Position numbers and translations under genes: made by a program
The notes under the pieces: generated by a model
Told to the model about the DNA's origin: nothing
What the model saw: only the letters and a program-made list of their open reading frames with translations
The model's database searches: none
Shown: positions 1 to 64,000 of the stretch, piece by piece
Position numbering within the stretch: position 1 is the stretch's first letter
Layout of the letters: every line of letters starts with the position of its first letter
Assembly: GCA_965217585.1 (NCBI GenBank)
Contig: OZ244561.1
Location: 4,832,001 to 4,896,000 of the forward strand
DNA length: 64,000 bases
Direction of reading: 5' to 3'
Source: Candidatus Latescibacterota bacterium
Lineage (GTDB): Bacteria; Latescibacterota; UBA2968; UBA8231

Positions 1-227
1 TTCTGCGTTGCTTGGGGCGTCAAACACCTCCGGGGACGGATTCATGGCGTACCGAACTCGTGAGAGACGGATTGGCTGTGGACGATGTAGAGATTAGAGA
101 TGCCGCGGTGCAGGCGGCGGAATCTTGGGGTGATCGAAGCTTGGCGGATGTTATGAAAGCACATAGCGAAGCCGAGCCGTGGCTGCGAGAGTACATTGAG
201 GATGTCATCAGCGATTTAAGAGAATAG
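1..227 (+). CDS. Partial (5' truncated) helical HEAT-repeat-like protein
   Basis: Frame open from window edge; DDVEIRDAAVQAAESW resembles a HEAT/ARM helix pair; stop 3 nt before next gene. Confidence 0.55.
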   Translation, partial: LRCLGRQTPPGTDSWRTELVRDGLAVDDVEIRDAAVQAAESWGDRSLADVMKAHSEAEPWLREYIEDVISDLRE

Positions 228-230
228 CCT

Positions 231-767
231 GTGTTCCTAGCCCGTAAAATCTCGCTCGCGAAGTGGTCGAAAAAAGGCGAGTTGGCGGAGGGCGAGATTC
301 CGGCAGATGCCGTGACCGCGGACCTGCGAACGCAAGACAACAAGCTTTTATTCTGGAGATGCGGCGACGGGGAGGGAATAGAAGTCAACGAGGCCGTACT
401 GGCACTAGCCGCCGCGGGAACTAGCGTCGATAAAATTGATGTTGTTTGGTTGGCTGCCGATGAACTACGCTCCGACGGTCAAACTTTGCAAGATACCAAG
501 GGACGAACCCCTGTCCTTGAGTTGGCCGAATTACACGTTGATGTGTGCCGATTGGATTACATGCGCCTCGGAAAGGTCGCTCAACACATTTTTACCGCAA
601 TCCAAAAGGATCAGTACCTTCGGCTTGGGAAAGCGCGTGTCAAGCAACTCTTGGCGGAGGCGGTCAAACAAGAGCGTATTAACCCTAACGATCTCCAGAA
701 GCGCGTTCGTGAGGAGCCAGGGCAATCGCATCAAAAGTGCCCAGCGGACAATACTTTAGCCAAATAG
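231..767 (+). CDS. Hypothetical protein, possible ADP-ribosyltransferase-like fold; C-terminus altered by ISAs1 insertion
   Basis: GTG start directly after upstream stop; N-terminal ARKI, LRTQDNKLLFW and late LHVDV pattern; native end REELGL* can be rebuilt across the IS. Confidence 0.6.
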   Translation: MFLARKISLAKWSKKGELAEGEIPADAVTADLRTQDNKLLFWRCGDGEGIEVNEAVLALAAAGTSVDKIDVVWLAADELRSDGQTLQDTKGRTPVLELAELHVDVCRLDYMRLGKVAQHIFTAIQKDQYLRLGKARVKQLLAEAVKQERINPNDLQKRVREEPGQSHQKCPADNTLAK

Positions 768-1978
768 GTGTTATCCCATCCGGCCTTGAGCCGTTTGGTC
801 TGGACGCCGACCTTGGCCGTCTTCTCTTGCTGGAGCAGACTCACGGCAATCTGTCGCAGGAGGGCCATATTTTCCGGGGCATGGCCGGTGCGTACCCGTG
901 AGTCATCTTCACGGAAGACCACATCCAGTATCCAGTGCAAGGAATTTTCAATGCTCCAATGACTACGCACCGCTTCACCAAACCGCTGGGCATCGTTGTC
1001 CAGGCTGGAGATATAGTAGCGTCGTTCCACGGAGACTTGATCGCCTACCTGTCGCTGGGCTTCAACCATACCGAACAAGCCTAAGCCCTTCCAAGCGGTC
1101 CCATCGGCAAAAGCGTCGACCTGATCGGTGGTCCAGTACCGGCGGGTCTCAATGCGGCCGTGGTTTTCATCGTAGGTCTCAAACATGTCGACCGATAGAT
1201 CCTGATGCAGTTGAGGCTCCCCTCGGTCGAAGACCTGACGCAGATGATGCAACAGCTTGGGCTGATTAGCCTTGACGGCCAGTACGTAGTCGCCTTGCCG
1301 GTCGATGACCTGTTCGGCCACGCTTTTGTGGCAGCCGATGGCATCGACGGTGACGATGCAGCCTTTGAGCGCCAGCACACGCAGCAGTTCGGGAATGAGG
1401 GTGATCTCGTCCAGACCGCCTTCACAGTGGAACTGGCCTAACACCAGTCGGTTTTTCACCGCCCAGGCATTGACCATATGTACGGCTGCTTTACCCGAGG
1501 TTCGGTCATAAGAGTGGCGCAACGTTTTGCCATCAATAGGCACAATCTCTTCCTCAAGCTTGGGGAGGAGGGATTGGACCCAAGCACTGAAACAGTCCTG
1601 GAAATGCTCGGGCGAGATCCGGGCGAAGACGCGGCCGAAGGTGTCATGGGAAGGAATGCCATTGGGCAACGCCAGAAAGGTTTTTAGCCAGTCGTATTTG
1701 GATCGCCCAAACTCAGCGATATGCACCCAGTTGTCGGCCCCGCAGATCGCGCCACACACGGCAATGACCACAATATCGATGAGACGATGCCTTTGGCTGC
1801 GCTCGATACGGGGATCGGGTACCTGGGAAAAATGTTCAATCAGTGAATCAGCCGAAGGTGCCATGGGGAAACGTTCCAAGAGAAGGGGAGAGAAGCAGCG
1901 CACCAGCGCTATCGAAAAAGACACAGAAAATATAACATAACCCTATGACAAATCTCAATTTTTGGTGCGATTGCCCTG
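718..1978 (-). mobile_element. ISAs1-family insertion sequence (1261 bp)
   Basis: Terminal IRs CAGGGCAATCGCATCAAAA (718-736) and reverse complement of 1960-1978, CAGGGCAATCGCACCAAAA (18/19 match); 10-bp TSD CGTGAGGAGC at 708-717 and 1979-1988. Confidence 0.97.
731..1864 (-). CDS. ISAs1-family (H-repeat) DDE transposase
   Basis: DPR..HRL.DI, GIPSHDTF.RVF, IDGKTLR, VTVDAIGC, R.HW.IEN.LHW.LDV.F.ED motifs; likely start MAPSADS at 1864. Confidence 0.96.
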   Translation of the reverse strand: MAPSADSLIEHFSQVPDPRIERSQRHRLIDIVVIAVCGAICGADNWVHIAEFGRSKYDWLKTFLALPNGIPSHDTFGRVFARISPEHFQDCFSAWVQSLLPKLEEEIVPIDGKTLRHSYDRTSGKAAVHMVNAWAVKNRLVLGQFHCEGGLDEITLIPELLRVLALKGCIVTVDAIGCHKSVAEQVIDRQGDYVLAVKANQPKLLHHLRQVFDRGEPQLHQDLSVDMFETYDENHGRIETRRYWTTDQVDAFADGTAWKGLGLFGMVEAQRQVGDQVSVERRYYISSLDNDAQRFGEAVRSHWSIENSLHWILDVVFREDDSRVRTGHAPENMALLRQIAVSLLQQEKTAKVGVQTKRLKAGWDNTYLAKVLSAGHF

Positions 1979-2064
1979 CGTGAGGAGCTTGGTCTGTGAG
2001 ACGGAGAAGCCAAGTCAAGATAGAGGAAATAGCGGTAGTGGTTCAGTTTGAAATCTTATAGTCT

Positions 2065-2092
2065 TTGACGCAACGCACACAAAGTATAAAAT
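2065..2092 (+). promoter_or_regulatory. Sigma70-like promoter inside the left end of the cargo element
   Basis: TTGACG (2065-2070), 16-nt spacer, TAAAAT (2087-2092). Confidence 0.55.
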
Positions 2093-2113
2093 TAAACGCA
2101 GTAGCACTTCATA

Positions 2114-2185
2114 GCCCCGCTGGCTTCCTCACGGAGAAAGCGGGGCGTCCCCTCTGCCCTTTAGCGTTAGCCGACGCTAAAGGGC
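2114..2185 (+). other. Two GC-rich stem-loops in the leader of the cargo genes
   Basis: GCCCCGCT...AGCGGGGC (2114-2146) and perfect 12-bp stem GCCCTTTAGCGT-tagccg-ACGCTAAAGGGC (2156-2185). Confidence 0.7.
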
Positions 2186-2208
2186 GTAACCACGGGAGAC
2201 CAATTCCT

Positions 2209-2565
2209 ATGGCTACTTCCAATATTACCATTTCTCCCCAGCTTCAACAAACTCCTCGCCCTGACATTGGCGATCTTGTCGTTTGCCGAATAATTTCGCC
2301 CAAGGAGCACAGTTATTGGGTTGTTAAAGAGGTGTCGATGGTTGACAGTGTCGGTACGATCACGCATGTGTGCGCGGTTGGTTCTCCCCATGTGCAAAGC
2401 AAGATGTCCGAATTCGCCGAATATAAAACACCTCTCGATCAAGCGCTTATGAAGGGATTTGTCCACGCCCATCATGTTCAGCGCGACCACGCTGGAAGGA
2501 TTGATAAGGTGTTACCTGCCAACTGTGACATAAACCAATTCTTCGATATTTTCGAGTGTCGATAG
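2209..2565 (+). CDS. Orphan hypothetical protein (cargo gene 1, 118 aa)
   Basis: ATG at 2209 with GGGAG RBS upstream; no recognisable family. Confidence 0.55.
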   Translation: MATSNITISPQLQQTPRPDIGDLVVCRIISPKEHSYWVVKEVSMVDSVGTITHVCAVGSPHVQSKMSEFAEYKTPLDQALMKGFVHAHHVQRDHAGRIDKVLPANCDINQFFDIFECR

Positions 2566-2672
2566 CCCGACAATGACTCCAGATGACTTCGACGAATACA
2601 CTGATAGAGAAATCATCATAACGGTCAATAGCCTGTTGCAGGCGAATCGCCTCTTTACAGAAAGGAAGCACA

Positions 2673-3197
2673 ATGATAATCATCCTTATTGCACTTATGC
2701 TATTGCTATGTGTTCCGATGGAAAGTTGGACCAAGCACAAACCAATGGATAAACACCTAATTATTTATATTTTTCAGCAAATGTTTAAAGAAGTTGGCGG
2801 ACCCGAAACAGTACATATCGTACTTAGCGCGATTCAAGAATCAAAAACAGACGACGATCTTGAAATAGTGCTAAAGGCCGCCAAAATAGACCCCAAAAAA
2901 GCAATGAGAGCATTTACAGGGTCATCCATTGTCCTTCAAATGGTCAATGGTGGAATACCAACAGACCAAGCAATAGCAATCACAAAACAAACTCTACCAG
3001 AGGAATTAGAAAAAGATTATTCTGCTGCTTCTGTCCTTGTACTAGCCTTTAAAAACAAAGGGGAACCCATAGACTCAACTAAGGTAGCCAAGACATTGCG
3101 ACAGGCCGAACTATTACTACATACAGGACTCGATTCTAAAGTATCATTTAAAGAAAATGGCCTCGACTTAAATGTATTATTACATAAAGAGGACTAG
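2673..3197 (+). CDS. Orphan protein with N-terminal hydrophobic segment (cargo gene 2)
   Basis: AAGGAAG RBS; MIIILIALMLLLC signal/TM-like start; AT-rich codons. Confidence 0.65.
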   Translation: MIIILIALMLLLCVPMESWTKHKPMDKHLIIYIFQQMFKEVGGPETVHIVLSAIQESKTDDDLEIVLKAAKIDPKKAMRAFTGSSIVLQMVNGGIPTDQAIAITKQTLPEELEKDYSAASVLVLAFKNKGEPIDSTKVAKTLRQAELLLHTGLDSKVSFKENGLDLNVLLHKED

Positions 3198-3249
3198 AAC
3201 TAATATCCAATGGAAATATTTTTCAAACTGAACCACTACCAAATAGCCA

Positions 3250-3522
3250 ATGGAGATTCATACTTACCGGAGCGTCTGGGATGCCATTGCGGATAGCCCC
3301 GAAGAAGCGGCCAATCTCAAGTTCCGCTCTCAGCTAATGGATGCCATAAAGGCATACATTGATCACGAAAATATCACTCAGAAAGAGGCCGCCAAACGGC
3401 TTGGTGTGCCGCAATCGCGTGTGAGTGAACTCGTCAATGGCCGAATCAGCAAATTCACCATCGACAAGCTAGTGAACATGGCCGCACGGGTTGGGCTGAC
3501 TACTCGGATTACTGTCAGATAG
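3250..3522 (+). CDS. XRE/HTH_37 HigA-like antitoxin or regulator
   Basis: SVWDAIAD.PEEAANLK.R...ITQKEAAKRLGVPQSRVSEL.NG.I.KF.IDKL signature. Confidence 0.9.
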   Translation: MEIHTYRSVWDAIADSPEEAANLKFRSQLMDAIKAYIDHENITQKEAAKRLGVPQSRVSELVNGRISKFTIDKLVNMAARVGLTTRITVR

Positions 3523-3534
3523 GAGATCAACCCC

Positions 3535-3756
3535 ATGTACCAGATAACCGCTCGCGTACCCGATGACCTAGCCAAAGCACTAGACGAGGCCGCTGCGGAG
3601 CTCAAACGGAGCCGCGCCGCCATCATTCGCCAAGCATTGGAGCGATACCTAGAGGATCTCGACGACCTCAGCGTAGCTTTGGAGCGGCTGCGCGATCCTG
3701 CCGACCCGGTGCTGGATTGGGATCAGGTCCGGCATGAACTACTCAATTCGGATTAA
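3535..3756 (+). CDS. Ribbon-helix-helix (CopG/RelB-like) antitoxin
   Basis: QITARVPDDLAKALDEAA...RSRAAIIRQALERYLEDLDD pattern; AGGAG RBS. Confidence 0.88.
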   Translation: MYQITARVPDDLAKALDEAAAELKRSRAAIIRQALERYLEDLDDLSVALERLRDPADPVLDWDQVRHELLNSD

Positions 3757-3772
3757 GCGCCACGCCGCCACA
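3734..3772 (+). pseudogene. N-terminal remnant of a RelE/ParE-family toxin
   Basis: MNYSIRIKRHAA overlaps the antitoxin 3' end as in relBE operons, then runs into the RBS of the next gene. Confidence 0.65.
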
Positions 3773-3784
3773 AGGAGAAACACC

Positions 3785-4654
3785 ATGCGCTATCGGAGAT
3801 TTGGGCGCACGGAATTGCAGGTGAGCGCAGTCAGCTTGGGTGGGGCCTACTTGGGGGGCAAGGAGGATCCGGAGCGCGCCGAGGAAAACGCTCGGGCGAT
3901 TGTGCGGTGCGCGTTGGATTTGGGCTGCAATTACATCGATACAGCACCACTCTACGGGGCGAGCGAAGAACTGCTGGGCAAGGCCCTAGCGGGGGAGCGC
4001 CGCCCTTTTTATTTGGCGACCAAGGTAGGGTTTAAGCCGGAAGACTTTGACTACCGGCGCGATTCGGTCTTGCAGAGCTTGGAGCGCAGTCTGGCATTGT
4101 TGGGACTAACTAAGCTGACGGTAGCGCAGATCCACGAGGTGAACATAGCGGGCTGGGAGCGGATCGTGGAAAAGGGCGGGACTTTGGAGGGCTTGCGCGC
4201 CGCGCAAAAACAGGGGTTGTGCGATTTTATCGGCGTGACGGGCCGGGCCATCCCCTTGTTGGCGCGGCTGGCGGCGACTGGCGAATTCGACGCGGTGCTG
4301 TGCTACCACGACTACCATCCCTGTGTGCAGTTAGCGGCGGAGGCCGTCTTGCCGGCCGCCGCGCAAAGCGATATGGGCGTGGTGCTAGCGACGGTGTTGG
4401 CTGGGGGTATGTACGTCGCTGGCAAGGACCAGCGCGCGGCGGTGGAGCGTCGGTTTGAACGCGAGGAAGAGCGGCAGCGGGCATGGGCGATTATCGAGCA
4501 GCTAACGCAACAGGATGCGACGCTACCGCAGAGCGCGTTTCGCTGGGTCTTGGCCGACGAGCGGGTCTCGACCGCGTCCAGTGGCGCGGCGAGCGTGGCG
4601 GAGCTAGAGGAAGTGGCGCAGGCCGGGGATATGACGCCGCTGGAGCGCTGGTAG
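3785..4654 (+). CDS. Aldo/keto reductase
   Basis: MRYRRFGRTELQVSAVSLG, NYIDTAPLYG.SE, ATKVG; AAGGAGA RBS before ATG 3785. Confidence 0.93.
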   Translation: MRYRRFGRTELQVSAVSLGGAYLGGKEDPERAEENARAIVRCALDLGCNYIDTAPLYGASEELLGKALAGERRPFYLATKVGFKPEDFDYRRDSVLQSLERSLALLGLTKLTVAQIHEVNIAGWERIVEKGGTLEGLRAAQKQGLCDFIGVTGRAIPLLARLAATGEFDAVLCYHDYHPCVQLAAEAVLPAAAQSDMGVVLATVLAGGMYVAGKDQRAAVERRFEREEERQRAWAIIEQLTQQDATLPQSAFRWVLADERVSTASSGAASVAELEEVAQAGDMTPLERW

Positions 4655-4679
4655 GGGCGACCGGCCGGGTCGCCCCTAC
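4651..4679. repeat. GTAG-type REP-like palindrome between convergent genes
   Basis: GTAGGGGCGACC-ggccg-GGTCGCCCCTAC, 12-bp perfect arms. Confidence 0.75.
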
Positions 4680-5728
4680 ATCCAGCCGTGCTGGATGGTC
4701 ACAGGCGCGCCGGAACTCTGGGTCTGCCAATGCGGCCTGCGGCCTATTTTGACCTCGCGGCGGGTGAGGGACGAGGCTTCGGCGGCGAAGAGGATTTCCA
4801 TGATGTGCCGCCCGTATTGGCCGTGGGTCGGCGGCTCGATATTGAGCGCGATGGCCTCGGCAAAACTCTTCCACTCGTGGTACATCTCGGTCGGCGCGTC
4901 CTCAAAAGGGACGTCTTCCCACGTATCGCCCTGGCCTACTTTGACGTATTTCTCGCCGTGCTGACTGAAGCGCAGCGAGCCGTTGGCGCAAATCACTTGG
5001 CATTCAAAATTCGGCGCTCCGTCGGCGTAGCCTATGGCTACAGCCGTGCCGGCGAGGCCGTTCTTGTAGCGGATAAAGGCCGTGGCCGAATCGTCGCCGG
5101 CTTGGTAGTGAGCGCGGGTGCCGATGGAGGCCGAGACCGACGCGGCTTGCGAAGCCATCACCCACGTGAGCCGGTCGACGACGTGGACGCCATTGGTCAA
5201 CCACATGCCGCCGCCGTGGAAGCGACTGCGGTACTGGGGCCGCCGCCCGGCGAAATTCCAGTTTTTCGACATGTAGCTGACCGCCGTAATCACCGGGCCG
5301 AGCTGGCCGGAGTCGAGGATTTCCTTGGCCTTGAGGCTGGTGCTGTAAAAGTGCTGCGACAGCCCGACCATCAGCTTGACATTGTTTTCGGCAGCGGCGG
5401 CGACCATGGCGTCGCATTGCTCTAGGCTGATGGCCATGGGCTTTTCGACGAGCACGTGCTTGCCGGCGCGGCAGGCATCGATGGTGAGCTGGTGGTGGAG
5501 TTGGTGCCCGAGCACGACGGCGACCGCATCGACATCGGCAGCGGCCAAGAGTTCGTGGTGGGTTGGATAGCCCTTGGGGATGTGGTACTTGCCCATGTAC
5601 TCGCGCCGCTTCTCCTCGAACAGATCGGCGACCGCGACGACTTCTACTTGGTCGAGCTGGGCGATTGAATCGCAGTGAGAGCGGGCGATGCCGCCGAGGC
5701 CAATGATGCCGACTTTGAGAGCTGCCAT
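4676..5728 (-). CDS. Gfo/Idh/MocA family oxidoreductase
   Basis: KVGIIGLGGIA Rossmann motif, GKHVLVEKPMA, GGGMWLTNGVH. Confidence 0.93.
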   Translation of the reverse strand: MAALKVGIIGLGGIARSHCDSIAQLDQVEVVAVADLFEEKRREYMGKYHIPKGYPTHHELLAAADVDAVAVVLGHQLHHQLTIDACRAGKHVLVEKPMAISLEQCDAMVAAAAENNVKLMVGLSQHFYSTSLKAKEILDSGQLGPVITAVSYMSKNWNFAGRRPQYRSRFHGGGMWLTNGVHVVDRLTWVMASQAASVSASIGTRAHYQAGDDSATAFIRYKNGLAGTAVAIGYADGAPNFECQVICANGSLRFSQHGEKYVKVGQGDTWEDVPFEDAPTEMYHEWKSFAEAIALNIEPPTHGQYGRHIMEILFAAEASSLTRREVKIGRRPHWQTQSSGAPVTIQHGWM

Positions 5729-5839
5729 TATGGTATCCTTTGGTGTGAATGTAAGGTGCGCTAAGTATAGGCGGCGGCTTGGTAGGCGACAAATCGCCGC
5801 CTATTTGCGCCGATATACACAATGTCCTAAGATGCTCTG

Positions 5840-7783
5840 ATGCCCGGTAATTTTACCTATCGCTCGTTCGCTTTTGGGGCCTTGCTGTCGCTGGCGATCA
5901 ACGTGTTTTTCGCCTATGCGCGGCTGGCGATGGCCACCGCGGGCATGTCCTCCGATTACATCACCGCCGGAGCGGTTTTCCTGTTCTTCCTGGTGGTGGC
6001 GTTTTTCAATCCCGCGCTCAAGCTGCTTCGCCGTTCTTGGGGCTTTAACCGCTCCGAGTTGATTATCATCTACGCGATGATGATCATCGGTTCTGCCATT
6101 CCCACGTGGGGTTTTACGGGCAATTTGATCGCCATGTTGCCCAATATCTACTACTATGCCACCCCCGAGAACAACTGGTCGGAGCTGCTGCATCCCTACG
6201 TCCGCGAGTGGATGGTGCCGCAGGACCCAGACGCGATTAAGTACTTCTTCGAGGGCCTGCCCAAGGGGCAGCCCATCCCCTGGGAACACTGGATGGTGCC
6301 GCTTGCGGCTTGGGTCTCGTTTATTCTGTCGATCTACCTGATGATGATTGCCATCGCGTCGATAGTCCGCCGCCAGTGGGTTGACTACGACCGCTTGACC
6401 TTTCCGCTGTTGCAGCTACCCATCGACCTGACCGAAGAAGGCAAGAGCGGGTCCATCGTCGTCCCGCTGTTCAAAAGGCCGCTTTTGTGGATCGGGTTCG
6501 CGCTGCCCTTGGTGCTGTACAGCACCAACGCCTTACACCACTATTTCCCCTTCATCCCGGCGGTGCAGTTGCGCCACAGCATCTCGCTGTTTAACAACGC
6601 GCTGGGGCTGACGACCAACGTGAACTTTGTGGCGCTGGGACTGGCGTACTTTTTGAGCTTAGACGTGGGGTTGAGCATCTGGCTCTTCCACTTGCTGACC
6701 AAAGCGCAGATGACCACTGAGAATATCCTCGGCTATTCGCTGCCCGGTCGCCGCGACTTGTTTATGGAAGGCTCGCTGCCGGTGTCCTACGAGGGGATGG
6801 GGGCCATGCTGGTGCTGGTGATCTACGGGCTGTGGAACAGCCGCGGCTATCTGCGGCGGGTCTGGCGCAAAGCCCTGTACAACGAGGGGGAATTGGACGA
6901 TTCGCAGGAGATTCTTTCGTATCGGGCGGCGATCGTCGTCTTGGTCTTGGCCAGCGCGTATGCCACCGGCTGGCTGACCTTATCGGGCGTGCCGTGGTGG
7001 GTCTCGCTGTTTTTTCTGTTTGTCGCCTTTTGCATCTTCTACGGGTTGACGCGGATCGTCGCCGAGGGCGGGTTGGGTTTTGCGCGGGCGCAGATGACGG
7101 CGCAGCCGTTTGTGATTGACGCGGTGGGCACGGAGGCGATCGGTCCGTCGGGGCTGGTGAGCTTGGGGATGACCTTTAGCTGGGCGGGCGATTTGCGGAC
7201 CATGGTGATGGTCTCGGCGATCAATGGTCTCAAGCTAGCCGATATTGGCCAAGTGCGGGGACGGCCGCTGTTTTGGGCACTGATGCTCTCGATTGTGGTC
7301 GGCTTGGCTGGTTCGGTGTGGATGGTGGTGTGGATGGGATACCAGTACGGGGGCATCAATTTGGACTGGTGGTTCTACAACCGCTTCGGCGAGATCGTCC
7401 ACGGCGACTCGGCCTACAAGATCGCCAACCCCAAGCATCCCCTAGGCGACTTCGACGAGATCGGGCCGCGCTTTTTATTCGCGGGGATCGGCGCGGGGAT
7501 CATGGGGCTGTTGATGTTCGCCCGGCATCATTTTCTCTGGTGGCCGGTGCATTACCTCGGCTTCCCCATCGGCGCGACCCTGACGATCATCTGGACGTGG
7601 TTCAGCATTTTCATCGGCTGGGTCTTGAAGGCGCTGGTGCTTAAATACGGCGGCGTGACGCTCTATAGACAGCTACGGCCGCTGTTTTTGGGGTTGATTT
7701 TGGGGCATATTTTCGTCTCGGGATTCTGGGTGCTTTTCGACTATATCACCGGGGAGACCGGCAATCGGATTCCGATTTTTTGA
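5840..7783 (+). CDS. DUF6785/DUF6784 polytopic membrane protein (putative transporter)
   Basis: YYYATPENNW, RQW...RLTFPL.QLP, WWPVHYLG, LKYGG..LYR.LRPLFLGLILG motifs; many TM helices. Confidence 0.85.
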   Translation: MPGNFTYRSFAFGALLSLAINVFFAYARLAMATAGMSSDYITAGAVFLFFLVVAFFNPALKLLRRSWGFNRSELIIIYAMMIIGSAIPTWGFTGNLIAMLPNIYYYATPENNWSELLHPYVREWMVPQDPDAIKYFFEGLPKGQPIPWEHWMVPLAAWVSFILSIYLMMIAIASIVRRQWVDYDRLTFPLLQLPIDLTEEGKSGSIVVPLFKRPLLWIGFALPLVLYSTNALHHYFPFIPAVQLRHSISLFNNALGLTTNVNFVALGLAYFLSLDVGLSIWLFHLLTKAQMTTENILGYSLPGRRDLFMEGSLPVSYEGMGAMLVLVIYGLWNSRGYLRRVWRKALYNEGELDDSQEILSYRAAIVVLVLASAYATGWLTLSGVPWWVSLFFLFVAFCIFYGLTRIVAEGGLGFARAQMTAQPFVIDAVGTEAIGPSGLVSLGMTFSWAGDLRTMVMVSAINGLKLADIGQVRGRPLFWALMLSIVVGLAGSVWMVVWMGYQYGGINLDWWFYNRFGEIVHGDSAYKIANPKHPLGDFDEIGPRFLFAGIGAGIMGLLMFARHHFLWWPVHYLGFPIGATLTIIWTWFSIFIGWVLKALVLKYGGVTLYRQLRPLFLGLILGHIFVSGFWVLFDYITGETGNRIPIF

Positions 7784-7796
7784 GGAGGAAAAACCA

Positions 7797-8825
7797 ATGC
7801 GAGCAGGAGATAAAGAAAAAATTGGGTCGCACGGCTTGGAGGTAACGCGCTTGGGGCTGGGTGGCACGACCTTTGGCAACATGTACTCGGTGCTAAGCGA
7901 ACAGGAGGGGCTGGACGTACTGGACGCGGCCTTTGCGGCCGGGGTGCGCTACTTCGACACTGCGCCGCTGTATGGCTACGGCCTGAGCGAGACGCGCTTG
8001 GGGCCGGGGCTGGCGCGCTACGACCGCGACGAGATGGTCCTGTCCTCAAAAGTGGGCTATACGCTGGTGGAGCGGAGACCCGGCGACGACTATGTCGATC
8101 TGTTCGTCGATGCGCCCGAGATGACTAGCTATTTCGACTACTCGCGCGACGCGGTGCTGCGCTCGATTGAGGGGAGTTTAGAGCGGCTCAAAATGGATCG
8201 CCTCGATATGGTACTGATCCACGACCCGGACGAGGCGAGGAGCATTGAGCCGGATTGGACGCCGGGCGAGCGGGGGTACTTCGATCAAGTGATGGCCGAA
8301 ACGTATCCAGTGCTCGACGAGCTGCGTCAGCAACAGGTGATCAAGGCGCTCGGCTTGGGCATGAACCAGTGGCAGATGCTGGCCGATTTCGCCCGCGCCG
8401 GGGACTTCGACGCCTTTTTGCTAGCTGGCCGCTATACACTGCTGGAGCAGGAATCGCTGCGCGAGTTGTTGCCGCTGTGCTTGGAGAAGGGAGTGCGGAT
8501 CGTCATTGGCGGGCCGTACAACTCGGGGATTTTGGCTACTGGGGCGGTCGATGGTGCGTATTACAACTACGCGCCCGCGCCGGAAGATGTGTTGGCGAAG
8601 GTGCGCCGCATCGAGGCGGTCTGCGCTCGGCACGAGGTGCCCTTGCCCGCGGCGGCGCTGCAATTCCCCTTTGGGCATCCGGCGGTGGCGACCGTCATTC
8701 CCGGGGCGCGGACCGTCGCGGAAGTTGCCGCCAATGTGGCCTGCCTAGCGCGCGCAATCCCCGCCGACTGCTGGGCCGAGCTTAAACGGGAGGGGCTGAT
8801 CGACGCGGAGGCTCCGACGCCTTAG
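7797..8825 (+). CDS. Aldo/keto reductase (D-threo-aldose 1-dehydrogenase-like)
   Basis: YFDTAPLYGYGLSE.RLG, FDYSRD, LLAGRYTLLEQ, GGPYNSGILATG. Confidence 0.92.
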   Translation: MRAGDKEKIGSHGLEVTRLGLGGTTFGNMYSVLSEQEGLDVLDAAFAAGVRYFDTAPLYGYGLSETRLGPGLARYDRDEMVLSSKVGYTLVERRPGDDYVDLFVDAPEMTSYFDYSRDAVLRSIEGSLERLKMDRLDMVLIHDPDEARSIEPDWTPGERGYFDQVMAETYPVLDELRQQQVIKALGLGMNQWQMLADFARAGDFDAFLLAGRYTLLEQESLRELLPLCLEKGVRIVIGGPYNSGILATGAVDGAYYNYAPAPEDVLAKVRRIEAVCARHEVPLPAAALQFPFGHPAVATVIPGARTVAEVAANVACLARAIPADCWAELKREGLIDAEAPTP

Positions 8826-8828
8826 ATC

Positions 8829-8854
8829 CGCAGATGGACGCAGATGGACGCAGA
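8829..8854 (+). repeat. 10-bp tandem repeat (CGCAGATGGA)x2.6
   Basis: Directly visible just after the stop of 7797-8825. Confidence 0.8.
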
Positions 8855-8972
8855 ATAGTAGAGACAAGACGATCCGCCTCTCGAATCGTTCAATCATTCA
8901 GGATTGCTCTAGGAGCCGCTGCAAACTATCCCCTTTTGGCCTAATCTACATTCACACCGAGGAGTAATCACA

Positions 8973-11456
8973 ATGTCCAATTGGCCGATGCTCAAGCACT
9001 ACGATCGGGATCATCTCGCCAGCATTGCCATGCCCATTGGCGGCATTGGCACGGGCACAATTTCACTGGGCGGACGCGGGGATTTGCGCGACTGGGAACT
9101 GATGAACCGCCCGGCCAAGGGATTTGTCCCAAGGGGCGAGGTGGGCCGAGGAGCTGGGCCATTTTTTGCCCTGTACGCCAAACCCGCTGGCGGCCCATCC
9201 GTCACCCGGGCGCTCGAAGGACCGGTGGATGTAGCCGAATACCAGGGTGCGAGCGGCAGTGTGGCGGTCAATCACGGCTTGCCGCGCTTTGCACGATGTG
9301 CGTTTGCCGCAGCCTATCCACTTGCACAGGTCCAGCTGTCCGATCCGCAGGTTCCGGTCGCGGTTTGTCTCGAAGCGTTTAACCCGCTTATTCCCGCCAA
9401 CGCCGATGACAGCGGCATCCCCATCGCGGTGCTGCGCTATACGCTCACCAATCGGACCAACAAGCGCGTCGCGGCCTCGGTATGCGGTTCGCTGCCCAAT
9501 TTCATTGGCAACGATGGCGTCGAAGAGTTGGCCCAGGCCAATCGCAATCGCTTTCGCCAGGCAACGCACTGTCAGGGCATTTTCATGGACAGCGAAGGGG
9601 TTGATCCCACCGCCATCAGTTATGGCACTATGGCTCTGACCACCACGGCCAAAACGGGTATTACCTATCGCACGGCTTGGAAAAAAGCTGGGTGGGGCAC
9701 GTCGCTGCTCGACTTTTGGGACGACTTTGCCGCCGATGGCCAAGTAGAAGAGCGCCCCGGCGCAGGGGCCGACATGCCGAGTGCCTCGCTCGTGGTGCGC
9801 ACCAACATTTTGCCCAAGGCACACAAGACCATAACCTTCTTGCTCACGTGGCACTTTCCCAATCGGCACACGTGGTCGCCGGGCGACGACCCCTACCTAG
9901 GCAACTACTATGCGACGCACTATGGCGATGCGTGGGACGTGGCCGGCAAAACCGCGCCGCGGCTCAAAAAGCTCGAACAACAGACCGTGCGCTTTGTCCA
10001 AGCCTTTGCGGCCAGCGACCTGCCCGAGGTAGTCAAGGAAGCCGCCCTTTTCAATCTCAGCACCCTGCGGACGCAAACGTGCTTCCGCACCCCCGATGGA
10101 CGTCTATTTGGCTGGGAGGGATACAACGATCACAGCGGCTGCTGTATGGGCTCTTGTACGCATGTGTGGAATTACGAACAAAGTACGGCGTTCCTCTTTG
10201 GCGATCTGGCCCGCACGATGCGCGATACCGAATTCAATCACGCCACCGACGACCAAGGCATGATGAACTTTCGCGTCCATCTGCCCCTCAATCGCGCCCA
10301 AGAATTTGGCAAAGCCGCGGCCGACGGTCAGATGGGCTGTATTATGAAAGCCTATCGCGACTGGCAGCTTTGCGGCGACGATGCCTTCCTCCAAGCGATT
10401 TGGGCCAAGGTCAAAAAGGCCCTTGAATTTTGCTGGATCGAAGGGGGGTGGGACGGCGATGGCGACGGTGTTATGGAGGGCTGTCAGCACAATACCATGG
10501 ATGTCGAATACTACGGCCCTAATCCACAAATGGGGATATGGTATCTGGGGGCTTTGCGCGCCGGCGAGGAAATGGCGGACCATCTGGGCGAAGCCGAATT
10601 TGCCCAAACCTGCCGTCGGCTCTACCAGAGTGGCCGCGCCTACATCGACGAGCAATTGTTCAATGGCGAATACTACGAGCATCGCATTGAGCCAGCCAAA
10701 AAAGTGGCCGCATCGCTGCGGCTGGGTATGGGCGCGGCGGAACTTTCCGATCCAGATTACCAACTCGGCAGCGGTTGTCTGGTAGATCAACTCGTTGGCC
10801 AGTTTTTCGCCCACGTCTGCGGCTTGGGCTATCTGACCAAGCGCGCCCACGTGCGCCAAACCCTCAAGAGCATCCGCAAGTACAACCACCGCAAGAAGCT
10901 GACTGATCACTTCAACTGCATGCGCTCGTATGCCTTGGGCGATGAATCGGCCTTGCTCATGGCGAGCTATCCCCACGAGCGGCCCGACAATCCATTTCCC
11001 TATTTCACGGAGGTGATGACCGGGTTTGAATACACTGCGGCCATTGGCATGCTCTACGAGGGGCAGCTCAAAAACGGTCTGCAAACCATGCGCGACATTC
11101 GCAAGCGCTACGATGGGGCAAAACGCAGTCCCTTTGACGAAGCCGAATGCGGCCATCACTACGCCCGCGCCATGGTGGCTTGGGCCGGGGTGCTGGCGCT
11201 GACGGGGTTTAATTATTCGGGGGTTACAAAGTCCATCGCCTTTGCCGCGAAGCTCGGGACCTTTTTCTGGTCAAATGGTGCTGCTTGGGGCACGGTGTGC
11301 ATTGCCCAACGCCAGTCGGGCTATCGCATTGCCTTGGATGTTTTGTATGGGCAGATCAAAATTAAGCACTTTAGGCTGACCGGCGTGGGCGAGCACACCT
11401 TTGACCGGGAGCTCGTGCTGCGCGAGAATGGCCAACGGACCTTTGTCGTGGGATGA
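8973..11456 (+). CDS. GH116 family glycoside hydrolase (non-lysosomal glucosylceramidase-like)
   Basis: MPIGGIGTGTISLGGRGDLRDWE, CC.GSCTHVWNY, AADGQMG, QHNTMDVE, PFDEAECGHHYARAM. Confidence 0.93.
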   Translation: MSNWPMLKHYDRDHLASIAMPIGGIGTGTISLGGRGDLRDWELMNRPAKGFVPRGEVGRGAGPFFALYAKPAGGPSVTRALEGPVDVAEYQGASGSVAVNHGLPRFARCAFAAAYPLAQVQLSDPQVPVAVCLEAFNPLIPANADDSGIPIAVLRYTLTNRTNKRVAASVCGSLPNFIGNDGVEELAQANRNRFRQATHCQGIFMDSEGVDPTAISYGTMALTTTAKTGITYRTAWKKAGWGTSLLDFWDDFAADGQVEERPGAGADMPSASLVVRTNILPKAHKTITFLLTWHFPNRHTWSPGDDPYLGNYYATHYGDAWDVAGKTAPRLKKLEQQTVRFVQAFAASDLPEVVKEAALFNLSTLRTQTCFRTPDGRLFGWEGYNDHSGCCMGSCTHVWNYEQSTAFLFGDLARTMRDTEFNHATDDQGMMNFRVHLPLNRAQEFGKAAADGQMGCIMKAYRDWQLCGDDAFLQAIWAKVKKALEFCWIEGGWDGDGDGVMEGCQHNTMDVEYYGPNPQMGIWYLGALRAGEEMADHLGEAEFAQTCRRLYQSGRAYIDEQLFNGEYYEHRIEPAKKVAASLRLGMGAAELSDPDYQLGSGCLVDQLVGQFFAHVCGLGYLTKRAHVRQTLKSIRKYNHRKKLTDHFNCMRSYALGDESALLMASYPHERPDNPFPYFTEVMTGFEYTAAIGMLYEGQLKNGLQTMRDIRKRYDGAKRSPFDEAECGHHYARAMVAWAGVLALTGFNYSGVTKSIAFAAKLGTFFWSNGAAWGTVCIAQRQSGYRIALDVLYGQIKIKHFRLTGVGEHTFDRELVLRENGQRTFVVG

Positions 11457-11470
11457 AAGGAGCATAAAAC

Positions 11471-12238
11471 ATGACGCGCTATACCCGCATCGGCCTGACT
11501 GGGGCCAACGGCACCATCGGCCGCGTGCTGCTAGCCGGCTTGGGGGCGGAGTACGAATTCAAGGCATTTACGCGCCGCCTGGTCGATTTTCCCTCCGCTA
11601 TAGTCAACTTCGACCGGCCCGCAGAGGTCAAGGGGGCCTTTGAGGGTCTGGAGGCCGTAATTCACATGGCTGCCGATCCCAGCCCAATGGCCTCTTGGGA
11701 GAGCGTGCGGGACCACAACCTCGAGGGCATGTACCAAGTGTTGGAAGAGTGCCGCCGATCCGGGGTCAAACGCTTGGTTTTTGCCTCGACCAATCACACC
11801 CAGCACGGCAATACTATTTTGACCACTCCTGAGACCTTAGATCCGACCAAGTCCATCCACATGCGCCTGGACGAGCCGCCTAATCCCGACTCCATGTACG
11901 CGGTCTCCAAGCTCTTTGGCGAACACATGGGTAAGCTGTACAGTCAGCGCTACGGCCTCGAATTCGTCGGTTTGCGCATCGGCTGGATCATTGCGGAGGA
12001 CGATCCGACCACCATGCGCGGCACCTCTGCCGAGGACTATATGCGGGCCATGTTCCTCAGCCACCGCGATTGCATTGAAGCCCATCGGCGTGCCTTGGAA
12101 GTGGACACCCAGTACCTGTTGGCCTATGTGGTCAGCGGCAACGGACGGCGTGTCTTTGACCTGGAGGCTACCGGGAAGGACCTGGGTTATGTGCCGCAAG
12201 ACGACGCCGAGGATTACTTTCGCCGAGTGGAAGGGTAG
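11471..12238 (+). CDS. NAD-dependent epimerase/dehydratase (uronate dehydrogenase-like SDR)
   Basis: TGANGTIG, VFASTNH, YAVSK motifs. Confidence 0.9.
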   Translation: MTRYTRIGLTGANGTIGRVLLAGLGAEYEFKAFTRRLVDFPSAIVNFDRPAEVKGAFEGLEAVIHMAADPSPMASWESVRDHNLEGMYQVLEECRRSGVKRLVFASTNHTQHGNTILTTPETLDPTKSIHMRLDEPPNPDSMYAVSKLFGEHMGKLYSQRYGLEFVGLRIGWIIAEDDPTTMRGTSAEDYMRAMFLSHRDCIEAHRRALEVDTQYLLAYVVSGNGRRVFDLEATGKDLGYVPQDDAEDYFRRVEG

Positions 12239-12326
12239 AACTGTGCAAGTGCACGATGCGACGTTAGTCTCAGGCACGCCATCCCGATGTTGGGCTTGGT
12301 TTAGCATGGTCTAATGAGCTGACCTT

Positions 12327-15185
12327 ATGAAGGCCATAATCGGGGGACTCATTGGGCTGATTGTAGTGGGCGGTGTCGGCGCGGAGCCGCCCGTAGAGGC
12401 ACTGAGGGGAAGCGCTCTTCCTCAAGGCTTTAGCTTGGGCCAGAATTATCCCAATCCCTTCAACCCCTCCACTATTATTCCCTACCAACTGTCGGCTTCT
12501 GCCCACGTGCGGTTAGAGGTGTTCAACCTACTAGGGCAGCGCATTGCGACGTTGGTGGATGGGCAACGGCTGGCTGGCGCTCATACCGCGATGTGGAATG
12601 CCACAGGTGCGGCGGGAGTCTATATCTATCGGCTGACGATGGGTGGGGCGAGTCTGGCCCGCCGAATGGTGCTGGTTGATGGGTTGGCTGGAGTTCCGAT
12701 CGGCAAGGCGGTAGCCCCGTTCACTGCCTCCCAGTCGCCGCCGGCTCCAGACTTGGTGGTTCAGCCGCCTTGGGTAAACCACAGCACCCAGAAAACAGGG
12801 CAACCCTTTAGGATAAAAGTCATAGTGCGCAACCAAGGAAACGGGGCGGCGGCCTCGACGACCTTGCGCTACTACCGCTCGACCAACGCGACGATCTCTG
12901 CAAAAGATAGTCTGGTAGGCACGGATGCCGTGGTCCGCCTAAACGCTTCGAGCAACAGTCCTGAGTCGATCGCCCTGAAGGCCCCGTGGATGGTAGGAAC
13001 TCATTACTACGGGGCGTGTGTAGATGCGGTGAGCGGAGAGAGCGACACCAGCAACAATTGTTCGGATGCCGTGCGTACTGAGGTGATTCCGATAGGAACC
13101 GGTGGTAGATCCGCCTTGGTGGCCCTGTACAACGCGACCGATGGACCCAACTGGAAGAACAACACCAACTGGCTGAGCAACACACCCCTTGCGGATTGGT
13201 ATGGCGTCACGGTTTCTAACTGGGAAGTGAGGGAACTGGACCTTTCCGACAATAAGTTGAGTGGGACCTTGCCATCCGAGTTGGGCGATTTGTCCTACCT
13301 GACGACGCTGTCTCTTCACTCCAATGCCCTCACGGGGACCTTGCCATCCGAGTTGGGTGATCTGTCCAACCTGCGCTACCTGTCTCTTCATACCAACGGT
13401 CTGACAGGTGCGCTGCCGTCGGCGTTGGGCGATTTGTCCAGCCTGCGCTATCTGTTTCTTGATACCAATGCTCTTACCGGCCCTGTGCCGTCGGCGTTGG
13501 GCGATTTGTCCAATCTTAAGGAGCTGCATCTCAACCAAAACGCGGGTCTAGCGGGAGTATTACCCCGTGCCCTTACCCGCCTCAGCCTCACGGATCTAAT
13601 ACTAGGTGGAACGCAGTTATGCACACCGTCAGACGACGAATTCCAGATGTGGCTACAGGGGATTCGGAATAGGCGCGTTTCCGTCTGCATCCGCAGCGAC
13701 GAGCCGCAGGCGTACCTGACGCAGGCGACGCAATCGCTGACGCATCCTGTACCACTAGTGGCCGGAGAGCCAGCTCTCTTACGCGTGTTCGTCACAGCAC
13801 ATCAGGACCTTGATGTCGGCATACCTCCGGTGCGTGCGACCTTCTATCGCAATGGCATTTGGGTGCATACCGCGGATATTCCAAATCGGCAAGGGGAGAT
13901 CCCTAGGGCCGTCGACGAGGGCGTGCTCTCGGCGTCGGTCAATGCGGAGATCCCTAGTTCGGTTGTGAGTCCGGGGTTGGAGATGATGGTCGAAATCGAT
14001 CCCGGTGGCATGTTGGACCCCGCCTTGGGCCTTGGTGGTCGCATACCCGAGACGGGCCGGATGGCTTTAGACGTGAGGGAAGTGCCACCGCTTGATCTGA
14101 CGCTTGTTCCCTTGCTCTGGGAGGAAGCCCCAGACCGTTCTATACTGGACGAAACCGAGGGCTTGTCGGCCGACGACGATCTGTTCTGGCCGGTGCGCGA
14201 TCTCTTGCCGGTGCGCGACTTTAGCCTGAGGGTGCGCAGACCCGTATGGACCTCGATGGATCCTGTGGCTGCCAACAGCGATGAACTACTCGCTGAGATC
14301 GCGGCGCTTCAGGTCTTGGATGGCGCGAGAGGATACTACATGGGCATCCTGCGGCACGGCGGTGGGAAAGCCCTGATCCCTGGAACCACGAGCGTATCGA
14401 TTCTCAACGGAACGACTATGGCGCACGAACTTGGGCACAACATGACGCTCAAGCATTCACCGTGTGGCAATGTGGACGCTGCCGACCGCCATTATCCCAA
14501 TAGAAACGGAACCATCGGCGCGTGGGGGTACAATTTCCGCACGCGGACCTTAGTACATCCCAACACCCCGGACTTGATGAGCTACTGCGGGCCCCGTTGG
14601 ATCAGCGACTACAACTTTAGCAAGGCACTCGAATACCGCCGTAGGAGGGAGCACAGCGCGGCGGCCAAGCCACCTGCCCCGACGACGACAATGTTGCTGT
14701 GGGGAAGAGTGGAGGCGAGCGGCGAACTTGTCCTCGAACCGGCGTTTGTGGTCAACGCCCCGCCGGTGCTGCCGCAGACGAGCGGTCCGTACCGGCTCAC
14801 AGGTGAAGGTTCCGATGGCAGCGAATTGTTCACTTTTGGTTTCGGCATGGCCGCGAGCACCGGTGGAGACGGAGGCGCTGCCTTTGCGTTTGCCCTCCCG
14901 GTACGACCGGAGTGGGCCGATGAGTTGGAGCGCATCACGCTTTCCGGTCCCAAAGGGGCGGTGACAATGGACGGCGAAGGGCCTCAGTCCGTCGCCATCC
15001 TACAAGACCCCTCCACTGGGCGTGTACGAGGCATTCTGCGAGACTGGCCAGAACCGGGGCCGGCTTTGCGGGCCGCGGCCGCACGGGAGGCATTAGCGGA
15101 ACCGAGCCTCGTCATAGTAAGTCGCGGCATCCCCGCCCCAGGCTCGTGGAGCGTCCTCTCGTCCTCCGAGGCTCCGACGCCTTGA
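12327..15185 (+). CDS. Secreted multidomain protein: FlgD/T9SS-tail-like domain, CARDB, LRRs, zinc metallopeptidase (M66-like)
   Basis: Signal peptide; LGQNYPNPFNPST.I.Y.L; VRNQG.....TTLRYYRS; 24-aa LRRs L..N.LTG.LPSELGDL; AHELGHNMTLKH. Confidence 0.88.
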   Translation: MKAIIGGLIGLIVVGGVGAEPPVEALRGSALPQGFSLGQNYPNPFNPSTIIPYQLSASAHVRLEVFNLLGQRIATLVDGQRLAGAHTAMWNATGAAGVYIYRLTMGGASLARRMVLVDGLAGVPIGKAVAPFTASQSPPAPDLVVQPPWVNHSTQKTGQPFRIKVIVRNQGNGAAASTTLRYYRSTNATISAKDSLVGTDAVVRLNASSNSPESIALKAPWMVGTHYYGACVDAVSGESDTSNNCSDAVRTEVIPIGTGGRSALVALYNATDGPNWKNNTNWLSNTPLADWYGVTVSNWEVRELDLSDNKLSGTLPSELGDLSYLTTLSLHSNALTGTLPSELGDLSNLRYLSLHTNGLTGALPSALGDLSSLRYLFLDTNALTGPVPSALGDLSNLKELHLNQNAGLAGVLPRALTRLSLTDLILGGTQLCTPSDDEFQMWLQGIRNRRVSVCIRSDEPQAYLTQATQSLTHPVPLVAGEPALLRVFVTAHQDLDVGIPPVRATFYRNGIWVHTADIPNRQGEIPRAVDEGVLSASVNAEIPSSVVSPGLEMMVEIDPGGMLDPALGLGGRIPETGRMALDVREVPPLDLTLVPLLWEEAPDRSILDETEGLSADDDLFWPVRDLLPVRDFSLRVRRPVWTSMDPVAANSDELLAEIAALQVLDGARGYYMGILRHGGGKALIPGTTSVSILNGTTMAHELGHNMTLKHSPCGNVDAADRHYPNRNGTIGAWGYNFRTRTLVHPNTPDLMSYCGPRWISDYNFSKALEYRRRREHSAAAKPPAPTTTMLLWGRVEASGELVLEPAFVVNAPPVLPQTSGPYRLTGEGSDGSELFTFGFGMAASTGGDGGAAFAFALPVRPEWADELERITLSGPKGAVTMDGEGPQSVAILQDPSTGRVRGILRDWPEPGPALRAAAAREALAEPSLVIVSRGIPAPGSWSVLSSSEAPTP

Positions 15186-15323
15186 GCAATAGATTGATTG
15201 GACGTATTTTAAAACCGCTTACCAGCTCCTTGCGCCTGGGAAGCAACTCATCTCAACCTCGTCCTCTAAGTTGGCTGGATAACCTTCTAGTCAAACTTGG
15301 GGACTTAATTAGAAAGGAAAGGC

Positions 15324-16319
15324 ATGACCTCTTCCCCCCGCACCACAAACGTATGCCTAGAGTTTCTGCACCAGAAACTCTCCCCGCACGTAATTCCCTT
15401 GCTCATCGCTGCCCTCAGTGTCCTGCTGCCCCAGATGGCATCGGCAGGTGCTTGGACGCTTGGAAAGGGCCACGTGTGGAGCAAGGTCTCCTACATGTCG
15501 CAATCGACCGATCAACACTATGATGCGGATGGAAATGCGGTTGAAATTCCCAGAGACGCCCGCTACCAATCGCAGCAGGTCTATTTCAACGTGTACTACG
15601 GCCTGACGGACCAGATCGATCTTGGCCTACAGGTTCCCTATATCAGCAATAAGTTTGTCGATAAAGATGAGAGTAATGATGTAGCGACTCCGCCACCTGC
15701 TCTGGAAACGGAATCGGGTATCGGCGATCTGCGTGGGTTCGCCAAGATCAACCTCTTGCAGCAAGCTGGTCTTGTCGGTACCCTAAAACTTGGCTTCAAG
15801 CTCCCCGTCGGCGACTATCGGCCCGTGCCCGAGGCCCTTTCCATAACCGGAGGCCAATGGGATTTTGACGTGGTTGCGCAACTCGGCCGGTCCTTTTGGC
15901 CCGTCCCGATGTACGCCAATGTCGATCTGGGGTATCGCCTGCGCGGAGAATACACGGATCCCGCCGCTGGTGATTCCGACGTCATCGACCGCAGCTATAC
16001 CCCCGGCGCAGAGCTCGTTTTTAACGCCGAGGCAGGTTATAGCCCTATGGACAAACTCCTCGTCGCCCTCAAGTACGAAGGCGTCGTAGGAGCGGAGTAC
16101 GACGCCATAAGCAACCCAGGTACCCCAGAAACGCTTAGTCAAAGTGTCACCTACTTGGTGCCGACGGTCTTGGTTGGCTTCCACCCCAACCTGAGTCTTG
16201 AAGCCTCGGCGCGCATGACGGTCAGCGGCAGCAGGTATTTCGCTGGCCCGACCTATGCGGTGGGGCTTTCTTTTACGGGGAGCCTGATTGAGAAGTTGAT
16301 TCATCAGGGGACTCCTTAG
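15324..16319 (+). CDS. Putative outer-membrane beta-barrel protein
   Basis: Signal peptide ending ASA-GAWTL; amphipathic strands, GIGDLR, YGLTD motifs. Confidence 0.65.
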   Translation: MTSSPRTTNVCLEFLHQKLSPHVIPLLIAALSVLLPQMASAGAWTLGKGHVWSKVSYMSQSTDQHYDADGNAVEIPRDARYQSQQVYFNVYYGLTDQIDLGLQVPYISNKFVDKDESNDVATPPPALETESGIGDLRGFAKINLLQQAGLVGTLKLGFKLPVGDYRPVPEALSITGGQWDFDVVAQLGRSFWPVPMYANVDLGYRLRGEYTDPAAGDSDVIDRSYTPGAELVFNAEAGYSPMDKLLVALKYEGVVGAEYDAISNPGTPETLSQSVTYLVPTVLVGFHPNLSLEASARMTVSGSRYFAGPTYAVGLSFTGSLIEKLIHQGTP

Positions 16320-16345
16320 TCCTGGTCTATGGATCAGCACAAGCA

Positions 16346-16386
16346 GGGGAAGGGGCTTTGGGGTCCCTTCCCCCATTTTATTTTTT
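16346..16386 (+). terminator. Rho-independent terminator
   Basis: GGGGAAGGG...CCCTTCCCC stem followed by ATTTTATTTTTT. Confidence 0.8.
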
Positions 16387-16423
16387 ACGGTAGGGAGAGC
16401 TATCTCTACGAGGAGAAATCGAT

Positions 16424-17215
16424 ATGAGCACGCCGGACATTACCTTGGCCTCGGGCCACGCCGTTCCGCAATTGGGGCTGGGCACTTGGATGTTGCGCGG
16501 CCAACAGTGCAAAGTCGTGGTCAAAGAGGCCCTCGAACTGGGCTATACGCATTTGGATTCGGCCTGGATGTATGAGAATCAGGACGCCATCGGCCAGGTC
16601 CTCAAGGAAGTTGGGGCCGACCGCGATCGGCTCTTCATCACCTCCAAGATTTGGCATTCGCACTTGGAGTACGAGGCGACTTTGGAGCAGATGGAAGAGA
16701 TTCTGCGCGATCTGCAGACCGAATACGTCGATCTTCTGCTCATCCACAGCCCCGGTCAGGGTGTGCCGGTGGAGCGCACCTTGGCCGCTTTTGAAAAAAT
16801 CTACGCGGCCGGCCAGGCCAAAAGCATTGGCATTAGCAATTTCAGCATTGAGCAAACTGATCGAGCTAGGGCCGCTACCGGCTTGCCGATCTGCACCAAT
16901 CAGGTGGAGTACCACCTGCGCCACAACCGCGAAAGGCTGCGGCGCCATTGCCACGCTCACAACGTGGTACTGACGGCGCACCGCCCGCTGGCCCAGGGCG
17001 ATCTAGCCCGAGACGAGGTCCTAAAACAGGTAGCTGCCGAGCACGGCAAGACCCAGGCCCAAGTGGCTTTGAAGTGGCTTTTGCAAAAGGATATGATCGT
17101 CATCCCCAAGGCCAGCTCAACGGCTCATTTGCGCGATAATCTGGATTTGTTCGACTGGCAGTTAGGGGACGAGGAGATGGCGCGTCTCGAAGGGGTGGGA
17201 GTCGATCCCGATTAG
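16424..17215 (+). CDS. Aldo/keto reductase (2,5-diketo-D-gluconate reductase-like)
   Basis: VPQLGLGTW, HLDSA.MY.N, FITSKIW, IGISNF, IPKASS. Confidence 0.92.
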   Translation: MSTPDITLASGHAVPQLGLGTWMLRGQQCKVVVKEALELGYTHLDSAWMYENQDAIGQVLKEVGADRDRLFITSKIWHSHLEYEATLEQMEEILRDLQTEYVDLLLIHSPGQGVPVERTLAAFEKIYAAGQAKSIGISNFSIEQTDRARAATGLPICTNQVEYHLRHNRERLRRHCHAHNVVLTAHRPLAQGDLARDEVLKQVAAEHGKTQAQVALKWLLQKDMIVIPKASSTAHLRDNLDLFDWQLGDEEMARLEGVGVDPD

Positions 17216-17282
17216 CGCGCTGAATGCAGCACGCCGATTTCAAGTTGGGATGTACGCGACCGACGCGAAGGGGGAAGCATAA

Positions 17283-17879
17283 ATGTTTACAAGGATGCTT
17301 TTTATCGGCAGCCTACTTGTACTTGGTTGTGCTAATGACAAGGGGACTACTCCAGATCCCGAAGTTGGGTTTGTCTTTTCAGGCACGCTCAGAAATGATA
17401 AGCAAATACAACTTCCAGAGAATTTGAGAGTTTTGGTTTTTTGGAATGTAGTAACAGGAGAAGGAGATGACTATCTTTATCTTTTCGGCGAAGGTACGGT
17501 GAATGCCGAAGACATGACCTTTGAAATAGTTTTTGCTGAAGATCCACCGGCAGACGCTTTAAATGCGGATGCCTTGGGGGTTGGCTACATTCTGCTAACT
17601 ACAGACTCGGATCTTGAAGAAGGTATTATTCCTCAAGAGTACGACTTGGCCCAAAATGTTCTTGGAGGAGCAGGGCAGTATGGAGTTGTATTTACCAATG
17701 ACAAAATAGCAGATATTGAAGAATTAGAATGGCCGCAGCAATTCCCCAAAGGCTACGGTGTCGGCAAAGGTGTCGCGATACCAGATGCTAATTTTGATGC
17801 CTTTGAACCTGTTGATCCTTCTTCTGTAGAAATTATCGTAGATGATCCAGAAAATATAGAATTTGTAAACTGGTCATAG
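17283..17879 (+). CDS. Acidic hypothetical lipoprotein
   Basis: LLVLGC lipobox; AT-richer than flanks. Confidence 0.7.
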   Translation: MFTRMLFIGSLLVLGCANDKGTTPDPEVGFVFSGTLRNDKQIQLPENLRVLVFWNVVTGEGDDYLYLFGEGTVNAEDMTFEIVFAEDPPADALNADALGVGYILLTTDSDLEEGIIPQEYDLAQNVLGGAGQYGVVFTNDKIADIEELEWPQQFPKGYGVGKGVAIPDANFDAFEPVDPSSVEIIVDDPENIEFVNWS

Positions 17880-17915
17880 ACGCGGACGCCACGCAATAAC
17901 ACTGCATCTGGCCCC

Positions 17916-19835
17916 TCAATAGTAGTAGAACGCATAAACCAGCGCCGAGCCGCCGACGCCGACGCAGGTGCCCAAGATCAGGCCAATAAAAAAGGGTAGC
18001 AGGGTGCGGTAGAGCCGGATGCCGCCGTAGCGCAGGGCCAGGAGTTTGATCAGCCAGGCTAAGAAAATCCCGAACCAGTCGATGGAGACGGTGTTGGTCA
18101 GGGCGATGCCTAGTCCCACTGGATGCAGGGGCCAGCCGGCGAAGCGGTACTGAGCCAGCGAGAGCAGCCCGGCGAGACCCGCGCCGATGGCGAGGAACAC
18201 GGCCACCAGCGGCGAGGCCGGGTTGGGGTTGTTGATCGAGTTGGCGACCCAGGACCAATGGTATTGCGGTGAGGAGACGAAGTACCAGCCATAGCCGTGG
18301 ATCAGTCCGTGGCGGTAACCCAGCCATATATAGCAGACCATGGTGGTTATGAGGCCGACGATCATGGCGGCGGACAAAAAGACCACCAGCTTGCGCCCGC
18401 TGATGTTGAGCCGGGCTGGCTCACAGACCTTGAAGGCGTGGGCGAGGGTGCCCATCAGAAAGAGCTGCAAGTCGGCCGTCCAGACCATGCTCAGCCCCAT
18501 CGCGCTCAGTCCTTGGGCACCAAAAGGGGCGGTACCGAAGAGATTGGTCAAGATCGGCGGCACGGAGACCGGGGCGCGCAGGCGGCCGATTCCGGTCTGG
18601 GCCAACAGGCGGGCAATGCCAAAGAAAATCACCAGTGCGACCAGCAAAAAGACGATGCTCCAGACCAAACTCAGACCGCTGGCCCAGAGAAAGCCGCTCA
18701 TGTACGTCAGCCCGACAAGTCCAAGCAGAGCAGCGACACGTGGCGAGATCGGGCTGTCGCGGTCTGGGCCACCGCCGATGATCAGCCGCCACTGGCGACG
18801 GAGGAAGTGGCGCGACATCCACAGCGAAATCCCGACGATGCACGCGAGTGAGCCAATCTGCTGATGGGCTAGCAGCACGTTGGGTGGTGCGTGGGGCTGG
18901 GCCGGCAGCGAGACGGCAATGCCTAGCCAGTTGAGCAGGGCGCCTTCGGCGGCGATGAGTAGGTGAAAAAACCAGACGCTGAACAGCACGTTGAGGCCAA
19001 CCAGATAGCTCAAGCCCACGACCAGCAGGTCGGTGTTAAGCCCGTAGCTAAGCCCGAATTGACGGATCTCGATGCGGCCGCCGGGGATGCCGAAGCCGTG
19101 AATGATCTCGATGTCTAATACTTGGTCGAGCATATTGACGGTTGGCAGCACCCAGGCGATGAGAAACCCCAGCCACAACAGCTTGCTCTTGAGAATGGAC
19201 GCGGTGGGGTTTTCTAGGCTCTCAAGGAGCATGTTGGGGACGGCGGCGAGTGGGTACACCAAGCGCTCTTGGCGCGACCACTGGTGGTGGACGAGGCTAA
19301 TCAGCGCGATGCTGACTAAGAAGAAGGCCAGCATGAAGAGGCCCCACCACAACAGCGGCCCGGCCCACAAGGCCCAAGGCACGGGCGCGGAGGCATCCGC
19401 TCCTTCAAAAAGCTGGCGGATCGCTTCGAGGTCGCGGGGGACGGCCCAGTGGGGGATGTGCGGCCAGAGTAGGTCGGACCAGTTGTTTTCTGGGGTGGCG
19501 TAGTAAAAGACGCCGGCGATTAAAGGGATGAAGTAGCCGCCAAAGCCCATTGAGGGCAGCACTACGGCGACCATAAGCGCGGCATAGACCAAGGCGAAAT
19601 TGGTCGGCGAGAGGCGCAAGAGCGGGTGGAGCAGGCGCAGCGCGAGGGCGACGACTGTGAGCCAGAAGATCAGGAAGATGACGCCGACGGTGTTGAAGTG
19701 ATCGGTCAGCCCTGTGTAGCTTCCATAGAGAACGTAGGTCCGCACACTGGTAAAGGTCATGCAGACGGTAAAGACTAGAACGAGGACGAAGGAGAAACAG
19801 GTGCCGAGGAAAGAAGTTACAGGGGGGCGAGGCAT
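17916..19835 (-). CDS. DUF6785/DUF6784 polytopic membrane protein
   Basis: FYYATPENNW, QW...ERLVYPL, WPLHPVG, LRYGG..LYR..LPFFIGLILG; start likely MPRPP at 19835. Confidence 0.85.
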   Translation of the reverse strand: MPRPPVTSFLGTCFSFVLVLVFTVCMTFTSVRTYVLYGSYTGLTDHFNTVGVIFLIFWLTVVALALRLLHPLLRLSPTNFALVYAALMVAVVLPSMGFGGYFIPLIAGVFYYATPENNWSDLLWPHIPHWAVPRDLEAIRQLFEGADASAPVPWALWAGPLLWWGLFMLAFFLVSIALISLVHHQWSRQERLVYPLAAVPNMLLESLENPTASILKSKLLWLGFLIAWVLPTVNMLDQVLDIEIIHGFGIPGGRIEIRQFGLSYGLNTDLLVVGLSYLVGLNVLFSVWFFHLLIAAEGALLNWLGIAVSLPAQPHAPPNVLLAHQQIGSLACIVGISLWMSRHFLRRQWRLIIGGGPDRDSPISPRVAALLGLVGLTYMSGFLWASGLSLVWSIVFLLVALVIFFGIARLLAQTGIGRLRAPVSVPPILTNLFGTAPFGAQGLSAMGLSMVWTADLQLFLMGTLAHAFKVCEPARLNISGRKLVVFLSAAMIVGLITTMVCYIWLGYRHGLIHGYGWYFVSSPQYHWSWVANSINNPNPASPLVAVFLAIGAGLAGLLSLAQYRFAGWPLHPVGLGIALTNTVSIDWFGIFLAWLIKLLALRYGGIRLYRTLLPFFIGLILGTCVGVGGSALVYAFYYY

Positions 19836-19999
19836 GGATGAATTGTGAATAGGGGTGAGAAGAGAAATGGGCTTCTTTATATCTTTATAATAGAACAGAT
19901 GGGGGGAACGTAGGCAATGATGCACAGACGCAGCGTCTCGTCCCACACTTGGCAAGCCCTAACACGAAAAAAAACGCTCGGCGCGGAGGAAAACCCTGT

Positions 20000-20281
20000 A
20001 TGCAGTGGCCTGAGATATGCAGAAGCCATCCCGATACATGGCTGATTGTTGAGGCGTTAGAAGCCCATACAACCCCTGATTCGCGGCGACGCCTTGATCG
20101 CTTAACGGTTGTTGAGAAATGTCCCGATGGCAAAGCCGCCATGAAACGGTATCGGTTCCTTCACCAGCAGTATCCCGAACGGGAGTTTTACTTTATCCAT
20201 ACCAGTCGTGACTCACTTGATATTCAAGTGCAACAGTGGTTGGGAATCCGCGCCCCGCATGCAACTGGTACGAAAGTTTGA
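20000..20281 (+). CDS. Small hypothetical protein of a type usually paired with a retropepsin-like aspartyl protease
   Basis: MQW.EI...PD.WLIVEALEAH...YPERE.YF.HTSR..L.I....WLGIR; GGAGGA RBS. Confidence 0.7.
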   Translation: MQWPEICRSHPDTWLIVEALEAHTTPDSRRRLDRLTVVEKCPDGKAAMKRYRFLHQQYPEREFYFIHTSRDSLDIQVQQWLGIRAPHATGTKV

Positions 20282-20369
20282 AATCAATGGGATTTTGGGG
20301 ATGGATTTCCTGACGGAAGCTAAGGCCATCATCAATCTGCAGGCGATGAGTCTTACATTCAATGGATGA
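20259..20369 (+). pseudogene. Internally deleted retropepsin-like aspartyl protease (36 aa)
   Basis: Translates MQLVRK-FEINGILGMDFLTEAKAIINLQAMSLTFNG*; C-terminal GILG.DFL motif present, catalytic DTG absent. Confidence 0.75.
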
Positions 20370-22176
20370 GCGTGCCGATGCCAACTTGGCCTGGCGCTTA
20401 GGTTGGCTCGTCCTCGCCCTCGCCCTCGCAGTGCGGGTCGCCTATATCTTCGAAGCAGATGCGAGTCCACTCTTTGTACATCCAGCAGTCGATGCCAAAA
20501 CGTACGCGCACCACGCCCAGCGCTTAGCTGCGGGCAACTGGTTGGGTGTCGGCGAGGGGCCGTTTTGGCAGCCGCCGCTCTACCCGTACTTCCTCGGGGC
20601 GGTAAAGGTTCTTTTTCCAGAGTCATTTTTTTACGCCGTGCGCTTTGTGCAGGCCCTGTTAGGGGCGCTGGTCTGCGCGATGAGTTGGTGGGTCGGTCGC
20701 GCTTTGTTCAATCCGGCGGTGGGGTTGCTCGCTGGGGTCGGCACAGCGCTGTGCGGGCCGCTGATCTTTTTTGACGGCGAGCTGTTGCCGGCTTCATTGG
20801 CCGCCTTCGTCGATCTGCTGGCCCTGGTAGTGCTTTTGCGCGTATGGCGTCGTCCGAGCCGTTGGGGCTTTTTGGGTGCTGGGGCGGCCTTTGGCGTCGG
20901 TGCGCTGGCCGTGCCGACGGTGCTGACCTTTGCGGTCGCCGTGCCCATTGTCCTCTTATGGCGCGCTCCTCGTCGGCAGGGCTTGGTCTGGGCCGGTGCG
21001 TTCTCGCTCGGGGTCATCTTGGCTATCGCGCCGGTGGCTTGGCGCAACTGGGCCATCGGCGGCGACGGGGTAGGGATTTCCTACAACGCGGGGATCAACC
21101 TGTACATCGGCAACAATCCCAACTATGCAGCAACCGTGGCCATCCGCCCAGGGTGGGAATGGGACGATTTAGTCACTCAACCGGCGCGGGAGGGGATTGA
21201 GCGACCTTCGGCCAAGTCGGCGTATTTTGCCGAGCGAGCTTGGGACTACATCAGTGGCGATCCGACTGGGTGGCTGGGATTGATGAGGCGTAAGCTGGGG
21301 GCGTTTTGGCACGGCGACGAGCGAGGGCGCAACCAGCCGATTTACTTCTGGCGCACCTACTCAACGGTGCTGTCGGCGACCCTGTGGAAAGCGGGTATTG
21401 CTTTCCCCTTTGGTTTGGTGGCCCCTCTGGCGCTGTGGGGAATGTTGCTGAGTCTGCGGCGAATTGGGCCGACGTGGCCGCTGCTGTACGTGCTGAGCTA
21501 TTGTCTGGGGGTGGTCGCGTTTTTTGTGGCGGCGCGCTACCGGGTGCCAGTGCTGCCGGTGCTCATAGTCTTTGCCGCCTACGGGTTGTGGGCGCTGTGG
21601 GACTGGGGACGAGCGGGCTGTTGGCGCAGCTTGGGGCTGGGGTTGGTTATCTGCTCGGCCTTTGCGCTGGCGGCCAATAGCCACCTAGCGCCGATGGACA
21701 TGGAGGGGGATGCGGCCATCCACTACAATCTGGGCAACGCGTATGCCGAGGCTGACGACAAAGAGCAGGGACTGGCGGCGTTTGAGCGGGCGGTGGCGGA
21801 AGACCCCGAGTACTGGCAGGCGTGGTTGAATCTAGGTGGGGTCAAGGCGGCGCTGGGCGATCTCGCAGGCGGTGAAGAAATTTTTGCGCGAGTGGCGCAA
21901 AAGGCCCCGCGGCAAGTCGAGCCGTGGATGAACTTGGCGCACGTGCGGATCATGCAGCGAGACCTAGAGGGGGCTTTTAGTTACTACGAGTCCGCGCTCG
22001 CGGCTAATCCCAAGTTGCTACCAGCCTACGTGGAGATGATCCGCCTCTACGGGCAGATGGGCGATCTAGCCCAGGCGGCGCACGTTCTCCAGCGGGCGGT
22101 CGATCATTTGCCCGCCCAGCGCGAGCGCTTGCGTCAGTTTTACGAAGAGATACAGATGCGGGCGTTGGGCCGCTAA
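20362..22176 (+). CDS. ArnT/PMT-like (GT39/GT83-type) membrane glycosyltransferase with C-terminal TPRs
   Basis: VDA.TY, PFWQPPLYPYFLG, GINLYIGNNP, ARYRVP; HYNLG TPRs. Confidence 0.85.
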   Translation: MDERADANLAWRLGWLVLALALAVRVAYIFEADASPLFVHPAVDAKTYAHHAQRLAAGNWLGVGEGPFWQPPLYPYFLGAVKVLFPESFFYAVRFVQALLGALVCAMSWWVGRALFNPAVGLLAGVGTALCGPLIFFDGELLPASLAAFVDLLALVVLLRVWRRPSRWGFLGAGAAFGVGALAVPTVLTFAVAVPIVLLWRAPRRQGLVWAGAFSLGVILAIAPVAWRNWAIGGDGVGISYNAGINLYIGNNPNYAATVAIRPGWEWDDLVTQPAREGIERPSAKSAYFAERAWDYISGDPTGWLGLMRRKLGAFWHGDERGRNQPIYFWRTYSTVLSATLWKAGIAFPFGLVAPLALWGMLLSLRRIGPTWPLLYVLSYCLGVVAFFVAARYRVPVLPVLIVFAAYGLWALWDWGRAGCWRSLGLGLVICSAFALAANSHLAPMDMEGDAAIHYNLGNAYAEADDKEQGLAAFERAVAEDPEYWQAWLNLGGVKAALGDLAGGEEIFARVAQKAPRQVEPWMNLAHVRIMQRDLEGAFSYYESALAANPKLLPAYVEMIRLYGQMGDLAQAAHVLQRAVDHLPAQRERLRQFYEEIQMRALGR

Positions 22177-22185
22177 TAGAAAAAA

Positions 22186-23865
22186 TTAAGGGCCTGGCTG
22201 GACGACTCTGAGCACTTGGTTGGCGGCGACCTTTTCTATGGTCTGATGCGTCCCGTCCGGCCAGCGGATTTCCACTTGGGCACTTGTTGCCGCGCCCAGC
22301 CCGAAGTGCAAGCGCGGGTCGTGGCTGGCCAGATAGCTGCCGCCCGATTGCCGCTCCTGCACTTGGCGCACCCCGTCGGCTACAACTTCTACCCGCGTTC
22401 CTAAGCCGTCGGGGTGGCTCTTTCCCACCAGTAGAATTTGCAAATAGTGCCGGGTATTGCCGCCGTCGTTGCGCAACAGCCGTGGCTGGGCTGCTACCGT
22501 GGTCACTAGGAGGTCGAGGTCGCCGTCGTCGTCGTAGTCGGCCACCGCCGTGGCTCGCCCGGCGTTGGCCCTTTGGAAATCCGCTCCCAATGCGGCCGAG
22601 ACGTCGGCAAAGCGGCGGCCGGCGTCGTTGCGGAACATCTGGTTGGGCTGCCGATAGGTCTGGCTCGAATCCACTTCCGCAATGCGGTTGATGACGTGGC
22701 CGTTGGCGGCGAACAGGTCGAGGTCGCCGTCGTTGTCGTAGTCGAAGAACTTGGTGCCAAAGCCGAGGGGCCGGTACGAGGGATCGGCCAGCCCCAAGCG
22801 CTGGGTGGCGACGGCGAATTGGCCTTGGCCGTCGTTGCGGTAGAGGGCATTGGTTTCAAAGGCGAAGTTGGTGACGAAGAGGTCGAAATCGCCATCGTGG
22901 TCGTAGTCGCCAAAATCGACGCCCATGCCCGCGTCGGCGTGCCCGTGCTCGTTGTAGCGAGTGCCGGCAATCAAGCCGACTTCGGCGAAGGTGCTGTGCT
23001 GGTTGGCGTAGAGGAAGTTCATGGTGCCGTCGTTAGCCACGTAGAGGTCGGTGTCGCCGTCGCGGTCGTAGTCGGCTAGCGCGACGCCCAGCCCCTTGCC
23101 CTTGAGTGTGATGCCGGTCTCTTCGGTGACGTCGGCGAAGGTATCGCCGTCGTTGCGGTAGAGGAGGTCGCCGGTGGGATCGTACACGCTAGGCTCGCAG
23201 TACGCGCGCACTTGGCCCTGCTGGCAGATGGCGTCGTCGTCGAGGGTATAGCGCACGTAGTTGGCGACGAAGAGATCGAGGTCGCCGTCGAGGTCGTAGT
23301 CGAGGAAGCCGGCACTGGTACCCCAGCGCGGATCTGCTAGGCCAGCCGAAGTTTTGGCAAAGATGCCGTGGTCGTTGCGGTAGAGGGCGTTGGGTCCGTA
23401 ATTGGCGACGAACAGGTCGGGGTCGCCGTCGGCATCGTAGTCTGCGGCGGCAACGCCAAAGCCGTAGCCGGGGTCGGCGCTGCCGCTGTGGGCGGTGACG
23501 TCGGTGAAGGTGCCCGCGCCTGCGTTGCGATAGAGGCGGTTGATCGGCGGTGGGTCTGGGGGATGACCGGTTAGGTAGGTGCCGTTGGCGAGGTAGAGGT
23601 CGAGGCGGCCGTCGCCGTCGTAGTCGAGGAAGGCGGCACCAGCACCAAAGGTTTCGACATAGTAGTATTCGCCGGAAAAGCCGTTGTAGTGGACGAAGTC
23701 GATACCAGCGTCGGCTCCGGCGTCGGCGAAATGTACCGGCGGTGCTGGGGGGTCTTGGGGGGCGCAGGCGCAGAGGGCGAGGGCGAGGGCAAGGCCCCAG
23801 ATCTGCACTTGAAATCGGATACGCGAACGTGCAGACTGCGCGACCTCTGTTATTTTTAAGCACAT
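22186..23865 (-). CDS. CRTAC1-family (FG-GAP + ASPIC/UnbV) lipoprotein
   Basis: Repeated DYDxDGDxDL; SGGSYLASHDPRLHFGLG, IRWPDG; LCAC lipobox (GTG at 23808 is an alternative start). Confidence 0.92.
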   Translation of the reverse strand: MCLKITEVAQSARSRIRFQVQIWGLALALALCACAPQDPPAPPVHFADAGADAGIDFVHYNGFSGEYYYVETFGAGAAFLDYDGDGRLDLYLANGTYLTGHPPDPPPINRLYRNAGAGTFTDVTAHSGSADPGYGFGVAAADYDADGDPDLFVANYGPNALYRNDHGIFAKTSAGLADPRWGTSAGFLDYDLDGDLDLFVANYVRYTLDDDAICQQGQVRAYCEPSVYDPTGDLLYRNDGDTFADVTEETGITLKGKGLGVALADYDRDGDTDLYVANDGTMNFLYANQHSTFAEVGLIAGTRYNEHGHADAGMGVDFGDYDHDGDFDLFVTNFAFETNALYRNDGQGQFAVATQRLGLADPSYRPLGFGTKFFDYDNDGDLDLFAANGHVINRIAEVDSSQTYRQPNQMFRNDAGRRFADVSAALGADFQRANAGRATAVADYDDDGDLDLLVTTVAAQPRLLRNDGGNTRHYLQILLVGKSHPDGLGTRVEVVADGVRQVQERQSGGSYLASHDPRLHFGLGAATSAQVEIRWPDGTHQTIEKVAANQVLRVVQPGP

Positions 23866-23896
23866 GCCTATTAATCACTAACCAGGAGAATGGACG

Positions 23897-24088
23897 ATGC
23901 CATTTATCAACGTGAAGATGTTCGCGGGGCGTTCCGCCGAGCAGAAGCGGGCCTTAGTCGAAGCTCTGACCCAGGCCATGGTGGATACCTGCAACGCGCC
24001 CCGAGAGGGGACGACGGTAGTGCTCGAAGAATGCGAGCGCGAGCACTGGGCCGTTGGTGGGGTGCTGGTGGCGGACCGCCCACAATAA
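23897..24088 (+). CDS. 4-oxalocrotonate tautomerase family protein
   Basis: Pro-1 (MPFINV), GRSAEQKRAL, WAVGG; AGGAG RBS. Confidence 0.92.
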   Translation: MPFINVKMFAGRSAEQKRALVEALTQAMVDTCNAPREGTTVVLEECEREHWAVGGVLVADRPQ

Positions 24089-24104
24089 GGTGGAAAAGGC
24101 CAAG

Positions 24105-25646
24105 TCACAGCACGTGGGCCAAAGCTACGGCGATGAGCAGGCCAAAGGAGATCCAGCCTAGCAGGGCCTCGACGACAGCGAGGAGTTTGAGCTTGCCCGT
24201 CGCGTCCCAGGCGCGGGAGTTGACGTGGATGAAGGTATAGAGGCTGAAGACGATGCAGTCGGCGAGGGTGGGCTGGTCTGCGCCGGAAGCGGGGTGCATG
24301 GAGTTAGGAGCTGTGCGGTACGCCAAGCCGCAGAGGAGGATAATGGCGAGCATGAAGGCGATTATTCGCTGGGGGGCCGTGCCGTAATCTGCACTCAAAC
24401 GCCACAGTTCCAGGCCCCAGCGCGCTGGCTCGTTATAGGAGCGCGCAAGGCGTTGGTGGTCCATGCGTTCGGCGTGGCAGGCCGCGGCGTCGCCGTTCAA
24501 GCCTTGGGCTAGGAATTGGTGGTACAGGGCGGCGTAGGTTGGGTCGAGGGAGGCAGCGTGGGTTGAGTCGGCTGCGGCGAGATGGCCTGCTAGCTGGGAC
24601 CAGTGCGCTTGGATGCGGCCGAAGCGCGGCTGGTGCAAGTAGAGGCGGCTGTCAGCGGCGAAGGTCGAATCCGCTCCGGCTGGCCGCAGGTCAATCAGGG
24701 CGAAGGCGGCGCGGCTCAGGTCGAGGGAGCGGTTGAAGAATGCACCGAGGCGGATGACGCGGCCCTCGCTCTCGCTGAAGTCGGCTTCTTGGCGGAAATA
24801 AGCGCCATCAAAGCGGGCTTGGCCAAAGGTCGCGCTGCGAAAGCGCGCTGCCCGCGCGAAGGTGAAGTCGGCAAAGGATGCCTCGCCGCTGAAACGCGCT
24901 CGGTCGAAGGCGACCTCTCCGTCGGCACGTCCGCTGGCGAAGGACACCTCCTCAGCGAAGCGCGCGTCCCAAAACAGCGCCTGATCGGCGAAGCGGACTC
25001 CAGCGAAAGATAGAGGTTGTGCCCAAGCGGTTTCCTTGAAGGAAGCAATTCCGGCGAAGGTGGCGTCGGTGAAGGTGGCTGGCGCGGCAAAGGCGGCCTG
25101 CTCGAAATAGGCGGCGTTGTCGAATTGGGTTTGGGCGAAGTTGGCGCTATGGCCGGCAAAGCGCGCGCCGACGAAAGAGGCGACTCCGGCGAAGCGGCTT
25201 GCGGTTAGGTCGGCATCGCCGAGGAAGTGGGTCTTTTGGAAGGTTGCGTGCTTGGCCAGGTGGCTTGCGCGCAGGGAGAAGGCGGCGGTAAAACGCGCTT
25301 CGGCAAAGGAGAGGCCACCGGCGAAGTGGGCGCGTTCAAAGCGCACCGGGGCGAGGAACGCGACTTGGCTGAAGGATACTTCGTCGAGAAAGTACACTTC
25401 CTCTAAGTCGAGGGGGACGCGCAGGGTGTCGAGTCCTGAAGTGGGCGCAAACAGGCGTCCGTGGAAGGAGACCTGCCGGTGGACGACGGCTGGGCCGTTT
25501 GCCGGGCGTTGTAGCTGGGCGATTAGCGTCTCAATGGGAAGTAGGGGAAGGGTTTGGCCGGCGATGGTGGTATCGGCCGCGGGCGTCTGGGCGCTCAAGG
25601 CGGTGCTCAAGAAGAGCAAGGCAGCAAATGAGAGTTTTGGTAGCAT
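24105..25646 (-). CDS. Pentapeptide-repeat protein with C-terminal two-TM channel-like domain
   Basis: Signal peptide; A.F.G.A.F pentapeptide repeats; DYG.APQR, FSLYTF, KLLAVVEALLGW. Confidence 0.8.
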   Translation of the reverse strand: MLPKLSFAALLFLSTALSAQTPAADTTIAGQTLPLLPIETLIAQLQRPANGPAVVHRQVSFHGRLFAPTSGLDTLRVPLDLEEVYFLDEVSFSQVAFLAPVRFERAHFAGGLSFAEARFTAAFSLRASHLAKHATFQKTHFLGDADLTASRFAGVASFVGARFAGHSANFAQTQFDNAAYFEQAAFAAPATFTDATFAGIASFKETAWAQPLSFAGVRFADQALFWDARFAEEVSFASGRADGEVAFDRARFSGEASFADFTFARAARFRSATFGQARFDGAYFRQEADFSESEGRVIRLGAFFNRSLDLSRAAFALIDLRPAGADSTFAADSRLYLHQPRFGRIQAHWSQLAGHLAAADSTHAASLDPTYAALYHQFLAQGLNGDAAACHAERMDHQRLARSYNEPARWGLELWRLSADYGTAPQRIIAFMLAIILLCGLAYRTAPNSMHPASGADQPTLADCIVFSLYTFIHVNSRAWDATGKLKLLAVVEALLGWISFGLLIAVALAHVL

Positions 25647-25660
25647 ACGGGCTGTTGACG

Positions 25661-27033
25661 TTCAAAAGCGCAGCGTGGCGATGGCTGATAGGCCGCCCTT
25701 GGGGTCCGGAACCAAACCGACCGAGACCCGGCGGGCTTCAGGTTTCAGGTGGAGCTTAGCTGAAAGGGGCTTGCGCCATAGTTCCGACGCAATCGTCGCA
25801 CCAACAACAGGACTCAAAAGGACACTCCAGGCTAGTAAACCCTCACGACCTTTCCAGCGGGGATTTTCTCTTAAAGCAGAAGGTACTGCTACCCCCGCCA
25901 GTGCACTGCCCGCGAGTGTTCTGCGGAAATTATCCTGCGTACCAACCCCGTTCACGCCAACCGCGGCTCCAACTATAGTGCCGCCCTGAAAGCCAAAATA
26001 AACATCGACAGGGCCAAACGTCATCAACGCGAAGGTCGCTCCAAGACCTCCGCCAACGAGACCCCCTAGCCCACCGGCTGCCAACTTTTTGACAATCCGT
26101 ATGCCGGTCCCCCCTTCCCTTTCCCTCACCTTTGGCGGCTCTGTGCTGTTCTGCGATACTTCGATCGACTTACCGCAGTTGGCAAAGGCGATATTGTCTA
26201 CCGTGAGCAACCCACCTGTCTCGGCGTATAGGCAGCGCAGGCCGTCTCGTATCGCGGCGTTGAATACGTCGGCGAGGCCGCTACGCTTAATGACAATGCC
26301 ATACCAGTCGGCCCCCAACGAAGTAGTCGCCGCCGAACGAAAGACGATGCCGCCCGCATGGGCATGGAGCTGCCCTTCGACGATCAGTTCCGCTTGGGTA
26401 GAGTCCAAGCCGCCTTGGGTATCATCGTGGTAGGGCAGAAAGTGGACCTGCGTATCGGGCGCAAGGGTCAGGGTCGCTCCCGACGCAATGGTCACATCGC
26501 CGCCGACATACACCGTGTCGCGCCACGTCGTGTCCTGTTCGATCCGGCCCGTCCAGTAGTCGAGAGAAGTTTCTATAGTTTTCGTCTGTGCCGAGAGACT
26601 ATCGTCGCTAGCGGCTAAGGACGGTTCGTTTGCCAGCCGGGGTTCGGCCAAGATTTGCACCATCAGAGTATCGTCGCCCACGACTATGGTCTGGTAGCCC
26701 GCTGGCAGAGGTTCGGCCATTTGCACCACCAAGGTATCGCCGTTCACGACCAAGGTCTGGTAGCCGTCTGGAGCGGCTATCGCCGGCTGAGTCAACAGCC
26801 CGCATAAGACGAGTAGGGACATGAAGCGGTTCAGTTGGGCAAACATGCTTGTCTCATGTATGAATTATCTAGATGCACCATTCAAAAGCGCAGCGTAGCG
26901 ATGGCTGATAGGCCCCCCTTGGGGGCCGGAACCAGACCGACCGAGACGCGGCGGACTTCAGGCTTCAAGTGGAGCTTAGCCGAAAGGGGCTTGCGCCATC
27001 GTTCCGACGCAATCGTTGCACCAACAATAGGAC
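25661..27033. repeat. Direct repeat pair 25661-25813 and 26881-27033
   Basis: About 12 mismatches over 153 bp by manual comparison. Confidence 0.9.
25662..26846 (-). CDS. Secreted hypothetical protein with glycine zipper and shared C-terminal module
   Basis: Signal peptide; internal duplicated GYQT.VV..DTL.VQ; G.I..DTTW.DTVYV.GDVT; ends ATLRF. Confidence 0.7.
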   Translation of the reverse strand: MFAQLNRFMSLLVLCGLLTQPAIAAPDGYQTLVVNGDTLVVQMAEPLPAGYQTIVVGDDTLMVQILAEPRLANEPSLAASDDSLSAQTKTIETSLDYWTGRIEQDTTWRDTVYVGGDVTIASGATLTLAPDTQVHFLPYHDDTQGGLDSTQAELIVEGQLHAHAGGIVFRSAATTSLGADWYGIVIKRSGLADVFNAAIRDGLRCLYAETGGLLTVDNIAFANCGKSIEVSQNSTEPPKVREREGGTGIRIVKKLAAGGLGGLVGGGLGATFALMTFGPVDVYFGFQGGTIVGAAVGVNGVGTQDNFRRTLAGSALAGVAVPSALRENPRWKGREGLLAWSVLLSPVVGATIASELWRKPLSAKLHLKPEARRVSVGLVPDPKGGLSAIATLRF

Positions 27034-27796
27034 CTAAAAAGGCACTCAAGACAGATATAGCTCCGAAAATTCCGGAGGCAGTTTCATTATTGACATCGGC
27101 AAACATAAAAACTACACCATAAGGCACTCCTGACCCTAACAGCGCACTGCCCGCGAGTGTTATGAGGAAATTATCTTGCGGATCAACCCAGCTCACGCCA
27201 GCCGCAGTTCCAACCAAGTTGCCACCCCAAAAGCCAAAAAGGGCAGGAATCTCGTTGCCAAAATCACCGTCGTCGCCCGACACCATGAGGGCCCCTCCTA
27301 CGAGACCACCCCCGATACCTCCCAGCACGCCGGTCACCAACTTTTTGCCCATCCGTGTATCGGCTTTATAGTCCGTTCCTACAGAAAGCGTATCCAGTGT
27401 CCCTTCAAACCCGCCATCGGCACGGCTAACAGCTACCTGAGCACTGTTACGCTCTACCGTTTCTGAGGAAGGTGCTCCCATTAGGGTCAGCCTTTGAATG
27501 CGATCCACGGCGATCCGCTGCGGCCTACCGTTTCGCTCCAAGACCAAGGTCAACACCTCTGCGTCGACAGATTGAACGTAACCTCTAGTCGTAACCAGTT
27601 GTTCCCACTCCCTCAAGATCGGATGCGGCTTATCCTGTATGTGGATGACCACCGCCAAGGCCCCCACTTCCACCGTGCTGATGTCGATCTCGCTGGCCTC
27701 CAACACCACTTCTGCCCGCACAGCCGCTGGCCAGCACAATCCCGAGATCAGGACGAAGGCCGCAATGCGCTTTTCCATCTCAACCATCCTCGGCAT
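26882..27796 (-). CDS. Secreted hypothetical protein with glycine zipper and shared C-terminal module
   Basis: Signal peptide; GGIGGGLVGG; last ~50 aa nearly identical to those of 25662-26846. Confidence 0.7.
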   Translation of the reverse strand: MPRMVEMEKRIAAFVLISGLCWPAAVRAEVVLEASEIDISTVEVGALAVVIHIQDKPHPILREWEQLVTTRGYVQSVDAEVLTLVLERNGRPQRIAVDRIQRLTLMGAPSSETVERNSAQVAVSRADGGFEGTLDTLSVGTDYKADTRMGKKLVTGVLGGIGGGLVGGALMVSGDDGDFGNEIPALFGFWGGNLVGTAAGVSWVDPQDNFLITLAGSALLGSGVPYGVVFMFADVNNETASGIFGAISVLSAFLGPIVGATIASERWRKPLSAKLHLKPEVRRVSVGLVPAPKGGLSAIATLRF

Positions 27797-28071
27797 TTGA
27801 TGCCTGTTGGCTTATTTATTGAGTTTCAAAGGCGCGGCGACGGCTGACCGGCTTCCTCTATGATTTGGCAACCATCGCCGCTAATTATTAGTGGTCTTAA
27901 TATAGAACCCGAAAAGAGGCCTATAAGAGCACCGGTCGCCAACTTTTTTGGCAGTTCGGCGGAAAACCAAGCAGGAAAGGGATGGCCCGTGAGAGATAGG
28001 GCATGGCCGGAGTTAGCGGACCTTCGGCGCGAGACCTTCTTGCGGGAACGGGGATACAGAGGATGTCGATT

Positions 28072-28332
28072 TCAGGAAAGGGCTTCGAGGCTCAATAAAT
28101 GGCAAAGTTCAATACCGTCATCCAACTCTTGCCAATAAATGGCAAAACCGCCCGGTTCTATGGACCAGTTGGCTCGTTGTTCGTCGGTTGCGCGGCGCAA
28201 CCAATCCAACCAATAAACGGTGTCCAACAGGATGCTGATTTCGCGCCCATCACTCAAGGCGACATATAGTAGATTATGGTCAAAACGGACGCTTGTTGCG
28301 GTAACGGTCTTTTTATCGGGAGAAATAAGCAT
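28072..28332 (-). CDS. DUF2442 domain protein (putative antitoxin)
   Basis: V.F....L.V.LSDGR.I......WL..AT.EQR.NW......I.W.ELD. Confidence 0.88.
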   Translation of the reverse strand: MLISPDKKTVTATSVRFDHNLLYVALSDGREISILLDTVYWLDWLRRATDEQRANWSIEPGGFAIYWQELDDGIELCHLLSLEALS

Positions 28333-28348
28333 TCCAAGCTTCCTCTAA
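28313..28348 (-). pseudogene. C-terminal remnant of the DUF4160 partner
   Basis: LEEAWNAYFSR* overlaps the DUF2442 start; rest of gene absent. Confidence 0.55.
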
Positions 28349-28547
28349 TGCTGGACTCCTCAGTGAGGCTAGGGGAAGTATAAACAAAGGTCCAAAAACC
28401 ACCAACAGGCGACTTCCGGTGCTTGTACTGCAATGTCCATGCCAGTACCGATAGTCTGATAGAGCAGCTTGTGGTCGGCGGAACGTTTTGCAGATTGTTT
28501 TGCGGCGAATTCTTGACAAGTCCGGCGGAAAAGCGTAACAAACAGCC

Positions 28548-30575
28548 ATGAAAAATCCCCTTCTTTGCGCCGTTCTCATCGCCGCCTTGAGCGTCCTGCC
28601 CGCCACTGCCGACACCATCGTCGTCGGTGCGAGCGGACTGGGCTGGCGCAGTGGTGGCGGCGAAATCCAAGCCAAGGTCATTCGCAGTGCCCAAAGCGTT
28701 GAGAACACCAACGCACCCGGCGGCGTTATCGACTTTGCACCCGCTAATTTTGCGGACTGGATTTTTCCCCAGCGCGCCGATACCACGCTAAACATCGCCC
28801 TCGAGGCCAACACCGAGTCGCGCGGCGGTTCGATCACCTCGCCCAACAACCTCAACGTCCGCGGCGAACTGGCCAAGCTCATCGACAACGATGGCCAAAG
28901 CGGCCTCGATCTGCGCTTGAGTGCCGGGGCCAAAAGCGCCCAGGTTTTGGGGTTGATCATCGACTTGGATTTGGGCGCGCGCTTTGGCATCGATCGCTTC
29001 CGCTTTTTTCCGCGCAACGCCGCGCCCGAATTCCCCGCGCCGAATTTCCCCTTCCAGAACGACTTCATGCGCAGCTTTGAGATCTTCATCAACGACGGCA
29101 CGCCGGACACCCAGCGCGAAGGGGTGCCCATCCGCACGAGCGTGGCGCTGGAGGGCCAAAACGAAGAGGCGGTTGTCGATATCCGCATCCCGCCGCAATA
29201 CGTGCGCTTCGTGCGGCTCAAGTCCCTGACGGCGCTGGGTTTTGACATTGCCGAGTTCCAGGTCTTCGGCACGGGCTTTGTCCCCGAGGCCGTCTATATA
29301 TCCAACATCTTCGACTTTGGCGATCTGGCGCTGTTGGGCCATGTGCGCTGGGTGCAGGAGCAGGTCGGCGACGCGCAGCTCTCGCGGGTCGCGGTGCGTA
29401 CGCGGACTGGCATTGATCCCGAGCCGGTAGAATTCAACAAGGTGCGGCCCGGCGAGCAGATCTTCCGCGTCGGTGGGGGCAATGTCGGGTTGCGGTCGGA
29501 TGGGGCTGGGGTCAGCAGCGGCACCGGGATCAGCGGGGGCTTGGGCACGAGCGAGGTGGGGGTGCCGTGGAAATTCGCCAAAGACATCGAAGACGAGGCG
29601 CTGCAAGCGCTGGTTGCGGAGATCCTCGACAACGAGGAAGTGGATTTGCGCGACGCCGTGCAGGCGTTTAAGGCGCTCTCGCAGCGCTATCTGGAGGAGG
29701 CAGTACAAGGCGACGATCCGTGGTGTGCATTCGTCAGCTTTGAGGAGCCGCACGATCCCTTTATCGCTGGCCGCGAATTTTACGACCGCTATGCAGAGCA
29801 AGAGCTGCTGCCGCCGCCCAATGCCGATGATGATCTGGCGGACCGGCCGGGGCTTTATCGGCGAGCGCAGGGCATTTGGCGTCAGCTCAACGAGGAGCAG
29901 AAGCGTGCAGCGCGGGCGTGTTATTTCGCGTCGATTAGCGAAATAGATGCCCAATTCGGGCGGGTGATCGACTTTCTCGCAGAGGCGGGCAAACTCGAGG
30001 ATACGATCGTTGTAATGTGCGCCGACCACGGGGATTTGTTGGGAGCGCACGGTCTGTTCTTCAAGGATATTTCCGCTTTTGAAGAAGTGTATCAGGTGCC
30101 GCTTATTGTGCGTGGCCCGGGGATTGCTATGGACGCTATTTGCCAGGGTCGAGTTGGCTTGCACGATTTGTGCCCGATGTTGTTGGAGCTGGCCGACTGC
30201 GAGCCTATTGCTGGAGCCGATGTCCGCTCTTTTGTCGAGCTGTTGCGCGAACCGGCCCATGTCGCCGACGAATGGACCCGAGGGTATGCCGAATACTTTG
30301 GCAACCGCCACCGGCTGACGCAGCGGGTGGTGTGGGATGGGACGTGGAAGTTTGTGTTTAACGGCTTTGATTTCGACGAGTTGTACCAGCTAGACGAAGA
30401 TCCATACGAAATGAAGAATCTGGCGCAGGATCCAGCCTATGACGAGCAGGTTAAAAAGATGACGCGGCTCTATTGGCGTTATGCCCGCGATACGGGTGAC
30501 ACGCCGCTTTTTGAAACGCTCTATCCCGCGCTGCGTTTGGGTGCGGTGGGACCGCTGGCGGCGGATGAAGATTAG
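28548..30575 (+). CDS. Chimeric ORF: secreted-protein N-half fused to sulfatase C-half
   Basis: Signal peptide and IDLDLG.RF.I.R.RFFPR region, then PW...SF..PHDP, DTIVV..ADHGD.LG.HGL..K, ELY.L..DPYE..NLA; no CxPxR motif. Confidence 0.75.
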   Translation: MKNPLLCAVLIAALSVLPATADTIVVGASGLGWRSGGGEIQAKVIRSAQSVENTNAPGGVIDFAPANFADWIFPQRADTTLNIALEANTESRGGSITSPNNLNVRGELAKLIDNDGQSGLDLRLSAGAKSAQVLGLIIDLDLGARFGIDRFRFFPRNAAPEFPAPNFPFQNDFMRSFEIFINDGTPDTQREGVPIRTSVALEGQNEEAVVDIRIPPQYVRFVRLKSLTALGFDIAEFQVFGTGFVPEAVYISNIFDFGDLALLGHVRWVQEQVGDAQLSRVAVRTRTGIDPEPVEFNKVRPGEQIFRVGGGNVGLRSDGAGVSSGTGISGGLGTSEVGVPWKFAKDIEDEALQALVAEILDNEEVDLRDAVQAFKALSQRYLEEAVQGDDPWCAFVSFEEPHDPFIAGREFYDRYAEQELLPPPNADDDLADRPGLYRRAQGIWRQLNEEQKRAARACYFASISEIDAQFGRVIDFLAEAGKLEDTIVVMCADHGDLLGAHGLFFKDISAFEEVYQVPLIVRGPGIAMDAICQGRVGLHDLCPMLLELADCEPIAGADVRSFVELLREPAHVADEWTRGYAEYFGNRHRLTQRVVWDGTWKFVFNGFDFDELYQLDEDPYEMKNLAQDPAYDEQVKKMTRLYWRYARDTGDTPLFETLYPALRLGAVGPLAADED

Positions 30576-30613
30576 GACTGGGACGAGATCTCGCAAAAAT
30601 AGAGGAGCTATCG

Positions 30614-31774
30614 ATGGCACGAGATATCAAGATCACTCGCATCACTACGACGCATTTCGACTACGAGATCGCCGATATGGAGTTGGAGGAGCAATTGGGC
30701 TTTGACACGGTCTATAGAAAAGGAGGTCGTCTGTCTCAGCGCGGCGGCTTTCTGACCATCGAGACCAGCGCCGGGGTCAGCGGCACTGCGCCCGGCGGCA
30801 TCGACGCCCGCACGGCGCAGTACTTGCTCGGCCGCAACCCATTGGACCGCGAGATCATCTGGCACGATCTCAAGCGCTCGCGGCGCGGCCAAGATGGCAC
30901 GCCGCCCGGTTCGGCAGATGAGGCGCTGTGGGATTTCGCCGGCAAACTCTACGACGCGCCGATCTACGAGCTTTTAGGCGGGGGCTGGCGCAAGAAGTTG
31001 CCGGCCTACGCCTCGACCTACCACGGCGACGAAAACGGTGGTTTGACGACGCCGGACGACTTCGCGCAATTCGCGCTGCGCTGCAAGGAGCAATACGGCT
31101 ATCCGGCGTTTAAAATCCACGGCTGGGTCAACGGGCCGATCGACCGCGAGGTAGCGGCGGTGTTAGCCATCCGCGCGGCGGTGGGCGACGATATGGATCT
31201 GTTGCTCGATCCGGCCGGGTGTTTTCCCACTTTTGAGGACGTGCTCAAGGTGGGGCGCGCCTGTGACGAGGCGCGCTATATGTGGTATGAAGACCCGTTT
31301 AGGGGCGGTGGGTTTTCGCGCTTTGCCCACGCCAAGCTGCGCGAGCTGATCAAGACGCCGATGCTGATGGGCGAACACGTGCGCGGGCTGGAGGCCAAGG
31401 CCGATACGATTACCGCCGGTGCCACTGACTTCGTGCGCGCCAATAGCAGCGCCGATGGCGGCATCACCGGGGTGATGAAGATCGCCGCTATGGCCGAGTC
31501 GCACGGGCTGGACGTGGAGTTGCACGGCGGCAGTCTGGCGCATCGCCACATCATGGCGACCTTGCGCAATGCCAACTATTACGAGTTGGGCTTGGTGCAT
31601 CCTCTGGTCAAAGATACCAAGCCGGCGGTTTACAGCGAGCGGCGCTGGCTCGACGAGTTGGATTCAGTGGATGAAAATGGCTGCGTGGAAGTGCCAGAAG
31701 GGCCGGGGTTGGGCGTGGAGGTGGACTGGGATTGGATCGAGGACCACAAGACCGGGGAAACGGTTTACGAGTAG
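30614..31774 (+). CDS. Mandelate racemase/muconate lactonizing (enolase superfamily) enzyme
   Basis: ALWD.AGK....PIYELLGG, FKIH, LLLD, WYEDP, MGEH, PGLGVE.D. Confidence 0.9.
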   Translation: MARDIKITRITTTHFDYEIADMELEEQLGFDTVYRKGGRLSQRGGFLTIETSAGVSGTAPGGIDARTAQYLLGRNPLDREIIWHDLKRSRRGQDGTPPGSADEALWDFAGKLYDAPIYELLGGGWRKKLPAYASTYHGDENGGLTTPDDFAQFALRCKEQYGYPAFKIHGWVNGPIDREVAAVLAIRAAVGDDMDLLLDPAGCFPTFEDVLKVGRACDEARYMWYEDPFRGGGFSRFAHAKLRELIKTPMLMGEHVRGLEAKADTITAGATDFVRANSSADGGITGVMKIAAMAESHGLDVELHGGSLAHRHIMATLRNANYYELGLVHPLVKDTKPAVYSERRWLDELDSVDENGCVEVPEGPGLGVEVDWDWIEDHKTGETVYE

Positions 31775-31933
31775 AGCACGGTGGTGCGCACGGTGGCGGT
31801 GGGTATTAACCCGATGCGAGAAATGCCAATATCGACGATATTTTATTGCGCAAGTAACCGCTGAGTTTGATAAAGCTCAAGTCTTTAGTTGCTGCTTGGG
31901 AAATACCGATGGAGGATTTTAAGGAAGGGACTT

Positions 31934-33253
31934 ATGGACCTTGAGTTGAAAATTGAGAATTTGGGGCCAATCGACAAGGCGACTATCCAAGTTGGTCGGT
32001 TCACGGTATTCGCCGGGCCGAATAACACGGGCAAGACGTTCGTGTCGAAGATGCTTTATTCAATTCTTAGTGCTATGAACGCGAATCATGCGCTAGTATT
32101 TTTTGATGTGATAGCCCGCGGCATAGAATCGAATTTGCAACTTTTCGAGCAGAGCGGTCGAGCGATAGAAGAACGCCCCTTGTCCGCAATTAGAAGGGCA
32201 CTCCAAAAGATCAACTCTATCCTACGGGAGGTGTTCCCAAGTCATCCGATCCAAGATGAACTTGACAAGCTCAGGGCGGTACAACCCGCGTTGATCGTTG
32301 AAATCAAGGAGATAAAAGTCCATTCCCAAATCCTTAAAAACAACTTTCATGTCGATCTTGAATCCTCCATAGACACTTTGGAAGAGTTTCTCGGGGATGT
32401 GGAAAAGGCGATTACTTTGGGGTGGTATTTCAGGCTTCGCCAGAACGTACACAGAAATTTTCAAGCATCTGATCTTTCAAATTTCAAAGGGGACGACGAT
32501 TCCTCTTTGTCTTTCAGGGTCCAAGGAGTGGGGAAATTAAGGATAACAAAAGAAAATCTTTTTGATCTCGATCACGATCCACAAATCGTTCAGAAAATGC
32601 AATCATTCCCAGAAGCCTTCTATTTCGAGTCTCCGCTTTATTGGAAACTGAAAAATGCTTTGGAGTCGATTAAGCTAGACTCACGTTCTCCTTTCGGGGC
32701 TTCTTTGAACGGCGTCCCAGATTACTTCTACGATATGGCCGTTGCCCTCAGAAGGAGGCGGATCGAACATCCTTTCTCCGGAATACATGAAAGTCTGCAT
32801 AAGGCGATTGGCGGGCAGATTTCGTTGAGTGAAGCGGGTGATCTTGAATTCCAGAAAAACGGCAAGTCGATTCCGCTCTCTCTCACGTCGGCGGGAGTTG
32901 CAAATATGGGAATGTTGGCCTTGCTGATTGAGCGAGGAGCCTTAGAGCGTGGCTCTTTTCTTTTTATTGATGAACCTGAGTCGAATCTCCATCCGGCTTG
33001 GCAAGTTGAAATGGCGGCGTTCCTTTTTGAATTAGCCCGTCAGGGTGTCAACGTGGTGGTCTCTACCCATAGCATGACGATCCTCAAGTGGCTTGAGGTG
33101 CATGTAAAGGAAAAACCGGAAGACCGGGAACTCGTCAGGTTGAATAAGTTTCCGCCGGACGCCGAATGGAACGACGACATGGACGCGGTGATGGCAGAAG
33201 TTAAACAGTCATTGACTAAGCCCTACTCTGATCTCTACATCAAAGGGCTGTAG
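31934..33253 (+). CDS. ABC-type AAA ATPase (AAA_15/AAA_21, AbiEii-like)
   Basis: IENLGPI, Walker A GPNNTGKT, TSAG signature, FIDEPESNLHP, STHS; AT-richer. Confidence 0.9.
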   Translation: MDLELKIENLGPIDKATIQVGRFTVFAGPNNTGKTFVSKMLYSILSAMNANHALVFFDVIARGIESNLQLFEQSGRAIEERPLSAIRRALQKINSILREVFPSHPIQDELDKLRAVQPALIVEIKEIKVHSQILKNNFHVDLESSIDTLEEFLGDVEKAITLGWYFRLRQNVHRNFQASDLSNFKGDDDSSLSFRVQGVGKLRITKENLFDLDHDPQIVQKMQSFPEAFYFESPLYWKLKNALESIKLDSRSPFGASLNGVPDYFYDMAVALRRRRIEHPFSGIHESLHKAIGGQISLSEAGDLEFQKNGKSIPLSLTSAGVANMGMLALLIERGALERGSFLFIDEPESNLHPAWQVEMAAFLFELARQGVNVVVSTHSMTILKWLEVHVKEKPEDRELVRLNKFPPDAEWNDDMDAVMAEVKQSLTKPYSDLYIKGL

Positions 33254-33254
33254 A

Positions 33255-33821
33255 ATGCCCTTATCCCAATTCGTCAAGCCAATAGAGTCTATAGAGTCTA
33301 TCGGCGACTTTAAAGCGTATCGAATGGACAGCACGAAGGGAGGGTCCAACATGCGCGACGATGCCGGACTTGGAACATGCGAGTGCTGCGACTATGTAAC
33401 AATCAGCAAGGACAACCAAAGCGTTTTTCTCATAGAGGAAACCAACTTAGAGTACACGATATATAATTTCAAACAGGATTATGATTACCTTGAAGAAGCC
33501 GATGAAAATAAATTGTTTTACGAGAAAATTCTTGGGGAGAATCGGCTTAAACTTTATGGATCGATGTTGGTCCTGTGTCGCCTGTCAAGCTTGCAGGACG
33601 ATGTGAAAGAATTTCTGCCGAAGGATAAGTTTCAATTCTGGCTCGTAACGACCGGCACCGCTCCGTCTCCGTTGGACTCTACTATATTGATGGACCACCT
33701 GAGCGATAGGTTGAGAATTGATCTGAAAAGTCCATTCGGAGGGATGATGAATGCGGTCGATATTATTCCGTCAACTAAGCTGGCCGAAAAACTATCGGAC
33801 GAAGCTATGGAAGTAGAATAA
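33255..33821 (+). CDS. Hypothetical protein, possible PD-(D/E)xK nuclease-like partner of the ATPase
   Basis: Starts 1 nt after ATPase stop; CECCDY...VFLIEET..E..LK pattern. Confidence 0.6.
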   Translation: MPLSQFVKPIESIESIGDFKAYRMDSTKGGSNMRDDAGLGTCECCDYVTISKDNQSVFLIEETNLEYTIYNFKQDYDYLEEADENKLFYEKILGENRLKLYGSMLVLCRLSSLQDDVKEFLPKDKFQFWLVTTGTAPSPLDSTILMDHLSDRLRIDLKSPFGGMMNAVDIIPSTKLAEKLSDEAMEVE

Positions 33822-33865
33822 ACGTTCTCAAACTGTATCCCATTCACTTCTGTTGAGGAAAAAAA

Positions 33866-34531
33866 ATGATTGATCTAAGCAAGTACCGCATTATCGACTT
33901 ATCGCACGAGATGGTTCCCGGAGAGAAGAAAATCGACGGGCACTATCTGCACGGCGAGCCCTTTTACGGCCGCTCGGTGGAGGTGCAGGAGTTTATGGCC
34001 TACGGGGCCCGGATGCACTTCATTCAGAGTCAGACGCACAATGGCACGCACTGCGAGGGGGCCTACAAATACCTCGATGAAGGACCGGACATGGCCGGCA
34101 TGCCATTGGCCTCGTACATTGGCGAGGCCGTGATCTGCGATTTTTCGCACAAGGGGGCAGGAGAGGGAATCAGTGCCGATGAATTTCGTCGGGCAGGGGT
34201 GAAAAGCGGCGATATCGTGCTGGTGCGCACCAACCCCGAACACAGCGGCGAGCTACCCTACTTTGAAGCTGATGTGCTGGATTTTTTTATTAAAACGCGG
34301 ATCAAATTGCTGGCCTCGAGCGGCGGTTTGTACTACGGCCCATCCACTGTGCCCAACGCCCACATTGACGCCGAGCGCCGGCTGCTGCAAGAGGGCATTC
34401 CCATGGTGGACGCCCTCTTGGGATTGGAGCAACTGACAAAGGACCGCGTCTTTTTCATCGCCCTGCCGATCAAGATGCAGCGGGTCACGGCTAGTTGGAC
34501 CCGGGCCATTGCCCTAGAAGAGATCGACTGA
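33866..34531 (+). CDS. Cyclase family (kynurenine formamidase-like) protein
   Basis: IIDLSH, THNGTHCE, GDIVLVRT, FIALP.K....ASWTRAIA. Confidence 0.88.
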   Translation: MIDLSKYRIIDLSHEMVPGEKKIDGHYLHGEPFYGRSVEVQEFMAYGARMHFIQSQTHNGTHCEGAYKYLDEGPDMAGMPLASYIGEAVICDFSHKGAGEGISADEFRRAGVKSGDIVLVRTNPEHSGELPYFEADVLDFFIKTRIKLLASSGGLYYGPSTVPNAHIDAERRLLQEGIPMVDALLGLEQLTKDRVFFIALPIKMQRVTASWTRAIALEEID

Positions 34532-34535
34532 GCGC

Positions 34536-35390
34536 TCAGCTCAGCGCGACGACTTCTTGTTCGACGATTTCCTTGAGGTGGCTAAAGGAGGCCGGTGCGG
34601 CTAGTTCCAAGGTTTCTGGCGAAAGTCGAGCCTTGACCTCCGGGGAGAAACGGTCTAGACCGCCGCGCACGCTTTCGTGCTGCTGCATGTAGCGCAGGGT
34701 GAGAAAGCGGCGGTCGCGGTCTTTGGGCACCCAAGAGAGCGCGCCGTGGGTGACTAATTCGGAGATGATGACCACATCGCCGGCCTTGGGCGTTACATTG
34801 AGCACTCCCTCGGGCACTTCGGTGCTGAAGTACTCGTCGTTGTATCCATCTGCCGTATAGCTATCGGGATAGAAAAGTGACCGCGGATAGTCGAAGTGGC
34901 TCTTGTGGCTACAGGGGAGAATAATAAGCCCGCCGTCGCCGGGATAGACGTCGGTCAGGTAGAAGAAGAAGACTAGGTCATTGCACTGGACTTTGCCGCC
35001 GATTGTGCTGTAGCGTCCCTGCTCTGGATTGCGGGCCGGTGACCCGGGGACGCCACCGTGCAGGGGATGGAAGGGCTTGCCGTGGACATCGACCATCAGA
35101 TTGCCGCTGGTCAGGCGCGGCCGATCGTCGGTCAACTCCTTGAGGACAGGCCAAGTTTTGGGGTGTAGGGTCAGCGATTCGAGGGGCTTGTCAAAGGCGA
35201 AGGCATTGATATACCAGTTGAAGTGCTCGCGCTCGAGATTGATTTCGAGGCCGGCGGGTACCTCCTCCGGCGGCGTGTCAATGTAGCGCTGAGCCGCGTC
35301 TTGGGCCGCCTGCAATTCCGCTCCTTGCAGTACGCCTTGGAGGTGAAGGTAGCCGGTCAAGTCGAAAAAATAGCGCTGTTCGGGGGTCAT
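34536..35390 (-). CDS. Phytanoyl-CoA dioxygenase (PhyH)-family Fe/2OG enzyme
   Basis: MTPEQRYFFDLTGYL, YLTDV.PGDGG...P.SHK, AGDVVI....THG, RR; ATG 35390 overlaps upstream stop. Confidence 0.88.
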   Translation of the reverse strand: MTPEQRYFFDLTGYLHLQGVLQGAELQAAQDAAQRYIDTPPEEVPAGLEINLEREHFNWYINAFAFDKPLESLTLHPKTWPVLKELTDDRPRLTSGNLMVDVHGKPFHPLHGGVPGSPARNPEQGRYSTIGGKVQCNDLVFFFYLTDVYPGDGGLIILPCSHKSHFDYPRSLFYPDSYTADGYNDEYFSTEVPEGVLNVTPKAGDVVIISELVTHGALSWVPKDRDRRFLTLRYMQQHESVRGGLDRFSPEVKARLSPETLELAAPASFSHLKEIVEQEVVALS

Positions 35391-36850
35391 GCCGCACCTC
35401 TTTGTGCAACGATTTGGAAGGAATAGAGCTGGCTTTGGCGCAGGCTGAAATGCAGGCGCACCGGCTCCTTGAGTTCTGCTAGCGTGCGGCCGCTGCGCCA
35501 CTGGACTTCGTGGGTCGTGCAATCTGCGTCCAGCGGCTGACACTCGCCTAGGGAAAAACCATCGATGACCGCCCCGTAAAGGGTGCGCACCTCGACGCGC
35601 ACCTCGCCCCGGCTGGCGTCGGCGTTGAGCCGGAGGGCGTTGCCCTCGTCAAAGCGCAGCGGTCGGGTCGTCAGACTTCCCGGCTGGTCTCCCGCGGCAA
35701 TAGAGACAAAGCCGTCCACGCGCAATTCGGCGATACCTAAGGCATCGCCGCGCAAAAGCCGGCCGTTGTGTTGCGTGCCCAATAAATCGTTGATGCCGAC
35801 GTGCGGAATATTCGAGCCGCGATAGTAGATGCGGATGCATTCGTCCTCGACTTGGACGTGGTCGATGTACAAGCGCTTTTCGTCCCAGGCTTGCTCGTCG
35901 CCGCCGAGGAAGACTTGGCGGTCGCAGACTCGCGTCCACTGGCGGCCGTCGCGGCTGAAGGTGAGTTGGGCGTCGATGGTGTAGTTGGTGCCCGCTAGCG
36001 GTTGGGAATCGCCGGTGAACTCGTGATAGACATTGAGAAACCCGAGGTAGGCACCTTGGTATGGCAGCACGGGCATATAGTAGAACTCAGTGCCAAGGCC
36101 GTCACGCTGGTCCGGGGTGAGTACTTCCTCGATGTGAGTCCACGAAGCGGCGTCAATGCTCTCGGCCCGCCCCATGCGCCGGGTGGGAAAAACCGAAGCG
36201 TCGTAGGGCACGCCTCGGTTGCGCCAGGTGCGCTTTCGGTGGTGGCCGTTGGGCCGCAAGTACATGACGTACAGTCCGTAGCGCTGGTCCCAAAACAGGG
36301 ACTGGGAGGCATCGCCTGTGGGGGCGATCACGGGATTGGGCTGATGCGCGGTCCAGCGCAGCCCATCGGCCGACCAAGCCATGCCCACTCCACCCCCGTA
36401 GTAGTAAGCCATTTTGTAGCGCCGCGCCGGGTCTTGTTCGCGTTCGTCTTTGGCGACCGTCATGTCATGGGCAAAGCCCGCAGGCAGGGCGAGCAGATTG
36501 TTGGCCGTTGACCCATTGAATTCGACGAGCCCCAGTTCGGGGCGCTCGAAGTGGATGCCATCCTCTGAGACGGCGTAACACAAGCCGGGGCTATTCACTT
36601 CGGGGTAAATGCTGTACCAGAGATTATATGTGCCTTTGTCGCGGTCCTTAGCTACATCGCAGTAGAGGAAGCGCTGTCCCTCCCAAGGTTTTTCCATCAC
36701 CAAGACGGGATTCTCCGCGAGTTTGCGCGGCTGATGCACAAAGCGGGCGGCGTTTTCCAGCGAATCGATCAGCAGATCATCGAGGAAGAGCTGGCGTTCG
36801 GGGCCGATATCGACGATGGGGGGCAGGCGTTCGACCAGCAGTTCGTTCAT
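35387..36850 (-). CDS. GH32/GH43-like beta-propeller protein with C-terminal beta-sandwich
   Basis: RQLFLDD, KPWE, YA.SEDGI.FERPELG.VEF.GS..NN, LRVDGFVS, L.LNAD. Confidence 0.8.
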   Translation of the reverse strand: MNELLVERLPPIVDIGPERQLFLDDLLIDSLENAARFVHQPRKLAENPVLVMEKPWEGQRFLYCDVAKDRDKGTYNLWYSIYPEVNSPGLCYAVSEDGIHFERPELGLVEFNGSTANNLLALPAGFAHDMTVAKDEREQDPARRYKMAYYYGGGVGMAWSADGLRWTAHQPNPVIAPTGDASQSLFWDQRYGLYVMYLRPNGHHRKRTWRNRGVPYDASVFPTRRMGRAESIDAASWTHIEEVLTPDQRDGLGTEFYYMPVLPYQGAYLGFLNVYHEFTGDSQPLAGTNYTIDAQLTFSRDGRQWTRVCDRQVFLGGDEQAWDEKRLYIDHVQVEDECIRIYYRGSNIPHVGINDLLGTQHNGRLLRGDALGIAELRVDGFVSIAAGDQPGSLTTRPLRFDEGNALRLNADASRGEVRVEVRTLYGAVIDGFSLGECQPLDADCTTHEVQWRSGRTLAELKEPVRLHFSLRQSQLYSFQIVAQRGAA

Positions 36851-37704
36851 ACGGTCAGTTCTATTGTATCGCGCGTGGTGATTTCTTTGCGGTCCTTGAA
36901 GTCGCGCACGGCGATCAGTTCCAAGGTTTCTGGCGACAATTGGGCCTTGACGCCGTCGGGAAAGGGGTCAGAGGGGCCGATGTGCTGCACGCCGTAGCGC
37001 AGAGTGAGAAAGCGGCGGTCGCGGTCTTGGGGCTCCCAGGAGAGCGCGCCGTGGGTGAGGTGTTCGGACATGATGACCACGTCGCCGGCTCTGGGCGTAA
37101 AATTGGTCACTCCTTCGGGCACTTCAGTGCTGAAATAATCGTCGTTGTACCCCCCGTCTGCGGTGTAGCTTTCTGGATAGAAGTAGTGGTGTTCGCGCAG
37201 GAAATTGGCCTTGTGCGAGCCGGGTACGACAATGAGCCCGCCGTCGCCGGGGAAAACGTCGGTCAGATAAAAGAAAAATACCAAGTCATTGTTGTATATT
37301 TTGCCGTCCTTGACAAAACTGCGGCGCCAGCCTGGCTGGCCTTTGCGCAGGGCTGACTCGCGTCCCGAATGCAGGGGATGAAAGGGCTTGCCGTGGACAT
37401 CGACCATCATATTGCCGCCGCCTAGCCGGGGTTTGCCGCCGGTCAGTTCGAGCAGGATGGGCCAGGTTTTGGGGTGCATCGTCAGCCGTTCGAGGGCCTT
37501 GTCAAAGGCGAAGGCGTAGAGATACCAGTTGAAGTGCTCGCGGTTGAGGTCGATGCGAAAACCCTCCGGTAGCTGATCCGGCGGCGTGTCAATGTAGCGC
37601 TGGGCCGCGTCCTGGGCGGGTCGGAGTTCGCTCTCACTCAGAACACCGCGCAAATGGAGATAACCGGTTAGATCAAAAAAATAGCGCTGTTCGGGAGTCA
37701 TCAT
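36847..37704 (-). CDS. PhyH-family Fe/2OG enzyme (paralog of 34536-35390)
   Basis: Same motifs, with long identical peptide stretches. Confidence 0.88.
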   Translation of the reverse strand: MMTPEQRYFFDLTGYLHLRGVLSESELRPAQDAAQRYIDTPPDQLPEGFRIDLNREHFNWYLYAFAFDKALERLTMHPKTWPILLELTGGKPRLGGGNMMVDVHGKPFHPLHSGRESALRKGQPGWRRSFVKDGKIYNNDLVFFFYLTDVFPGDGGLIVVPGSHKANFLREHHYFYPESYTADGGYNDDYFSTEVPEGVTNFTPRAGDVVIMSEHLTHGALSWEPQDRDRRFLTLRYGVQHIGPSDPFPDGVKAQLSPETLELIAVRDFKDRKEITTRDTIELTV

Positions 37705-37842
37705 CTCGTTTTCCTGTGATCTCACTGGCTGGTGACTTATATTGGTTCCGCACCTTTCAAGTAACCAAATACGGCTCTGGACTTCAAGGTCCCCTAACTC
37801 AAAAGGTCCTTGGTAGCCGGGATTATCAGCAGGAGTTCGTTC

Positions 37843-38940
37843 ATGGCCCGTGTGCGCATTGGTGTTTTGGGTTGTGGTGCCATAGCTCAGGTCCAGCACC
37901 TACCCAACCTGTTGGCACTCAACGAGGAATTTGCCGTTCCCATTGTCTGCGACCTGTCTCCCGACCAGGCGGCCTATGTCGCCAAACGCTTTGCTATCCC
38001 CCGGCACGTCAGCACCCTCGACGACCTGCTGAGCGCTGATATCGACGCGGTCCTCCTCTGCCATACCGATCCCAAAAGCGACGCGGCAATCGCTGCTTTT
38101 GCCGCCGGCAAACACGTGCTGATCGAAAAGCCCATCTGCGCGTCCTTACAGGAAGCCGACGCCATGATAGCGGCCATGCGCGAAGCTGGCACCGTGGGCC
38201 AGGCCGCCTACATGAAGGCCTACGATCCGGCCTTTGCTCTGGCCAAAAGAGAGGTAGAGGGTTTGGATTACAGCTTTATCCAGATCAACCACCTGCACCC
38301 GAGCAATTATCTCCACCTCGATCACTTCAACGTGCAATACGTTGGTTCACAGCGCCCCGCAATCGCCGCTCAACGCCAGCGCGCCTATAGGGAAACACTG
38401 CGCCAGGCTTTTGGCGACCTTTTTGCGCAAGCTGAACCCGTCTGCGGCATCACCTACGGCCTGATCCACGATCTTTACAGCTTGCGCACGATGGTGGGCT
38501 CGCCCCGCGCCGTGGTTAGCACGGAAATCTGGAAGAACAACCGCTCGATTACCTCAGTGCTCGAATACGCCAATGGCGCGCGCTGTGTCATCAGTCGGGT
38601 TGACTTGGAAAAGTTGTGGGATTTTCGCGAGACCTTGGAGATCTACGGCGACGATAAGCGCGTGCTGCTCACCTATCCGACCGGTTTTTCGCGCCGCGTG
38701 CTCTCCACCCTGACTATCCAGGGCATTGACGAGCACGGCACTAGCTACCGCAAAGAACCAGCCATTCCTTGGGAGAGCGCCTTTACCGCGGAATTGCGCC
38801 ACTTCCACGCCTGTATCACCGAGGGGGTGGAGTGTCGCACGCCGATCACTGAGGCGCGCCACGACGTGGAACTTATCATCGATATCACTAAATCCTATAT
38901 CACCGGCCAATCCGTGGAGAAAAACTGTGAACGGAAATAA
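37843..38940 (+). CDS. Gfo/Idh/MocA family oxidoreductase
   Basis: RIGVLGCGAIAQ, GKHVLIEKP; AGGAG RBS. Confidence 0.92.
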   Translation: MARVRIGVLGCGAIAQVQHLPNLLALNEEFAVPIVCDLSPDQAAYVAKRFAIPRHVSTLDDLLSADIDAVLLCHTDPKSDAAIAAFAAGKHVLIEKPICASLQEADAMIAAMREAGTVGQAAYMKAYDPAFALAKREVEGLDYSFIQINHLHPSNYLHLDHFNVQYVGSQRPAIAAQRQRAYRETLRQAFGDLFAQAEPVCGITYGLIHDLYSLRTMVGSPRAVVSTEIWKNNRSITSVLEYANGARCVISRVDLEKLWDFRETLEIYGDDKRVLLTYPTGFSRRVLSTLTIQGIDEHGTSYRKEPAIPWESAFTAELRHFHACITEGVECRTPITEARHDVELIIDITKSYITGQSVEKNCERK

Positions 38941-40414
38941 TCTATACGACCCTAATTTGCATCTATTTCTCGACGACGTGGAAGTACAAGATCATCCCGG
39001 CTTTGTGCGCAAGGTGCAGCGGCCTGAGCGCATTCAGACGGAGCCGGTATTAAAACCCGACCGGCCCTGGGAGGGGAAAGCCGTGCAATTGTGGGGCTCG
39101 GTGCTCTACGACGACGACGAAAACTGCTTCAAGATGTGGTATTATTCGATCAACAACGACCTGTACGAGCGCACCGGCCAAGGGCACTTTATGTGTTACG
39201 CCACCTCAAAAGACGGTATCGCGTGGGAAAAGCCGGAACTGGGGATCGTGGCCTGCGAAGGGTCCCGCGCCAACAATATCGTCTATCCGCCGCCGGGTGT
39301 TCACTACGGTTTGGATCCGTGGGGCGTGGTCAAAGACCTGCAAGAGCAAGATCCGTCCAAACGGTATAAGATGGGTATGTACCAACAGCGCCCGACCGCG
39401 GACGCTCCGCAGGAAACGCCCACTATGGACCGCCAAGCGCGCAATGCCCTGCGCAAAGTGCTCTTCGATAAAATCCGCGACCACCACGGCATGTACGCAG
39501 CCTTCTCGCCAGACGGCATTCACTGGCGGCTGGACGACCGCAATTACGTCCCCCGCTCCGGCGATGCCGGCGCGCTGGTGTACGATCCCATGCAGCGGCG
39601 CTACCTAGCGGTTTCGCGCCGTTATGAAACGCTGATGGATCACTTCATGCTGGAGTGGAAGGACTACCGCCGCGTCATTGCTCTGTCCAGCAGCGAGGAT
39701 TTTATCGATTGGACGCCTCTGAGAACCATTATCAAACCGGATGATTTCGACGATCCTAGGGATCAGCTATACGTGATGACGCCTTTTGTCTACGGCAGCC
39801 AGTACATTGGTTTCATCGGCATGCTGCACTCGGCCACGGAGCTGGGTCCGGTACAACTGGCTACGGCGCGGCATCTGGACCACTGGCAGCGGGTGGGCCG
39901 TCGCGAGGAATTTTTGCCGGTTGGCTCGCCCGGCACTTGGGACGGGGCCTGGTCCTCCCTGTCGTCCAATCCTCCTGCTCTTGTGGGGGATACGCTGTAC
40001 ATGTGGTATTCGGGCCGTCCCCAGGCCCACGGCACCGAGGGCAATTCCACCAGTTCGATCGGGCTAGTGACCTTGCGCAAGGATCGCTTTGTGGCGCTGC
40101 GCTGTGGCATCGGGGGCGGCGAGTTGATGACTGAACCCATTGCCGTCAGCGGTCCTAGGCTCGGGGTCAATGCCACCTGTTTATTCGGGCACTTGCAGGT
40201 GCGCGTCATCGCGGAGGCCTCCGTGCCGGAGGGCTTTGACTTCGACTCGTGCAATGGGTTGGCACGGGGAGACGAGACGGATTGCGAGGTTACCTGGGGG
40301 CAGGAGCGGCGCGATCTGACGCCTTTTGTCGGTCGGACTATCCGCTTGCACTTTCGCGCCGACAATGCTACGAGCCTGTACGCCTATCGAACCGGGGACA
40401 AATCTCGCGTTTAA
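38927..40414 (+). CDS. GH32/GH43-like beta-propeller protein
   Basis: GTG start with GGAGA RBS; HLFLDD, PDRPWE, YATSKDGI.WEKPELG, LRKDRFV. Confidence 0.8.
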   Translation: MNGNNLYDPNLHLFLDDVEVQDHPGFVRKVQRPERIQTEPVLKPDRPWEGKAVQLWGSVLYDDDENCFKMWYYSINNDLYERTGQGHFMCYATSKDGIAWEKPELGIVACEGSRANNIVYPPPGVHYGLDPWGVVKDLQEQDPSKRYKMGMYQQRPTADAPQETPTMDRQARNALRKVLFDKIRDHHGMYAAFSPDGIHWRLDDRNYVPRSGDAGALVYDPMQRRYLAVSRRYETLMDHFMLEWKDYRRVIALSSSEDFIDWTPLRTIIKPDDFDDPRDQLYVMTPFVYGSQYIGFIGMLHSATELGPVQLATARHLDHWQRVGRREEFLPVGSPGTWDGAWSSLSSNPPALVGDTLYMWYSGRPQAHGTEGNSTSSIGLVTLRKDRFVALRCGIGGGELMTEPIAVSGPRLGVNATCLFGHLQVRVIAEASVPEGFDFDSCNGLARGDETDCEVTWGQERRDLTPFVGRTIRLHFRADNATSLYAYRTGDKSRV

Positions 40415-40436
40415 CGAGGACAAGGAGAAAAGACAA

Positions 40437-41954
40437 ATGGACGAGTTACAGGCCAAAACCCTACCCGCGCTCGATTGGCACGGTATCTGGCCCGGCTACG
40501 TCAGCCACGACGACGAAGGACTGTATTTCCCCCAGGATTTGCCCACCGGCATCCGCTTGGCCGTGCAGCAAGCCGAGTGCTCTGATCCGGTCATGGTGCG
40601 CCAAAAGCGCTGGGAAGCCGGCAATATCCACTACCCGAGTTTAATAAAGGAAGGCGACCGCTATCGCCTGTGGTACTGCTGCTTCGCCGACCCCGAAGAT
40701 TCCTGGGTGAAGGCCGGCCATGTGCCGGGTAAAGTGCCCGGACTGTGGTGCTACGCCGAGAGCGGCGACGGCTTTCACTGGGAGCGGCCCGCATTGGGGC
40801 GGGTCGAATTCGCTGGCTCCAAGGATAACAATATCCTCTTTGTCTGCGACCAAGTGGGTTCGCACTACGGGTATATGAACGTCATGCGCGATCCCAACGG
40901 CAGCGACGAGGAGCGCTATAAGGCCATCGGTATTACCGCCAAGTTCGAGGTTGATGGCCAGCCAGCTAGCCGGGCGGAGGTGATGGAATTGCGGGCCAAG
41001 CGCGAGGCGGCCGGAGACGCCGGTGAAATCGGTGCCAACATAACCTCGCAGGTAGTGGTCACCGCCGGGGTTTCGGCCGACGGCTATAGCTGGACCCACC
41101 TGCCCGAGCCGATTATGGCACCGCCCTTTTTGCTCGATACGCAAAATATTCTCACCTACGATGCCGATAGCGGCAAATACGTCATTTATTTGCGCAGTGG
41201 TCTCCAGCGGCGCCGGGCGGTGTCGCGCTACGAAGCCGATACTTTTCGCGGGCCGTGGGACAATCACCTCATGGTGCTCACGGCCGAGCCCGACGATCCG
41301 CCCGATTGGGACATCTATGCGCCGGGCTATTGTCGCCATCCGCACGGCCAGCACCTCATGTTCTTCAGTCCCTACCGCCGGGCCAGCGATTTGGTCGACG
41401 TGTACTTGTCCACCAGTCACGACGGCCAGCTCTGGTACCGGCCGGAACGCAAGCCGATCATTCCGGTGAGTGAGCGCTATGGCAGCCTTTACCCGACGCC
41501 AGAACTGGTGGAGTTGGACCAAGACCGCTGGGGCGTGCTGACCTTGGCCTGTCCGCACCCGCACAACCGCTCTTCCAACCATCCGCACGAGTACATCTGG
41601 GCCACGTGGAAGCGCGACCGGCTGGTGGCTTGGGAAACGGACGATTGGGCGGAATTTGCCCTGAGCGAACAGCTATGCGCCGGCCAGCAGCTCAAGATCA
41701 ACTTCAAGACGTTGTTGCCGGGTGCCTTTGTCGAAGTGGAAATCGTCGCTGGCAGTTTGCCCAATCGAACGAGTGCAGCTCTGGTTCCGGCCCTAGCAGG
41801 ATTCAGTTTTGCCGACTGCGACCGGATGGCTGGGGATGAGTTGGAGGCCGTGGTGAGCTGGCGGGGCAAGTCGGATCTGGCGGCGCTGAAGGGCCAGAAG
41901 ATCCATTTGCGATTTCGCATGGCGCGCGCCCAGCTCTTTGCCGTTACCCTCTGA
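40437..41954 (+). CDS. GH32/GH43-like beta-propeller protein
   Basis: YRLWY, YAES.DGFHWERP.LG, DTQN, W.RDRLVA, GDEL...V.W.G.SDL. Confidence 0.8.
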   Translation: MDELQAKTLPALDWHGIWPGYVSHDDEGLYFPQDLPTGIRLAVQQAECSDPVMVRQKRWEAGNIHYPSLIKEGDRYRLWYCCFADPEDSWVKAGHVPGKVPGLWCYAESGDGFHWERPALGRVEFAGSKDNNILFVCDQVGSHYGYMNVMRDPNGSDEERYKAIGITAKFEVDGQPASRAEVMELRAKREAAGDAGEIGANITSQVVVTAGVSADGYSWTHLPEPIMAPPFLLDTQNILTYDADSGKYVIYLRSGLQRRRAVSRYEADTFRGPWDNHLMVLTAEPDDPPDWDIYAPGYCRHPHGQHLMFFSPYRRASDLVDVYLSTSHDGQLWYRPERKPIIPVSERYGSLYPTPELVELDQDRWGVLTLACPHPHNRSSNHPHEYIWATWKRDRLVAWETDDWAEFALSEQLCAGQQLKINFKTLLPGAFVEVEIVAGSLPNRTSAALVPALAGFSFADCDRMAGDELEAVVSWRGKSDLAALKGQKIHLRFRMARAQLFAVTL

Positions 41955-41967
41955 TAGGAGACAGAGC

Positions 41968-42834
41968 ATGCTGGTGGGAATTGTCACCTTGAAATCGGCC
42001 CCCTGGGAATTGGCGGATAATTTCCGGCGGCTGGAGTCCTATGTCCGGGAGGCGGCCGGGCGTCGCGCCCAAGTGATTGTCGCGCCCGAGTCCGTGCTAG
42101 ATGGCTATGTGTTTAACGCAGACCCCACATCCCAATTGGCGGATATGCTGGAAATCGCCCAGACCGTGCCGGATGGATCCTATATCCAACGGGCGGGCGC
42201 GCTGTGCAAAGAATTGGGGACGTATCTGATATTCGGCTTGCTGGAACGGGAAGAGCAGACCCTGTTCAACGCCTGTGTCATGCTCGATCCGCAAGGCGAG
42301 GTGATCGCCCATTACCGCAAAATTACCACCGCGGGAGAGTACGCCATCACTCCGGGGCGCGCGCTACAGCCGTTCGACACGCCCCTGGGCCGGTTGGGCT
42401 TTCTGCTGTGCAGCGACCGCACCGTGGACAATTGCGCGGTGCTGGGGGTTCAGGGGGCCCAGGTCATTTTCATTCCCATGGACGGCAGCGGTGGACCGGA
42501 CAATACCGAGAAAATGCGCTGGCGGGCTCGGGACAACCACTGCTGGATCGTTATTGCCAACACCTGGAGCGCGGTAATCATCAGCCCCAGCGGGGAATTG
42601 CACTTGGAGAAGTACGAAACCGAATGCGTCAGCGTGCAATACGTACACTTGCCGCAACAGGATAACAGTCAAGGACGGTCGCGCTTTGTAGCGCGCCGGC
42701 CCGATCTGTACGGTCCCCTAGTCGCCGGACACGAGGACGGCCACTACGATGGGGAGGGCAAACTCACTGCAGCGGGCGAAGCGCGCCGACAAGCAGCGCG
42801 CCGGAAGGCCGCGGAGGGCCATGACAGACAATAG
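41968..42834 (+). CDS. Carbon-nitrogen hydrolase (nitrilase superfamily)
   Basis: E-K-C triad: APES, YRKI, LLCSDR; RRPDLY. Confidence 0.9.
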   Translation: MLVGIVTLKSAPWELADNFRRLESYVREAAGRRAQVIVAPESVLDGYVFNADPTSQLADMLEIAQTVPDGSYIQRAGALCKELGTYLIFGLLEREEQTLFNACVMLDPQGEVIAHYRKITTAGEYAITPGRALQPFDTPLGRLGFLLCSDRTVDNCAVLGVQGAQVIFIPMDGSGGPDNTEKMRWRARDNHCWIVIANTWSAVIISPSGELHLEKYETECVSVQYVHLPQQDNSQGRSRFVARRPDLYGPLVAGHEDGHYDGEGKLTAAGEARRQAARRKAAEGHDRQ

Positions 42835-45112
42835 AGTGGATATCCGCGACCGGGTCGCCCGCCACGATCTGCGCTACGACGCGGTGCCCTGTACCTATTT
42901 CGAGGGATTTATCCTCGGCAACGGCGATCTGGGTGCCGTGCTATGGTTCGAGGAGGACTGCATGGTGCTCAGTTTGGACAAGGCCGATGTCTGGGAGCGG
43001 CGCGCAGACCAGAGTCTGGAGCCGGGCATGGATTACCGCACCGCCCTGCAGCAAGTCCGTACCAGCAGCTTCGATCCTAGCTGCCGAGTCTTCGATCCGG
43101 TGCGGCCCCCCGACCGAGTCTGGGGCAACAAGCTGCCGATCGGCCGCGTCGAATGGCCGCTTGGGCAGACGCCGATAGCACTAGAGGGCAAGATTGCGCT
43201 CTACGAGGCCGCCTTTTCGCTGGAATTGCGGCTGGCGCAGGGGGCGCTGACCGTGTGGGGGTATCTGCACGCCGGCGAGAATATCGTCGAGCTCGAAATG
43301 GAGGCGCACGGTAAAATTCCACTACCCGCTTGCCGAGTCGCCCGCCGCTTGGACGAGCGCAGCGAAGAGATCATGCAAATATGGGATTATCCCGAGCCCG
43401 AGTATGGAGGCCAGGGGACCGACCGCTACTTGGTGCAGGGATACAGCGGCGACGAGGAGTACGCGGTATTCGTCCGACAGTGCCGCGCGGCGAGCAACCG
43501 CGCTCGTTGCGCTGTCACGGTGATTCGGGGTGCGGCCGGCGATGAGCTGCCGGCTCGGGCGGCCGCTGCTGTAGAGGCTTGGCAGGGACGCGATGACCTC
43601 TTTGACGAGCACTTGGCGTGGTGGGCGCGCTTCTGGACGCGCTCGCATTTGTGCGTGCCCGACGCCGCTCTGGAACGCTTGTGGTACGCGGAGATGTACA
43701 AGCTGGGCTGCAACGCGCGGGCGGACAAGTACCCCGTCACCATCATGGGCGTGTGGAACCCCGATACGCGCATTCCGCCTTGTTACGGAGACCTGCACCA
43801 CAATCTAGAAACAGAGATGAACTACTGGCCCATTTTCGCCGCCAACCGCCTCGAACTGGCCATGCCGCTCTACGAACTACTGGTGGACCAGTTGCCGCGC
43901 TTTGAGGAGAATTGCCGCACCTTCTTCGGCTGGAGCGGAGCCTACCTACCGGCCAATATGGATATCTACGGCCAAGGCGTGGGCTTTATGTGGTTTCCCT
44001 GGAATTTGCAGGTCGGCGTGGGTGCCTGGCTGGCCCAGCACTTCTGGCTGCACTATTGCTACAGTGGCGATCGGGACTTTCTGCACGACAAAGCCTGGCC
44101 CTTCATGGAGGCCGTGGGCCGCTTCTGGCTGGGATTTCTCGAAGCCGACGAAGAGGGCGTGCTGCACGTGCCTTGGTCCTACTCGCCCGAGTACGACGAC
44201 ATTGTGTGCAAGGGCCGGGATTCGGCGTTCGATCTGGCGCTGGTGCGCTATTTGTTTACCACGCTCATCGCCGCCGCACAGGACCTCGAATTGGGCGCGG
44301 AAGAGACTGCGTCCTATGGCCAGGCCCTAGAAAACCTAGCGCCGCTTCCCGTGGATGAGCGTGGCATTCAGGTTTACGCCGGGGTGCCGTTGGAGCGCAG
44401 CCACCGCCACTTCTCCCACCTGATGGCCATTCACCCCCTCGGCTACGTCCATGTCGAAGGCGACGCGGGCGACCGAGATTTGATCGAGCGTTCGCTGGCT
44501 CATTTGCGCCACATCGGCACGGGCCACTGGTCGGGCTGGTCCTTCCCCTGGGCAGCTTTGATCGCCTGCCGCGCCCGGCGCACCAATATGGCCCACTCCA
44601 TGCTGCGCTTTTACACCGATCAGGTGATACTGCCAAACACCTTGCAGGTGAGCGTTGACTGGCGCCAGACCGGTTTCTACACGGCCGAACATGGTTTTAT
44701 CAATACCTTGGAGGCAGGCACAGGTGCCGCAGCGGCGGTTATGGAGATGCTACTGCAAAGCTGGGGCGGCAAAATCCGCGTCTTTCCCTGCGTGCCAGAT
44801 GCGTGGCCAGCGGCGTCTTTTGCTACTCTGCGCGCCGAGGGGGCCTTCTTGGTCAGCGCCTCGTATCGGGACGGGGCGGTAGAGTGGGTACACATCACCA
44901 GCGAAGTCGGCCATGAGTGCACCGTGCACAATCCGTGGCCGCAAGGCGACGTAGTGCTACGCGATCTGTGTACTGGTGCCGAAGTTTTGCTAAATGGGGA
45001 TGTGCTGGCCTTTGCCACCAAGGCAGGGGGACAGTACGAATTGACCGGAACGGTGGCAGGTCGGCAGCAAAGGTCCGGAGCGATCTTCGCCGGCCTGCCG
45101 CGCTGGGATTAA
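42821..45112 (+). CDS. GH95-like glycoside hydrolase (alpha-L-fucosidase-like)
   Basis: LGNGDLG, GDLHHNLETEMNYWP, SYSPEY, HRHFSHL, EMLLQSW, LRAEGAFLVSA. Confidence 0.88.
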   Translation: MTDNRVDIRDRVARHDLRYDAVPCTYFEGFILGNGDLGAVLWFEEDCMVLSLDKADVWERRADQSLEPGMDYRTALQQVRTSSFDPSCRVFDPVRPPDRVWGNKLPIGRVEWPLGQTPIALEGKIALYEAAFSLELRLAQGALTVWGYLHAGENIVELEMEAHGKIPLPACRVARRLDERSEEIMQIWDYPEPEYGGQGTDRYLVQGYSGDEEYAVFVRQCRAASNRARCAVTVIRGAAGDELPARAAAAVEAWQGRDDLFDEHLAWWARFWTRSHLCVPDAALERLWYAEMYKLGCNARADKYPVTIMGVWNPDTRIPPCYGDLHHNLETEMNYWPIFAANRLELAMPLYELLVDQLPRFEENCRTFFGWSGAYLPANMDIYGQGVGFMWFPWNLQVGVGAWLAQHFWLHYCYSGDRDFLHDKAWPFMEAVGRFWLGFLEADEEGVLHVPWSYSPEYDDIVCKGRDSAFDLALVRYLFTTLIAAAQDLELGAEETASYGQALENLAPLPVDERGIQVYAGVPLERSHRHFSHLMAIHPLGYVHVEGDAGDRDLIERSLAHLRHIGTGHWSGWSFPWAALIACRARRTNMAHSMLRFYTDQVILPNTLQVSVDWRQTGFYTAEHGFINTLEAGTGAAAAVMEMLLQSWGGKIRVFPCVPDAWPAASFATLRAEGAFLVSASYRDGAVEWVHITSEVGHECTVHNPWPQGDVVLRDLCTGAEVLLNGDVLAFATKAGGQYELTGTVAGRQQRSGAIFAGLPRWD

Positions 45113-45124
45113 ACGGGGTCGAGC

Positions 45125-46138
45125 ATGGACCATTCCCTAACGGCACCGATCATTGACGCCCACGGCCATACCTTGGATCTGGCCTTCAAGTCGGGGTGCG
45201 AGCTGCACCAAGGTTTGGGTGGACTGACTGATGTGCCCCTGATGCGCGTCGGTGGGGTCGCGGCTCAGCTAACCGCTTGTTGGGTGCCGGATGCGAGAAT
45301 CGGCGGTCCTCACGGCAGTCGGCATCCCCTGCAGGAGGTCTTGCGGATCGTCGACTATTTGCATCGCCAATTGGAAGGCGAAGCCGGAGAATACGCCGTG
45401 TTGGCTACTACCGCCGATCACATCGAAGAGGCGCACAAGAGTGGGAAAACCGCCTTTGTTTTGGGCTTGGAGGGCGGCGATGCGCTCAAAGGCGACTTGG
45501 GCGTATTGCGCACGCTCTATCGCCTGGGATTGCGGCACCTCGGCTTGGTACACGAAGGACGCAATGCCTTGGGCACGGCGACGCAGGTGTGGAACGGGCC
45601 AACCATGCGACTTTACGACAGCGGGATTGATCCGCCGGGCCGGCTGACCGAGGCTGGCCGGCAGGTCATTGGCGAGATGAACCGGCTGGGCATGCTCGTC
45701 GATATCACGCATCTGGTTGAGGCCTGTTTTTGGGACGCGCTGGAAGTCGCCCGCGCGCCGGTCATTGCCACTCACGGCAATGCACGGGCACTGAGGGACA
45801 CCGTGCGCTACTTGAGCGACGACCAGCTCCGGGCGGTGGCCGCTACCGAGGGCTTGATTTGCCCTAGTCCGATGCCGCTGGGTCCTGGGGGCGAAACAGC
45901 CAGTCTGGAGATGTTGCTGGATCATATTGATTACATAGTTGCGCTGGTTGGAGCTGCCCACGTCGGCTTTGGTACGGACCTGCTCGACCAGCTCAACGCT
46001 CGGCCGGTCGGGTTGGAGGATATTGGCGAGAGCCAAAATATCGTCGAGGGCTTGCAGCAGCGCGGGCACCAGACCGAGGCAATCGACGGGATTATGGGCG
46101 GCAATTTTATTCGCGTTTTCAGAGAAGTAGCTGGCTAG
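45125..46138 (+). CDS. Membrane dipeptidase (peptidase M19) family
   Basis: LEGG, EMNRLGMLVDITH, IATH.N, HVGFGTD, IMGGNF.RV. Confidence 0.9.
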   Translation: MDHSLTAPIIDAHGHTLDLAFKSGCELHQGLGGLTDVPLMRVGGVAAQLTACWVPDARIGGPHGSRHPLQEVLRIVDYLHRQLEGEAGEYAVLATTADHIEEAHKSGKTAFVLGLEGGDALKGDLGVLRTLYRLGLRHLGLVHEGRNALGTATQVWNGPTMRLYDSGIDPPGRLTEAGRQVIGEMNRLGMLVDITHLVEACFWDALEVARAPVIATHGNARALRDTVRYLSDDQLRAVAATEGLICPSPMPLGPGGETASLEMLLDHIDYIVALVGAAHVGFGTDLLDQLNARPVGLEDIGESQNIVEGLQQRGHQTEAIDGIMGGNFIRVFREVAG

Positions 46139-46170
46139 GCTGCCGGAGTACGAGAGGAGGAAGAATACTG

Positions 46171-47688
46171 ATGCACCAACCATTTCTGGACTGGTACGAT
46201 ATCTGGGCAGGACAGGCCTGTGCCAACGAAAACGGCGAGTCCTGGCTCAAGGATCCGCCGCTAGGTGTGCGGCTAGCAGTGCAACCGGCGCGCAGGTCTC
46301 CGGTATTCTTTCGCGCCGAAGAGCCTTGGGAACAGGCCCGAATGGCGTATCCGTACGTCCTGTTGGACGACGGGCTCTACCGGATGTGGTTTTGGACTTC
46401 GGGAGAGGAAGAAGGAGGGGCGCGTTTCAACGGCTATGCAGAGAGCCGGGACGGTTTTGAGTGGGAACGGCCGAACTTGGGGTTAGTGGAGTACGGCGGT
46501 ACTAGAGCCAATAATCTGCTTTCGCGGCACAGCGATTTTGAGCTCAACTCGGTATTCATCGATCCCCATGCCGGTCCCGAGGAGCGCTACAAGGCCATTG
46601 GCCCGAAAACCGTATTTTACCGCAACGGGGTAGTGGATGCAGAAATGGATTGGGTGCAGTTTCGCCAGTTGGGTGCCGATACCGGTACTCGGGACGATCC
46701 AACCATCAATACCATGCAGGTTGTGGAGGAACAGTTCGGCGTCCGCCGGGATAATGTGGTACAGGGTGCGGTCTCTGGCGACGGGTTGCGCTGGACTGTG
46801 CTCGACACCCCCTTAGTAAACGTCGGCAATAGCGTGCTCGATACCCAGAATGTCGCCGCCTACGAACCGGAAACCGGAGAATACGTTGCCTACTTGCGCG
46901 GCATGTTCCACAATGAGAACAAATTCGGCTATACCGGTCGACGGGCCGTGCGCAAGACCGGAGGGAAAGAGTTCGGCGCTTGGGCCCCGCCGCGCTACGT
47001 CCTAGTGGCCGACCCGCAGGACCACGTTGCCGACGATATATACACGCCGTGCTACTGCCACTATCCGGGGGTGCCCGGCTTGCATCTGATGTTTCCTTCG
47101 GTGTACCACCGGCTCGACTCAGAGCAGGATGTCCAGCTAGCGGTGAGTCGGGATGGGTGGAATTGGGTGCGGCCCGAAAGGAAGCCGATCATCACCCTCG
47201 AAAGCGACGAAGGGCGGTATGGTTGCATTCGCGCTGCTCCCAATCTAGTGCCGCTCAATGAGGAGGAGTGGGGCCTGCCGTACGACGGCCGCTACAGTCG
47301 GCACGACCACGGCCCGGCCGAGTTGCCCGAAGGCGAGTTTCGCTGGGCGATATGGAAACGCCATCGGCTGGTGGCCTTGGAAGCGCCGCTGGAAGGACGG
47401 GTAACTACCATTCCGCGAGTTTGCCAAGGCGGGGAATTGCGCCTCAACTTCCAGACCAAGCGAGCCGGCTGGATCAAGGTGGAAATTGTGACGCCGCCGA
47501 TCGAGCCTGTGGAGTCGATTCAACCTTTGGAGGGTTTCAGTGCAGACGAGGCCGATGTCTTGGTGGGAGACGAGTTGGATAAAGTCGTTACGTGGAAGGG
47601 CAAGAGCGATCTAGCGGCGCTAAAGGGAAAGCAGGTGGCCGTTCGCCTGCACCTGGCGCGGGCCAAGGTGTTTTCCATGGCTATCTAA
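46171..47688 (+). CDS. GH32/GH43-like beta-propeller protein
   Basis: PWE, YAESRDGF.WERP.LG, DTQN, SRDG.NW.RPERKP, GDEL. Confidence 0.8.
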   Translation: MHQPFLDWYDIWAGQACANENGESWLKDPPLGVRLAVQPARRSPVFFRAEEPWEQARMAYPYVLLDDGLYRMWFWTSGEEEGGARFNGYAESRDGFEWERPNLGLVEYGGTRANNLLSRHSDFELNSVFIDPHAGPEERYKAIGPKTVFYRNGVVDAEMDWVQFRQLGADTGTRDDPTINTMQVVEEQFGVRRDNVVQGAVSGDGLRWTVLDTPLVNVGNSVLDTQNVAAYEPETGEYVAYLRGMFHNENKFGYTGRRAVRKTGGKEFGAWAPPRYVLVADPQDHVADDIYTPCYCHYPGVPGLHLMFPSVYHRLDSEQDVQLAVSRDGWNWVRPERKPIITLESDEGRYGCIRAAPNLVPLNEEEWGLPYDGRYSRHDHGPAELPEGEFRWAIWKRHRLVALEAPLEGRVTTIPRVCQGGELRLNFQTKRAGWIKVEIVTPPIEPVESIQPLEGFSADEADVLVGDELDKVVTWKGKSDLAALKGKQVAVRLHLARAKVFSMAI

Positions 47689-47705
47689 GGGCATGGGCGA
47701 ACCAT

Positions 47706-48284
47706 CTACGTCCCAGCGGTGATAGAAAATTGGCTCATTGACAACCTGCCGGTAACTTCGCTGGAAAATCCGACGAAGGAGAAACCGTAACTCTCGGCCC
47801 GGCTCAACACCTGTTCGAGGGCGACGGGATGGCCCGGGTCGGCAGACCAACTGCGGTGCCATTGGTTTTCATCTGCTGCAAGTGCAAGGCGATTGGCCGT
47901 CCAAACGCCCTCTTCTAGAGCGAGAGGATGGGCTGTGTAGTGCCAGCGCGTGCTAGCGGCGTGTACCCAGAAGAAACACTGGGCACCGTCCAAACGCAGC
48001 CGATCGGCCCTCAGGTGGACTGCAACTGCGGACTGGCGCATATCGAGCGGGTCAACGCCGACCCAGCTGCGGTAGCACAGCAGCGGCAGGATAGACAGGG
48101 GGCGCTCCGGGGTATCGGCGCTCCAGCGCCGGTGATCGGTCCAGATAAAGCTCCCATTGTCCACACCGCCCTGCGCGGCCCAAGTGGCTAGGATGAAGAT
48201 ATTGCTACCGTCGGCCACCATGCTGGCGTGGTAGTCGTACGAACACCAGCCTTCTGGCCCTTTGTCGAAGTTGTTTTTCATCAC
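47706..48284 (-). CDS. Hypothetical protein
   Basis: GAGGAG RBS; Trp-rich 192-aa ORF; family not recognised. Confidence 0.65.
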   Translation of the reverse strand: MMKNNFDKGPEGWCSYDYHASMVADGSNIFILATWAAQGGVDNGSFIWTDHRRWSADTPERPLSILPLLCYRSWVGVDPLDMRQSAVAVHLRADRLRLDGAQCFFWVHAASTRWHYTAHPLALEEGVWTANRLALAADENQWHRSWSADPGHPVALEQVLSRAESYGFSFVGFSSEVTGRLSMSQFSITAGT

Positions 48285-48395
48285 ATTCTCTCCTCAGAAG
48301 CGTTTTTAAAACCCGGGGTCTGAGTAGCAATAGGTGCGATCCAAGGTGATCAGCCAATCTTTCCGGGGCGGTAAAAGGGTAAAAGGAATCAAGGG

Positions 48396-49145
48396 TTAAC
48401 GAATCCTTAAAAGGCGCACGCCAACGCCAAGGTGGCGGGCGTCGGGCGAGGGGTTGGCGCGAGCCGCCGACCGCACACCCTGGGCATCATAGCGGAAGTC
48501 GCCGCCCCGAATGACGCGAGTAGAGCCGACGGTATACCAGTCCTGTACCCATTCCCAGACATTCCCATGCATATCATACAATCCCCAAGGATTCGCTTTC
48601 TTCAGACCCACTGCATGACTCATACTCCATCCATTCGCAGAATACCACGCATAGTCAGTAAGCTGACTCTCGTCATCCCCAAACGACCACCGCGTCGTAG
48701 TACCCGCCCGACACGCATATTCCCACTCCGCCTCAGTCGGCAAACGATACAGCACCCCACCCGCCGCCACATTCAACTCCTCTATGAAAGACTGCACGTC
48801 TTTCCAAGAAATATTCACGGCCGGATGAGACGGCCCCCTGAGCGCATCGTCTTTCTTAGATGGAGGCCGCGACCCCATGACCGCCTCCCACTGACCCTGC
48901 GTCACCTCATACTTACCCAAGTAGAACCCTTGACTGATCTCCACCTCCCGTACCGGCCCTTCATCCTGATTTCGTCCCACCTCCGAATCCGGCGATCCCA
49001 TCTGAAAGGTCCCAGGCTCAATCCAAACAAACACCATCTTGGCACCATTAGGCAAAGAAAATGTCTTCTCAGCGCCCGTCGAGTTGTCGCCGAGGCAAGC
49101 AATCGGTACCAGCAACCCCAGCAGACATACGGTCAAAAACTTCAT
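48396..49145 (-). CDS. FGE-sulfatase (SUMF1/C-type lectin fold) lipoprotein; candidate DGR target
   Basis: F.MGS, KYEVTQ.QW, RLPTEAEWEYACRAG, NPWGLYDMHGNVWEW, RVIRGG; PIAC lipobox-like. Confidence 0.9.
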   Translation of the reverse strand: MKFLTVCLLGLLVPIACLGDNSTGAEKTFSLPNGAKMVFVWIEPGTFQMGSPDSEVGRNQDEGPVREVEISQGFYLGKYEVTQGQWEAVMGSRPPSKKDDALRGPSHPAVNISWKDVQSFIEELNVAAGGVLYRLPTEAEWEYACRAGTTTRWSFGDDESQLTDYAWYSANGWSMSHAVGLKKANPWGLYDMHGNVWEWVQDWYTVGSTRVIRGGDFRYDAQGVRSAARANPSPDARHLGVGVRLLRIR

Positions 49146-49265
49146 AGCTATAGCTCCCTTATATAGAAGAATGAAAGAAGTGAGAAACAGTCATGTACTC
49201 TGCCATCGCCTAATCCTCCGATTGGGTTTACACAATACGCGGCCGTCCGGGCGGGACCTGTCTCT

Positions 49266-50876
49266 CTAGCGCTCGAATCTGTAGGTGAAGTCCACGGTCT
49301 GGACCGGCTCGCCGCGGTAGTCGTATCTCAGCACCGCGTCCTTCACCGTGACCTGGATGTCGCGGACGTCCGGGTCCAGCCCCGTAAACAAGACGTAGCC
49401 GGACACCTCCTGGCGGTTGAAGACCGCGTCCGCCGTGAACAGCGCCTCGCGCAGCAGCTCATTGCGATCCCTGCCTGGGGAGGGGACTGGGGCGAAGTAC
49501 GCAGGAGCCAGATTGTGCCACTTGCGGCCATCGGGGGACCGCATCACGATGCTTGCCGGGTCGATGAACACCTTCGGGTAGTAGTAGTTTCTCACCCCAA
49601 GGCGGAACACCGTGCTATGCCGGAAGTCTCCCCGCGCCGGGAACTGGCGGTTGAGCTCTTCGGCCGTCATGGGGCGCAGGGACACCTCGAAGCGGTTCAG
49701 GGTGAAGCGAACCGAGCCGTCGTCGGCCACGGTCATAGCCTCCGCCTGCTCGGCAGCAGGGCGCAAGGAGGCCTTGTCGGCCGTCTCTGCGTATCGGGTT
49801 CCATCGGCCAGCGAGAGCGTAGCGATCAGACAACTCACGCAGCCGATCAGCACCCCCACACGCAGCATCTGATGCCGCTGCACAGGTCTTCGGTCAGACT
49901 GTTCGTCGACCAGAGCGCGGATACGTGCGACGAGACTTGACGACTGGACTACCGGCAGAGAGGCAGTGGAGTTGAAATAGCGCGCGTTCATGGCGATCTC
50001 CATTAGATGGCGGCCATACGATGAGGATCGCTGGCCGGCGTTGAGCACGAAGTCATCGCACGCCTTCTCTTGCTCCAGGCGCAGACATCTGAAGGCGTGC
50101 CAGACCATCGGATGGAACCAGTAGAAGGCGGTGATGATGCGAGCGAAGAGCTGTGTGGTCTGGTCGCCGCGACGAGCATGGGCAACCTCGTGTAGCAGTG
50201 CGATCCTGATCCGGTCGGCGGGCCAGGTCTGGGCCGAGAGAGGAATGGCCACGGCTGGCCGTATGAAACCCCAGGTAACCGGTACCGGTATGCGCGGGCT
50301 GACCAGTATGCGGATCGGTCGCCGGACCAGTCCGTTGCGTTCCAGCTCTGCGGCGATGTCGGCCCATAGGCCGCTGGTCACACAGCGGGCATCGGCCAAC
50401 CAGCGTCTTCTCGATCGGTAATCGCGCACAAGCCCGGATAAGGAGGCGATGAGCCCGGCCATCCACAAACCCAGTAAGAAGGGATACAGCCTGGATGATC
50501 CGGTGCCGGAATGGCTGGAAGCCAGAATGCCATCGAGCTTGCCGGCCAGTGGGGAGCCCGGCGGATCGCTGTTAATCTGCGATGGAATCGGCGAAAGTCC
50601 TGGAGGGGATTTCACCGCTGCTTCGCCGTCGTATAGTGAAACGGCTCCCTCGAATATCCCCGATAAACCGGACACAAAGGAGAGAGGTGGCAATAAGATA
50701 GAGAAGGCAGGAAGCAACAGGAGGGCGAAAAAAGCGGCCAACCACAGGGCGTGACGCAGCGCCGCCGATGAGCGCCACAGGGCCGTCATGAGCCATGCGA
50801 TCGACACAATGCCCGCGCTTTTGATCGTCATTTCGAGCAGGAATCTGGCGGCATCAAAGGAGGAGGCTCCGGCCAT
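49266..50876 (-). CDS. BlaR1-like M56 metallopeptidase fused to an unknown C-terminal domain
   Basis: SAALRH.LW, LLHEVAH.RRGD, WFHP.VW, E.ACDD. Confidence 0.88.
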   Translation of the reverse strand: MAGASSFDAARFLLEMTIKSAGIVSIAWLMTALWRSSAALRHALWLAAFFALLLLPAFSILLPPLSFVSGLSGIFEGAVSLYDGEAAVKSPPGLSPIPSQINSDPPGSPLAGKLDGILASSHSGTGSSRLYPFLLGLWMAGLIASLSGLVRDYRSRRRWLADARCVTSGLWADIAAELERNGLVRRPIRILVSPRIPVPVTWGFIRPAVAIPLSAQTWPADRIRIALLHEVAHARRGDQTTQLFARIITAFYWFHPMVWHAFRCLRLEQEKACDDFVLNAGQRSSSYGRHLMEIAMNARYFNSTASLPVVQSSSLVARIRALVDEQSDRRPVQRHQMLRVGVLIGCVSCLIATLSLADGTRYAETADKASLRPAAEQAEAMTVADDGSVRFTLNRFEVSLRPMTAEELNRQFPARGDFRHSTVFRLGVRNYYYPKVFIDPASIVMRSPDGRKWHNLAPAYFAPVPSPGRDRNELLREALFTADAVFNRQEVSGYVLFTGLDPDVRDIQVTVKDAVLRYDYRGEPVQTVDFTYRFER

Positions 50877-50878
50877 CT

Positions 50879-51268
50879 TCAGCGTCCTTTCTCTCTCGCT
50901 TCGGTCAGTAGCGCATCCAGCCGGGCGATTTCCTCTGGGGTCAGCTTATCCCCTTCCAGATCGATGAGAGCGGCGATCGCCCTGGATGGTGAACCGCCGA
51001 AGAACGTGCGCAGCACCTGGCGTAGCGCGGATGTTTGGGTCTGTTGATGCGGCCAGGTCGGTGAGTAGACGAAGCGCGGTCCCTCTTTCCGGTGTTTGAG
51101 ATAGCCTTTGTTTTCGAGATGCCTCAACCAGGTCCGCACCGTCGCGTTGGTTAAGGCAGGCGATAAGTCCTCTTGCACTTGACTGGCTGTAGCCTCGCTG
51201 CGCCGGAAGATGATGTCCATGATCTGGCGTTCCCGGCGACCGAGTTCGAGATAGTCGTGGTCACTCAT
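50879..51268 (-). CDS. BlaI/MecI/CopY-family repressor
   Basis: LGRRERQIMDII, TVRT.L..LE.KG.L, FFGGS. Confidence 0.92.
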   Translation of the reverse strand: MSDHDYLELGRRERQIMDIIFRRSEATASQVQEDLSPALTNATVRTWLRHLENKGYLKHRKEGPRFVYSPTWPHQQTQTSALRQVLRTFFGGSPSRAIAALIDLEGDKLTPEEIARLDALLTEAREKGR

Positions 51269-51284
51269 AGGTATACCTCACGAA

Positions 51285-51322
51285 AAATGTTATTATACTA
51301 ACATGTTAGTATAATAACATTT
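51285..51322. promoter_or_regulatory. 38-bp perfect palindrome, probable BlaI-family operator/promoter
   Basis: AAATGTTATTATACTAACA|TGTTAGTATAATAACATTT, 16 nt upstream of the repressor ATG. Confidence 0.85.
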
Positions 51323-51355
51323 ATGATTGAAAGCAAGAGGATATAGGCTGATCGG

Positions 51356-52234
51356 TTAGCCCATCACGCCGGCCGATTGGGCGCAGGTGGCGAAGAATTC
51401 GTCGGTTTGCTGTGCGATGCGCACTGGGGTTAGAGGTTTGATTTCGAGTACAGCATCCCCCTGAAAATTGATCGCCGCTAGGGCGTCGAGCAGGTAGCGC
51501 CAATCCGCTGCGGGTATTTTGCCGGTGCCCGGCATGGTGTGTAGGCGGCCGATGCCCACGTCATCGCCTAGCGCATCGCTGATGTGCAGGTGGCAAATGC
51601 GGTCTTGCAGCCGATCGACGTACTCTTTGAGGGGAAAGCGTTTGAATTTTTGCACGTGGGTCGTGTCGAGGCAGATTCCAAGGTCGGCAAAGCGCGCCAG
51701 CGCCCGCTGCAAAATGGACAGGTTCCACAACTCAGGATTTTCTTCTTGCTCGCCTTCGGATGCGTTTTCCAGCGCGATCTTGACGTTGTTCTGGCGCGCG
51801 TACTCCAGCACCTGGGCGGCAAAAGCGAAATCGGGATCGGGGCCATCGAGATAGAGATTGGCCGCGTGCACTACCAGGACCTGACTGCCCACTTGCGCCA
51901 CCGTGTCGATTTGGCGGTGGTAGCTCTCAATGGTATTGTCGCCGCCCGTGTGCCAACTCGAGCGCACGCCGCGCAGGATTTGCGCCAGCCGAGGCCGGTG
52001 CTCCTCGGCGTAGAGATCGAATTGTTGGGACACCAGAGCTTCCCGGGCGGGGCTCGTCCACTCCCAGCTAGCCCATTTGGGCCACAACTCAACGCCGTAG
52101 CCTGCGGCAGCCACTTCGTCGACGACTTTTGCCAGACTGTCCAAGCCGCGGTCTAGGGCAAAGCTGGTGCCGCCTTTTCTCAAGGGGAAATAGTGAATGT
52201 AATTCCACAGGCTGATGGAGATATTCAGTTGCAT
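51356..52234 (-). CDS. Sugar phosphate isomerase/epimerase (AP endonuclease 2 TIM barrel)
   Basis: IALEN, ICLDTTH, HLHISD, H.MPG.G, VLEI. Confidence 0.88.
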   Translation of the reverse strand: MQLNISISLWNYIHYFPLRKGGTSFALDRGLDSLAKVVDEVAAAGYGVELWPKWASWEWTSPAREALVSQQFDLYAEEHRPRLAQILRGVRSSWHTGGDNTIESYHRQIDTVAQVGSQVLVVHAANLYLDGPDPDFAFAAQVLEYARQNNVKIALENASEGEQEENPELWNLSILQRALARFADLGICLDTTHVQKFKRFPLKEYVDRLQDRICHLHISDALGDDVGIGRLHTMPGTGKIPAADWRYLLDALAAINFQGDAVLEIKPLTPVRIAQQTDEFFATCAQSAGVMG

Positions 52235-52273
52235 GGGGCCTCTTTTCTCAAGTTGGTTTGCGGTGGTTAGCTA

Positions 52274-54214
52274 TTACCATCCGTGCATGCGGTGTCCCTC
52301 CGCTGGGAACCAGATCAGATCCACTACCATGGAAAAAACTACTCCGACCACATAACCGATGGCCAGGCCATAGAACAGGGGTTTACCGGCGATGTAGGCC
52401 TTGGCCCCGCCGTAGCGCAGCAGGGCTATTTTGACAATCCACACGATGAACAGACTGAACCAGTAGAGGCGGAGACCGAACGTGTGCTGGAAGGCCAGGC
52501 CGATGGGATGGAAGGGGAACCAGTGGAAATAGCCGCGCAGCAGGGCGATGAGCGCGGCTTCGCCAAAGCCGAAGAGCCACACCGCCCACTTGCCTGGGTC
52601 GGGCAGCATGGGGTTGTTGAGCAGATAAACCATGTCTTGGAAGATCCAGTTGGCTTTGCCGCCGAGGAAAAGCAGGCCGCCTCCATCATAGGCTAGGCTG
52701 ATCGTCTCGATGGCCAATACGACGAATCCGATGGGAAAGGCGATCAGGACCATTGCCGTCAGCCGCCCGGGCTGCCGCTCTAGGGAAAACAGGCGGAAGC
52801 AGTGAGGCAGAGCTGGCCAGGCCGGGATGCGGAAGGTGCCGAAGAAGGCATTGCTGGTGAATACCTTAAACGCCACTAGGCTGCGCGGCGACTGGAAGGC
52901 CGAACCGACTAGCTCGATGAGGAAGGAGTCGCCCTTGATATGGGGTTTGTTGGGCAAGAGATAGGCAAAGCCGGTGGCGGCGACGAGTTTGGCTATGACG
53001 AAGTAGGTCAGCGTCATCAGCAGGAAAGCGCCAATAGCCACGGGCAAGCTCATGCCCAGTTGCACTCCCCAGCCGATGACGCTGAGCGCCGACAGAATCA
53101 GGCCAGCCAAGGCCAGCCGGTAGAGCGCGACCTGACGTGGCTCGCCCTGGCCGCTGCGCACTTGGTGCCACACCTGACGCAAGTGGCGTCGGGCCAGCCA
53201 GATGGACCACAGGCCGATGAAGACTAGGGCGCCGTAGCTCTCCATGTAGATGATGTTTTGCGCCTCGGGCTGCTGGCCGGCGGCACCCACGGCAAAGCCA
53301 CCGATGGAAAAGCCGGTTCGCTTCATTATGGCGATCTTGAGCGCGGCCAGCAAGTGGAAAAAGATCAGGCTGCCGAGGATGTCCACCGGACACAAATAGG
53401 TCACGGCCATGATCAGCGGCAGAATGCGCACGGTCAGAAAAAAGTCCGGTGTCAAGTGAAGATCGTAGAATTTCCAGTAGAATTCGACGGGTGGCAGGCC
53501 TAGGGCGAAGTAGGTGGCGATATTGTAGAGTATGGGCAGGAAAACCAAGGCGAAGCCAATCCAGAAGACGGGCTTGCGAAATAGCTCGGGCCGTTGCTTG
53601 TCCTCAAAGCCACGGGTCAGGTCTAAGGGCATTTGCGCCAGTGGAAAGGTCAGCTTCTCGGCCTCAACCCACTGTTTGTGGAAAAGGGCGATTAGGCAGA
53701 AGCCGAAGACTACCATGCCCATAGAGACGCCGAGCCACTGGCCAATGGCACCGATCCACCCGTCCCAGGGAATGGAGCCCCCTTCGGGCAGGCCAAACCA
53801 AAACGGATCGATTACCCGGGGAGAGGGATTGGCAAAGACGTGCCAGGGAAGGTAGTGGAAAAGGGTCTCTTCCCACTGGTTCTCGGCCGTGGCGAAGTAA
53901 CTTGGTGACCCCATGATCGAGGTCCAATAGGTCATCCAGCCCAACTGCGGAATGGTACCCACTACCCAGAGCATGGAGAACAGGGTCAGCAATTCGCCGC
54001 GGCTGAGCGCTAGGCGCGGCCAGAGTGCCCTGAGCGCGGTATTGAGGAAGAGCCACAGCACAAAGGGCATGAACGTGGCCATGGGGAATTGCGAGTGGAC
54101 GTAGCTACCTATCCCTAGGCGCTGGCCAACGTTGACGATGTAGTAGAAGTTGGCGGCTATGGTCAGGGTGCCTAGGACAATAGCGCGCGCGGTGATCTGC
54201 GGCGAACCGCTCAT
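52274..54214 (-). CDS. DUF6785/DUF6784 polytopic membrane protein
   Basis: YFATAENQW, KQW...EKLTFPLAQMP, WFPFHPIG, LRYGG, PLFYGL.IG. Confidence 0.85.
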   Translation of the reverse strand: MSGSPQITARAIVLGTLTIAANFYYIVNVGQRLGIGSYVHSQFPMATFMPFVLWLFLNTALRALWPRLALSRGELLTLFSMLWVVGTIPQLGWMTYWTSIMGSPSYFATAENQWEETLFHYLPWHVFANPSPRVIDPFWFGLPEGGSIPWDGWIGAIGQWLGVSMGMVVFGFCLIALFHKQWVEAEKLTFPLAQMPLDLTRGFEDKQRPELFRKPVFWIGFALVFLPILYNIATYFALGLPPVEFYWKFYDLHLTPDFFLTVRILPLIMAVTYLCPVDILGSLIFFHLLAALKIAIMKRTGFSIGGFAVGAAGQQPEAQNIIYMESYGALVFIGLWSIWLARRHLRQVWHQVRSGQGEPRQVALYRLALAGLILSALSVIGWGVQLGMSLPVAIGAFLLMTLTYFVIAKLVAATGFAYLLPNKPHIKGDSFLIELVGSAFQSPRSLVAFKVFTSNAFFGTFRIPAWPALPHCFRLFSLERQPGRLTAMVLIAFPIGFVVLAIETISLAYDGGGLLFLGGKANWIFQDMVYLLNNPMLPDPGKWAVWLFGFGEAALIALLRGYFHWFPFHPIGLAFQHTFGLRLYWFSLFIVWIVKIALLRYGGAKAYIAGKPLFYGLAIGYVVGVVFSMVVDLIWFPAEGHRMHGW

Positions 54215-54217
54215 GGG

Positions 54218-55726
54218 CTACAGGGCCGTTGAAAACAGTTTAGCCCGCGCCAACTGGAACCGCAGCGAGACGTTCTGGCCCTTGAGCACCGACAGGTCGC
54301 TCCGGCCTTTCCAGGTCACTGTTCTGGCGATATGGTCCCCTTCCAGCACATCGCAATCTTCCAAGCCAAAACCTGCGAACTCCTCCAGCGGCGCAGCCGG
54401 CGTGGTCGGCCGATGCGCCAGCCCCACCTTGACCCAGCCGCCCTGCTGGGTGTGAAAGTTGAGCCGCAGTTCAACTCCCTCGCAGGGGCGTTCTACCGTG
54501 GAGAATCGCCCTTCGGTTGGCACCTCCAGAGCGACCAAACGATCCGGCTGCCACAAGGCCCAGCGGTACTCGCTTATGGGTTTGTCCACAGTGGACAGAA
54601 AGGCACCGCCGCCGTCGTGGCGCTGGTAATAACACAAGACGGGCAGCCCCCACTCGTCGCCGATGGGCACCAGATTGGGGCTGGCGTAGAGGGCACCGTA
54701 TTCTTCGCCGTGGATGTGGCACCCAATCACGGGCTGGCGCTCGGGGCGATGCCACAGCCAGCCATCGCGGCTGCTGGCCAGTTGGATGTCTAGGGTCGAA
54801 GAAAGCCGGTGATAGATAGTGGGAAACATCAGGTGGCGCTGGTTGCCCGGACAGCGACAGTAGCAGGAGGTGTACAGGTCCTCGTCCGGGGCGTCGTGGG
54901 CATCGACGGTAAGTACTAGCTGGGTGGGATGCCAGTTGCCGAATTGGTCGCCGCCAGTGCGTCGCACCGAGCGCCGTCGCTCCAAGTTGCCGCGCAGATA
55001 AGCCACGTACTCGCCGGTGTCCTCGTCGTAGGCAGCGATGTTCTGGGTGTCCAGTTGAGTGTGTTCTGCGTCGTAGAGAGGCTCGTCCAGCACGGTCCAG
55101 CGCAGCCCGTCCGGGGATACAGCACCGCGTAGCTGATGTCGTATATCGGCTTCGGCATCGATCTGCTCCGGGCTGTAGCCGTTCAGTTCCATAGCCCGGC
55201 GCACTTCGCGAATTTCCAGCTTGGTCTGGCGGTCGTTGGGCACGGGCTGGCCGCGGCGGTAGAGCTGGCCGCGGGCCTCAATGGCTTTGTAGCGCGCTTC
55301 CGGTGGTGCGGTTGGATCGCGGAAGAGAGAGTGGATGTCAAAGGTCTGGTGGTCTTGGATGATATTGTTGGCCGTCGAGCCTTGGTACTCGTACAGGCCC
55401 AGTTGGGGGAAGTCCCAGTTGAAGCCATCGGCACTCTCGGCGTAGCGGTTGAAGCAGCCCGATTGTTCCGCTGAGGTGCGCTGGTCGTACCATAGGCGCA
55501 GCCGACCTTCTTCGCGCAGCACCATCATGTGGCTGAGGCTGTTTTGCTCCCAGGGGGGATCCGGCCGCATGAAAACTTCGGATACGTGCGCCGGTTGTAC
55601 CTTGAGGCCGATGCCCTGCGGCGGATCTTGGAGCCAAGCGCGGCCATTTTCGTCGCGGCCTGCCTGTCCCGGCCAGATGCCGAACCAATCGAGGAATGGC
55701 TGAGGCACCAAAGGCGTTTCGCGCAT
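54218..55726 (-). CDS. GH32/GH43-like beta-propeller protein
   Basis: PWE, YAESADGF.W..P.LG, DTQN, SRDG..W.RPER.P; close paralog of 46171-47688. Confidence 0.8.
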   Translation of the reverse strand: MRETPLVPQPFLDWFGIWPGQAGRDENGRAWLQDPPQGIGLKVQPAHVSEVFMRPDPPWEQNSLSHMMVLREEGRLRLWYDQRTSAEQSGCFNRYAESADGFNWDFPQLGLYEYQGSTANNIIQDHQTFDIHSLFRDPTAPPEARYKAIEARGQLYRRGQPVPNDRQTKLEIREVRRAMELNGYSPEQIDAEADIRHQLRGAVSPDGLRWTVLDEPLYDAEHTQLDTQNIAAYDEDTGEYVAYLRGNLERRRSVRRTGGDQFGNWHPTQLVLTVDAHDAPDEDLYTSCYCRCPGNQRHLMFPTIYHRLSSTLDIQLASSRDGWLWHRPERQPVIGCHIHGEEYGALYASPNLVPIGDEWGLPVLCYYQRHDGGGAFLSTVDKPISEYRWALWQPDRLVALEVPTEGRFSTVERPCEGVELRLNFHTQQGGWVKVGLAHRPTTPAAPLEEFAGFGLEDCDVLEGDHIARTVTWKGRSDLSVLKGQNVSLRFQLARAKLFSTAL

Positions 55727-55909
55727 ACCGGACTCCTTTCAATAGGACTAGTACCAGATTGTATTCGAGCTGCCGCTTCGTCCCGCAGGGGGACCTGCAA
55801 AACAGTTAGGATATCAGTGGTTCAAATTGGTATAAAACCTGTGTTGTGGGAAGAAAGAACCTATTTTATGGTCGGCTACTGTATTGTCGCTTCCCGAATC
55901 ACATAGAAT

Positions 55910-57060
55910 ATGGCTCGCTTGGTTCTCTTTTTTTTTTTGCTGCCGCCACGAGTGCCCACGCTCAGGCTAGGGACGCTTCTGGGGCGGCGGCTATTGCCTA
56001 TCACAGCGCCAAGGTGCTCTTTGAGAAAGGCGACTTACAGGGCGCGGTGCAGTTCTATCACCGCGCCATTGAGCTCGACCCCCAGCGCCTCGCCGCTCAC
56101 CTCGATCTGGGCGTCGCCCTCTTTCAACTCGGCGATGCGGACGGTGCTCTGGCAGCATTCCGCACGGTCCTGCGCCTCGATCCCGAACACGCGCTAGCGC
56201 ACAGCTACCTAGGCAATGTGCTGTACAGCCGCCGGGATGTCGAGAGCGCGGTGCGGTCCTATCGCCGCGCCATTGAACTCGACCCCGCATTGGCTCAAGC
56301 CCACAGCGACCTAGGTGCCATCTTCTACGGACTGGGCGATGTGGAAGGGGCCATTGCCGCGTGCAGCCGGGCGGTCGAGCTCGAGCGCGACCATGTACAG
56401 GCGCGCTACAACTTGGGCTTGGCCTTCAAAAAAAAAGGCGATTCGGAGAAAGCGGTCCAATCCTTTCGGCGTGCCATGCAGGCCGATTCTACCTACGTTC
56501 CAGCCCGCTACAGTCTGGCTCTGCTGCTCTATGAGCGGGGCAATGCAGCAGAGGCCATCGCTCAGTACCACCAGATCATCGGCCTAGACCCCAAGCATAG
56601 CCGCGCCCACAACAATCTAGGCCACATCCTCTACAGCCGCGGTGATGTCATCGGTGCCATGGCGCTCTTGCAACGCGCCCTCGAACTAAACCCCGACTAC
56701 GCCCAGGCCCACTTCAATCTGGGCTTGGCCTGCAAAAAGCAGGGGCGGATCGACGAGGCAGTGCAATCGTTCGGTACTGCTCTGCGCCTGCGCCCGGGCC
56801 ATGTCCGCGCCTACAACCACCTAGGTGCCGCGCTCCACGCCCGCGGCGATAGGGGTGCTGCGGTCCAGGCCTACCAGCAGGCTATCCGCCTCAAGCCCGA
56901 CTTTGCTGGCCCGCGCTTTGGGCTGGCCACCATCCTGCAGGAGCAGGGCAATGAGGCGGCCGCCGTTCAGCAGTACCGTGCCATTATCAGTACCGGCGAC
57001 GATGAGCACTTACAGCGCATGGCGCAACAAATCCTCCGCGCTATGGGGGAAAAACCGTAG
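55910..57060 (+). CDS. Secreted TPR protein, frameshifted at a T11 tract in the signal peptide
   Basis: About 10 TPRs (A..NLG); ATG 55910 MARLVLFFF joins FAAATSAHAQA only if the T-run 55928-55938 is 12 or 9 long. Confidence 0.78.
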
Positions 57061-57062
57061 AT

Positions 57063-58781
57063 TCAGCGCTTTGCAGCGGCAATGCCCCGGCCTTCTTCTA
57101 CTACCACAAAACGATCCCCCGCCACTTGGGTGTATTGGTCGATTAAACCGCTGGGCCAGCGGATTTCTAGGGTATCCACTGCGACGCTCGGCCCTAGTCC
57201 AAAAGTGAGCCACAGACTGTTGTGCGATAGGTAGCTCGAGCCGGCGGTCACTTCTCTGAGCTGTTGCTGGCCGCTGGTGACTAGGCGCACTCTGGCACCG
57301 ATGCCGTCGCGGTTGCTGTTGATGCCCAAGGTACGGACGGTTAGCCAGTGATTGTCGCTGGCGGTGTCGTTGCGCAATAAGGTAGGCACGTCGTTTTTGT
57401 TGACCACGAAAAGATCCTCATCGCCGTCGCCATCGTAATCGCCGACAGCAGTGCCCCGGCTCGATTTGACGATCTGTAGGCCCGGCCCGGCTTGCGCGCT
57501 CAAATCGACGAAGGCGACACCATCGTTGCGGAAGAGATTGTTCTTCTGGGCGTAGCTCGACTGCGGAAAATAATCCTCTAGGGCAGCAGTGACGTGGCCG
57601 TTGGCAATGAAAATATCCAGGTCGCCGTCGCGGTCCCAGTCGAAGAGAGCCGTGCCCCACTGCAGCGGCATGAGGGTGGTGCGGGCGACGCCAGCGGCAA
57701 AGGAGATATTGGCGAAGGCGCGGCCGTCGTTGCGGTGGAGGGTGGTGGTCTGCCCTTCGTAATTGCTCACCGCTAGATCCAGATCGCCGTCGTTGTCCCA
57801 GTCGCCGGTGGCCAGACCCATGCTGCCCTCGGGCCGGCCATCAGCGTCGTAGGCCACGCCCAAGGCCAAGGCTTCTTCGGCAAAGGTACCGTCGTCTTGG
57901 TTGGTGTAGAGGAAATTGGGGGTGGCGTCGTTGGCCACGTAGAGGTCCAGATCGCCGTCGTCGTTCCAGTCCAGAAAGGTGGCTCCCAGCGCCTTGCCCG
58001 GGACGGCGTTGAGTCCGGCACCTGCGCTGACATCGGCGAACGCGCCGTTGCCGTCGTTGCGATACAGCACATCGGGCTGGCCAGCAAACGCTTCGGGCGA
58101 AGCTACGCTGGCCAGCCCGCGCTGGCCGCCGAAGAAACCGTCGCGCTGCTCGCCGGGCAGCAGGGTGGTCGCTGGATCGAAGACCACGTAATTGCCGGCA
58201 AAAAGGTCCAGGTCGCCGTCGTTGTCGTAGTCCCCGAAGGCGCAGGCCGTGCCGTAGCCATCGTCGTCTGCCCCGGCCAGTGCGCCGGTCTCGGCAAAGG
58301 TGCCGTCATCTTGATTGGCAAAGAGGAGGTTGGGGCCGTAGTAGGTGATGTATAGGTCGGAGTCGCCGTCGTTGTCGTAGTCCCCGGCCACACAGCCAGA
58401 GCCCCAGCCGCTAGCATCGGTACCGGTCTGTTTGCTGACATTGACGAAGGTGCCGCCGCCCCGATTGCGGAACAGGGCGTTATGCGGAACTTCGCCGTTG
58501 GCCGGAGGTCGCACGTCGCGCGGCAGATCGGCATAGCGCGCACCGGTAAAGCCTAGGCCGCCGTTGACGATGTATAGGTCGAGCCGACCGTCGCTGTCGT
58601 AGTCGAAAAAGGCGGCACCTGACCCGGTCGTCTCTAGGATCGTGAGGGCGTTGTTATTGCCGTACCAATTGCGGAAGGCCAGACCCGCCTCCTGGGTTAC
58701 ATCGGCGAAGCGGGGTTGGGCATTGCAGATGGCAGCGCCGAGGAGAGCGGCTAGGAGCAGTAAATTAATTGTTGGCGCCAG
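57063..58781 (-). CDS. CRTAC1-family (FG-GAP + ASPIC/UnbV) protein with probable CTG start
   Basis: Frame continues upstream of 58514 through RFADVTQEAGL and GSGAAFFDYD to a signal peptide; CTG at 58781 lies 8 nt from GGAGG. Confidence 0.88.
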   Translation of the reverse strand: MAPTINLLLLAALLGAAICNAQPRFADVTQEAGLAFRNWYGNNNALTILETTGSGAAFFDYDSDGRLDLYIVNGGLGFTGARYADLPRDVRPPANGEVPHNALFRNRGGGTFVNVSKQTGTDASGWGSGCVAGDYDNDGDSDLYITYYGPNLLFANQDDGTFAETGALAGADDDGYGTACAFGDYDNDGDLDLFAGNYVVFDPATTLLPGEQRDGFFGGQRGLASVASPEAFAGQPDVLYRNDGNGAFADVSAGAGLNAVPGKALGATFLDWNDDGDLDLYVANDATPNFLYTNQDDGTFAEEALALGVAYDADGRPEGSMGLATGDWDNDGDLDLAVSNYEGQTTTLHRNDGRAFANISFAAGVARTTLMPLQWGTALFDWDRDGDLDIFIANGHVTAALEDYFPQSSYAQKNNLFRNDGVAFVDLSAQAGPGLQIVKSSRGTAVGDYDGDGDEDLFVVNKNDVPTLLRNDTASDNHWLTVRTLGINSNRDGIGARVRLVTSGQQQLREVTAGSSYLSHNSLWLTFGLGPSVAVDTLEIRWPSGLIDQYTQVAGDRFVVVEEGRGIAAAKR

Positions 58782-58809
58782 TGCCCTTGCCTCCCTCGGG
58801 TGCTAGTAA

Positions 58810-58841
58810 GAAGCCGTCTTGGAAAGACCCAAGACGGCTTC
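58810..58841 (-). terminator. Stem-loop (terminator or mRNA stabiliser) after 58894-60771
   Basis: GAAGCCGTCTTGG-aaagac-CCAAGACGGCTTC, 13-bp perfect stem; only a short U tail. Confidence 0.65.
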
Positions 58842-58893
58842 ATTAAGCCTGCAGGAGCAAATCCCCTGCGGTTTCGCTCTCGGTGCAGAGTCC

Positions 58894-60771
58894 TTATTTG
58901 AGGAAGGTCATCGCCCGCTTTTCGACGAACGAGCCCGCCTCCATGCGGTAGTAATAAACGCCGCTGGAGACCAGCTCGCCGCTGACATTGCGCGCATCCC
59001 AATCGGCCCGGTATTTGCCCGCGGTCATGGTCTGGTCGGCTAGGGTGGCCACTAGCTGCCCCACGGCATTAAAGACTTGCAACTTCACGTGTGCTTCGGC
59101 ATCGGGCACAGTAAACTCGATGACGGTGCTCGGATTGAAGGGGTTGGGAGTGGCATTGCCCAGACTATATGCGTCGGGGGTGTTGGCACCAGCCACCTCT
59201 AGCACAGCGGTGGCGGCGGCACCCAGCTTGCCCGAGGCCAAGGCCACAGGCGTATAGAGCAGCAGATGGGGGCCGTAGGGATTAGTGGCCTCGTCGTCCC
59301 CGTAGCCGTAGGAAAAGGTCTCTAAGCGCATGCCGTTTCTCGTATAGAGACCATCGTAGGGACCGCCCTCCTGCAATAGGTTGAAACGGGTACCCCCCGG
59401 CCGCATCCGGCCCCAACTGGCGGGGAATTCGAGTTCAAAGGCACAGGCACCGTCGCGTCCCAGCGCGCTTATGGTCGCTGCCCGGCTGCCGGCATTGATA
59501 AAGACGATGTTTCCGCTTTTGTCAGTAGTGACGCCCAAGTTGTTTATGGCGGAGCCGCCCAAGGCGCCGATGGCGGCGGCTTCTTCATTGGAAATACTGT
59601 CGCCGCACAAATCGCCGTTGCGGTTGGCCCACATCACATTGCCGTCGTGGTCCAGGCGCAGAATGTTTGGGAAGGCCCACGAAGAGACCCAGATGCCGTT
59701 GTCGGTCACCGAGATCTGAGCGGGACCTTCGCCGGTTATGCTCTCGTTGCCGTCATCATCGACTCTGAGCCTGTTGTAGAACTCGGTCACATCGAATGCT
59801 TGGGTGATTTCGCCAGTGGTCTTGTCGCGCACTTCAACGGCGTTGAAGGGCACCTCTTGCTTGCCCCAGAGGGCGTTGAACACCACATCGCCTCTGGGCT
59901 GAAATTCGACGATGCGGTCGCCGTTGGCATTGGGTGACTGGCCGTTGGTACCGAAGTCGGTGACCCGGTCCCAAGATTGGGCGGCGCGGTTAATGCGGAG
60001 TTTGTAGAGCCCGCCGAACTCTTCGCGGCGATGGGAGGTCCAAAAAATCTCTGGATCCTGATCGTCTATGCGCATCCCGCCTAGGGTGCGGGCACCCTCA
60101 AAGCCGAAGTCGAATTTCCAGCGCTCCCAGGCGTTGGGGTTGGCCAGATAGTCCGTGCCCAGGGTGCCGCGGACCATATCGCCGGCAGTGTGGCCCCGGT
60201 CGGGCACTTCGCGCTCGTACTCCTGGACCCAGATTTCGGGCGGGTCCTGCGAGGTGTCAATACTGGGGAAGGTAAACCCTGTGGGGCCTGCCCCAGGACC
60301 GGCCAGGACCGGTTTGTCGAGGTTGTTGACCGCGACCACATCGAATTCGTAGTCGCCGGCTCCCGCGGCATTGCCCTCCCAGTCGTCGCCGTCCCAAGAG
60401 ACGGTGCCATCACCGGATTCGGAGACCTGGCCCGGGGTGGTGGCGATGTACAGGTCTTGGGGCTCTAAGCGCAGCCAAGCACCGGCTGGCCCCCGCTCGC
60501 CGGTTTCGCCGCTGCCTTTGCGGTAGATCACTACCCAGACCGTGGCGCGCTGGTTAATGGTAAAGGGAATGTCCACGCTACCATTGCCGTCGTAGGCCAC
60601 ATCCTGAGTGGAAATGACCATTGGATTGAACTCGCCGGAAATATCAGGTAGTTCAAATGAGTCTCCATAGTCAGGGCCTTGGGGGAAGGTCTGCTCGTCC
60701 TGTGCCCACGCCGCACCGACGGCGAGTGCTGCTATTGACCAACTAATGGCCAAAATGCGCAATTTACGCAT
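58894..60771 (-). CDS. Secreted protein with FlgD-like N-domain and C-terminal FlgD/T9SS-tail-like domain
   Basis: Signal peptide; V.WDG.DW.GN; LGNATPNPFNPST.I.F....WDARN..G..VSSGVYYYRM....MTFLK; AAGGAGG RBS. Confidence 0.85.
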   Translation of the reverse strand: MRKLRILAISWSIAALAVGAAWAQDEQTFPQGPDYGDSFELPDISGEFNPMVISTQDVAYDGNGSVDIPFTINQRATVWVVIYRKGSGETGERGPAGAWLRLEPQDLYIATTPGQVSESGDGTVSWDGDDWEGNAAGAGDYEFDVVAVNNLDKPVLAGPGAGPTGFTFPSIDTSQDPPEIWVQEYEREVPDRGHTAGDMVRGTLGTDYLANPNAWERWKFDFGFEGARTLGGMRIDDQDPEIFWTSHRREEFGGLYKLRINRAAQSWDRVTDFGTNGQSPNANGDRIVEFQPRGDVVFNALWGKQEVPFNAVEVRDKTTGEITQAFDVTEFYNRLRVDDDGNESITGEGPAQISVTDNGIWVSSWAFPNILRLDHDGNVMWANRNGDLCGDSISNEEAAAIGALGGSAINNLGVTTDKSGNIVFINAGSRAATISALGRDGACAFELEFPASWGRMRPGGTRFNLLQEGGPYDGLYTRNGMRLETFSYGYGDDEATNPYGPHLLLYTPVALASGKLGAAATAVLEVAGANTPDAYSLGNATPNPFNPSTVIEFTVPDAEAHVKLQVFNAVGQLVATLADQTMTAGKYRADWDARNVSGELVSSGVYYYRMEAGSFVEKRAMTFLK

Positions 60772-60931
60772 GGTGCCTCCTTGGTTTGAAGAAATAATAA
60801 ATGACTACCTTCAGCAAGATCAATAATGCATAACTCAATAAAAAATAAATAGTTTGTGACAGCCGTTCTTCGTAAGGAGATATGACTTTTAGGCGAGCCT
60901 GTCAAGCAGATTCTCCTCTTCCACATGGATA

Positions 60932-62482
60932 TCAGGCGGGATTTTTGAACTCGACACTGTAGAGCTCGCCGCAGCGTATCTCAAAGCCCAGCGAGATCGG
61001 CCCCTCGCCTTGGTGGCCTAGGTCGGCCTCGCCTTGCCAGGTCACCTCGCGGTCTAGCTGGTCGCCCACCAGCCAGTCGCAGTCCTCGAATGAGCGGCCG
61101 GGCAGGGGCTGGTACTTGCGATCCATGACCTGCACCTTTACGCTGCCTCCGGGCACGGTCTTGAAGTTGAGGTGGACGCGGCGCTGCTCAATTGCTAGCT
61201 GAAAGGTTCTGAAGCGCCCCTCTACCGGCGCTTCTAGGGCAGCGAGCCGTCCCTTGGGCCACCAGGCCCAGGCAATGTGCCCGTGCGGCGGCTGGCGCAG
61301 ATGCTTGTGCGGCTCCGGCGAGCCGCATATGGTGATGCCCATGCGCTCTCCGGGCAATGGCACTAGGCCGACGCCGGCGGATACTGCCCCCTCGACCCAT
61401 GCACCCCCATCGCCGGGTTCGCATACCGGTCCGCCGGGCACGAAGTTCCACACCACATTGTCCGGGCTGGCGGCCAGCACAAAGCTGAAGGAATCGTCGA
61501 TCAAGCGCCAGCGCAGCGGGAACATGAGGTGATAGTCGGTGGTGCCCGGCATTTTTGTTTTGGAATTGGCGTACCACAAATCGTAGGGTTCAGCCGCGGC
61601 GTTGGGCCAGAAGACTTCCTCGGACAAGGGCAGGCGGCGGAAATCTGCAGAAGCGGTGCGACCGATGCTGCGGCGGTTGAAGAAATGGCTGCGGCAATAG
61701 GCCACGTACTGTCCCAGTACTGGATCGTATTCGCAGACATTGTGGGTGTCGCTGACTTGAGCGACGAGCGGGTCGGGGATTGGCGTCCAGCTAAAGCCGT
61801 CCGGCGAGATGGCACCGAACAGGCCGTCCCACTTTTCTGCCTCCAGATTGAGTGCCTCCACCTCGCCGGGTCTCTGTTGCAGGTAGCGCTGCTTTTGGGC
61901 CGGACTTAGCTGGCCTATGTAAATCATTTTGTAGCGCTCCGCAGAACAGGCCGACTCATCCTTGAACACGGTGGCACCGTGCAAACCGGTCTCTTCGACC
62001 TGGGGCAGCCCGTAAACAATATTGTTGTCCTTGGAGCCCTTGCGCTCGACCCGGCCCTGGGCGGGAAAACGCCAGTTTTCACCGTCGTCCGATTCGGCGT
62101 AGCAGATGTAGTCGGCCGCGCCCATGGGGTGTTTTTCGTGGCCGATATGTTCGCCCGCGAATAACTCGTACCAGAGACGGTAGCGTCCCTCTGCGTGGAT
62201 CGCGGTGCCGGGCCAGATAAAGCCTTCGTCCTCCGCCGGCAGCAGGAAAGGCTCGCTCTTAGTCGCCGGTTTAGCGCGCAGGCGGATGCCGATGGGCATA
62301 TAATTCGGCTCGTGTAGCAGTGGTGGCCTCTCGTCGTTGGTCCAGATCCTCAGCCAATCCCCTGCGGCGTTGCGCCAGCCGGTTGAATGGCTGCCGTGAT
62401 GGATGTAGCGCCAGTCGTGAAAGTAGATAATATTCGACGGCAATTTGTAGGGAGGGTGCTGGTTGCGGATGGGAGAAATCAT
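60932..62482 (-). CDS. GH32/GH43-like beta-propeller protein
   Basis: YRLWY, YAESDDG..W..P, SDTHN, GRL.ALEA, GD.LDR.VTW.G..DL. Confidence 0.8.
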   Translation of the reverse strand: MISPIRNQHPPYKLPSNIIYFHDWRYIHHGSHSTGWRNAAGDWLRIWTNDERPPLLHEPNYMPIGIRLRAKPATKSEPFLLPAEDEGFIWPGTAIHAEGRYRLWYELFAGEHIGHEKHPMGAADYICYAESDDGENWRFPAQGRVERKGSKDNNIVYGLPQVEETGLHGATVFKDESACSAERYKMIYIGQLSPAQKQRYLQQRPGEVEALNLEAEKWDGLFGAISPDGFSWTPIPDPLVAQVSDTHNVCEYDPVLGQYVAYCRSHFFNRRSIGRTASADFRRLPLSEEVFWPNAAAEPYDLWYANSKTKMPGTTDYHLMFPLRWRLIDDSFSFVLAASPDNVVWNFVPGGPVCEPGDGGAWVEGAVSAGVGLVPLPGERMGITICGSPEPHKHLRQPPHGHIAWAWWPKGRLAALEAPVEGRFRTFQLAIEQRRVHLNFKTVPGGSVKVQVMDRKYQPLPGRSFEDCDWLVGDQLDREVTWQGEADLGHQGEGPISLGFEIRCGELYSVEFKNPA

Positions 62483-62520
62483 GGTTTTATCCTTGGTAGA
62501 GAATGCGGCTCGGTTTCCAG

Positions 62521-64000
62521 TTATAGGAGCCGTCCATATTCGGTAAAGCCGATGAGGACGCGGGCGAAAAAAGTCAGCGCATCAAAGGCATCGTCTGCCC
62601 GCGATTCCTCGTCGAATGCCTTGACCTCCCGCTGCAACCCCACGATTGTGCGCAAATCGTAGCCGAAATACTTCGAGCGATTGCTCACATTGAGATACAA
62701 TGTGCGCTGGTCAAAACTGTTGCGTGAATTGACTCGGTCCTCGACCCGGTAGGGCAGCGGCCCCAAGCCCTGGATGCCTAGTTGTAGCTGGCTGCGCTGC
62801 ATCAGCGGCAGGGTACAGCGCAGGATGGGAATGACACTGAACTCCGAGCGCACGGTGCGGCGGGCGTAGCGGCCGTCGGTCTGGCGGTCAGCGGCCTGAT
62901 CGACCAGGCGCAGCAGCAGGACCTTGAACTGGGGTTGGATCTGCAGCCGGTGCCAATGCCAAGTGTAGTCGGCGCGGCTGACCCAAGTGAAGAAGTCGAG
63001 CCGTTTGTCGCGCTGGACTAGGCCGCCGGGCAAGGGACCGGCTTGTTGCCAGTTAAAGCGCAGACGGATCTTGTGGACCATCTGGAGGGTGGACCAGGGA
63101 TTGAGCCAGCTCTCTAGGTAGGTCTCATTAACGTAGCTGTTGCGATACAGCAGTGGGTCGGCGAGGAAATTGTTAGTGAAAGAGGGCTTGTTGCCGGCGG
63201 TCAGGCCGCGAAAATCCGTCTCTACGCTCCGCGGTCGTTCGACCAGCACGGAGAATTCGTCGGCGATATCGTCTTTGACGCGGCGCAGGTGGTTTTCGAA
63301 AAACAGCCGCTGCAGGCGTCCCAGCTCTTCGCGCCGGTAGTTCACCAGCGCGTAGGTTGACTCGTTGCGCCCGCCGCCGGCGATCTGTTCGACGTCGTAG
63401 CGCCCCACCCCCAAAGACCAGTGGGGCGTCAGATCCAGTTGGCCGAATAGGTGGACGCCGCGCTGGTCGGGGTCGTAGGGGTAGTCGGGATCTAGGTCGT
63501 CCTCGCGCACATCGGGATCGTCGTTGTTGTTGCGGTCGAGGCCGTAAAAGAAGTCGTTGGACTCGACGTAGTACATGAGGAAGGGCTCGACGTAGTCGGG
63601 CACATCGTTGAAGTTGCGGTTGGTGTCGGGTAGGCCGTCGTTGTCGTCGTCCTGGCCAGGGAACACTCCGTCGATGTCCTCGTCTTCGCGGTCGTTGGGT
63701 TGCCCCTGCAGATTGCCCACGCGCTTATCCGGGTAGCGGTCGCCGTCCTCGTTGTCCTGCACTAGGTCCCAGAAGATGGTGTTGTTGGTCAGGCCGGCCA
63801 GCGAAGTTTCTGTCAAACCGATTTCGAACGGCACAAAGGTGCGCATTCCCGTGTGGAAGTCTGGATTCATGGCAAAGGCTTCGGCCCCTAAGCGGCCCCC
63901 CTTGAACCAGCGCACGGCATTAATGAACCAAGCCGATCCTTGCTCGGAGAAGCGCGGTCCCCGGTCGTACAGCGTGGTCTGGTCCATATGCGCCGGAAAG
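62521..64000 (-). CDS. Partial (5' truncated) large exported or outer-membrane protein with Asp-rich Ca-binding-like motifs
   Basis: Frame open to window edge; DDDNDGLPD, DRNNNDDPD, amphipathic strands near the C-terminus. Confidence 0.7.
   Translation of the reverse strand, partial: FPAHMDQTTLYDRGPRFSEQGSAWFINAVRWFKGGRLGAEAFAMNPDFHTGMRTFVPFEIGLTETSLAGLTNNTIFWDLVQDNEDGDRYPDKRVGNLQGQPNDREDEDIDGVFPGQDDDNDGLPDTNRNFNDVPDYVEPFLMYYVESNDFFYGLDRNNNDDPDVREDDLDPDYPYDPDQRGVHLFGQLDLTPHWSLGVGRYDVEQIAGGGRNESTYALVNYRREELGRLQRLFFENHLRRVKDDIADEFSVLVERPRSVETDFRGLTAGNKPSFTNNFLADPLLYRNSYVNETYLESWLNPWSTLQMVHKIRLRFNWQQAGPLPGGLVQRDKRLDFFTWVSRADYTWHWHRLQIQPQFKVLLLRLVDQAADRQTDGRYARRTVRSEFSVIPILRCTLPLMQRSQLQLGIQGLGPLPYRVEDRVNSRNSFDQRTLYLNVSNRSKYFGYDLRTIVGLQREVKAFDEESRADDAFDALTFFARVLIGFTEYGRLL

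Follow-up and report, generated by a model that had tools for sequence, protein, structure and literature searches.

A probable mobile insertion cassette with IS1-type ends and a structured leader in a Latescibacterota genome

Positions 2034–3240 of a 64,000-nucleotide stretch of Candidatus Latescibacterota DNA (the window) very probably form a mobile insertion cassette (MIC) that is non-autonomous and derives from a divergent, single-ORF lineage of IS1-family insertion sequences present in this Latescibacteria-related genus. Sequence comparison indicates that an IS1-family DDE transposase of 277–320 aa recognises the same ends in related genomes, and that the cassette's contents (putative promoter, leader, ORF1 and ORF3) have homologues within a 5-kb element in the same-genus genome G022. 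The cassette probably originated from a G022-like element after loss of the transposase gene and rearrangement, and would move only when a cognate transposase was supplied in trans, bound both repeats and inserted the unit via staggered cuts of 7–8 bp. For an uncultured candidate phylum, these data document a family of cassettes and passenger-carrying elements of IS1 type. Less expected was a conserved structured leader that travels with the elements and precedes different small ORFs.

The cassette and its insertion site

Inverted repeats of 20 bp bound the 1207-bp element, flanked in turn by a duplication of 7 bp, AAATAGC. Its left repeat (GGTAGTGGTTCAGTTTGAAA, 2034–2053, plus strand) is identical to the 20-mer at both ends of an autonomous element, L032, and the right repeat (3221–3240, minus strand) is its complement; the two are 100% complementary over 20 nt and enclose 1167 nt. 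With up to 3 mismatches allowed, no other match to the repeat occurs in the window, and shuffled sequences yielded such a pair in 0 of 100 trials. Direct reading places the duplication at 2027–2033 and 3241–3247. GC content of the interior is 43.2%, versus 59.5% genome-wide. Perfect terminal repeats, a flanking duplication and an AT-richer interior had all been noted in a first-pass annotation made from the letters alone, and each was confirmed.

The insertion point lies in the spacer between a gene for a 178-aa protein and an XRE-type HTH gene. As that annotation had predicted, relatives carry an empty allele: the exact unoccupied site (...AGAGG AAATAGC CAATGGAG...), with AAATAGC in single copy, is found in G012 and G022, and G028 and G013 have the unoccupied site with one base changed (AGATAGC), all four being same-genus genomes. 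A metagenome contig also joins position 2026 to 3241, with 7 ambiguous letters. Given the duplication and the empty sites, the proposal that the cassette is a real transposed unit is well founded. The segment is present only once in its own genome (G000), as would suit a segment that never transposed and whose inverted repeats arose by chance or for structural reasons; the probability of that reading is negligible in view of the shuffling result, the exact empty sites with a single AAATAGC, and the occurrence of the same ends, with 8-bp duplications, around at least nine further elements.

The insertion cannot be called new, contrary to the first reading of recent mobilisation. G011 shares the cassette at the same site with 98% identity, differing from the window copy by 17 substitutions and 4 indel columns; its right copy of the duplication is mutated (AAATGGC) and its right repeat damaged. 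A second insertion site is probable in run X9, where alignment limits on a 3281-letter contig confine the match to the element from 2035 on and leave the first 2448 letters unlike the window. No match was obtained when a plasmid collection was searched with the element. XRE and RHH genes adjoin the variable locus occupied by the cassette. Three elements have inserted independently within about 60 bp there, and the locus may be a natural landing pad for the study of target choice.

Autonomous partners, sister cassettes and the G022 relative

The first-pass annotation had called for a search for other copies of the repeat and for an autonomous IS1 with the same ends, and related genomes contain both. 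A repeat-family pattern, GGTAGTG-N6-TTTGAAA, is present in 16 of 61 related genomes (control matches, 0). Repeats of this family bound autonomous elements with a single-ORF IS1-family transposase as well as transposase-less cassettes with unrelated cargo, and the duplications are mostly of 8 bp. In L032 both repeats are identical to those of the window cassette and the duplication is 8 bp (AAAAATCG); L033 and L034 are likewise autonomous, as is the G022 element, with duplication GGCTGTGA. Other cassettes share these ends, have 8-bp duplications and are without a transposase: L035 encodes a 394-aa ORF with an HExxH motif (identified by eye), L036 a 358-aa ORF, L039 a 1056-aa ORF and L070, from G021, a homologue of ORF3. 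Duplications measure 8 bp in nine related elements, compared with 7 bp in the window cassette.

Partner transposases are encoded by one uninterrupted ORF of 277–320 aa, the stop codon of which lies within the right repeat in L032, L033 and L034. Three of them score 46.3, 31.2 and 36.6 bits against PF03400 (cut-off 24.1), and a 372-aa relative scores 28.9 bits. Their top NCBIfam match is the IS1 family model (E = 4.9e-22), with scores of 78.9, 67.1 and 63.0 bits against NF033558 (IS1 equivalog) that fall below its cut-off of 100. Because the NCBIfam IS1 score is under the curated cut-off, the partner transposase is best classified, on sequence grounds, as a distant IS1 relative of a divergent lineage. 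IS1-family ends begin GGnnnTG by the ISfinder rule, and the GGTAGTG at both cassette ends fits it. The original assignment of the ends to the IS1 family is thus upheld, since elements whose repeats match those of the cassette exactly or almost exactly encode a transposase above the PF03400 cut-off.

The cassette itself has no transposase, as first described: Pfam and NCBIfam detected none in its three ORFs. A tblastn search of the whole G000 genome with three cognate transposases also gave no match; transposase relatives are present in 14 of the 30 other genus genomes. The cassette is therefore stranded in G000, and, judged from the genome sequence, mobilisation in trans cannot be occurring there now, the cognate transposase being absent; this affects the mobility of the element today and leaves its identity untouched. 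For the proposed shuttle moved in trans by an IS1-family transposase, cognate transposases exist in related genomes and none in its own. IS1595-family transposases of G000 were considered as partners and rejected, 0 of 5 loci having GGTAGTG-type ends. Because filled alleles, empty alleles and autonomous partners are all available, trans-mobilisation can be tested directly.

The G022 element is autonomous and passenger-carrying, measures 5 kb, lies inserted 45 bp from the site of the window cassette, and it carries homologues of ORF1, ORF3 (39% identity, E = 2e-37), the promoter (with the -35 TTGAC kept) and the leader. The ORF1 and ORF3 homologues are not adjacent. G022 has a second homologue of ORF1, which shares 4 nt with an 83-aa ORF lying upstream of it; the Cas2-like match of that ORF is weak (E = 0.006, under the cut-off). 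From this comparison the cargo is not random, both gene families and the leader travelling in a related autonomous element, and the description of ORF1 and ORF3 as orphan genes has to be withdrawn.

Putative promoter, leader and putative passenger genes

A putative sigma-70-like promoter, TTGACG-16-TAAAAT (2065–2092, plus strand), agrees with the consensus at 10 of 12 positions, in keeping with the initial prediction, and would drive an ORF1–ORF3 transcript. The leader that follows folds at -54.1 kcal/mol (z = -4.66). It had been described as structured, which is correct, and as containing two hairpins, where we find three, all on the plus strand. Hairpin 1 (2114–2146) is predicted by folding, has both-side changes in 5 of 12 pairs, and is built from different stem letters in G022, G013 and G064. 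Hairpin 2 (2155–2186) has a conserved inner stem, GCGT/ACGC, and both-side changes in 7 of 14 pairs. The third, likewise predicted by folding (2190–2212; both-side changes in 6 of 8 pairs), extends over two translation signals of ORF1, pairing the Shine-Dalgarno GGGAGA of the ribosome-binding site (2194–2199) and the start codon AUG (2209). Because hairpin 3 hides these two signals, we infer that the 5' leader controls ORF1 translation.

Leader matches number 7 in 6 of 31 genus genomes, plus 1 in another genus; a strict sequence pattern retrieved only G000, G011 and G022 among 76 genomes. In the leader alignment 92.6% of cells are paired, versus 81.8% in shuffles, and both sides change in 18 of 34 pairs, versus 6.8 +/- 2.0 in shuffles (0 of 500 as high) and 1–6 in slid controls, a count that leans towards structure in that the alignment was fitted to the leader model. 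Between G000 and G011, 6 of 8 leader substitutions fall at unpaired positions and the other 2 convert C-G to U-G. Rfam 15 covariance models returned 0 leader matches at E <= 1 on either strand of window positions 1900–3400. Promoter-like boxes precede leader copies in L009, L083 and L085, and for the IS1595-type element beside the second leader copy (L009) neither convincing repeats nor another copy of the element turned up. L032–L039 and other transposase loci yielded no match to the leader; given its absence from 3 other autonomous elements (L032–L034) and 4 other cassettes, it marks a subgroup only.

The first two hairpins form perfect palindromes that are long and rich in GC, and in G022 and at G000:C1:3250657 the hairpins lie directly 3' of a transposase gene, in terminator position. 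They might accordingly be DNA palindromes (sites for protein binding, transcription stop or recombination), or inert, with no regulatory RNA involved. We regard this as unlikely: no T run follows either hairpin, a terminator scan did not report them, and a promoter-like site was seen by eye 5' of each of five copies. Moreover, hairpin 3 always lies over the Shine-Dalgarno sequence and AUG, and its both-side changes in 6 of 8 pairs are sensible only in RNA. A regulatory RNA leader is the reading we prefer. Together with the first ~15 codons it is probably a portable expression module, which recombination has set 5' of a variety of passenger ORFs in elements of both the IS1 and the IS1595 type. 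The fullest form of this reading, in which promoter, three-hairpin leader and first ~15 codons constitute a new portable cis-regulatory RNA class of IS1/IS1595-type elements, is put forward tentatively and may well prove too broad. If this is true, the module is a plug-in expression platform, joined to varied passenger ORFs by recombination in the leader or first codons; the hairpin over the ribosome-binding site gates translation, opened perhaps by temperature, a ligand or an S1-like ORF1; and the whole amounts to a transposon-borne cassette system in which cargo varies while expression module and ends stay constant. More generally, if the leader regulates translation, it illustrates how a gene acquired by a transposable element can come under a controlled expression module that the element already carries.

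The first-pass annotation had listed two ORFs without assignment, of 118 aa and of 174 aa with an N-terminal TM/signal segment; the sizes are correct and domain searches were blank for both. ORF1 (118 aa, 2209–2565, plus strand) consists of an N-terminal piece of 17 residues, common to other leader-driven ORFs, and a small core, rich in beta structure, that belongs to a rare family. Pfam, NCBIfam, PADLOC and PHROGs gave no function for it, Pfam gave 0 matches on 9 family members, and two metagenome scans for distant relatives found none, a genome scan returning only the G011 copy. ORF1 is probably a small cytoplasmic beta-rich protein. In a protein atlas it lies nearest S1-domain RNA-binding (S1/exosome) proteins (score 0.90, 182 shared features), a weak lead that it may be of S1/OB type. 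That lead was unsupported by Pfam, by a profile search of PDB sequences (0 matches at E <= 10) and by Foldseek with the AlphaFold model (pLDDT 62.5), whose best PDB match was a WGR domain at E = 0.14, with none at E <= 0.001.

ORF3 (174 aa, 2673–3197, plus strand) begins with a signal peptide, from which we infer an exported protein, and has AAGGAAG 7 nt 5' of its ATG. Its family is found in this genus only. A frameshift at 3081 in G011 indicates that ORF3 is dispensable. Searches of Pfam (best matches at E 0.14–0.24 only), NCBIfam, PADLOC and PHROGs revealed no function, the protein atlas gave no usable match, and the AlphaFold model has a pLDDT of 50.5; PDB-profile matches to a designed repeat protein and COMM domains were taken as chance. 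A 59-aa ORF between the two (2573–2752, plus strand) is probably not a gene: it is without a Shine-Dalgarno sequence, has a stop at 2639 in G011, and in P0007 and the run X9 contig runs into ORF3 through a 1-bp deletion.

ORF1 and ORF3 belong to real families and bear no resemblance to transposases. That both families recur between these repeats at 36–43% protein identity, in the G022 element and, for ORF3, in the G021 cassette L070, raises the question of whether they are the element's own accessory genes, such as transposition regulators or an addiction function, rather than cargo that serves the host. The near-invariance of ORF1 between G000 and G011 (1 substitution in 357 nt, versus 8 in 155 nt of the leader) and its atlas position near RNA-binding proteins would also fit. 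We judge an accessory role rather improbable, because most elements of the repeat family are without both genes, members of the ORF3 family also occur away from any repeat (L072–L076), and ORF3 has a signal peptide and is frameshifted in G011. Less probable by far is the defence or toxin-antitoxin module suggested by the first-pass annotation. The compact arrangement of two genes on a mobile unit speaks for such a module, as do the variability of the locus, its neighbouring XRE and RHH genes and the overlap of a G022 ORF1 homologue with the ORF bearing the sub-cut-off Cas2-like match. PADLOC, Pfam, NCBIfam and PHROGs, however, found nothing of the kind in ORF1, ORF2 or ORF3; the signal peptide of ORF3 is unlike a usual toxin or antitoxin; the broken ORF3 of G011 accompanies an intact ORF1 with no sign of cost; and the two genes are separated in G022.

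Comparison with known mobile elements

Few IS families are known to have MICs, which seldom receive annotation. In the Bacillus cereus group, MIC231 has ends of IS231 (IS4 family) and passenger genes, without a transposase. Passages of PMC3129680 describe MICs and their activation by a cognate transposase, cite MIC231 (reference B5), and mention transporter ISs with reference to Siguier et al. 2009. Like MICs, the window cassette has IS-type terminal repeats around putative passenger genes and no transposase within. It differs in having IS1-family rather than IS4-family ends, in its host, an uncultured Latescibacteria-related lineage, in having no cognate transposase in the same genome, and in a conserved three-hairpin leader shared with other elements. 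In the literature searched, neither an IS1-family MIC nor the present leader was found described.

Classical IS1 has insA and insB' frames joined by a -1 frameshift, although single-ORF IS1 subgroups exist, and the IS1-family target duplication is 8–9 bp. The partner elements resemble IS1 and transporter ISs of the IS1/IS1595 superfamily in their PF03400 DDE transposase, GGnnnTG ends, 8-bp duplications and passenger genes; they depart from classical IS1 in that their transposases are without the insA/insB frameshift arrangement and stay under the NCBIfam IS1 cut-off. The window cassette departs from the family further, with no transposase and a 7-bp duplication.

Integron cassettes offer a functional parallel as small mobile units with varied, promoter-dependent cargo at a variable locus. 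In contrast to them, the scanned ORFs include no integrase and no attC-type site, movement would be by DDE transposition with target duplication, and the window cassette supplies its own putative promoter. Leaders that sequester the Shine-Dalgarno sequence of IS genes are known from IS200 tnpA and from IS10 RNA-IN, and the present leader is like them in pairing the ribosome-binding site and start codon in a 5' hairpin on a mobile element. Unlike them, it precedes passenger ORFs rather than a transposase, includes two extra conserved hairpins, appears to have been exchanged between IS1- and IS1595-type contexts, and belongs to no Rfam family. This portable RNA leader is what sets the cassette apart from known MICs.

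Structure and insertion history of the cassette

The cassette (window 2034-3240, 1207 bp) is bounded by perfect 20-nt inverted repeats (GGTAGTGGTTCAGTTTGAAA; 2034-2053 and 3221-3240, 1167 nt apart), with the 7-mer AAATAGC directly outside each end. Both features had been reported in a first-pass annotation made from sequence alone. With up to three mismatches allowed, the repeat matched only these two places in the 64-kb window and none in 100 shuffles, and blastn located a single copy of the cassette in the 7.32-Mb host genome (G000). GC content was 43.2% versus 59.5% for the genome (leader 52%, ORF1 48%, ORF3 38%), bearing out the AT-richer interior described earlier. The two genes proposed at first pass, ORF1 (2209-2565, 118 aa) and ORF3 (2673-3197, 174 aa), were recovered with matching coordinates and lengths, and the proposed promoter, TTGACG-16-TAAAAT (2065-2092), was the top-scoring promoter-like site of the region (10/12). 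Both genes would be carried on one transcript. A 59-aa ORF (2573-2752) was discounted because it lacks a ribosome-binding site and contains a stop codon in the copy of a related genome, G011.

The right flank of the cassette is present in 14 of 31 genus genomes. G012 and G022 carry precisely the empty allele that had been forecast, ...GATAGAGG AAATAGC CAATGGAG..., with the 7-mer once; G028 and G013 have an empty site with one base altered, and upstream sequence differs at the site in G002 and G029. In a contig of metagenome run X7, 2026 connects directly to 3241, so that 1214 letters are missing, with an ambiguity of 7 letters. Among 61 related genomes compared, only G011 holds the whole cassette (98% identity over 1-1207), at the identical site and with flanks as in G000. 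The two elements differ by 17 substitutions and 4 indel columns. Substitutions numbered 0/55 in the left flank, 8/155 in the leader, 1/357 in ORF1 (Ala to Thr), 5/524 in ORF3 (4 synonymous) and 21/200 in the right flank. ORF3, which also has a 1-bp deletion at 3081, is decaying in G011, where the right repeat has a 1-bp insertion and the right duplication reads AAATGGC. The shared site, sequence differences and altered repeat and duplication argue for an insertion common to both genomes and somewhat aged, not the recent mobilization first proposed. Identity to G000 was 96% (G011) and 93% (G012) for the left gene, and 92% and 97%, respectively, for the right flank; this pattern is mosaic and sets no order of events.

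Parts of the cassette occur in 20 listed runs from 10 studies, and the best-matching run may be the source sample. A 3281-letter contig of run X9 matches the cassette from 2035 onward only. Behind 2053 it has 11 inserted letters, and loss of 1 bp at 2631 fuses the 59-aa ORF to ORF3, as in database protein P0007. The first 2448 letters of this contig are unlike the window, indicating a probable second insertion site.

The surrounding locus includes an ISAs1-family insertion sequence (window 731-1978; 397-aa transposase, PF13808 + PF01609; end ...CCCTG at 1978), with five further copies at least 99.8% identical over the compared 478-482 nt of its end. It removed the final codons of a 178-aa gene (231-767), whose versions in G011 and G012 continue to ...RVREELGL and a stop. 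Three independent insertions fall within about 60 bp of this spacer, an insertion hot spot (window 1978-2034; G022:C1:2652975-2658085): ISAs1 in G000, the cassette in G000 and G011, and, in G022, an IS1-type element of 5 kb that sits at the upstream gene's stop codon. The cassette separates the Shine-Dalgarno (GAGGA) from the ATG of an XRE/HTH_37 gene (3250-3522), which is thus left without a ribosome-binding site in G000 and G011 and is still intact in both. The 178-aa gene matches phrog_10743 (E = 3.5e-29), and these two genes may formerly have been one two-gene unit. A variable RHH (CopG-type) gene (3535-3756; region 3518-3772) is replaced by 28-29 other letters in contigs of three runs, and flank matches in G011, G013, G028 and G022 end at about 278 of the 520-nt flank query.

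Autonomous relatives and cognate transposases

The repeat pattern GGTAGTG-N6-TTTGAAA has 10 sites in G000, and 16 of the 61 taxonomic-family genomes contain it; its backwards control gave 0 in every genome. With one substitution permitted, G000 had 19 sites versus 2 for the control. Inverted pairs of the pattern enclose autonomous elements, transposase-less cassettes and short pairs. An autonomous IS1-type element with ends identical to those of the cassette is present in G024 (L032; 2895 bp, duplication AAAAATCG) and encodes a 284-aa transposase plus two passenger ORFs. Two more reside in G062: L033 (2678 bp, duplication GCATTTCC) and L034 (3372 bp, duplication AGCAGCTT), the latter with a proteasome-subunit-like ORF among its passengers. 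Transposase-less members whose cargo is unrelated comprise L035 in G011 (1654 bp; 394-aa ORF in which HExxH was read by eye; duplication GTGCATTG / GTGCGTTG), L036 in G071 (1435 bp, 358-aa ORF, duplication CGCCGCCG), L039 in G012 (3730 bp, 1056-aa ORF, duplication GAATTATG) and L070 in G021 (2880 bp, ORF3 homologue, duplication GATTTTTC). A further member lacking a transposase is G000 C1:1158501-1159530 (1030 bp, duplication CCTCTTTG, extra left end inside). Short pairs span 78-642 bp and include L037, where the duplication is absent. A 78-bp mini pair at G000 C1:2134471-2134548 is likewise a family member without transposase.

The L032-L034 transposases passed Pfam DDE_Tnp_IS1 (46.3, 31.2 and 36.6 bits; cut-off 24.1), and their top NCBIfam match was the IS1 family model, at 78.9 bits, below its cut-off of 100. 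Each is a single ORF whose stop codon lies within the right repeat, partly explaining the conserved TTTGAAA. The cassette shares just its repeats (20-22 nt) with these elements. Transposase relatives occur in 14 of 30 other genus genomes, and none was detected in G000 by homology comparison, by PF03400 or by tblastn at E <= 1e-3. The G000 assembly consists of one contig (94.6% marker completeness), and the cassette is therefore stranded there. More distantly related is another IS1-type transposase family (372-393 aa; 35-38% identity across residues 13-154), with about 4-15 copies per genome in G010, G002, G022 and G029, and none in G000.

Closer kinship is evident in G022, where the stop codon of the 178-aa gene, 45 bp upstream of the cassette site, is occupied by a 5.07-kb element with repeats GGTAGTGGGCTATTTGGAAA and GGTAGTGGGCTAGTCGGAAA and duplication GGCTGTGA; the cassette site itself is empty. 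The element encodes a 277-aa IS1-type transposase (55% identity with that of L032), with a promoter and leader homologue immediately past its stop codon, an ORF3 homologue on the opposite strand (162 aa aligned at 39% identity, E = 2e-37) and an ORF1-family gene adjoining an internal repeat copy. Collectively, ends, duplication and empty sites delimit the cassette, other genomes hold cognate transposases, and an autonomous relative has contents in common with it. The cassette probably originated by loss of the transposase gene and would have been mobilized in trans.

A conserved, putatively portable leader RNA

The leader between promoter and ORF1 folds at -54.1 kcal/mol (z = -4.66 versus shuffles) into three hairpins (2114-2146, 2155-2186 and 2190-2212); the structured leader of the first-pass annotation therefore stands, and its count of two hairpins does not. 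In hairpin 3 the Shine-Dalgarno GGGAGA and the AUG are both base-paired, and this hairpin is predicted to gate translation. A covariance model built on G000, G011 and G022 matched at 7 places, spread over 6 of the 31 genus genomes (E <= 0.1); stricter filters (E <= 0.01) retained 4 of 151 phylum genomes and added a copy in G064, from another genus. A left repeat precedes the copies in G000, G011, G028 (L083, where decay has left hairpin 1 alone) and G064 (L085, whose repeat has 3 mismatches), and a transposase gene precedes those in G022 and at G000:C1:3250657-3250778 (L009 2142-2263). The gene upstream of this second G000 copy encodes an IS1595-family transposase, and its stop codon is at most about 115 nt away. 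The promoter-like boxes of the copy start 75 nt past that stop, and a Cys-rich ORF of 98 aa (start MTSSTSKYNQSLQKEQ) comes after the leader; limits of the surrounding IS1595-family element were sought and not found. The G013 copy is near an IS1595-type fragment, and no mobile gene was seen within 1.5 kb of the G014 copy.

In a seven-sequence alignment, which was fitted to the model and so is biased towards structure, paired cells reached 92.6% versus 81.8% in shuffles, and both-side changes affected 18 of 34 pairs versus 6.8 +/- 2.0 in shuffles, with 0 of 500 shuffles reaching 18. Slid controls gave 1-6 such changes. Folded independently as single sequences, the G000 and G022 leaders each formed this set of three hairpins. 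The leader is a conserved structure; it has no match in Rfam and is absent from L032-L039 and the other transposase loci tested.

Passenger proteins and relation to known systems

A word-index search returned five ORF1 relatives, and an ORF1 profile had 8 matches among 1.84 billion cluster representatives, one of which, a 6954-aa protein with just 24 positions aligned, is probably spurious. Across 76 family genomes, ORF1 was clear only in G000, G011 and G022 (2 copies), with weak matches in G020, G069 and G079. The G022 leader precedes not an ORF1 homologue but an unlike 87-aa protein, whose start (MVASTSNSNDPPKLQQ) resembles that of ORF1 (MATSNITISPQLQQ). Other family members begin at the core itself (M-x-x-[VI]-G-D), so window ORF1 is a leader-linked N-terminal piece fused to the family core. 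Its predicted model (four strands and one helix, pLDDT 62.5) had no significant fold match, and an S1-domain likeness, with a protein atlas as its sole source, is a lead. The second ORF1-family gene of G022 (L067 2506-3098; G022:C1:2936805-2937397) has a 4-nt overlap with an 83-aa ORF lying upstream, whose Cas2-like match is weak (E = 0.0063, below cut-off), and faces a small membrane protein also present in the 5-kb element. Its neighbours include an HNH gene, a gene for a 372-aa IS1-type transposase and, judged by eye, an ORF resembling an IS256/mutator-type transposase.

The ORF3 profile matched 7 proteins of 174-220 aa, and family members are present in 6 of the 168 phylum genomes, every one in this genus. 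All members have a hydrophobic N-terminal signal sequence, and most have about 35 extra C-terminal residues versus window ORF3. No domain or family library searched gave a function match for ORF1 or ORF3.

The literature searched held no published account of an IS1-family mobile insertion cassette (MIC) or of this leader. By the definitions in PMC3129680, the window cassette is a MIC, and its autonomous relatives are transporter IS. Three features set the cassette apart from described cases: ends of IS1 type, the lineage of its host and the portable leader.

Follow-up and report, generated by a model that had tools for sequence, protein, structure and literature searches.

The window analysed here, a stretch of 64,000 nt from the chromosome of a Candidatus Latescibacterota bacterium, carries a gene for a 249-aa protein and the features listed in Table 1. 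The protein matched Pfam PF03781 over residues 39-247 of 249 (E 5e-46), and its sequence matches in the PDB were PvdO (5hha, 2.3e-26) and TvpA (2y3c, 1.2e-24). An AF2 model was obtained with a pLDDT of 86 and a pTM of 0.84, and the top Foldseek PDB match to this model was TvpA 2y3c (E 1.4e-20, TMq 0.80). The N-terminus is probably a signal peptide ending in a lipobox-like motif, as read from the sequence; L[IV]AC occurs in homologues at the position matching the Cys17 lipobox, and the model pLDDT was <50 over residues 1-18. The gene product is probably a small secreted binding protein with a TvpA-type FGE/C-type-lectin fold, with a lipid anchor likely.

Table 1. Features at the locus, with positions in the window.
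Feature	Position	Strand	Remarks
FGE-sulfatase / C-type-lectin-fold protein gene, 249 aa	48396..49145	-	TvpA-like, non-catalytic
Probable signal peptide, its end a lipobox-like ...PIAC (Cys17)	49095..49145	-	Sequence MKFLTVCLLGLLVPIAC, followed by LGDN
Change in composition, with a lineage-specific deletion junction, immediately 5' of the variable region	48531..48545	-	
DGR-type variable region, codons G207-L245	48411..48527	-	Column entropies, codon tests
Candidate IMH place, if the target is live	48389..48422	-	GC-rich start GGCGTGCGCC, directly 3' of the last variable codon
Direct repeat, CCTTTTAC x2 + C, 3' of the stop	48370..48386	-	Read in the window
BlaR1/M56-type membrane sensor-protease	49266-50876	-	Pfam PF05569, 8e-34; upstream, same strand
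BlaI/CopY-type repressor	50879-51268	-	Pfam PF03965, 3e-27; upstream, same strand

Function as a formylglycine-generating enzyme (FGE/SUMF1) was ruled out. FGE catalysis requires a copper-binding Cys336/Cys341 pair located C-terminally in the domain, and the 249-aa protein has no C-terminal cysteine pair, its only cysteines being residues 7, 17, and 145, with none after residue 145. Consistent with this catalytic pair, PDB titles among the Foldseek matches name C336S and C341S mutants. PvdO and the catalytic FGE/SUMF1 share the Pfam domain with the 249-aa protein, and PvdO was the best match both among PDB sequences and in NCBIfam; its match ended at residue 203-206, short of the variable region. 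No NCBIfam equivalog was matched at cut-off (PvdO, 122 bits against 500, far under the cut-off; GldK (GldK-PorK), 57 against 350; EgtB, 39 against 360). The protein should be annotated as a binding lipoprotein and not as a sulfatase-maturing enzyme. No PADLOC family was matched by the 249-aa protein or its downstream neighbour. NCBIfam matches of the BlaI/CopY and BlaR1/M56 neighbours were under the cut-offs, and these genes are given as context.

Codons and composition of the 3' end

The gene ends with the peptide ...GSTRVIRGGDFRYDAQGVRSAARANPSPDARHLGVGVRLLRIR, encoded on the minus strand, with G207 starting at 48527 and the stop codon at 48398-48396. Variable columns for the codon tests were defined independently, from a family alignment of 119 homologues. 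Column entropy in this alignment was bimodal, with 15 columns at ≥3 bits interspersed with columns at <0.7 bits, and the hypervariable columns fell at residues 209-241 of 249. The initial annotation had read a DGR variable region signature at this 3' end, and that anatomy is supported, the flagged residues being the family's hypervariable columns. The 13 codons named there as NNY are all so, as quoted (ACT, CGC, TAT, GAT, GGT, GCT, GCC, AAC, CCC, GCC, CAC, CTT, GGC). For the 18 variable codons (209, 212, 216, 218-220, 222, 223, 228, 230-232, 235, 236, 238-241), NNY was found in 17, the exception being CAG, in a column with R/Q/L/P. NNY codons made up 33 of the last 43 codons and 84 of the 206 in the remainder of the gene, on a background of 57.6% of the 18,659 codons in 40 window genes. 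All ten degenerate variable codons were NNY (P=0.003 by window codon usage, 2.7e-6 by gene-body usage), and none had A or G in the third position. The scaffold had no adenines in 21 codons (P=0.013 by window usage, 0.0075 by the gene's own usage).

Third-position C rose from 10.8% in the gene body to 53.8% in the variable region, where third-position A was 0%. The body had 50% G at third positions; the four neighbouring genes had 33-44% C, similar to the 3' block. A change point in third-position C was placed after codon 201 (~48542), with 21/201 before and 24/48 after (p 7e-9). The GC skew of the plus strand was -0.25 to -0.47 over 48500-49024 and ~0 over 48425-48574.

Homologues and known DGR targets

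Residues K, Q, E, M, and W were rare in the 15 hypervariable columns (68/1760, 3.9%) compared with the 5 comparably variable columns outside the variable region (118/577, 20.5%; Fisher p 9e-32). Column 212 held I/L/V/F, column 241 I/V/L/F, and column 222 R/Q/L/P, the residues that ATY and CAG template codons, with a single adenine each, would be expected to give. The 20 homologue pairs of highest similarity (body identity 0.85-0.99) included 9 with at most 3 of 15 variable residues in common. In one pair, P0036 and P0050, the bodies were 99% identical and 3/15 variable residues were alike; the same 10.28-Mb longest contig was reported for both.

A complete cassette was found on plasmid pPAES01 of Prosthecochloris aestuarii DSM 271 (NC_011061.1), in the order target, HRDC, Avd, RT, TR, second target, all within 5 kb and with both targets of the FGE family; the window has the target only. 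A pPAES01 target is 41% identical to the 249-aa protein over 99% of its length and has the same scaffold. Between TR and VR1, 8 of 8 mismatches were at template adenines in the gap-free 81 nt of the alignment. The positions flagged in the initial annotation also align with template Asn (AAC/AAT) codons of this cassette, which lie opposite T209, I212, R218, Y219, G223, A228, A230, N231, and P232 of the 249-aa protein. That template lacks the ...SPxxRxxx segment and so offers nothing to align with the second half of the window variable region. The two pPAES01 variable regions had third-position A of 0-2% and C of 43-48%, and the gene bodies 17-19% and 25-29%, the same codon-usage break between variable region and body as in the window gene. 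A homologue on a Methanomethylovorans plasmid (H1) had no RT annotated within 8 kb.

The best structural match here, TvpA (Treponema denticola variable protein 1, PDB 2Y3C), is the prototype of DGR targets with an FGE-type C-type-lectin fold. By sequence it ranked second among PDB entries, in an alignment extending across the C-terminal variable part (residues 133-244). The two proteins are only 28% identical in sequence. The variable region is at the extreme C-terminus of the FGE-sulfatase domain in both proteins, and TvpA is a lipoprotein too. The 249-aa protein lacks a ~15-residue loop before the variable region relative to TvpA, and it reads GGDF...GVGVR where most FGE-type proteins, TvpA 2y3c included, have GGSW...GFR. 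TvpA has its cognate template and RT in its genome, whereas neither was found in the window and no template was found in the 185,579 genomes scanned. The DGR of TvpA also serves seven remote targets, as stated in the excerpt used of Wu et al. (2018, NAR, PMC5758913). Remote FGE-sulfatase-only targets described in that excerpt have the same architecture, being short FGE-only proteins far from the RT, and 73 non-adjacent targets were assigned to 45 of 372 DGRs there. Those assignments used a same-genome template with only A-to-N differences (PMC5758913, same excerpt), whereas such a template was not found here among the 185,579 genomes.

Template search and close relatives

The initial annotation had noted that reverse transcriptase and template repeat are absent from the window. 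Both absences held: no RT or Avd was found among 44 ORFs using Pfam, and the best non-self template candidate had 12 non-adenine mismatches in 60 nt. In this search, adenine and non-adenine mismatches were scored on both strands over 60-120 nt at a time, and only the self-match was recovered. An adenine-tolerant 66-nt pattern was then scanned against 185,579 genomes, a set that includes the complete 6.6-Mb chromosome of OZ220690.1 (hereafter L001) and excludes the window's own genome (~7-Mb chromosome). No template was found, and the one locus matched was the orthologous variable region in OZ220690.1. The scan tolerated no non-adenine mismatch within the 66 nt and could have overlooked an imperfect template, because real targets with several non-A differences are reported in the part of Wu et al. 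used here (PMC5758913). Distant-mode blastn of 48380-48560 against phage and plasmid collections gave no match. A cognate template differing only at template adenines was thus found neither in the window nor in the 185,579 genomes nor in the phage and plasmid collections. Residues 150-249 were also searched for shorter proteins; of 624 candidates, 570 had E ≤ 0.001. Only P0121 and P0226 were close among the best 120 of these 570, both with an identical variable region. Among 240 proteins compared, none was Asn-rich over the variable region, as a reading across a template would be, and their most Asn-rich 40-residue stretches were ordinary. A literature search found no work on DGRs in Latescibacteria; the main text of PMC8144416, the portion consulted, does not contain "Latescibacter".

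The variable region was identical in four protein records (P0001, P0002, P0121, P0226). Relative to the window gene, the body of P0001 had R146L, that of P0002 differed at 4 residues, and P0226 had a different N-terminal stretch. P0001 and P0002 stand for 90%-identity clusters of 13 and 64 members, which could hide variable-region variants. L001 was 94.05% identical to the window over 13,822 nt, and a block at 47750-51250 had ~97-98% identity to L001 vs 91-95% further out. Its gene differed from that of the window at 11 of 750 nt, with 1/129 nt in G207-R249 and 10/618 nt in the body. Close relatives differing mainly at variable codons were thus not seen (0 differences in the four records, the single nucleotide in L001); low-frequency variants would stay invisible, because assemblies report consensus sequences. 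The closest long-form relative, P0003, has a body ~90% identical, an unchanged scaffold, and 15 extra residues between Y204 and T205; 6 of its 9 covered variable columns differ and 3 are the same. Short-form relatives exist as well (P0040, P0065, P0120).

These data do not bear out the initial annotation's proposal of diversification in trans as a present process, since the variable region is the same in four records and differs from L001 at one nucleotide despite ~6% divergence of the flanks, and since no template was found in the 185,579 genomes, the L001 chromosome included. That annotation is therefore partly supported, standing for the DGR variable region anatomy but lacking support for present diversification in trans and for an IMH-like tract, which is treated with the 3' flank below.

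Origin and present state of the block, and its 3' flank

The reading preferred here, with a probability of about 0.6, is that of a variable region born of a DGR and now static, in an orphaned or dormant target that keeps its last-written specificity. The target is read as orphaned or dormant because the same version persists in genomes at 2-6% divergence and the searches turned up no cognate template. As the footprint and the relatives suggest, an error-prone reverse transcriptase would have copied a template repeat with AAY, ATY, or CAG as variable codons. The template adenines would have been randomised, and the cDNA copy would have replaced the 3' end of the gene (the last ~40 codons), leaving NNY codons where residues face the ligand, no adenine in the scaffold, and a codon-usage jump at the 5' edge of the block. 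The block would then have stopped changing in this lineage, and the retroelement would have been lost. Stasis itself was observed, the same version being retained in genomes 2-6% diverged. Counting against this reading, the footprint is undecayed, the ten degenerate codons all lacking A or G at the third position, and the last rewriting is therefore argued not to be ancient. The scaffold of P0003 is the same as here while most of its covered variable columns differ, and rewriting therefore continued until fairly recently.

A history without any retroelement is very improbable. The 3' end would then be an ordinary C-terminus of the FGE family, with loops varying under selection and NNY codons arising from GC-rich codon bias. 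It is true that the scaffold R-V-x-R-G-G...R-S-A-x-R...P...G-x-R is found across the FGE-sulfatase family, enzymes included, that the Pfam match extends to residue 247, that 57.6% of the codons in window genes are NNY anyway, and that binding sites in general favour Y, S, G, D, and N. Codon bias, also raised as a caveat in the initial annotation (NNC codons being common in GC-rich DNA), fails as an explanation because third-position C is only 10.8% in the body of this very gene, the opposite of what such bias predicts. By the gene's own usage, the adenine-free scaffold (P=0.0075) and the all-NNY variable codons (2.7e-6) also speak against this history, as do the fivefold depletion of K/Q/E/M/W specifically in the hypervariable columns and position-specific spectra that fit single-adenine codons. 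Some pairs with bodies 85-99% identical have variable-residue identity at the random level, ~10%, and the P. aestuarii homologue is a proven TR/VR pair.

The DGR could instead be alive, with RT, Avd, and TR elsewhere in the chromosome still rewriting the target in trans, and with the sameness among relatives due to rare homing or strong selection; we regard this as unlikely. One homing event would be expected to alter many of the 18 variable codons together, whereas the variable region is the same in the four records and has changed in L001 (1/129 nt) no more than the body (10/618 nt). No adenine-compatible template was found in the complete L001 chromosome or the 185,579 genomes, there is no RT or Avd in the 64 kb, and no inverted repeat follows the region, a feature that only 34% of DGRs have according to the consulted part of PMC5758913. 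The same part documents targets >100 kb from the RT, including a short protein with only an FGE-sulfatase domain, and by its description an IMH should begin where a GC-rich stretch is found here, directly after the last variable codon. The undecayed footprint would also suit a live target, the P0001 and P0002 clusters could hold variants, and the source organism's DNA examined amounts to 64 kb of a ~7-Mb chromosome. It is also doubtful that a paralogous or foreign DGR target donated the block through recombination or gene conversion, an event that would account for the 15-residue deletion and the codon break as well, at a locus that was never itself a homing site. The change point (~48542) does coincide with the lineage-specific 15-residue deletion relative to P0003, the third-position usage of the body (C 10.8%, G 50%) is unlike that of the four neighbours (C 33-44%), which the 3' block resembles, alignability with L001 stops 21 nt past the stop codon, and there are short-form relatives. 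The composition break alone does not demand recombination, because a break of this kind is also present, without it, in genuine DGR variable regions. No donor paralogue was found in the window, and the scaffold and 3/9 covered variable residues that P0003 has in common with the window gene fit descent plus rewriting at the locus. A mosaic is likewise improbable, in which a body of foreign usage (third-position C 10.8%, about 42% in the neighbours) would have had its 3' end overwritten in trans by a resident DGR, with an illegitimate 5' junction that removed ~15 codons exactly where the composition changes. Loss or silencing of the retroelement would have followed, and a single specificity would have become fixed, purifying selection maintaining it as lineages diverged. 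If true, the gene would be a case from nature of a binder, selected by way of a DGR, that was domesticated into an ordinary gene.

The largest class of DGR targets is made up of FGE-type C-type-lectin proteins, and remote targets have been described before. Another FGE-type DGR target, in Candidatus Latescibacterota, is unsurprising by itself. The DGR footprint is recognisable here from the target alone, by NNY at variable codons, a scaffold free of adenine, and a shift in codon usage, and it is uncoupled from present-day variation. Orphaned or dormant targets are invisible to surveys starting from the reverse transcriptase, and counting them would reveal how often DGR-written specificities become fixed.

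In the 3' flank, CCTTTTACCCTTTTACC is located at 48386-48370, 9 nt 3' of the stop codon. It contains two A's and equals CCTTTTAC twice plus C. The 21 nt after the stop are common to the window and L001; within the tract only CCTTTTACCCTT is shared, followed by ~60 nt that are unalignable. After the stop there was no significant hairpin or fold (z -0.91) and no terminator-like site. Reading this tract as an IMH was unsupported, as it has no fold or terminator, its second half is not conserved in L001, and both place and composition are wrong by the description of Wu et al. in the excerpt used (PMC5758913), where the IMH lies at the variable region's end and has a GC-rich start. This is the pyrimidine tract called IMH-like in the initial annotation; by the same excerpt the expected place is GGCGTGCGCC... 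in the last codons and not the T-rich tract after the stop. An IMH is defined relative to a template, as an imperfect repeat of the IMH* there. By that description, the candidate IMH position would be the stretch given in Table 1. This stretch takes in the conserved ...GVRLLRIR tail and the stop codon and is identical in L001.

Gene and predicted protein

Coordinates are listed in the table. The gene product has an FGE-sulfatase domain at residues 39-247 (Pfam, E 5e-46), and the stretch 48370-48527 comprises codons G207 to R249, the stop codon (48398-48396), and 26 nt of downstream sequence. By sequence, the closest solved structure was PvdO (5hha, 2.3e-26), for which the alignment ended at residue 203, and TvpA (2y3c, 1.2e-24) aligned through residue 244. 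The AlphaFold2 model (73-row alignment; mean pLDDT 86, pTM 0.84) gave TvpA as its top PDB match (E 1.4e-20, TMq 0.80), with PvdO and catalytic FGEs behind. None of the NCBIfam equivalogs PvdO, GldK, and EgtB came near its cut-off. True FGEs have a catalytic cysteine pair in the C-terminal part of the protein, and PDB titles among the structure matches name C336S and C341S mutants; cysteines occur here at residues 7, 17, and 145 only, and the protein therefore lacks this pair. The N-terminus MKFLTVCLLGLLVPIAC is disordered in the model, homologues have L[IV]AC there, and it looks like a lipoprotein signal peptide. By analogy with TvpA, for which two papers (PMC5758913, PMC3575424) propose ligand binding via the variable face, the likely function is ligand binding of this kind at the cell surface.

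A PF00884 sulfatase-family protein is encoded 18 kb from the gene, which is probably a coincidence because the FGE-like protein has no catalytic cysteines. Codon usage in the gene body, i.e., the part 5' of the variable region (VR) (48530-49145, minus strand), is very unusual for the window, with plus-strand GC skew down to -0.47; this codon usage suggests that the body is of foreign origin. The antisense frame, open for 244 codons, is probably a by-product.

Features of the window, ordered by position
Feature	Coordinates	Strand	Remark
DDE_Tnp_1 transposase with DDE_Tnp_1_assoc domain	731-1924	-	Insertion sequence at left end of window
DUF6785+DUF6784 paralogue	5840-7783	+	Pfam
DUF6785+DUF6784 paralogue	17916-19955	-	Pfam
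TPR protein	20362-22176		Adjoins next row
FG-GAP/ASPIC-UnbV protein	22186-23865	-	Pfam
PF00884 sulfatase-family protein	28548-30575	+	
AAA_15/AAA_21 ATPase	31889-33253	+	
188-aa ORF without family match	33255-33821	+	Starts 2 nt after ATPase stop
ORF without family match	47706-48284		Next after FGE-like gene
FGE-like ORF, 249 codons	48396-49145	-	ORF reading
Open antisense frame	48432-49166	+	
BlaR1/M56-type protein	49266-50876	As FGE-like gene	Upstream of FGE-like gene
BlaI/CopY-type repressor	50879-51268	As FGE-like gene	Upstream of FGE-like gene
DUF6785+DUF6784 paralogue	52274-54214	-	Pfam
TPR protein	55846-57060		Adjoins next row
FG-GAP/ASPIC-UnbV protein	57063-58514	-	Pfam

Codon and family evidence for a DGR variable region

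The initial annotation had proposed a DGR variable region at the 3' end of the gene on the strength of 13 NNY codons; read on the minus strand, the quoted codons are exact and 13/13 are NNY. NNY codons make up 33/43 of the last codons vs 84/206 of the first and 57.6% across 40 window genes (18,659 codons). Third positions of the gene body are C 10.8%, G 50%, and T 29% (C 33-44% in four neighboring genes), and those of codons 207-245 are 53.8% C with no A. The change point in third-position C was placed by likelihood after codon 201 (~48542; 21/201 vs 24/48 C-ending, p 7e-9), near which a GC-skew step is also seen. Variable and scaffold positions (the latter being the conserved codons between variable ones) were then defined without reference to the annotation, using the alignment of the family: 10/10 degenerate variable codons are NNY (P = 0.003 with window usage, 2.7e-6 with the gene's own usage), and the 21 scaffold codons contain 0 adenines (P = 0.013 and 0.0075, respectively). 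The NNY pattern exceeds chance, more clearly than could be seen initially, and the caveat of GC-rich codon bias is answered because codon bias within this gene is in the opposite direction.

Of 8000 candidates scored in the homologue search, the best 120 were aligned. They share the C-terminal scaffold GS-x-RV-x-RGG-x-F-xxx-A-xx-VRSA-x-R-xxx-SP-xx-R-xxxx-G-x-RLLR, with unrelated residues at x. Counts were made on 119 rows, leaving out P0002 as a near-duplicate. Within 209-240, 15 columns have an entropy of at least 3 bits and stand between columns of <0.7 bits; these are all 13 annotated positions plus 212 and 216. Randomising the adenines of AAC never produces K, Q, E, M, or W, so the count of these residues tests DGR origin: they account for 68/1760 residues (3.9%) in the 15 columns. 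Residues 30-204 contain only 5 columns of comparable variability, and there the share is 118/577 (20.5%; Fisher p 9e-32). Columns 212 and 241 contain I/L/V/F, the spectrum of ATY, and column 222 contains R/Q/L/P, the spectrum of CAG.

Homologue pairs were also compared (n = 6,901). Among the 20 most similar (body identity 0.85-0.99), at most 3 of the 15 variable residues are shared in 9 pairs, at least 10 in 10 pairs, and 6 in one; the VR identity background is ~0.10 in pairs with body identity 0.6-0.8. The homologues P0036 and P0050, for which the same 10.28-Mb longest contig is reported, are 99% identical in the body with 3/15 variable residues in common, which is how multiple live targets of one DGR would be expected to look.

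A search of a plasmid collection (tblastn) matched 467 records, all at <60% identity, two of which were looked at closely. In the Methanomethylovorans record, no annotated RT was found within 8 kb of the homologue. In Prosthecochloris aestuarii pPAES01, the homologue (41% identity, 99% query coverage) precedes genes for an HRDC protein, an annotated Avd, an RNA-directed DNA polymerase, and a second FGE-family protein, with the template repeat directly after the RT. Template and first VR align gap-free over 81 nt, and 8/8 differences fall at template adenines. The translated template reads ...SGRNRVNRGGSWNNDARNLRSANRNNN-LGFRLV, and its Asn codons align with T209, I212, R218, Y219, G223, A228, A230, N231, and P232 of the window protein; the last variable codons of the window have no counterpart there because the SPxxRxxx segment is absent from that template. 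The cassette also served as a control for the break in composition: in its two VRs, third-position A is 0-2% and C 43-48%, vs 17-19% and 25-29% in the bodies.

Present-day diversification and alternative readings

That the gene has no DGR history at all is very improbable; the codon tests, the hypervariable columns, and the aligned Asn codons of a DGR template point to a real DGR-type variable region. The annotation had further described it as a remote target diversified in trans. It was right that the window holds neither RT nor template: no RT or Avd was found among 44 ORFs scanned (Pfam), and the best non-self template candidate had 12 non-adenine mismatches in 60 nt (adenine-aware scan, both strands). 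Diversification in trans at present is not supported. The VR is identical in four protein records, namely, P0001 (R146L as its single change), P0002 (four substitutions, all of them in the body), P0121 (a shorter ORF of the window itself), and P0226 (52 aa, from another contig). The 13 N-terminal residues of P0226 are unrelated but correspond to a different frame of the window just upstream; this resembles a disturbed frame immediately before the VR and hints at indels, or at a disrupted copy, at the VR 5' edge in another assembly.

The orthologous locus L001 lies on OZ220690.1, the 6.6-Mb chromosome of a MAG assigned to Candidatus Latescibacterota; its identity to the window is 94.05% across 13,822 nt, rising to 97-98% within 47750-51250. 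The 750-nt genes differ at 11 positions, 10 of them in codons 1-206 and one in the 129 nt of G207-R249 (CAG to GAG, Q222E); since the split, therefore, the rate of change in the VR has not exceeded that of the sequence around it. The template search used a 66-nt pattern spanning V224-L245, with A also allowed at every non-adenine base and zero non-adenine mismatches tolerated, so that it fits any template able to write V224-L245 without such a mismatch; according to Wu et al. (PMC5758913), real DGR targets sometimes have several non-adenine differences from the template. The pattern matched once in the window and in 0/100 shuffles. In 185,579 genomes, a set that excludes the window's own, the only match was the orthologous VR of L001, and a perfect adenine-compatible template is absent from the complete chromosome OZ220690.1. 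In P0003, with a body ~90% identical, 6/9 covered variable columns and 0 scaffold positions differ. Rewriting apparently went on until rather recently before coming to a halt. The preferred reading is an orphaned or dormant DGR target with fixed specificity (probability about 0.6), and a live remote target is unlikely.

Acquisition of the VR block by recombination is similarly doubtful. A lineage-specific loss of 15 residues relative to P0003 falls at the composition break: where P0003 reads ...WVQDGYNDFYNSSPRVDPPGPSSGSLRV..., the window has ...WVQDWY/TVGSTRV...; other short forms among the best 120 of 8000 are P0040, P0065, and P0120. Two readings fit the loss: homing in which the 5' junction was resolved illegitimately, or recombination with a short-form paralogue.

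The pyrimidine tract CCTTTTACCCTTTTACC (48386-48370), which had been called IMH-like, gained no support as such. According to Wu et al. (PMC5758913), an IMH forms the terminal part of the VR and is GC-rich at its start; by analogy, its position here would be GGCGTGCGCC (48422-48413), continuing across the conserved GVRLLRIR tail and the stop codon. The T-rich CCTTTTAC repeat is located past the stop, only its first 12 nt are common to L001, and beyond these (21 nt after the stop) the two sequences are unalignable for ~60 nt. The downstream region folded no better than shuffles (z -0.91), and no terminator-like site was found in it. At 48330-48375, L001 has a ACCCTTGA...TCAAGGG stem and a T-run, both absent from the window. 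The interrupted alignment resembles a small local substitution right at the 3' edge of the gene.

Other features of the window

The AAA_15/AAA_21 ATPase matched the PADLOC defence ATPases HEC-02A (8e-32), PD-T4-4_A (2e-31), and AriA (5e-20), and together with the 188-aa ORF it possibly forms a two-gene defence system. The three DUF6785+DUF6784 paralogues (E 3e-123 to 9e-83) are surrounded by aldo/keto reductases, GFO/IDH/MocA oxidoreductases, glycoside hydrolases (GH116, GH95), or xylose-isomerase-like TIM barrels, and may represent the transport components of recurring sugar-utilisation clusters. The FG-GAP/ASPIC-UnbV and TPR proteins constitute a repeated gene pair.
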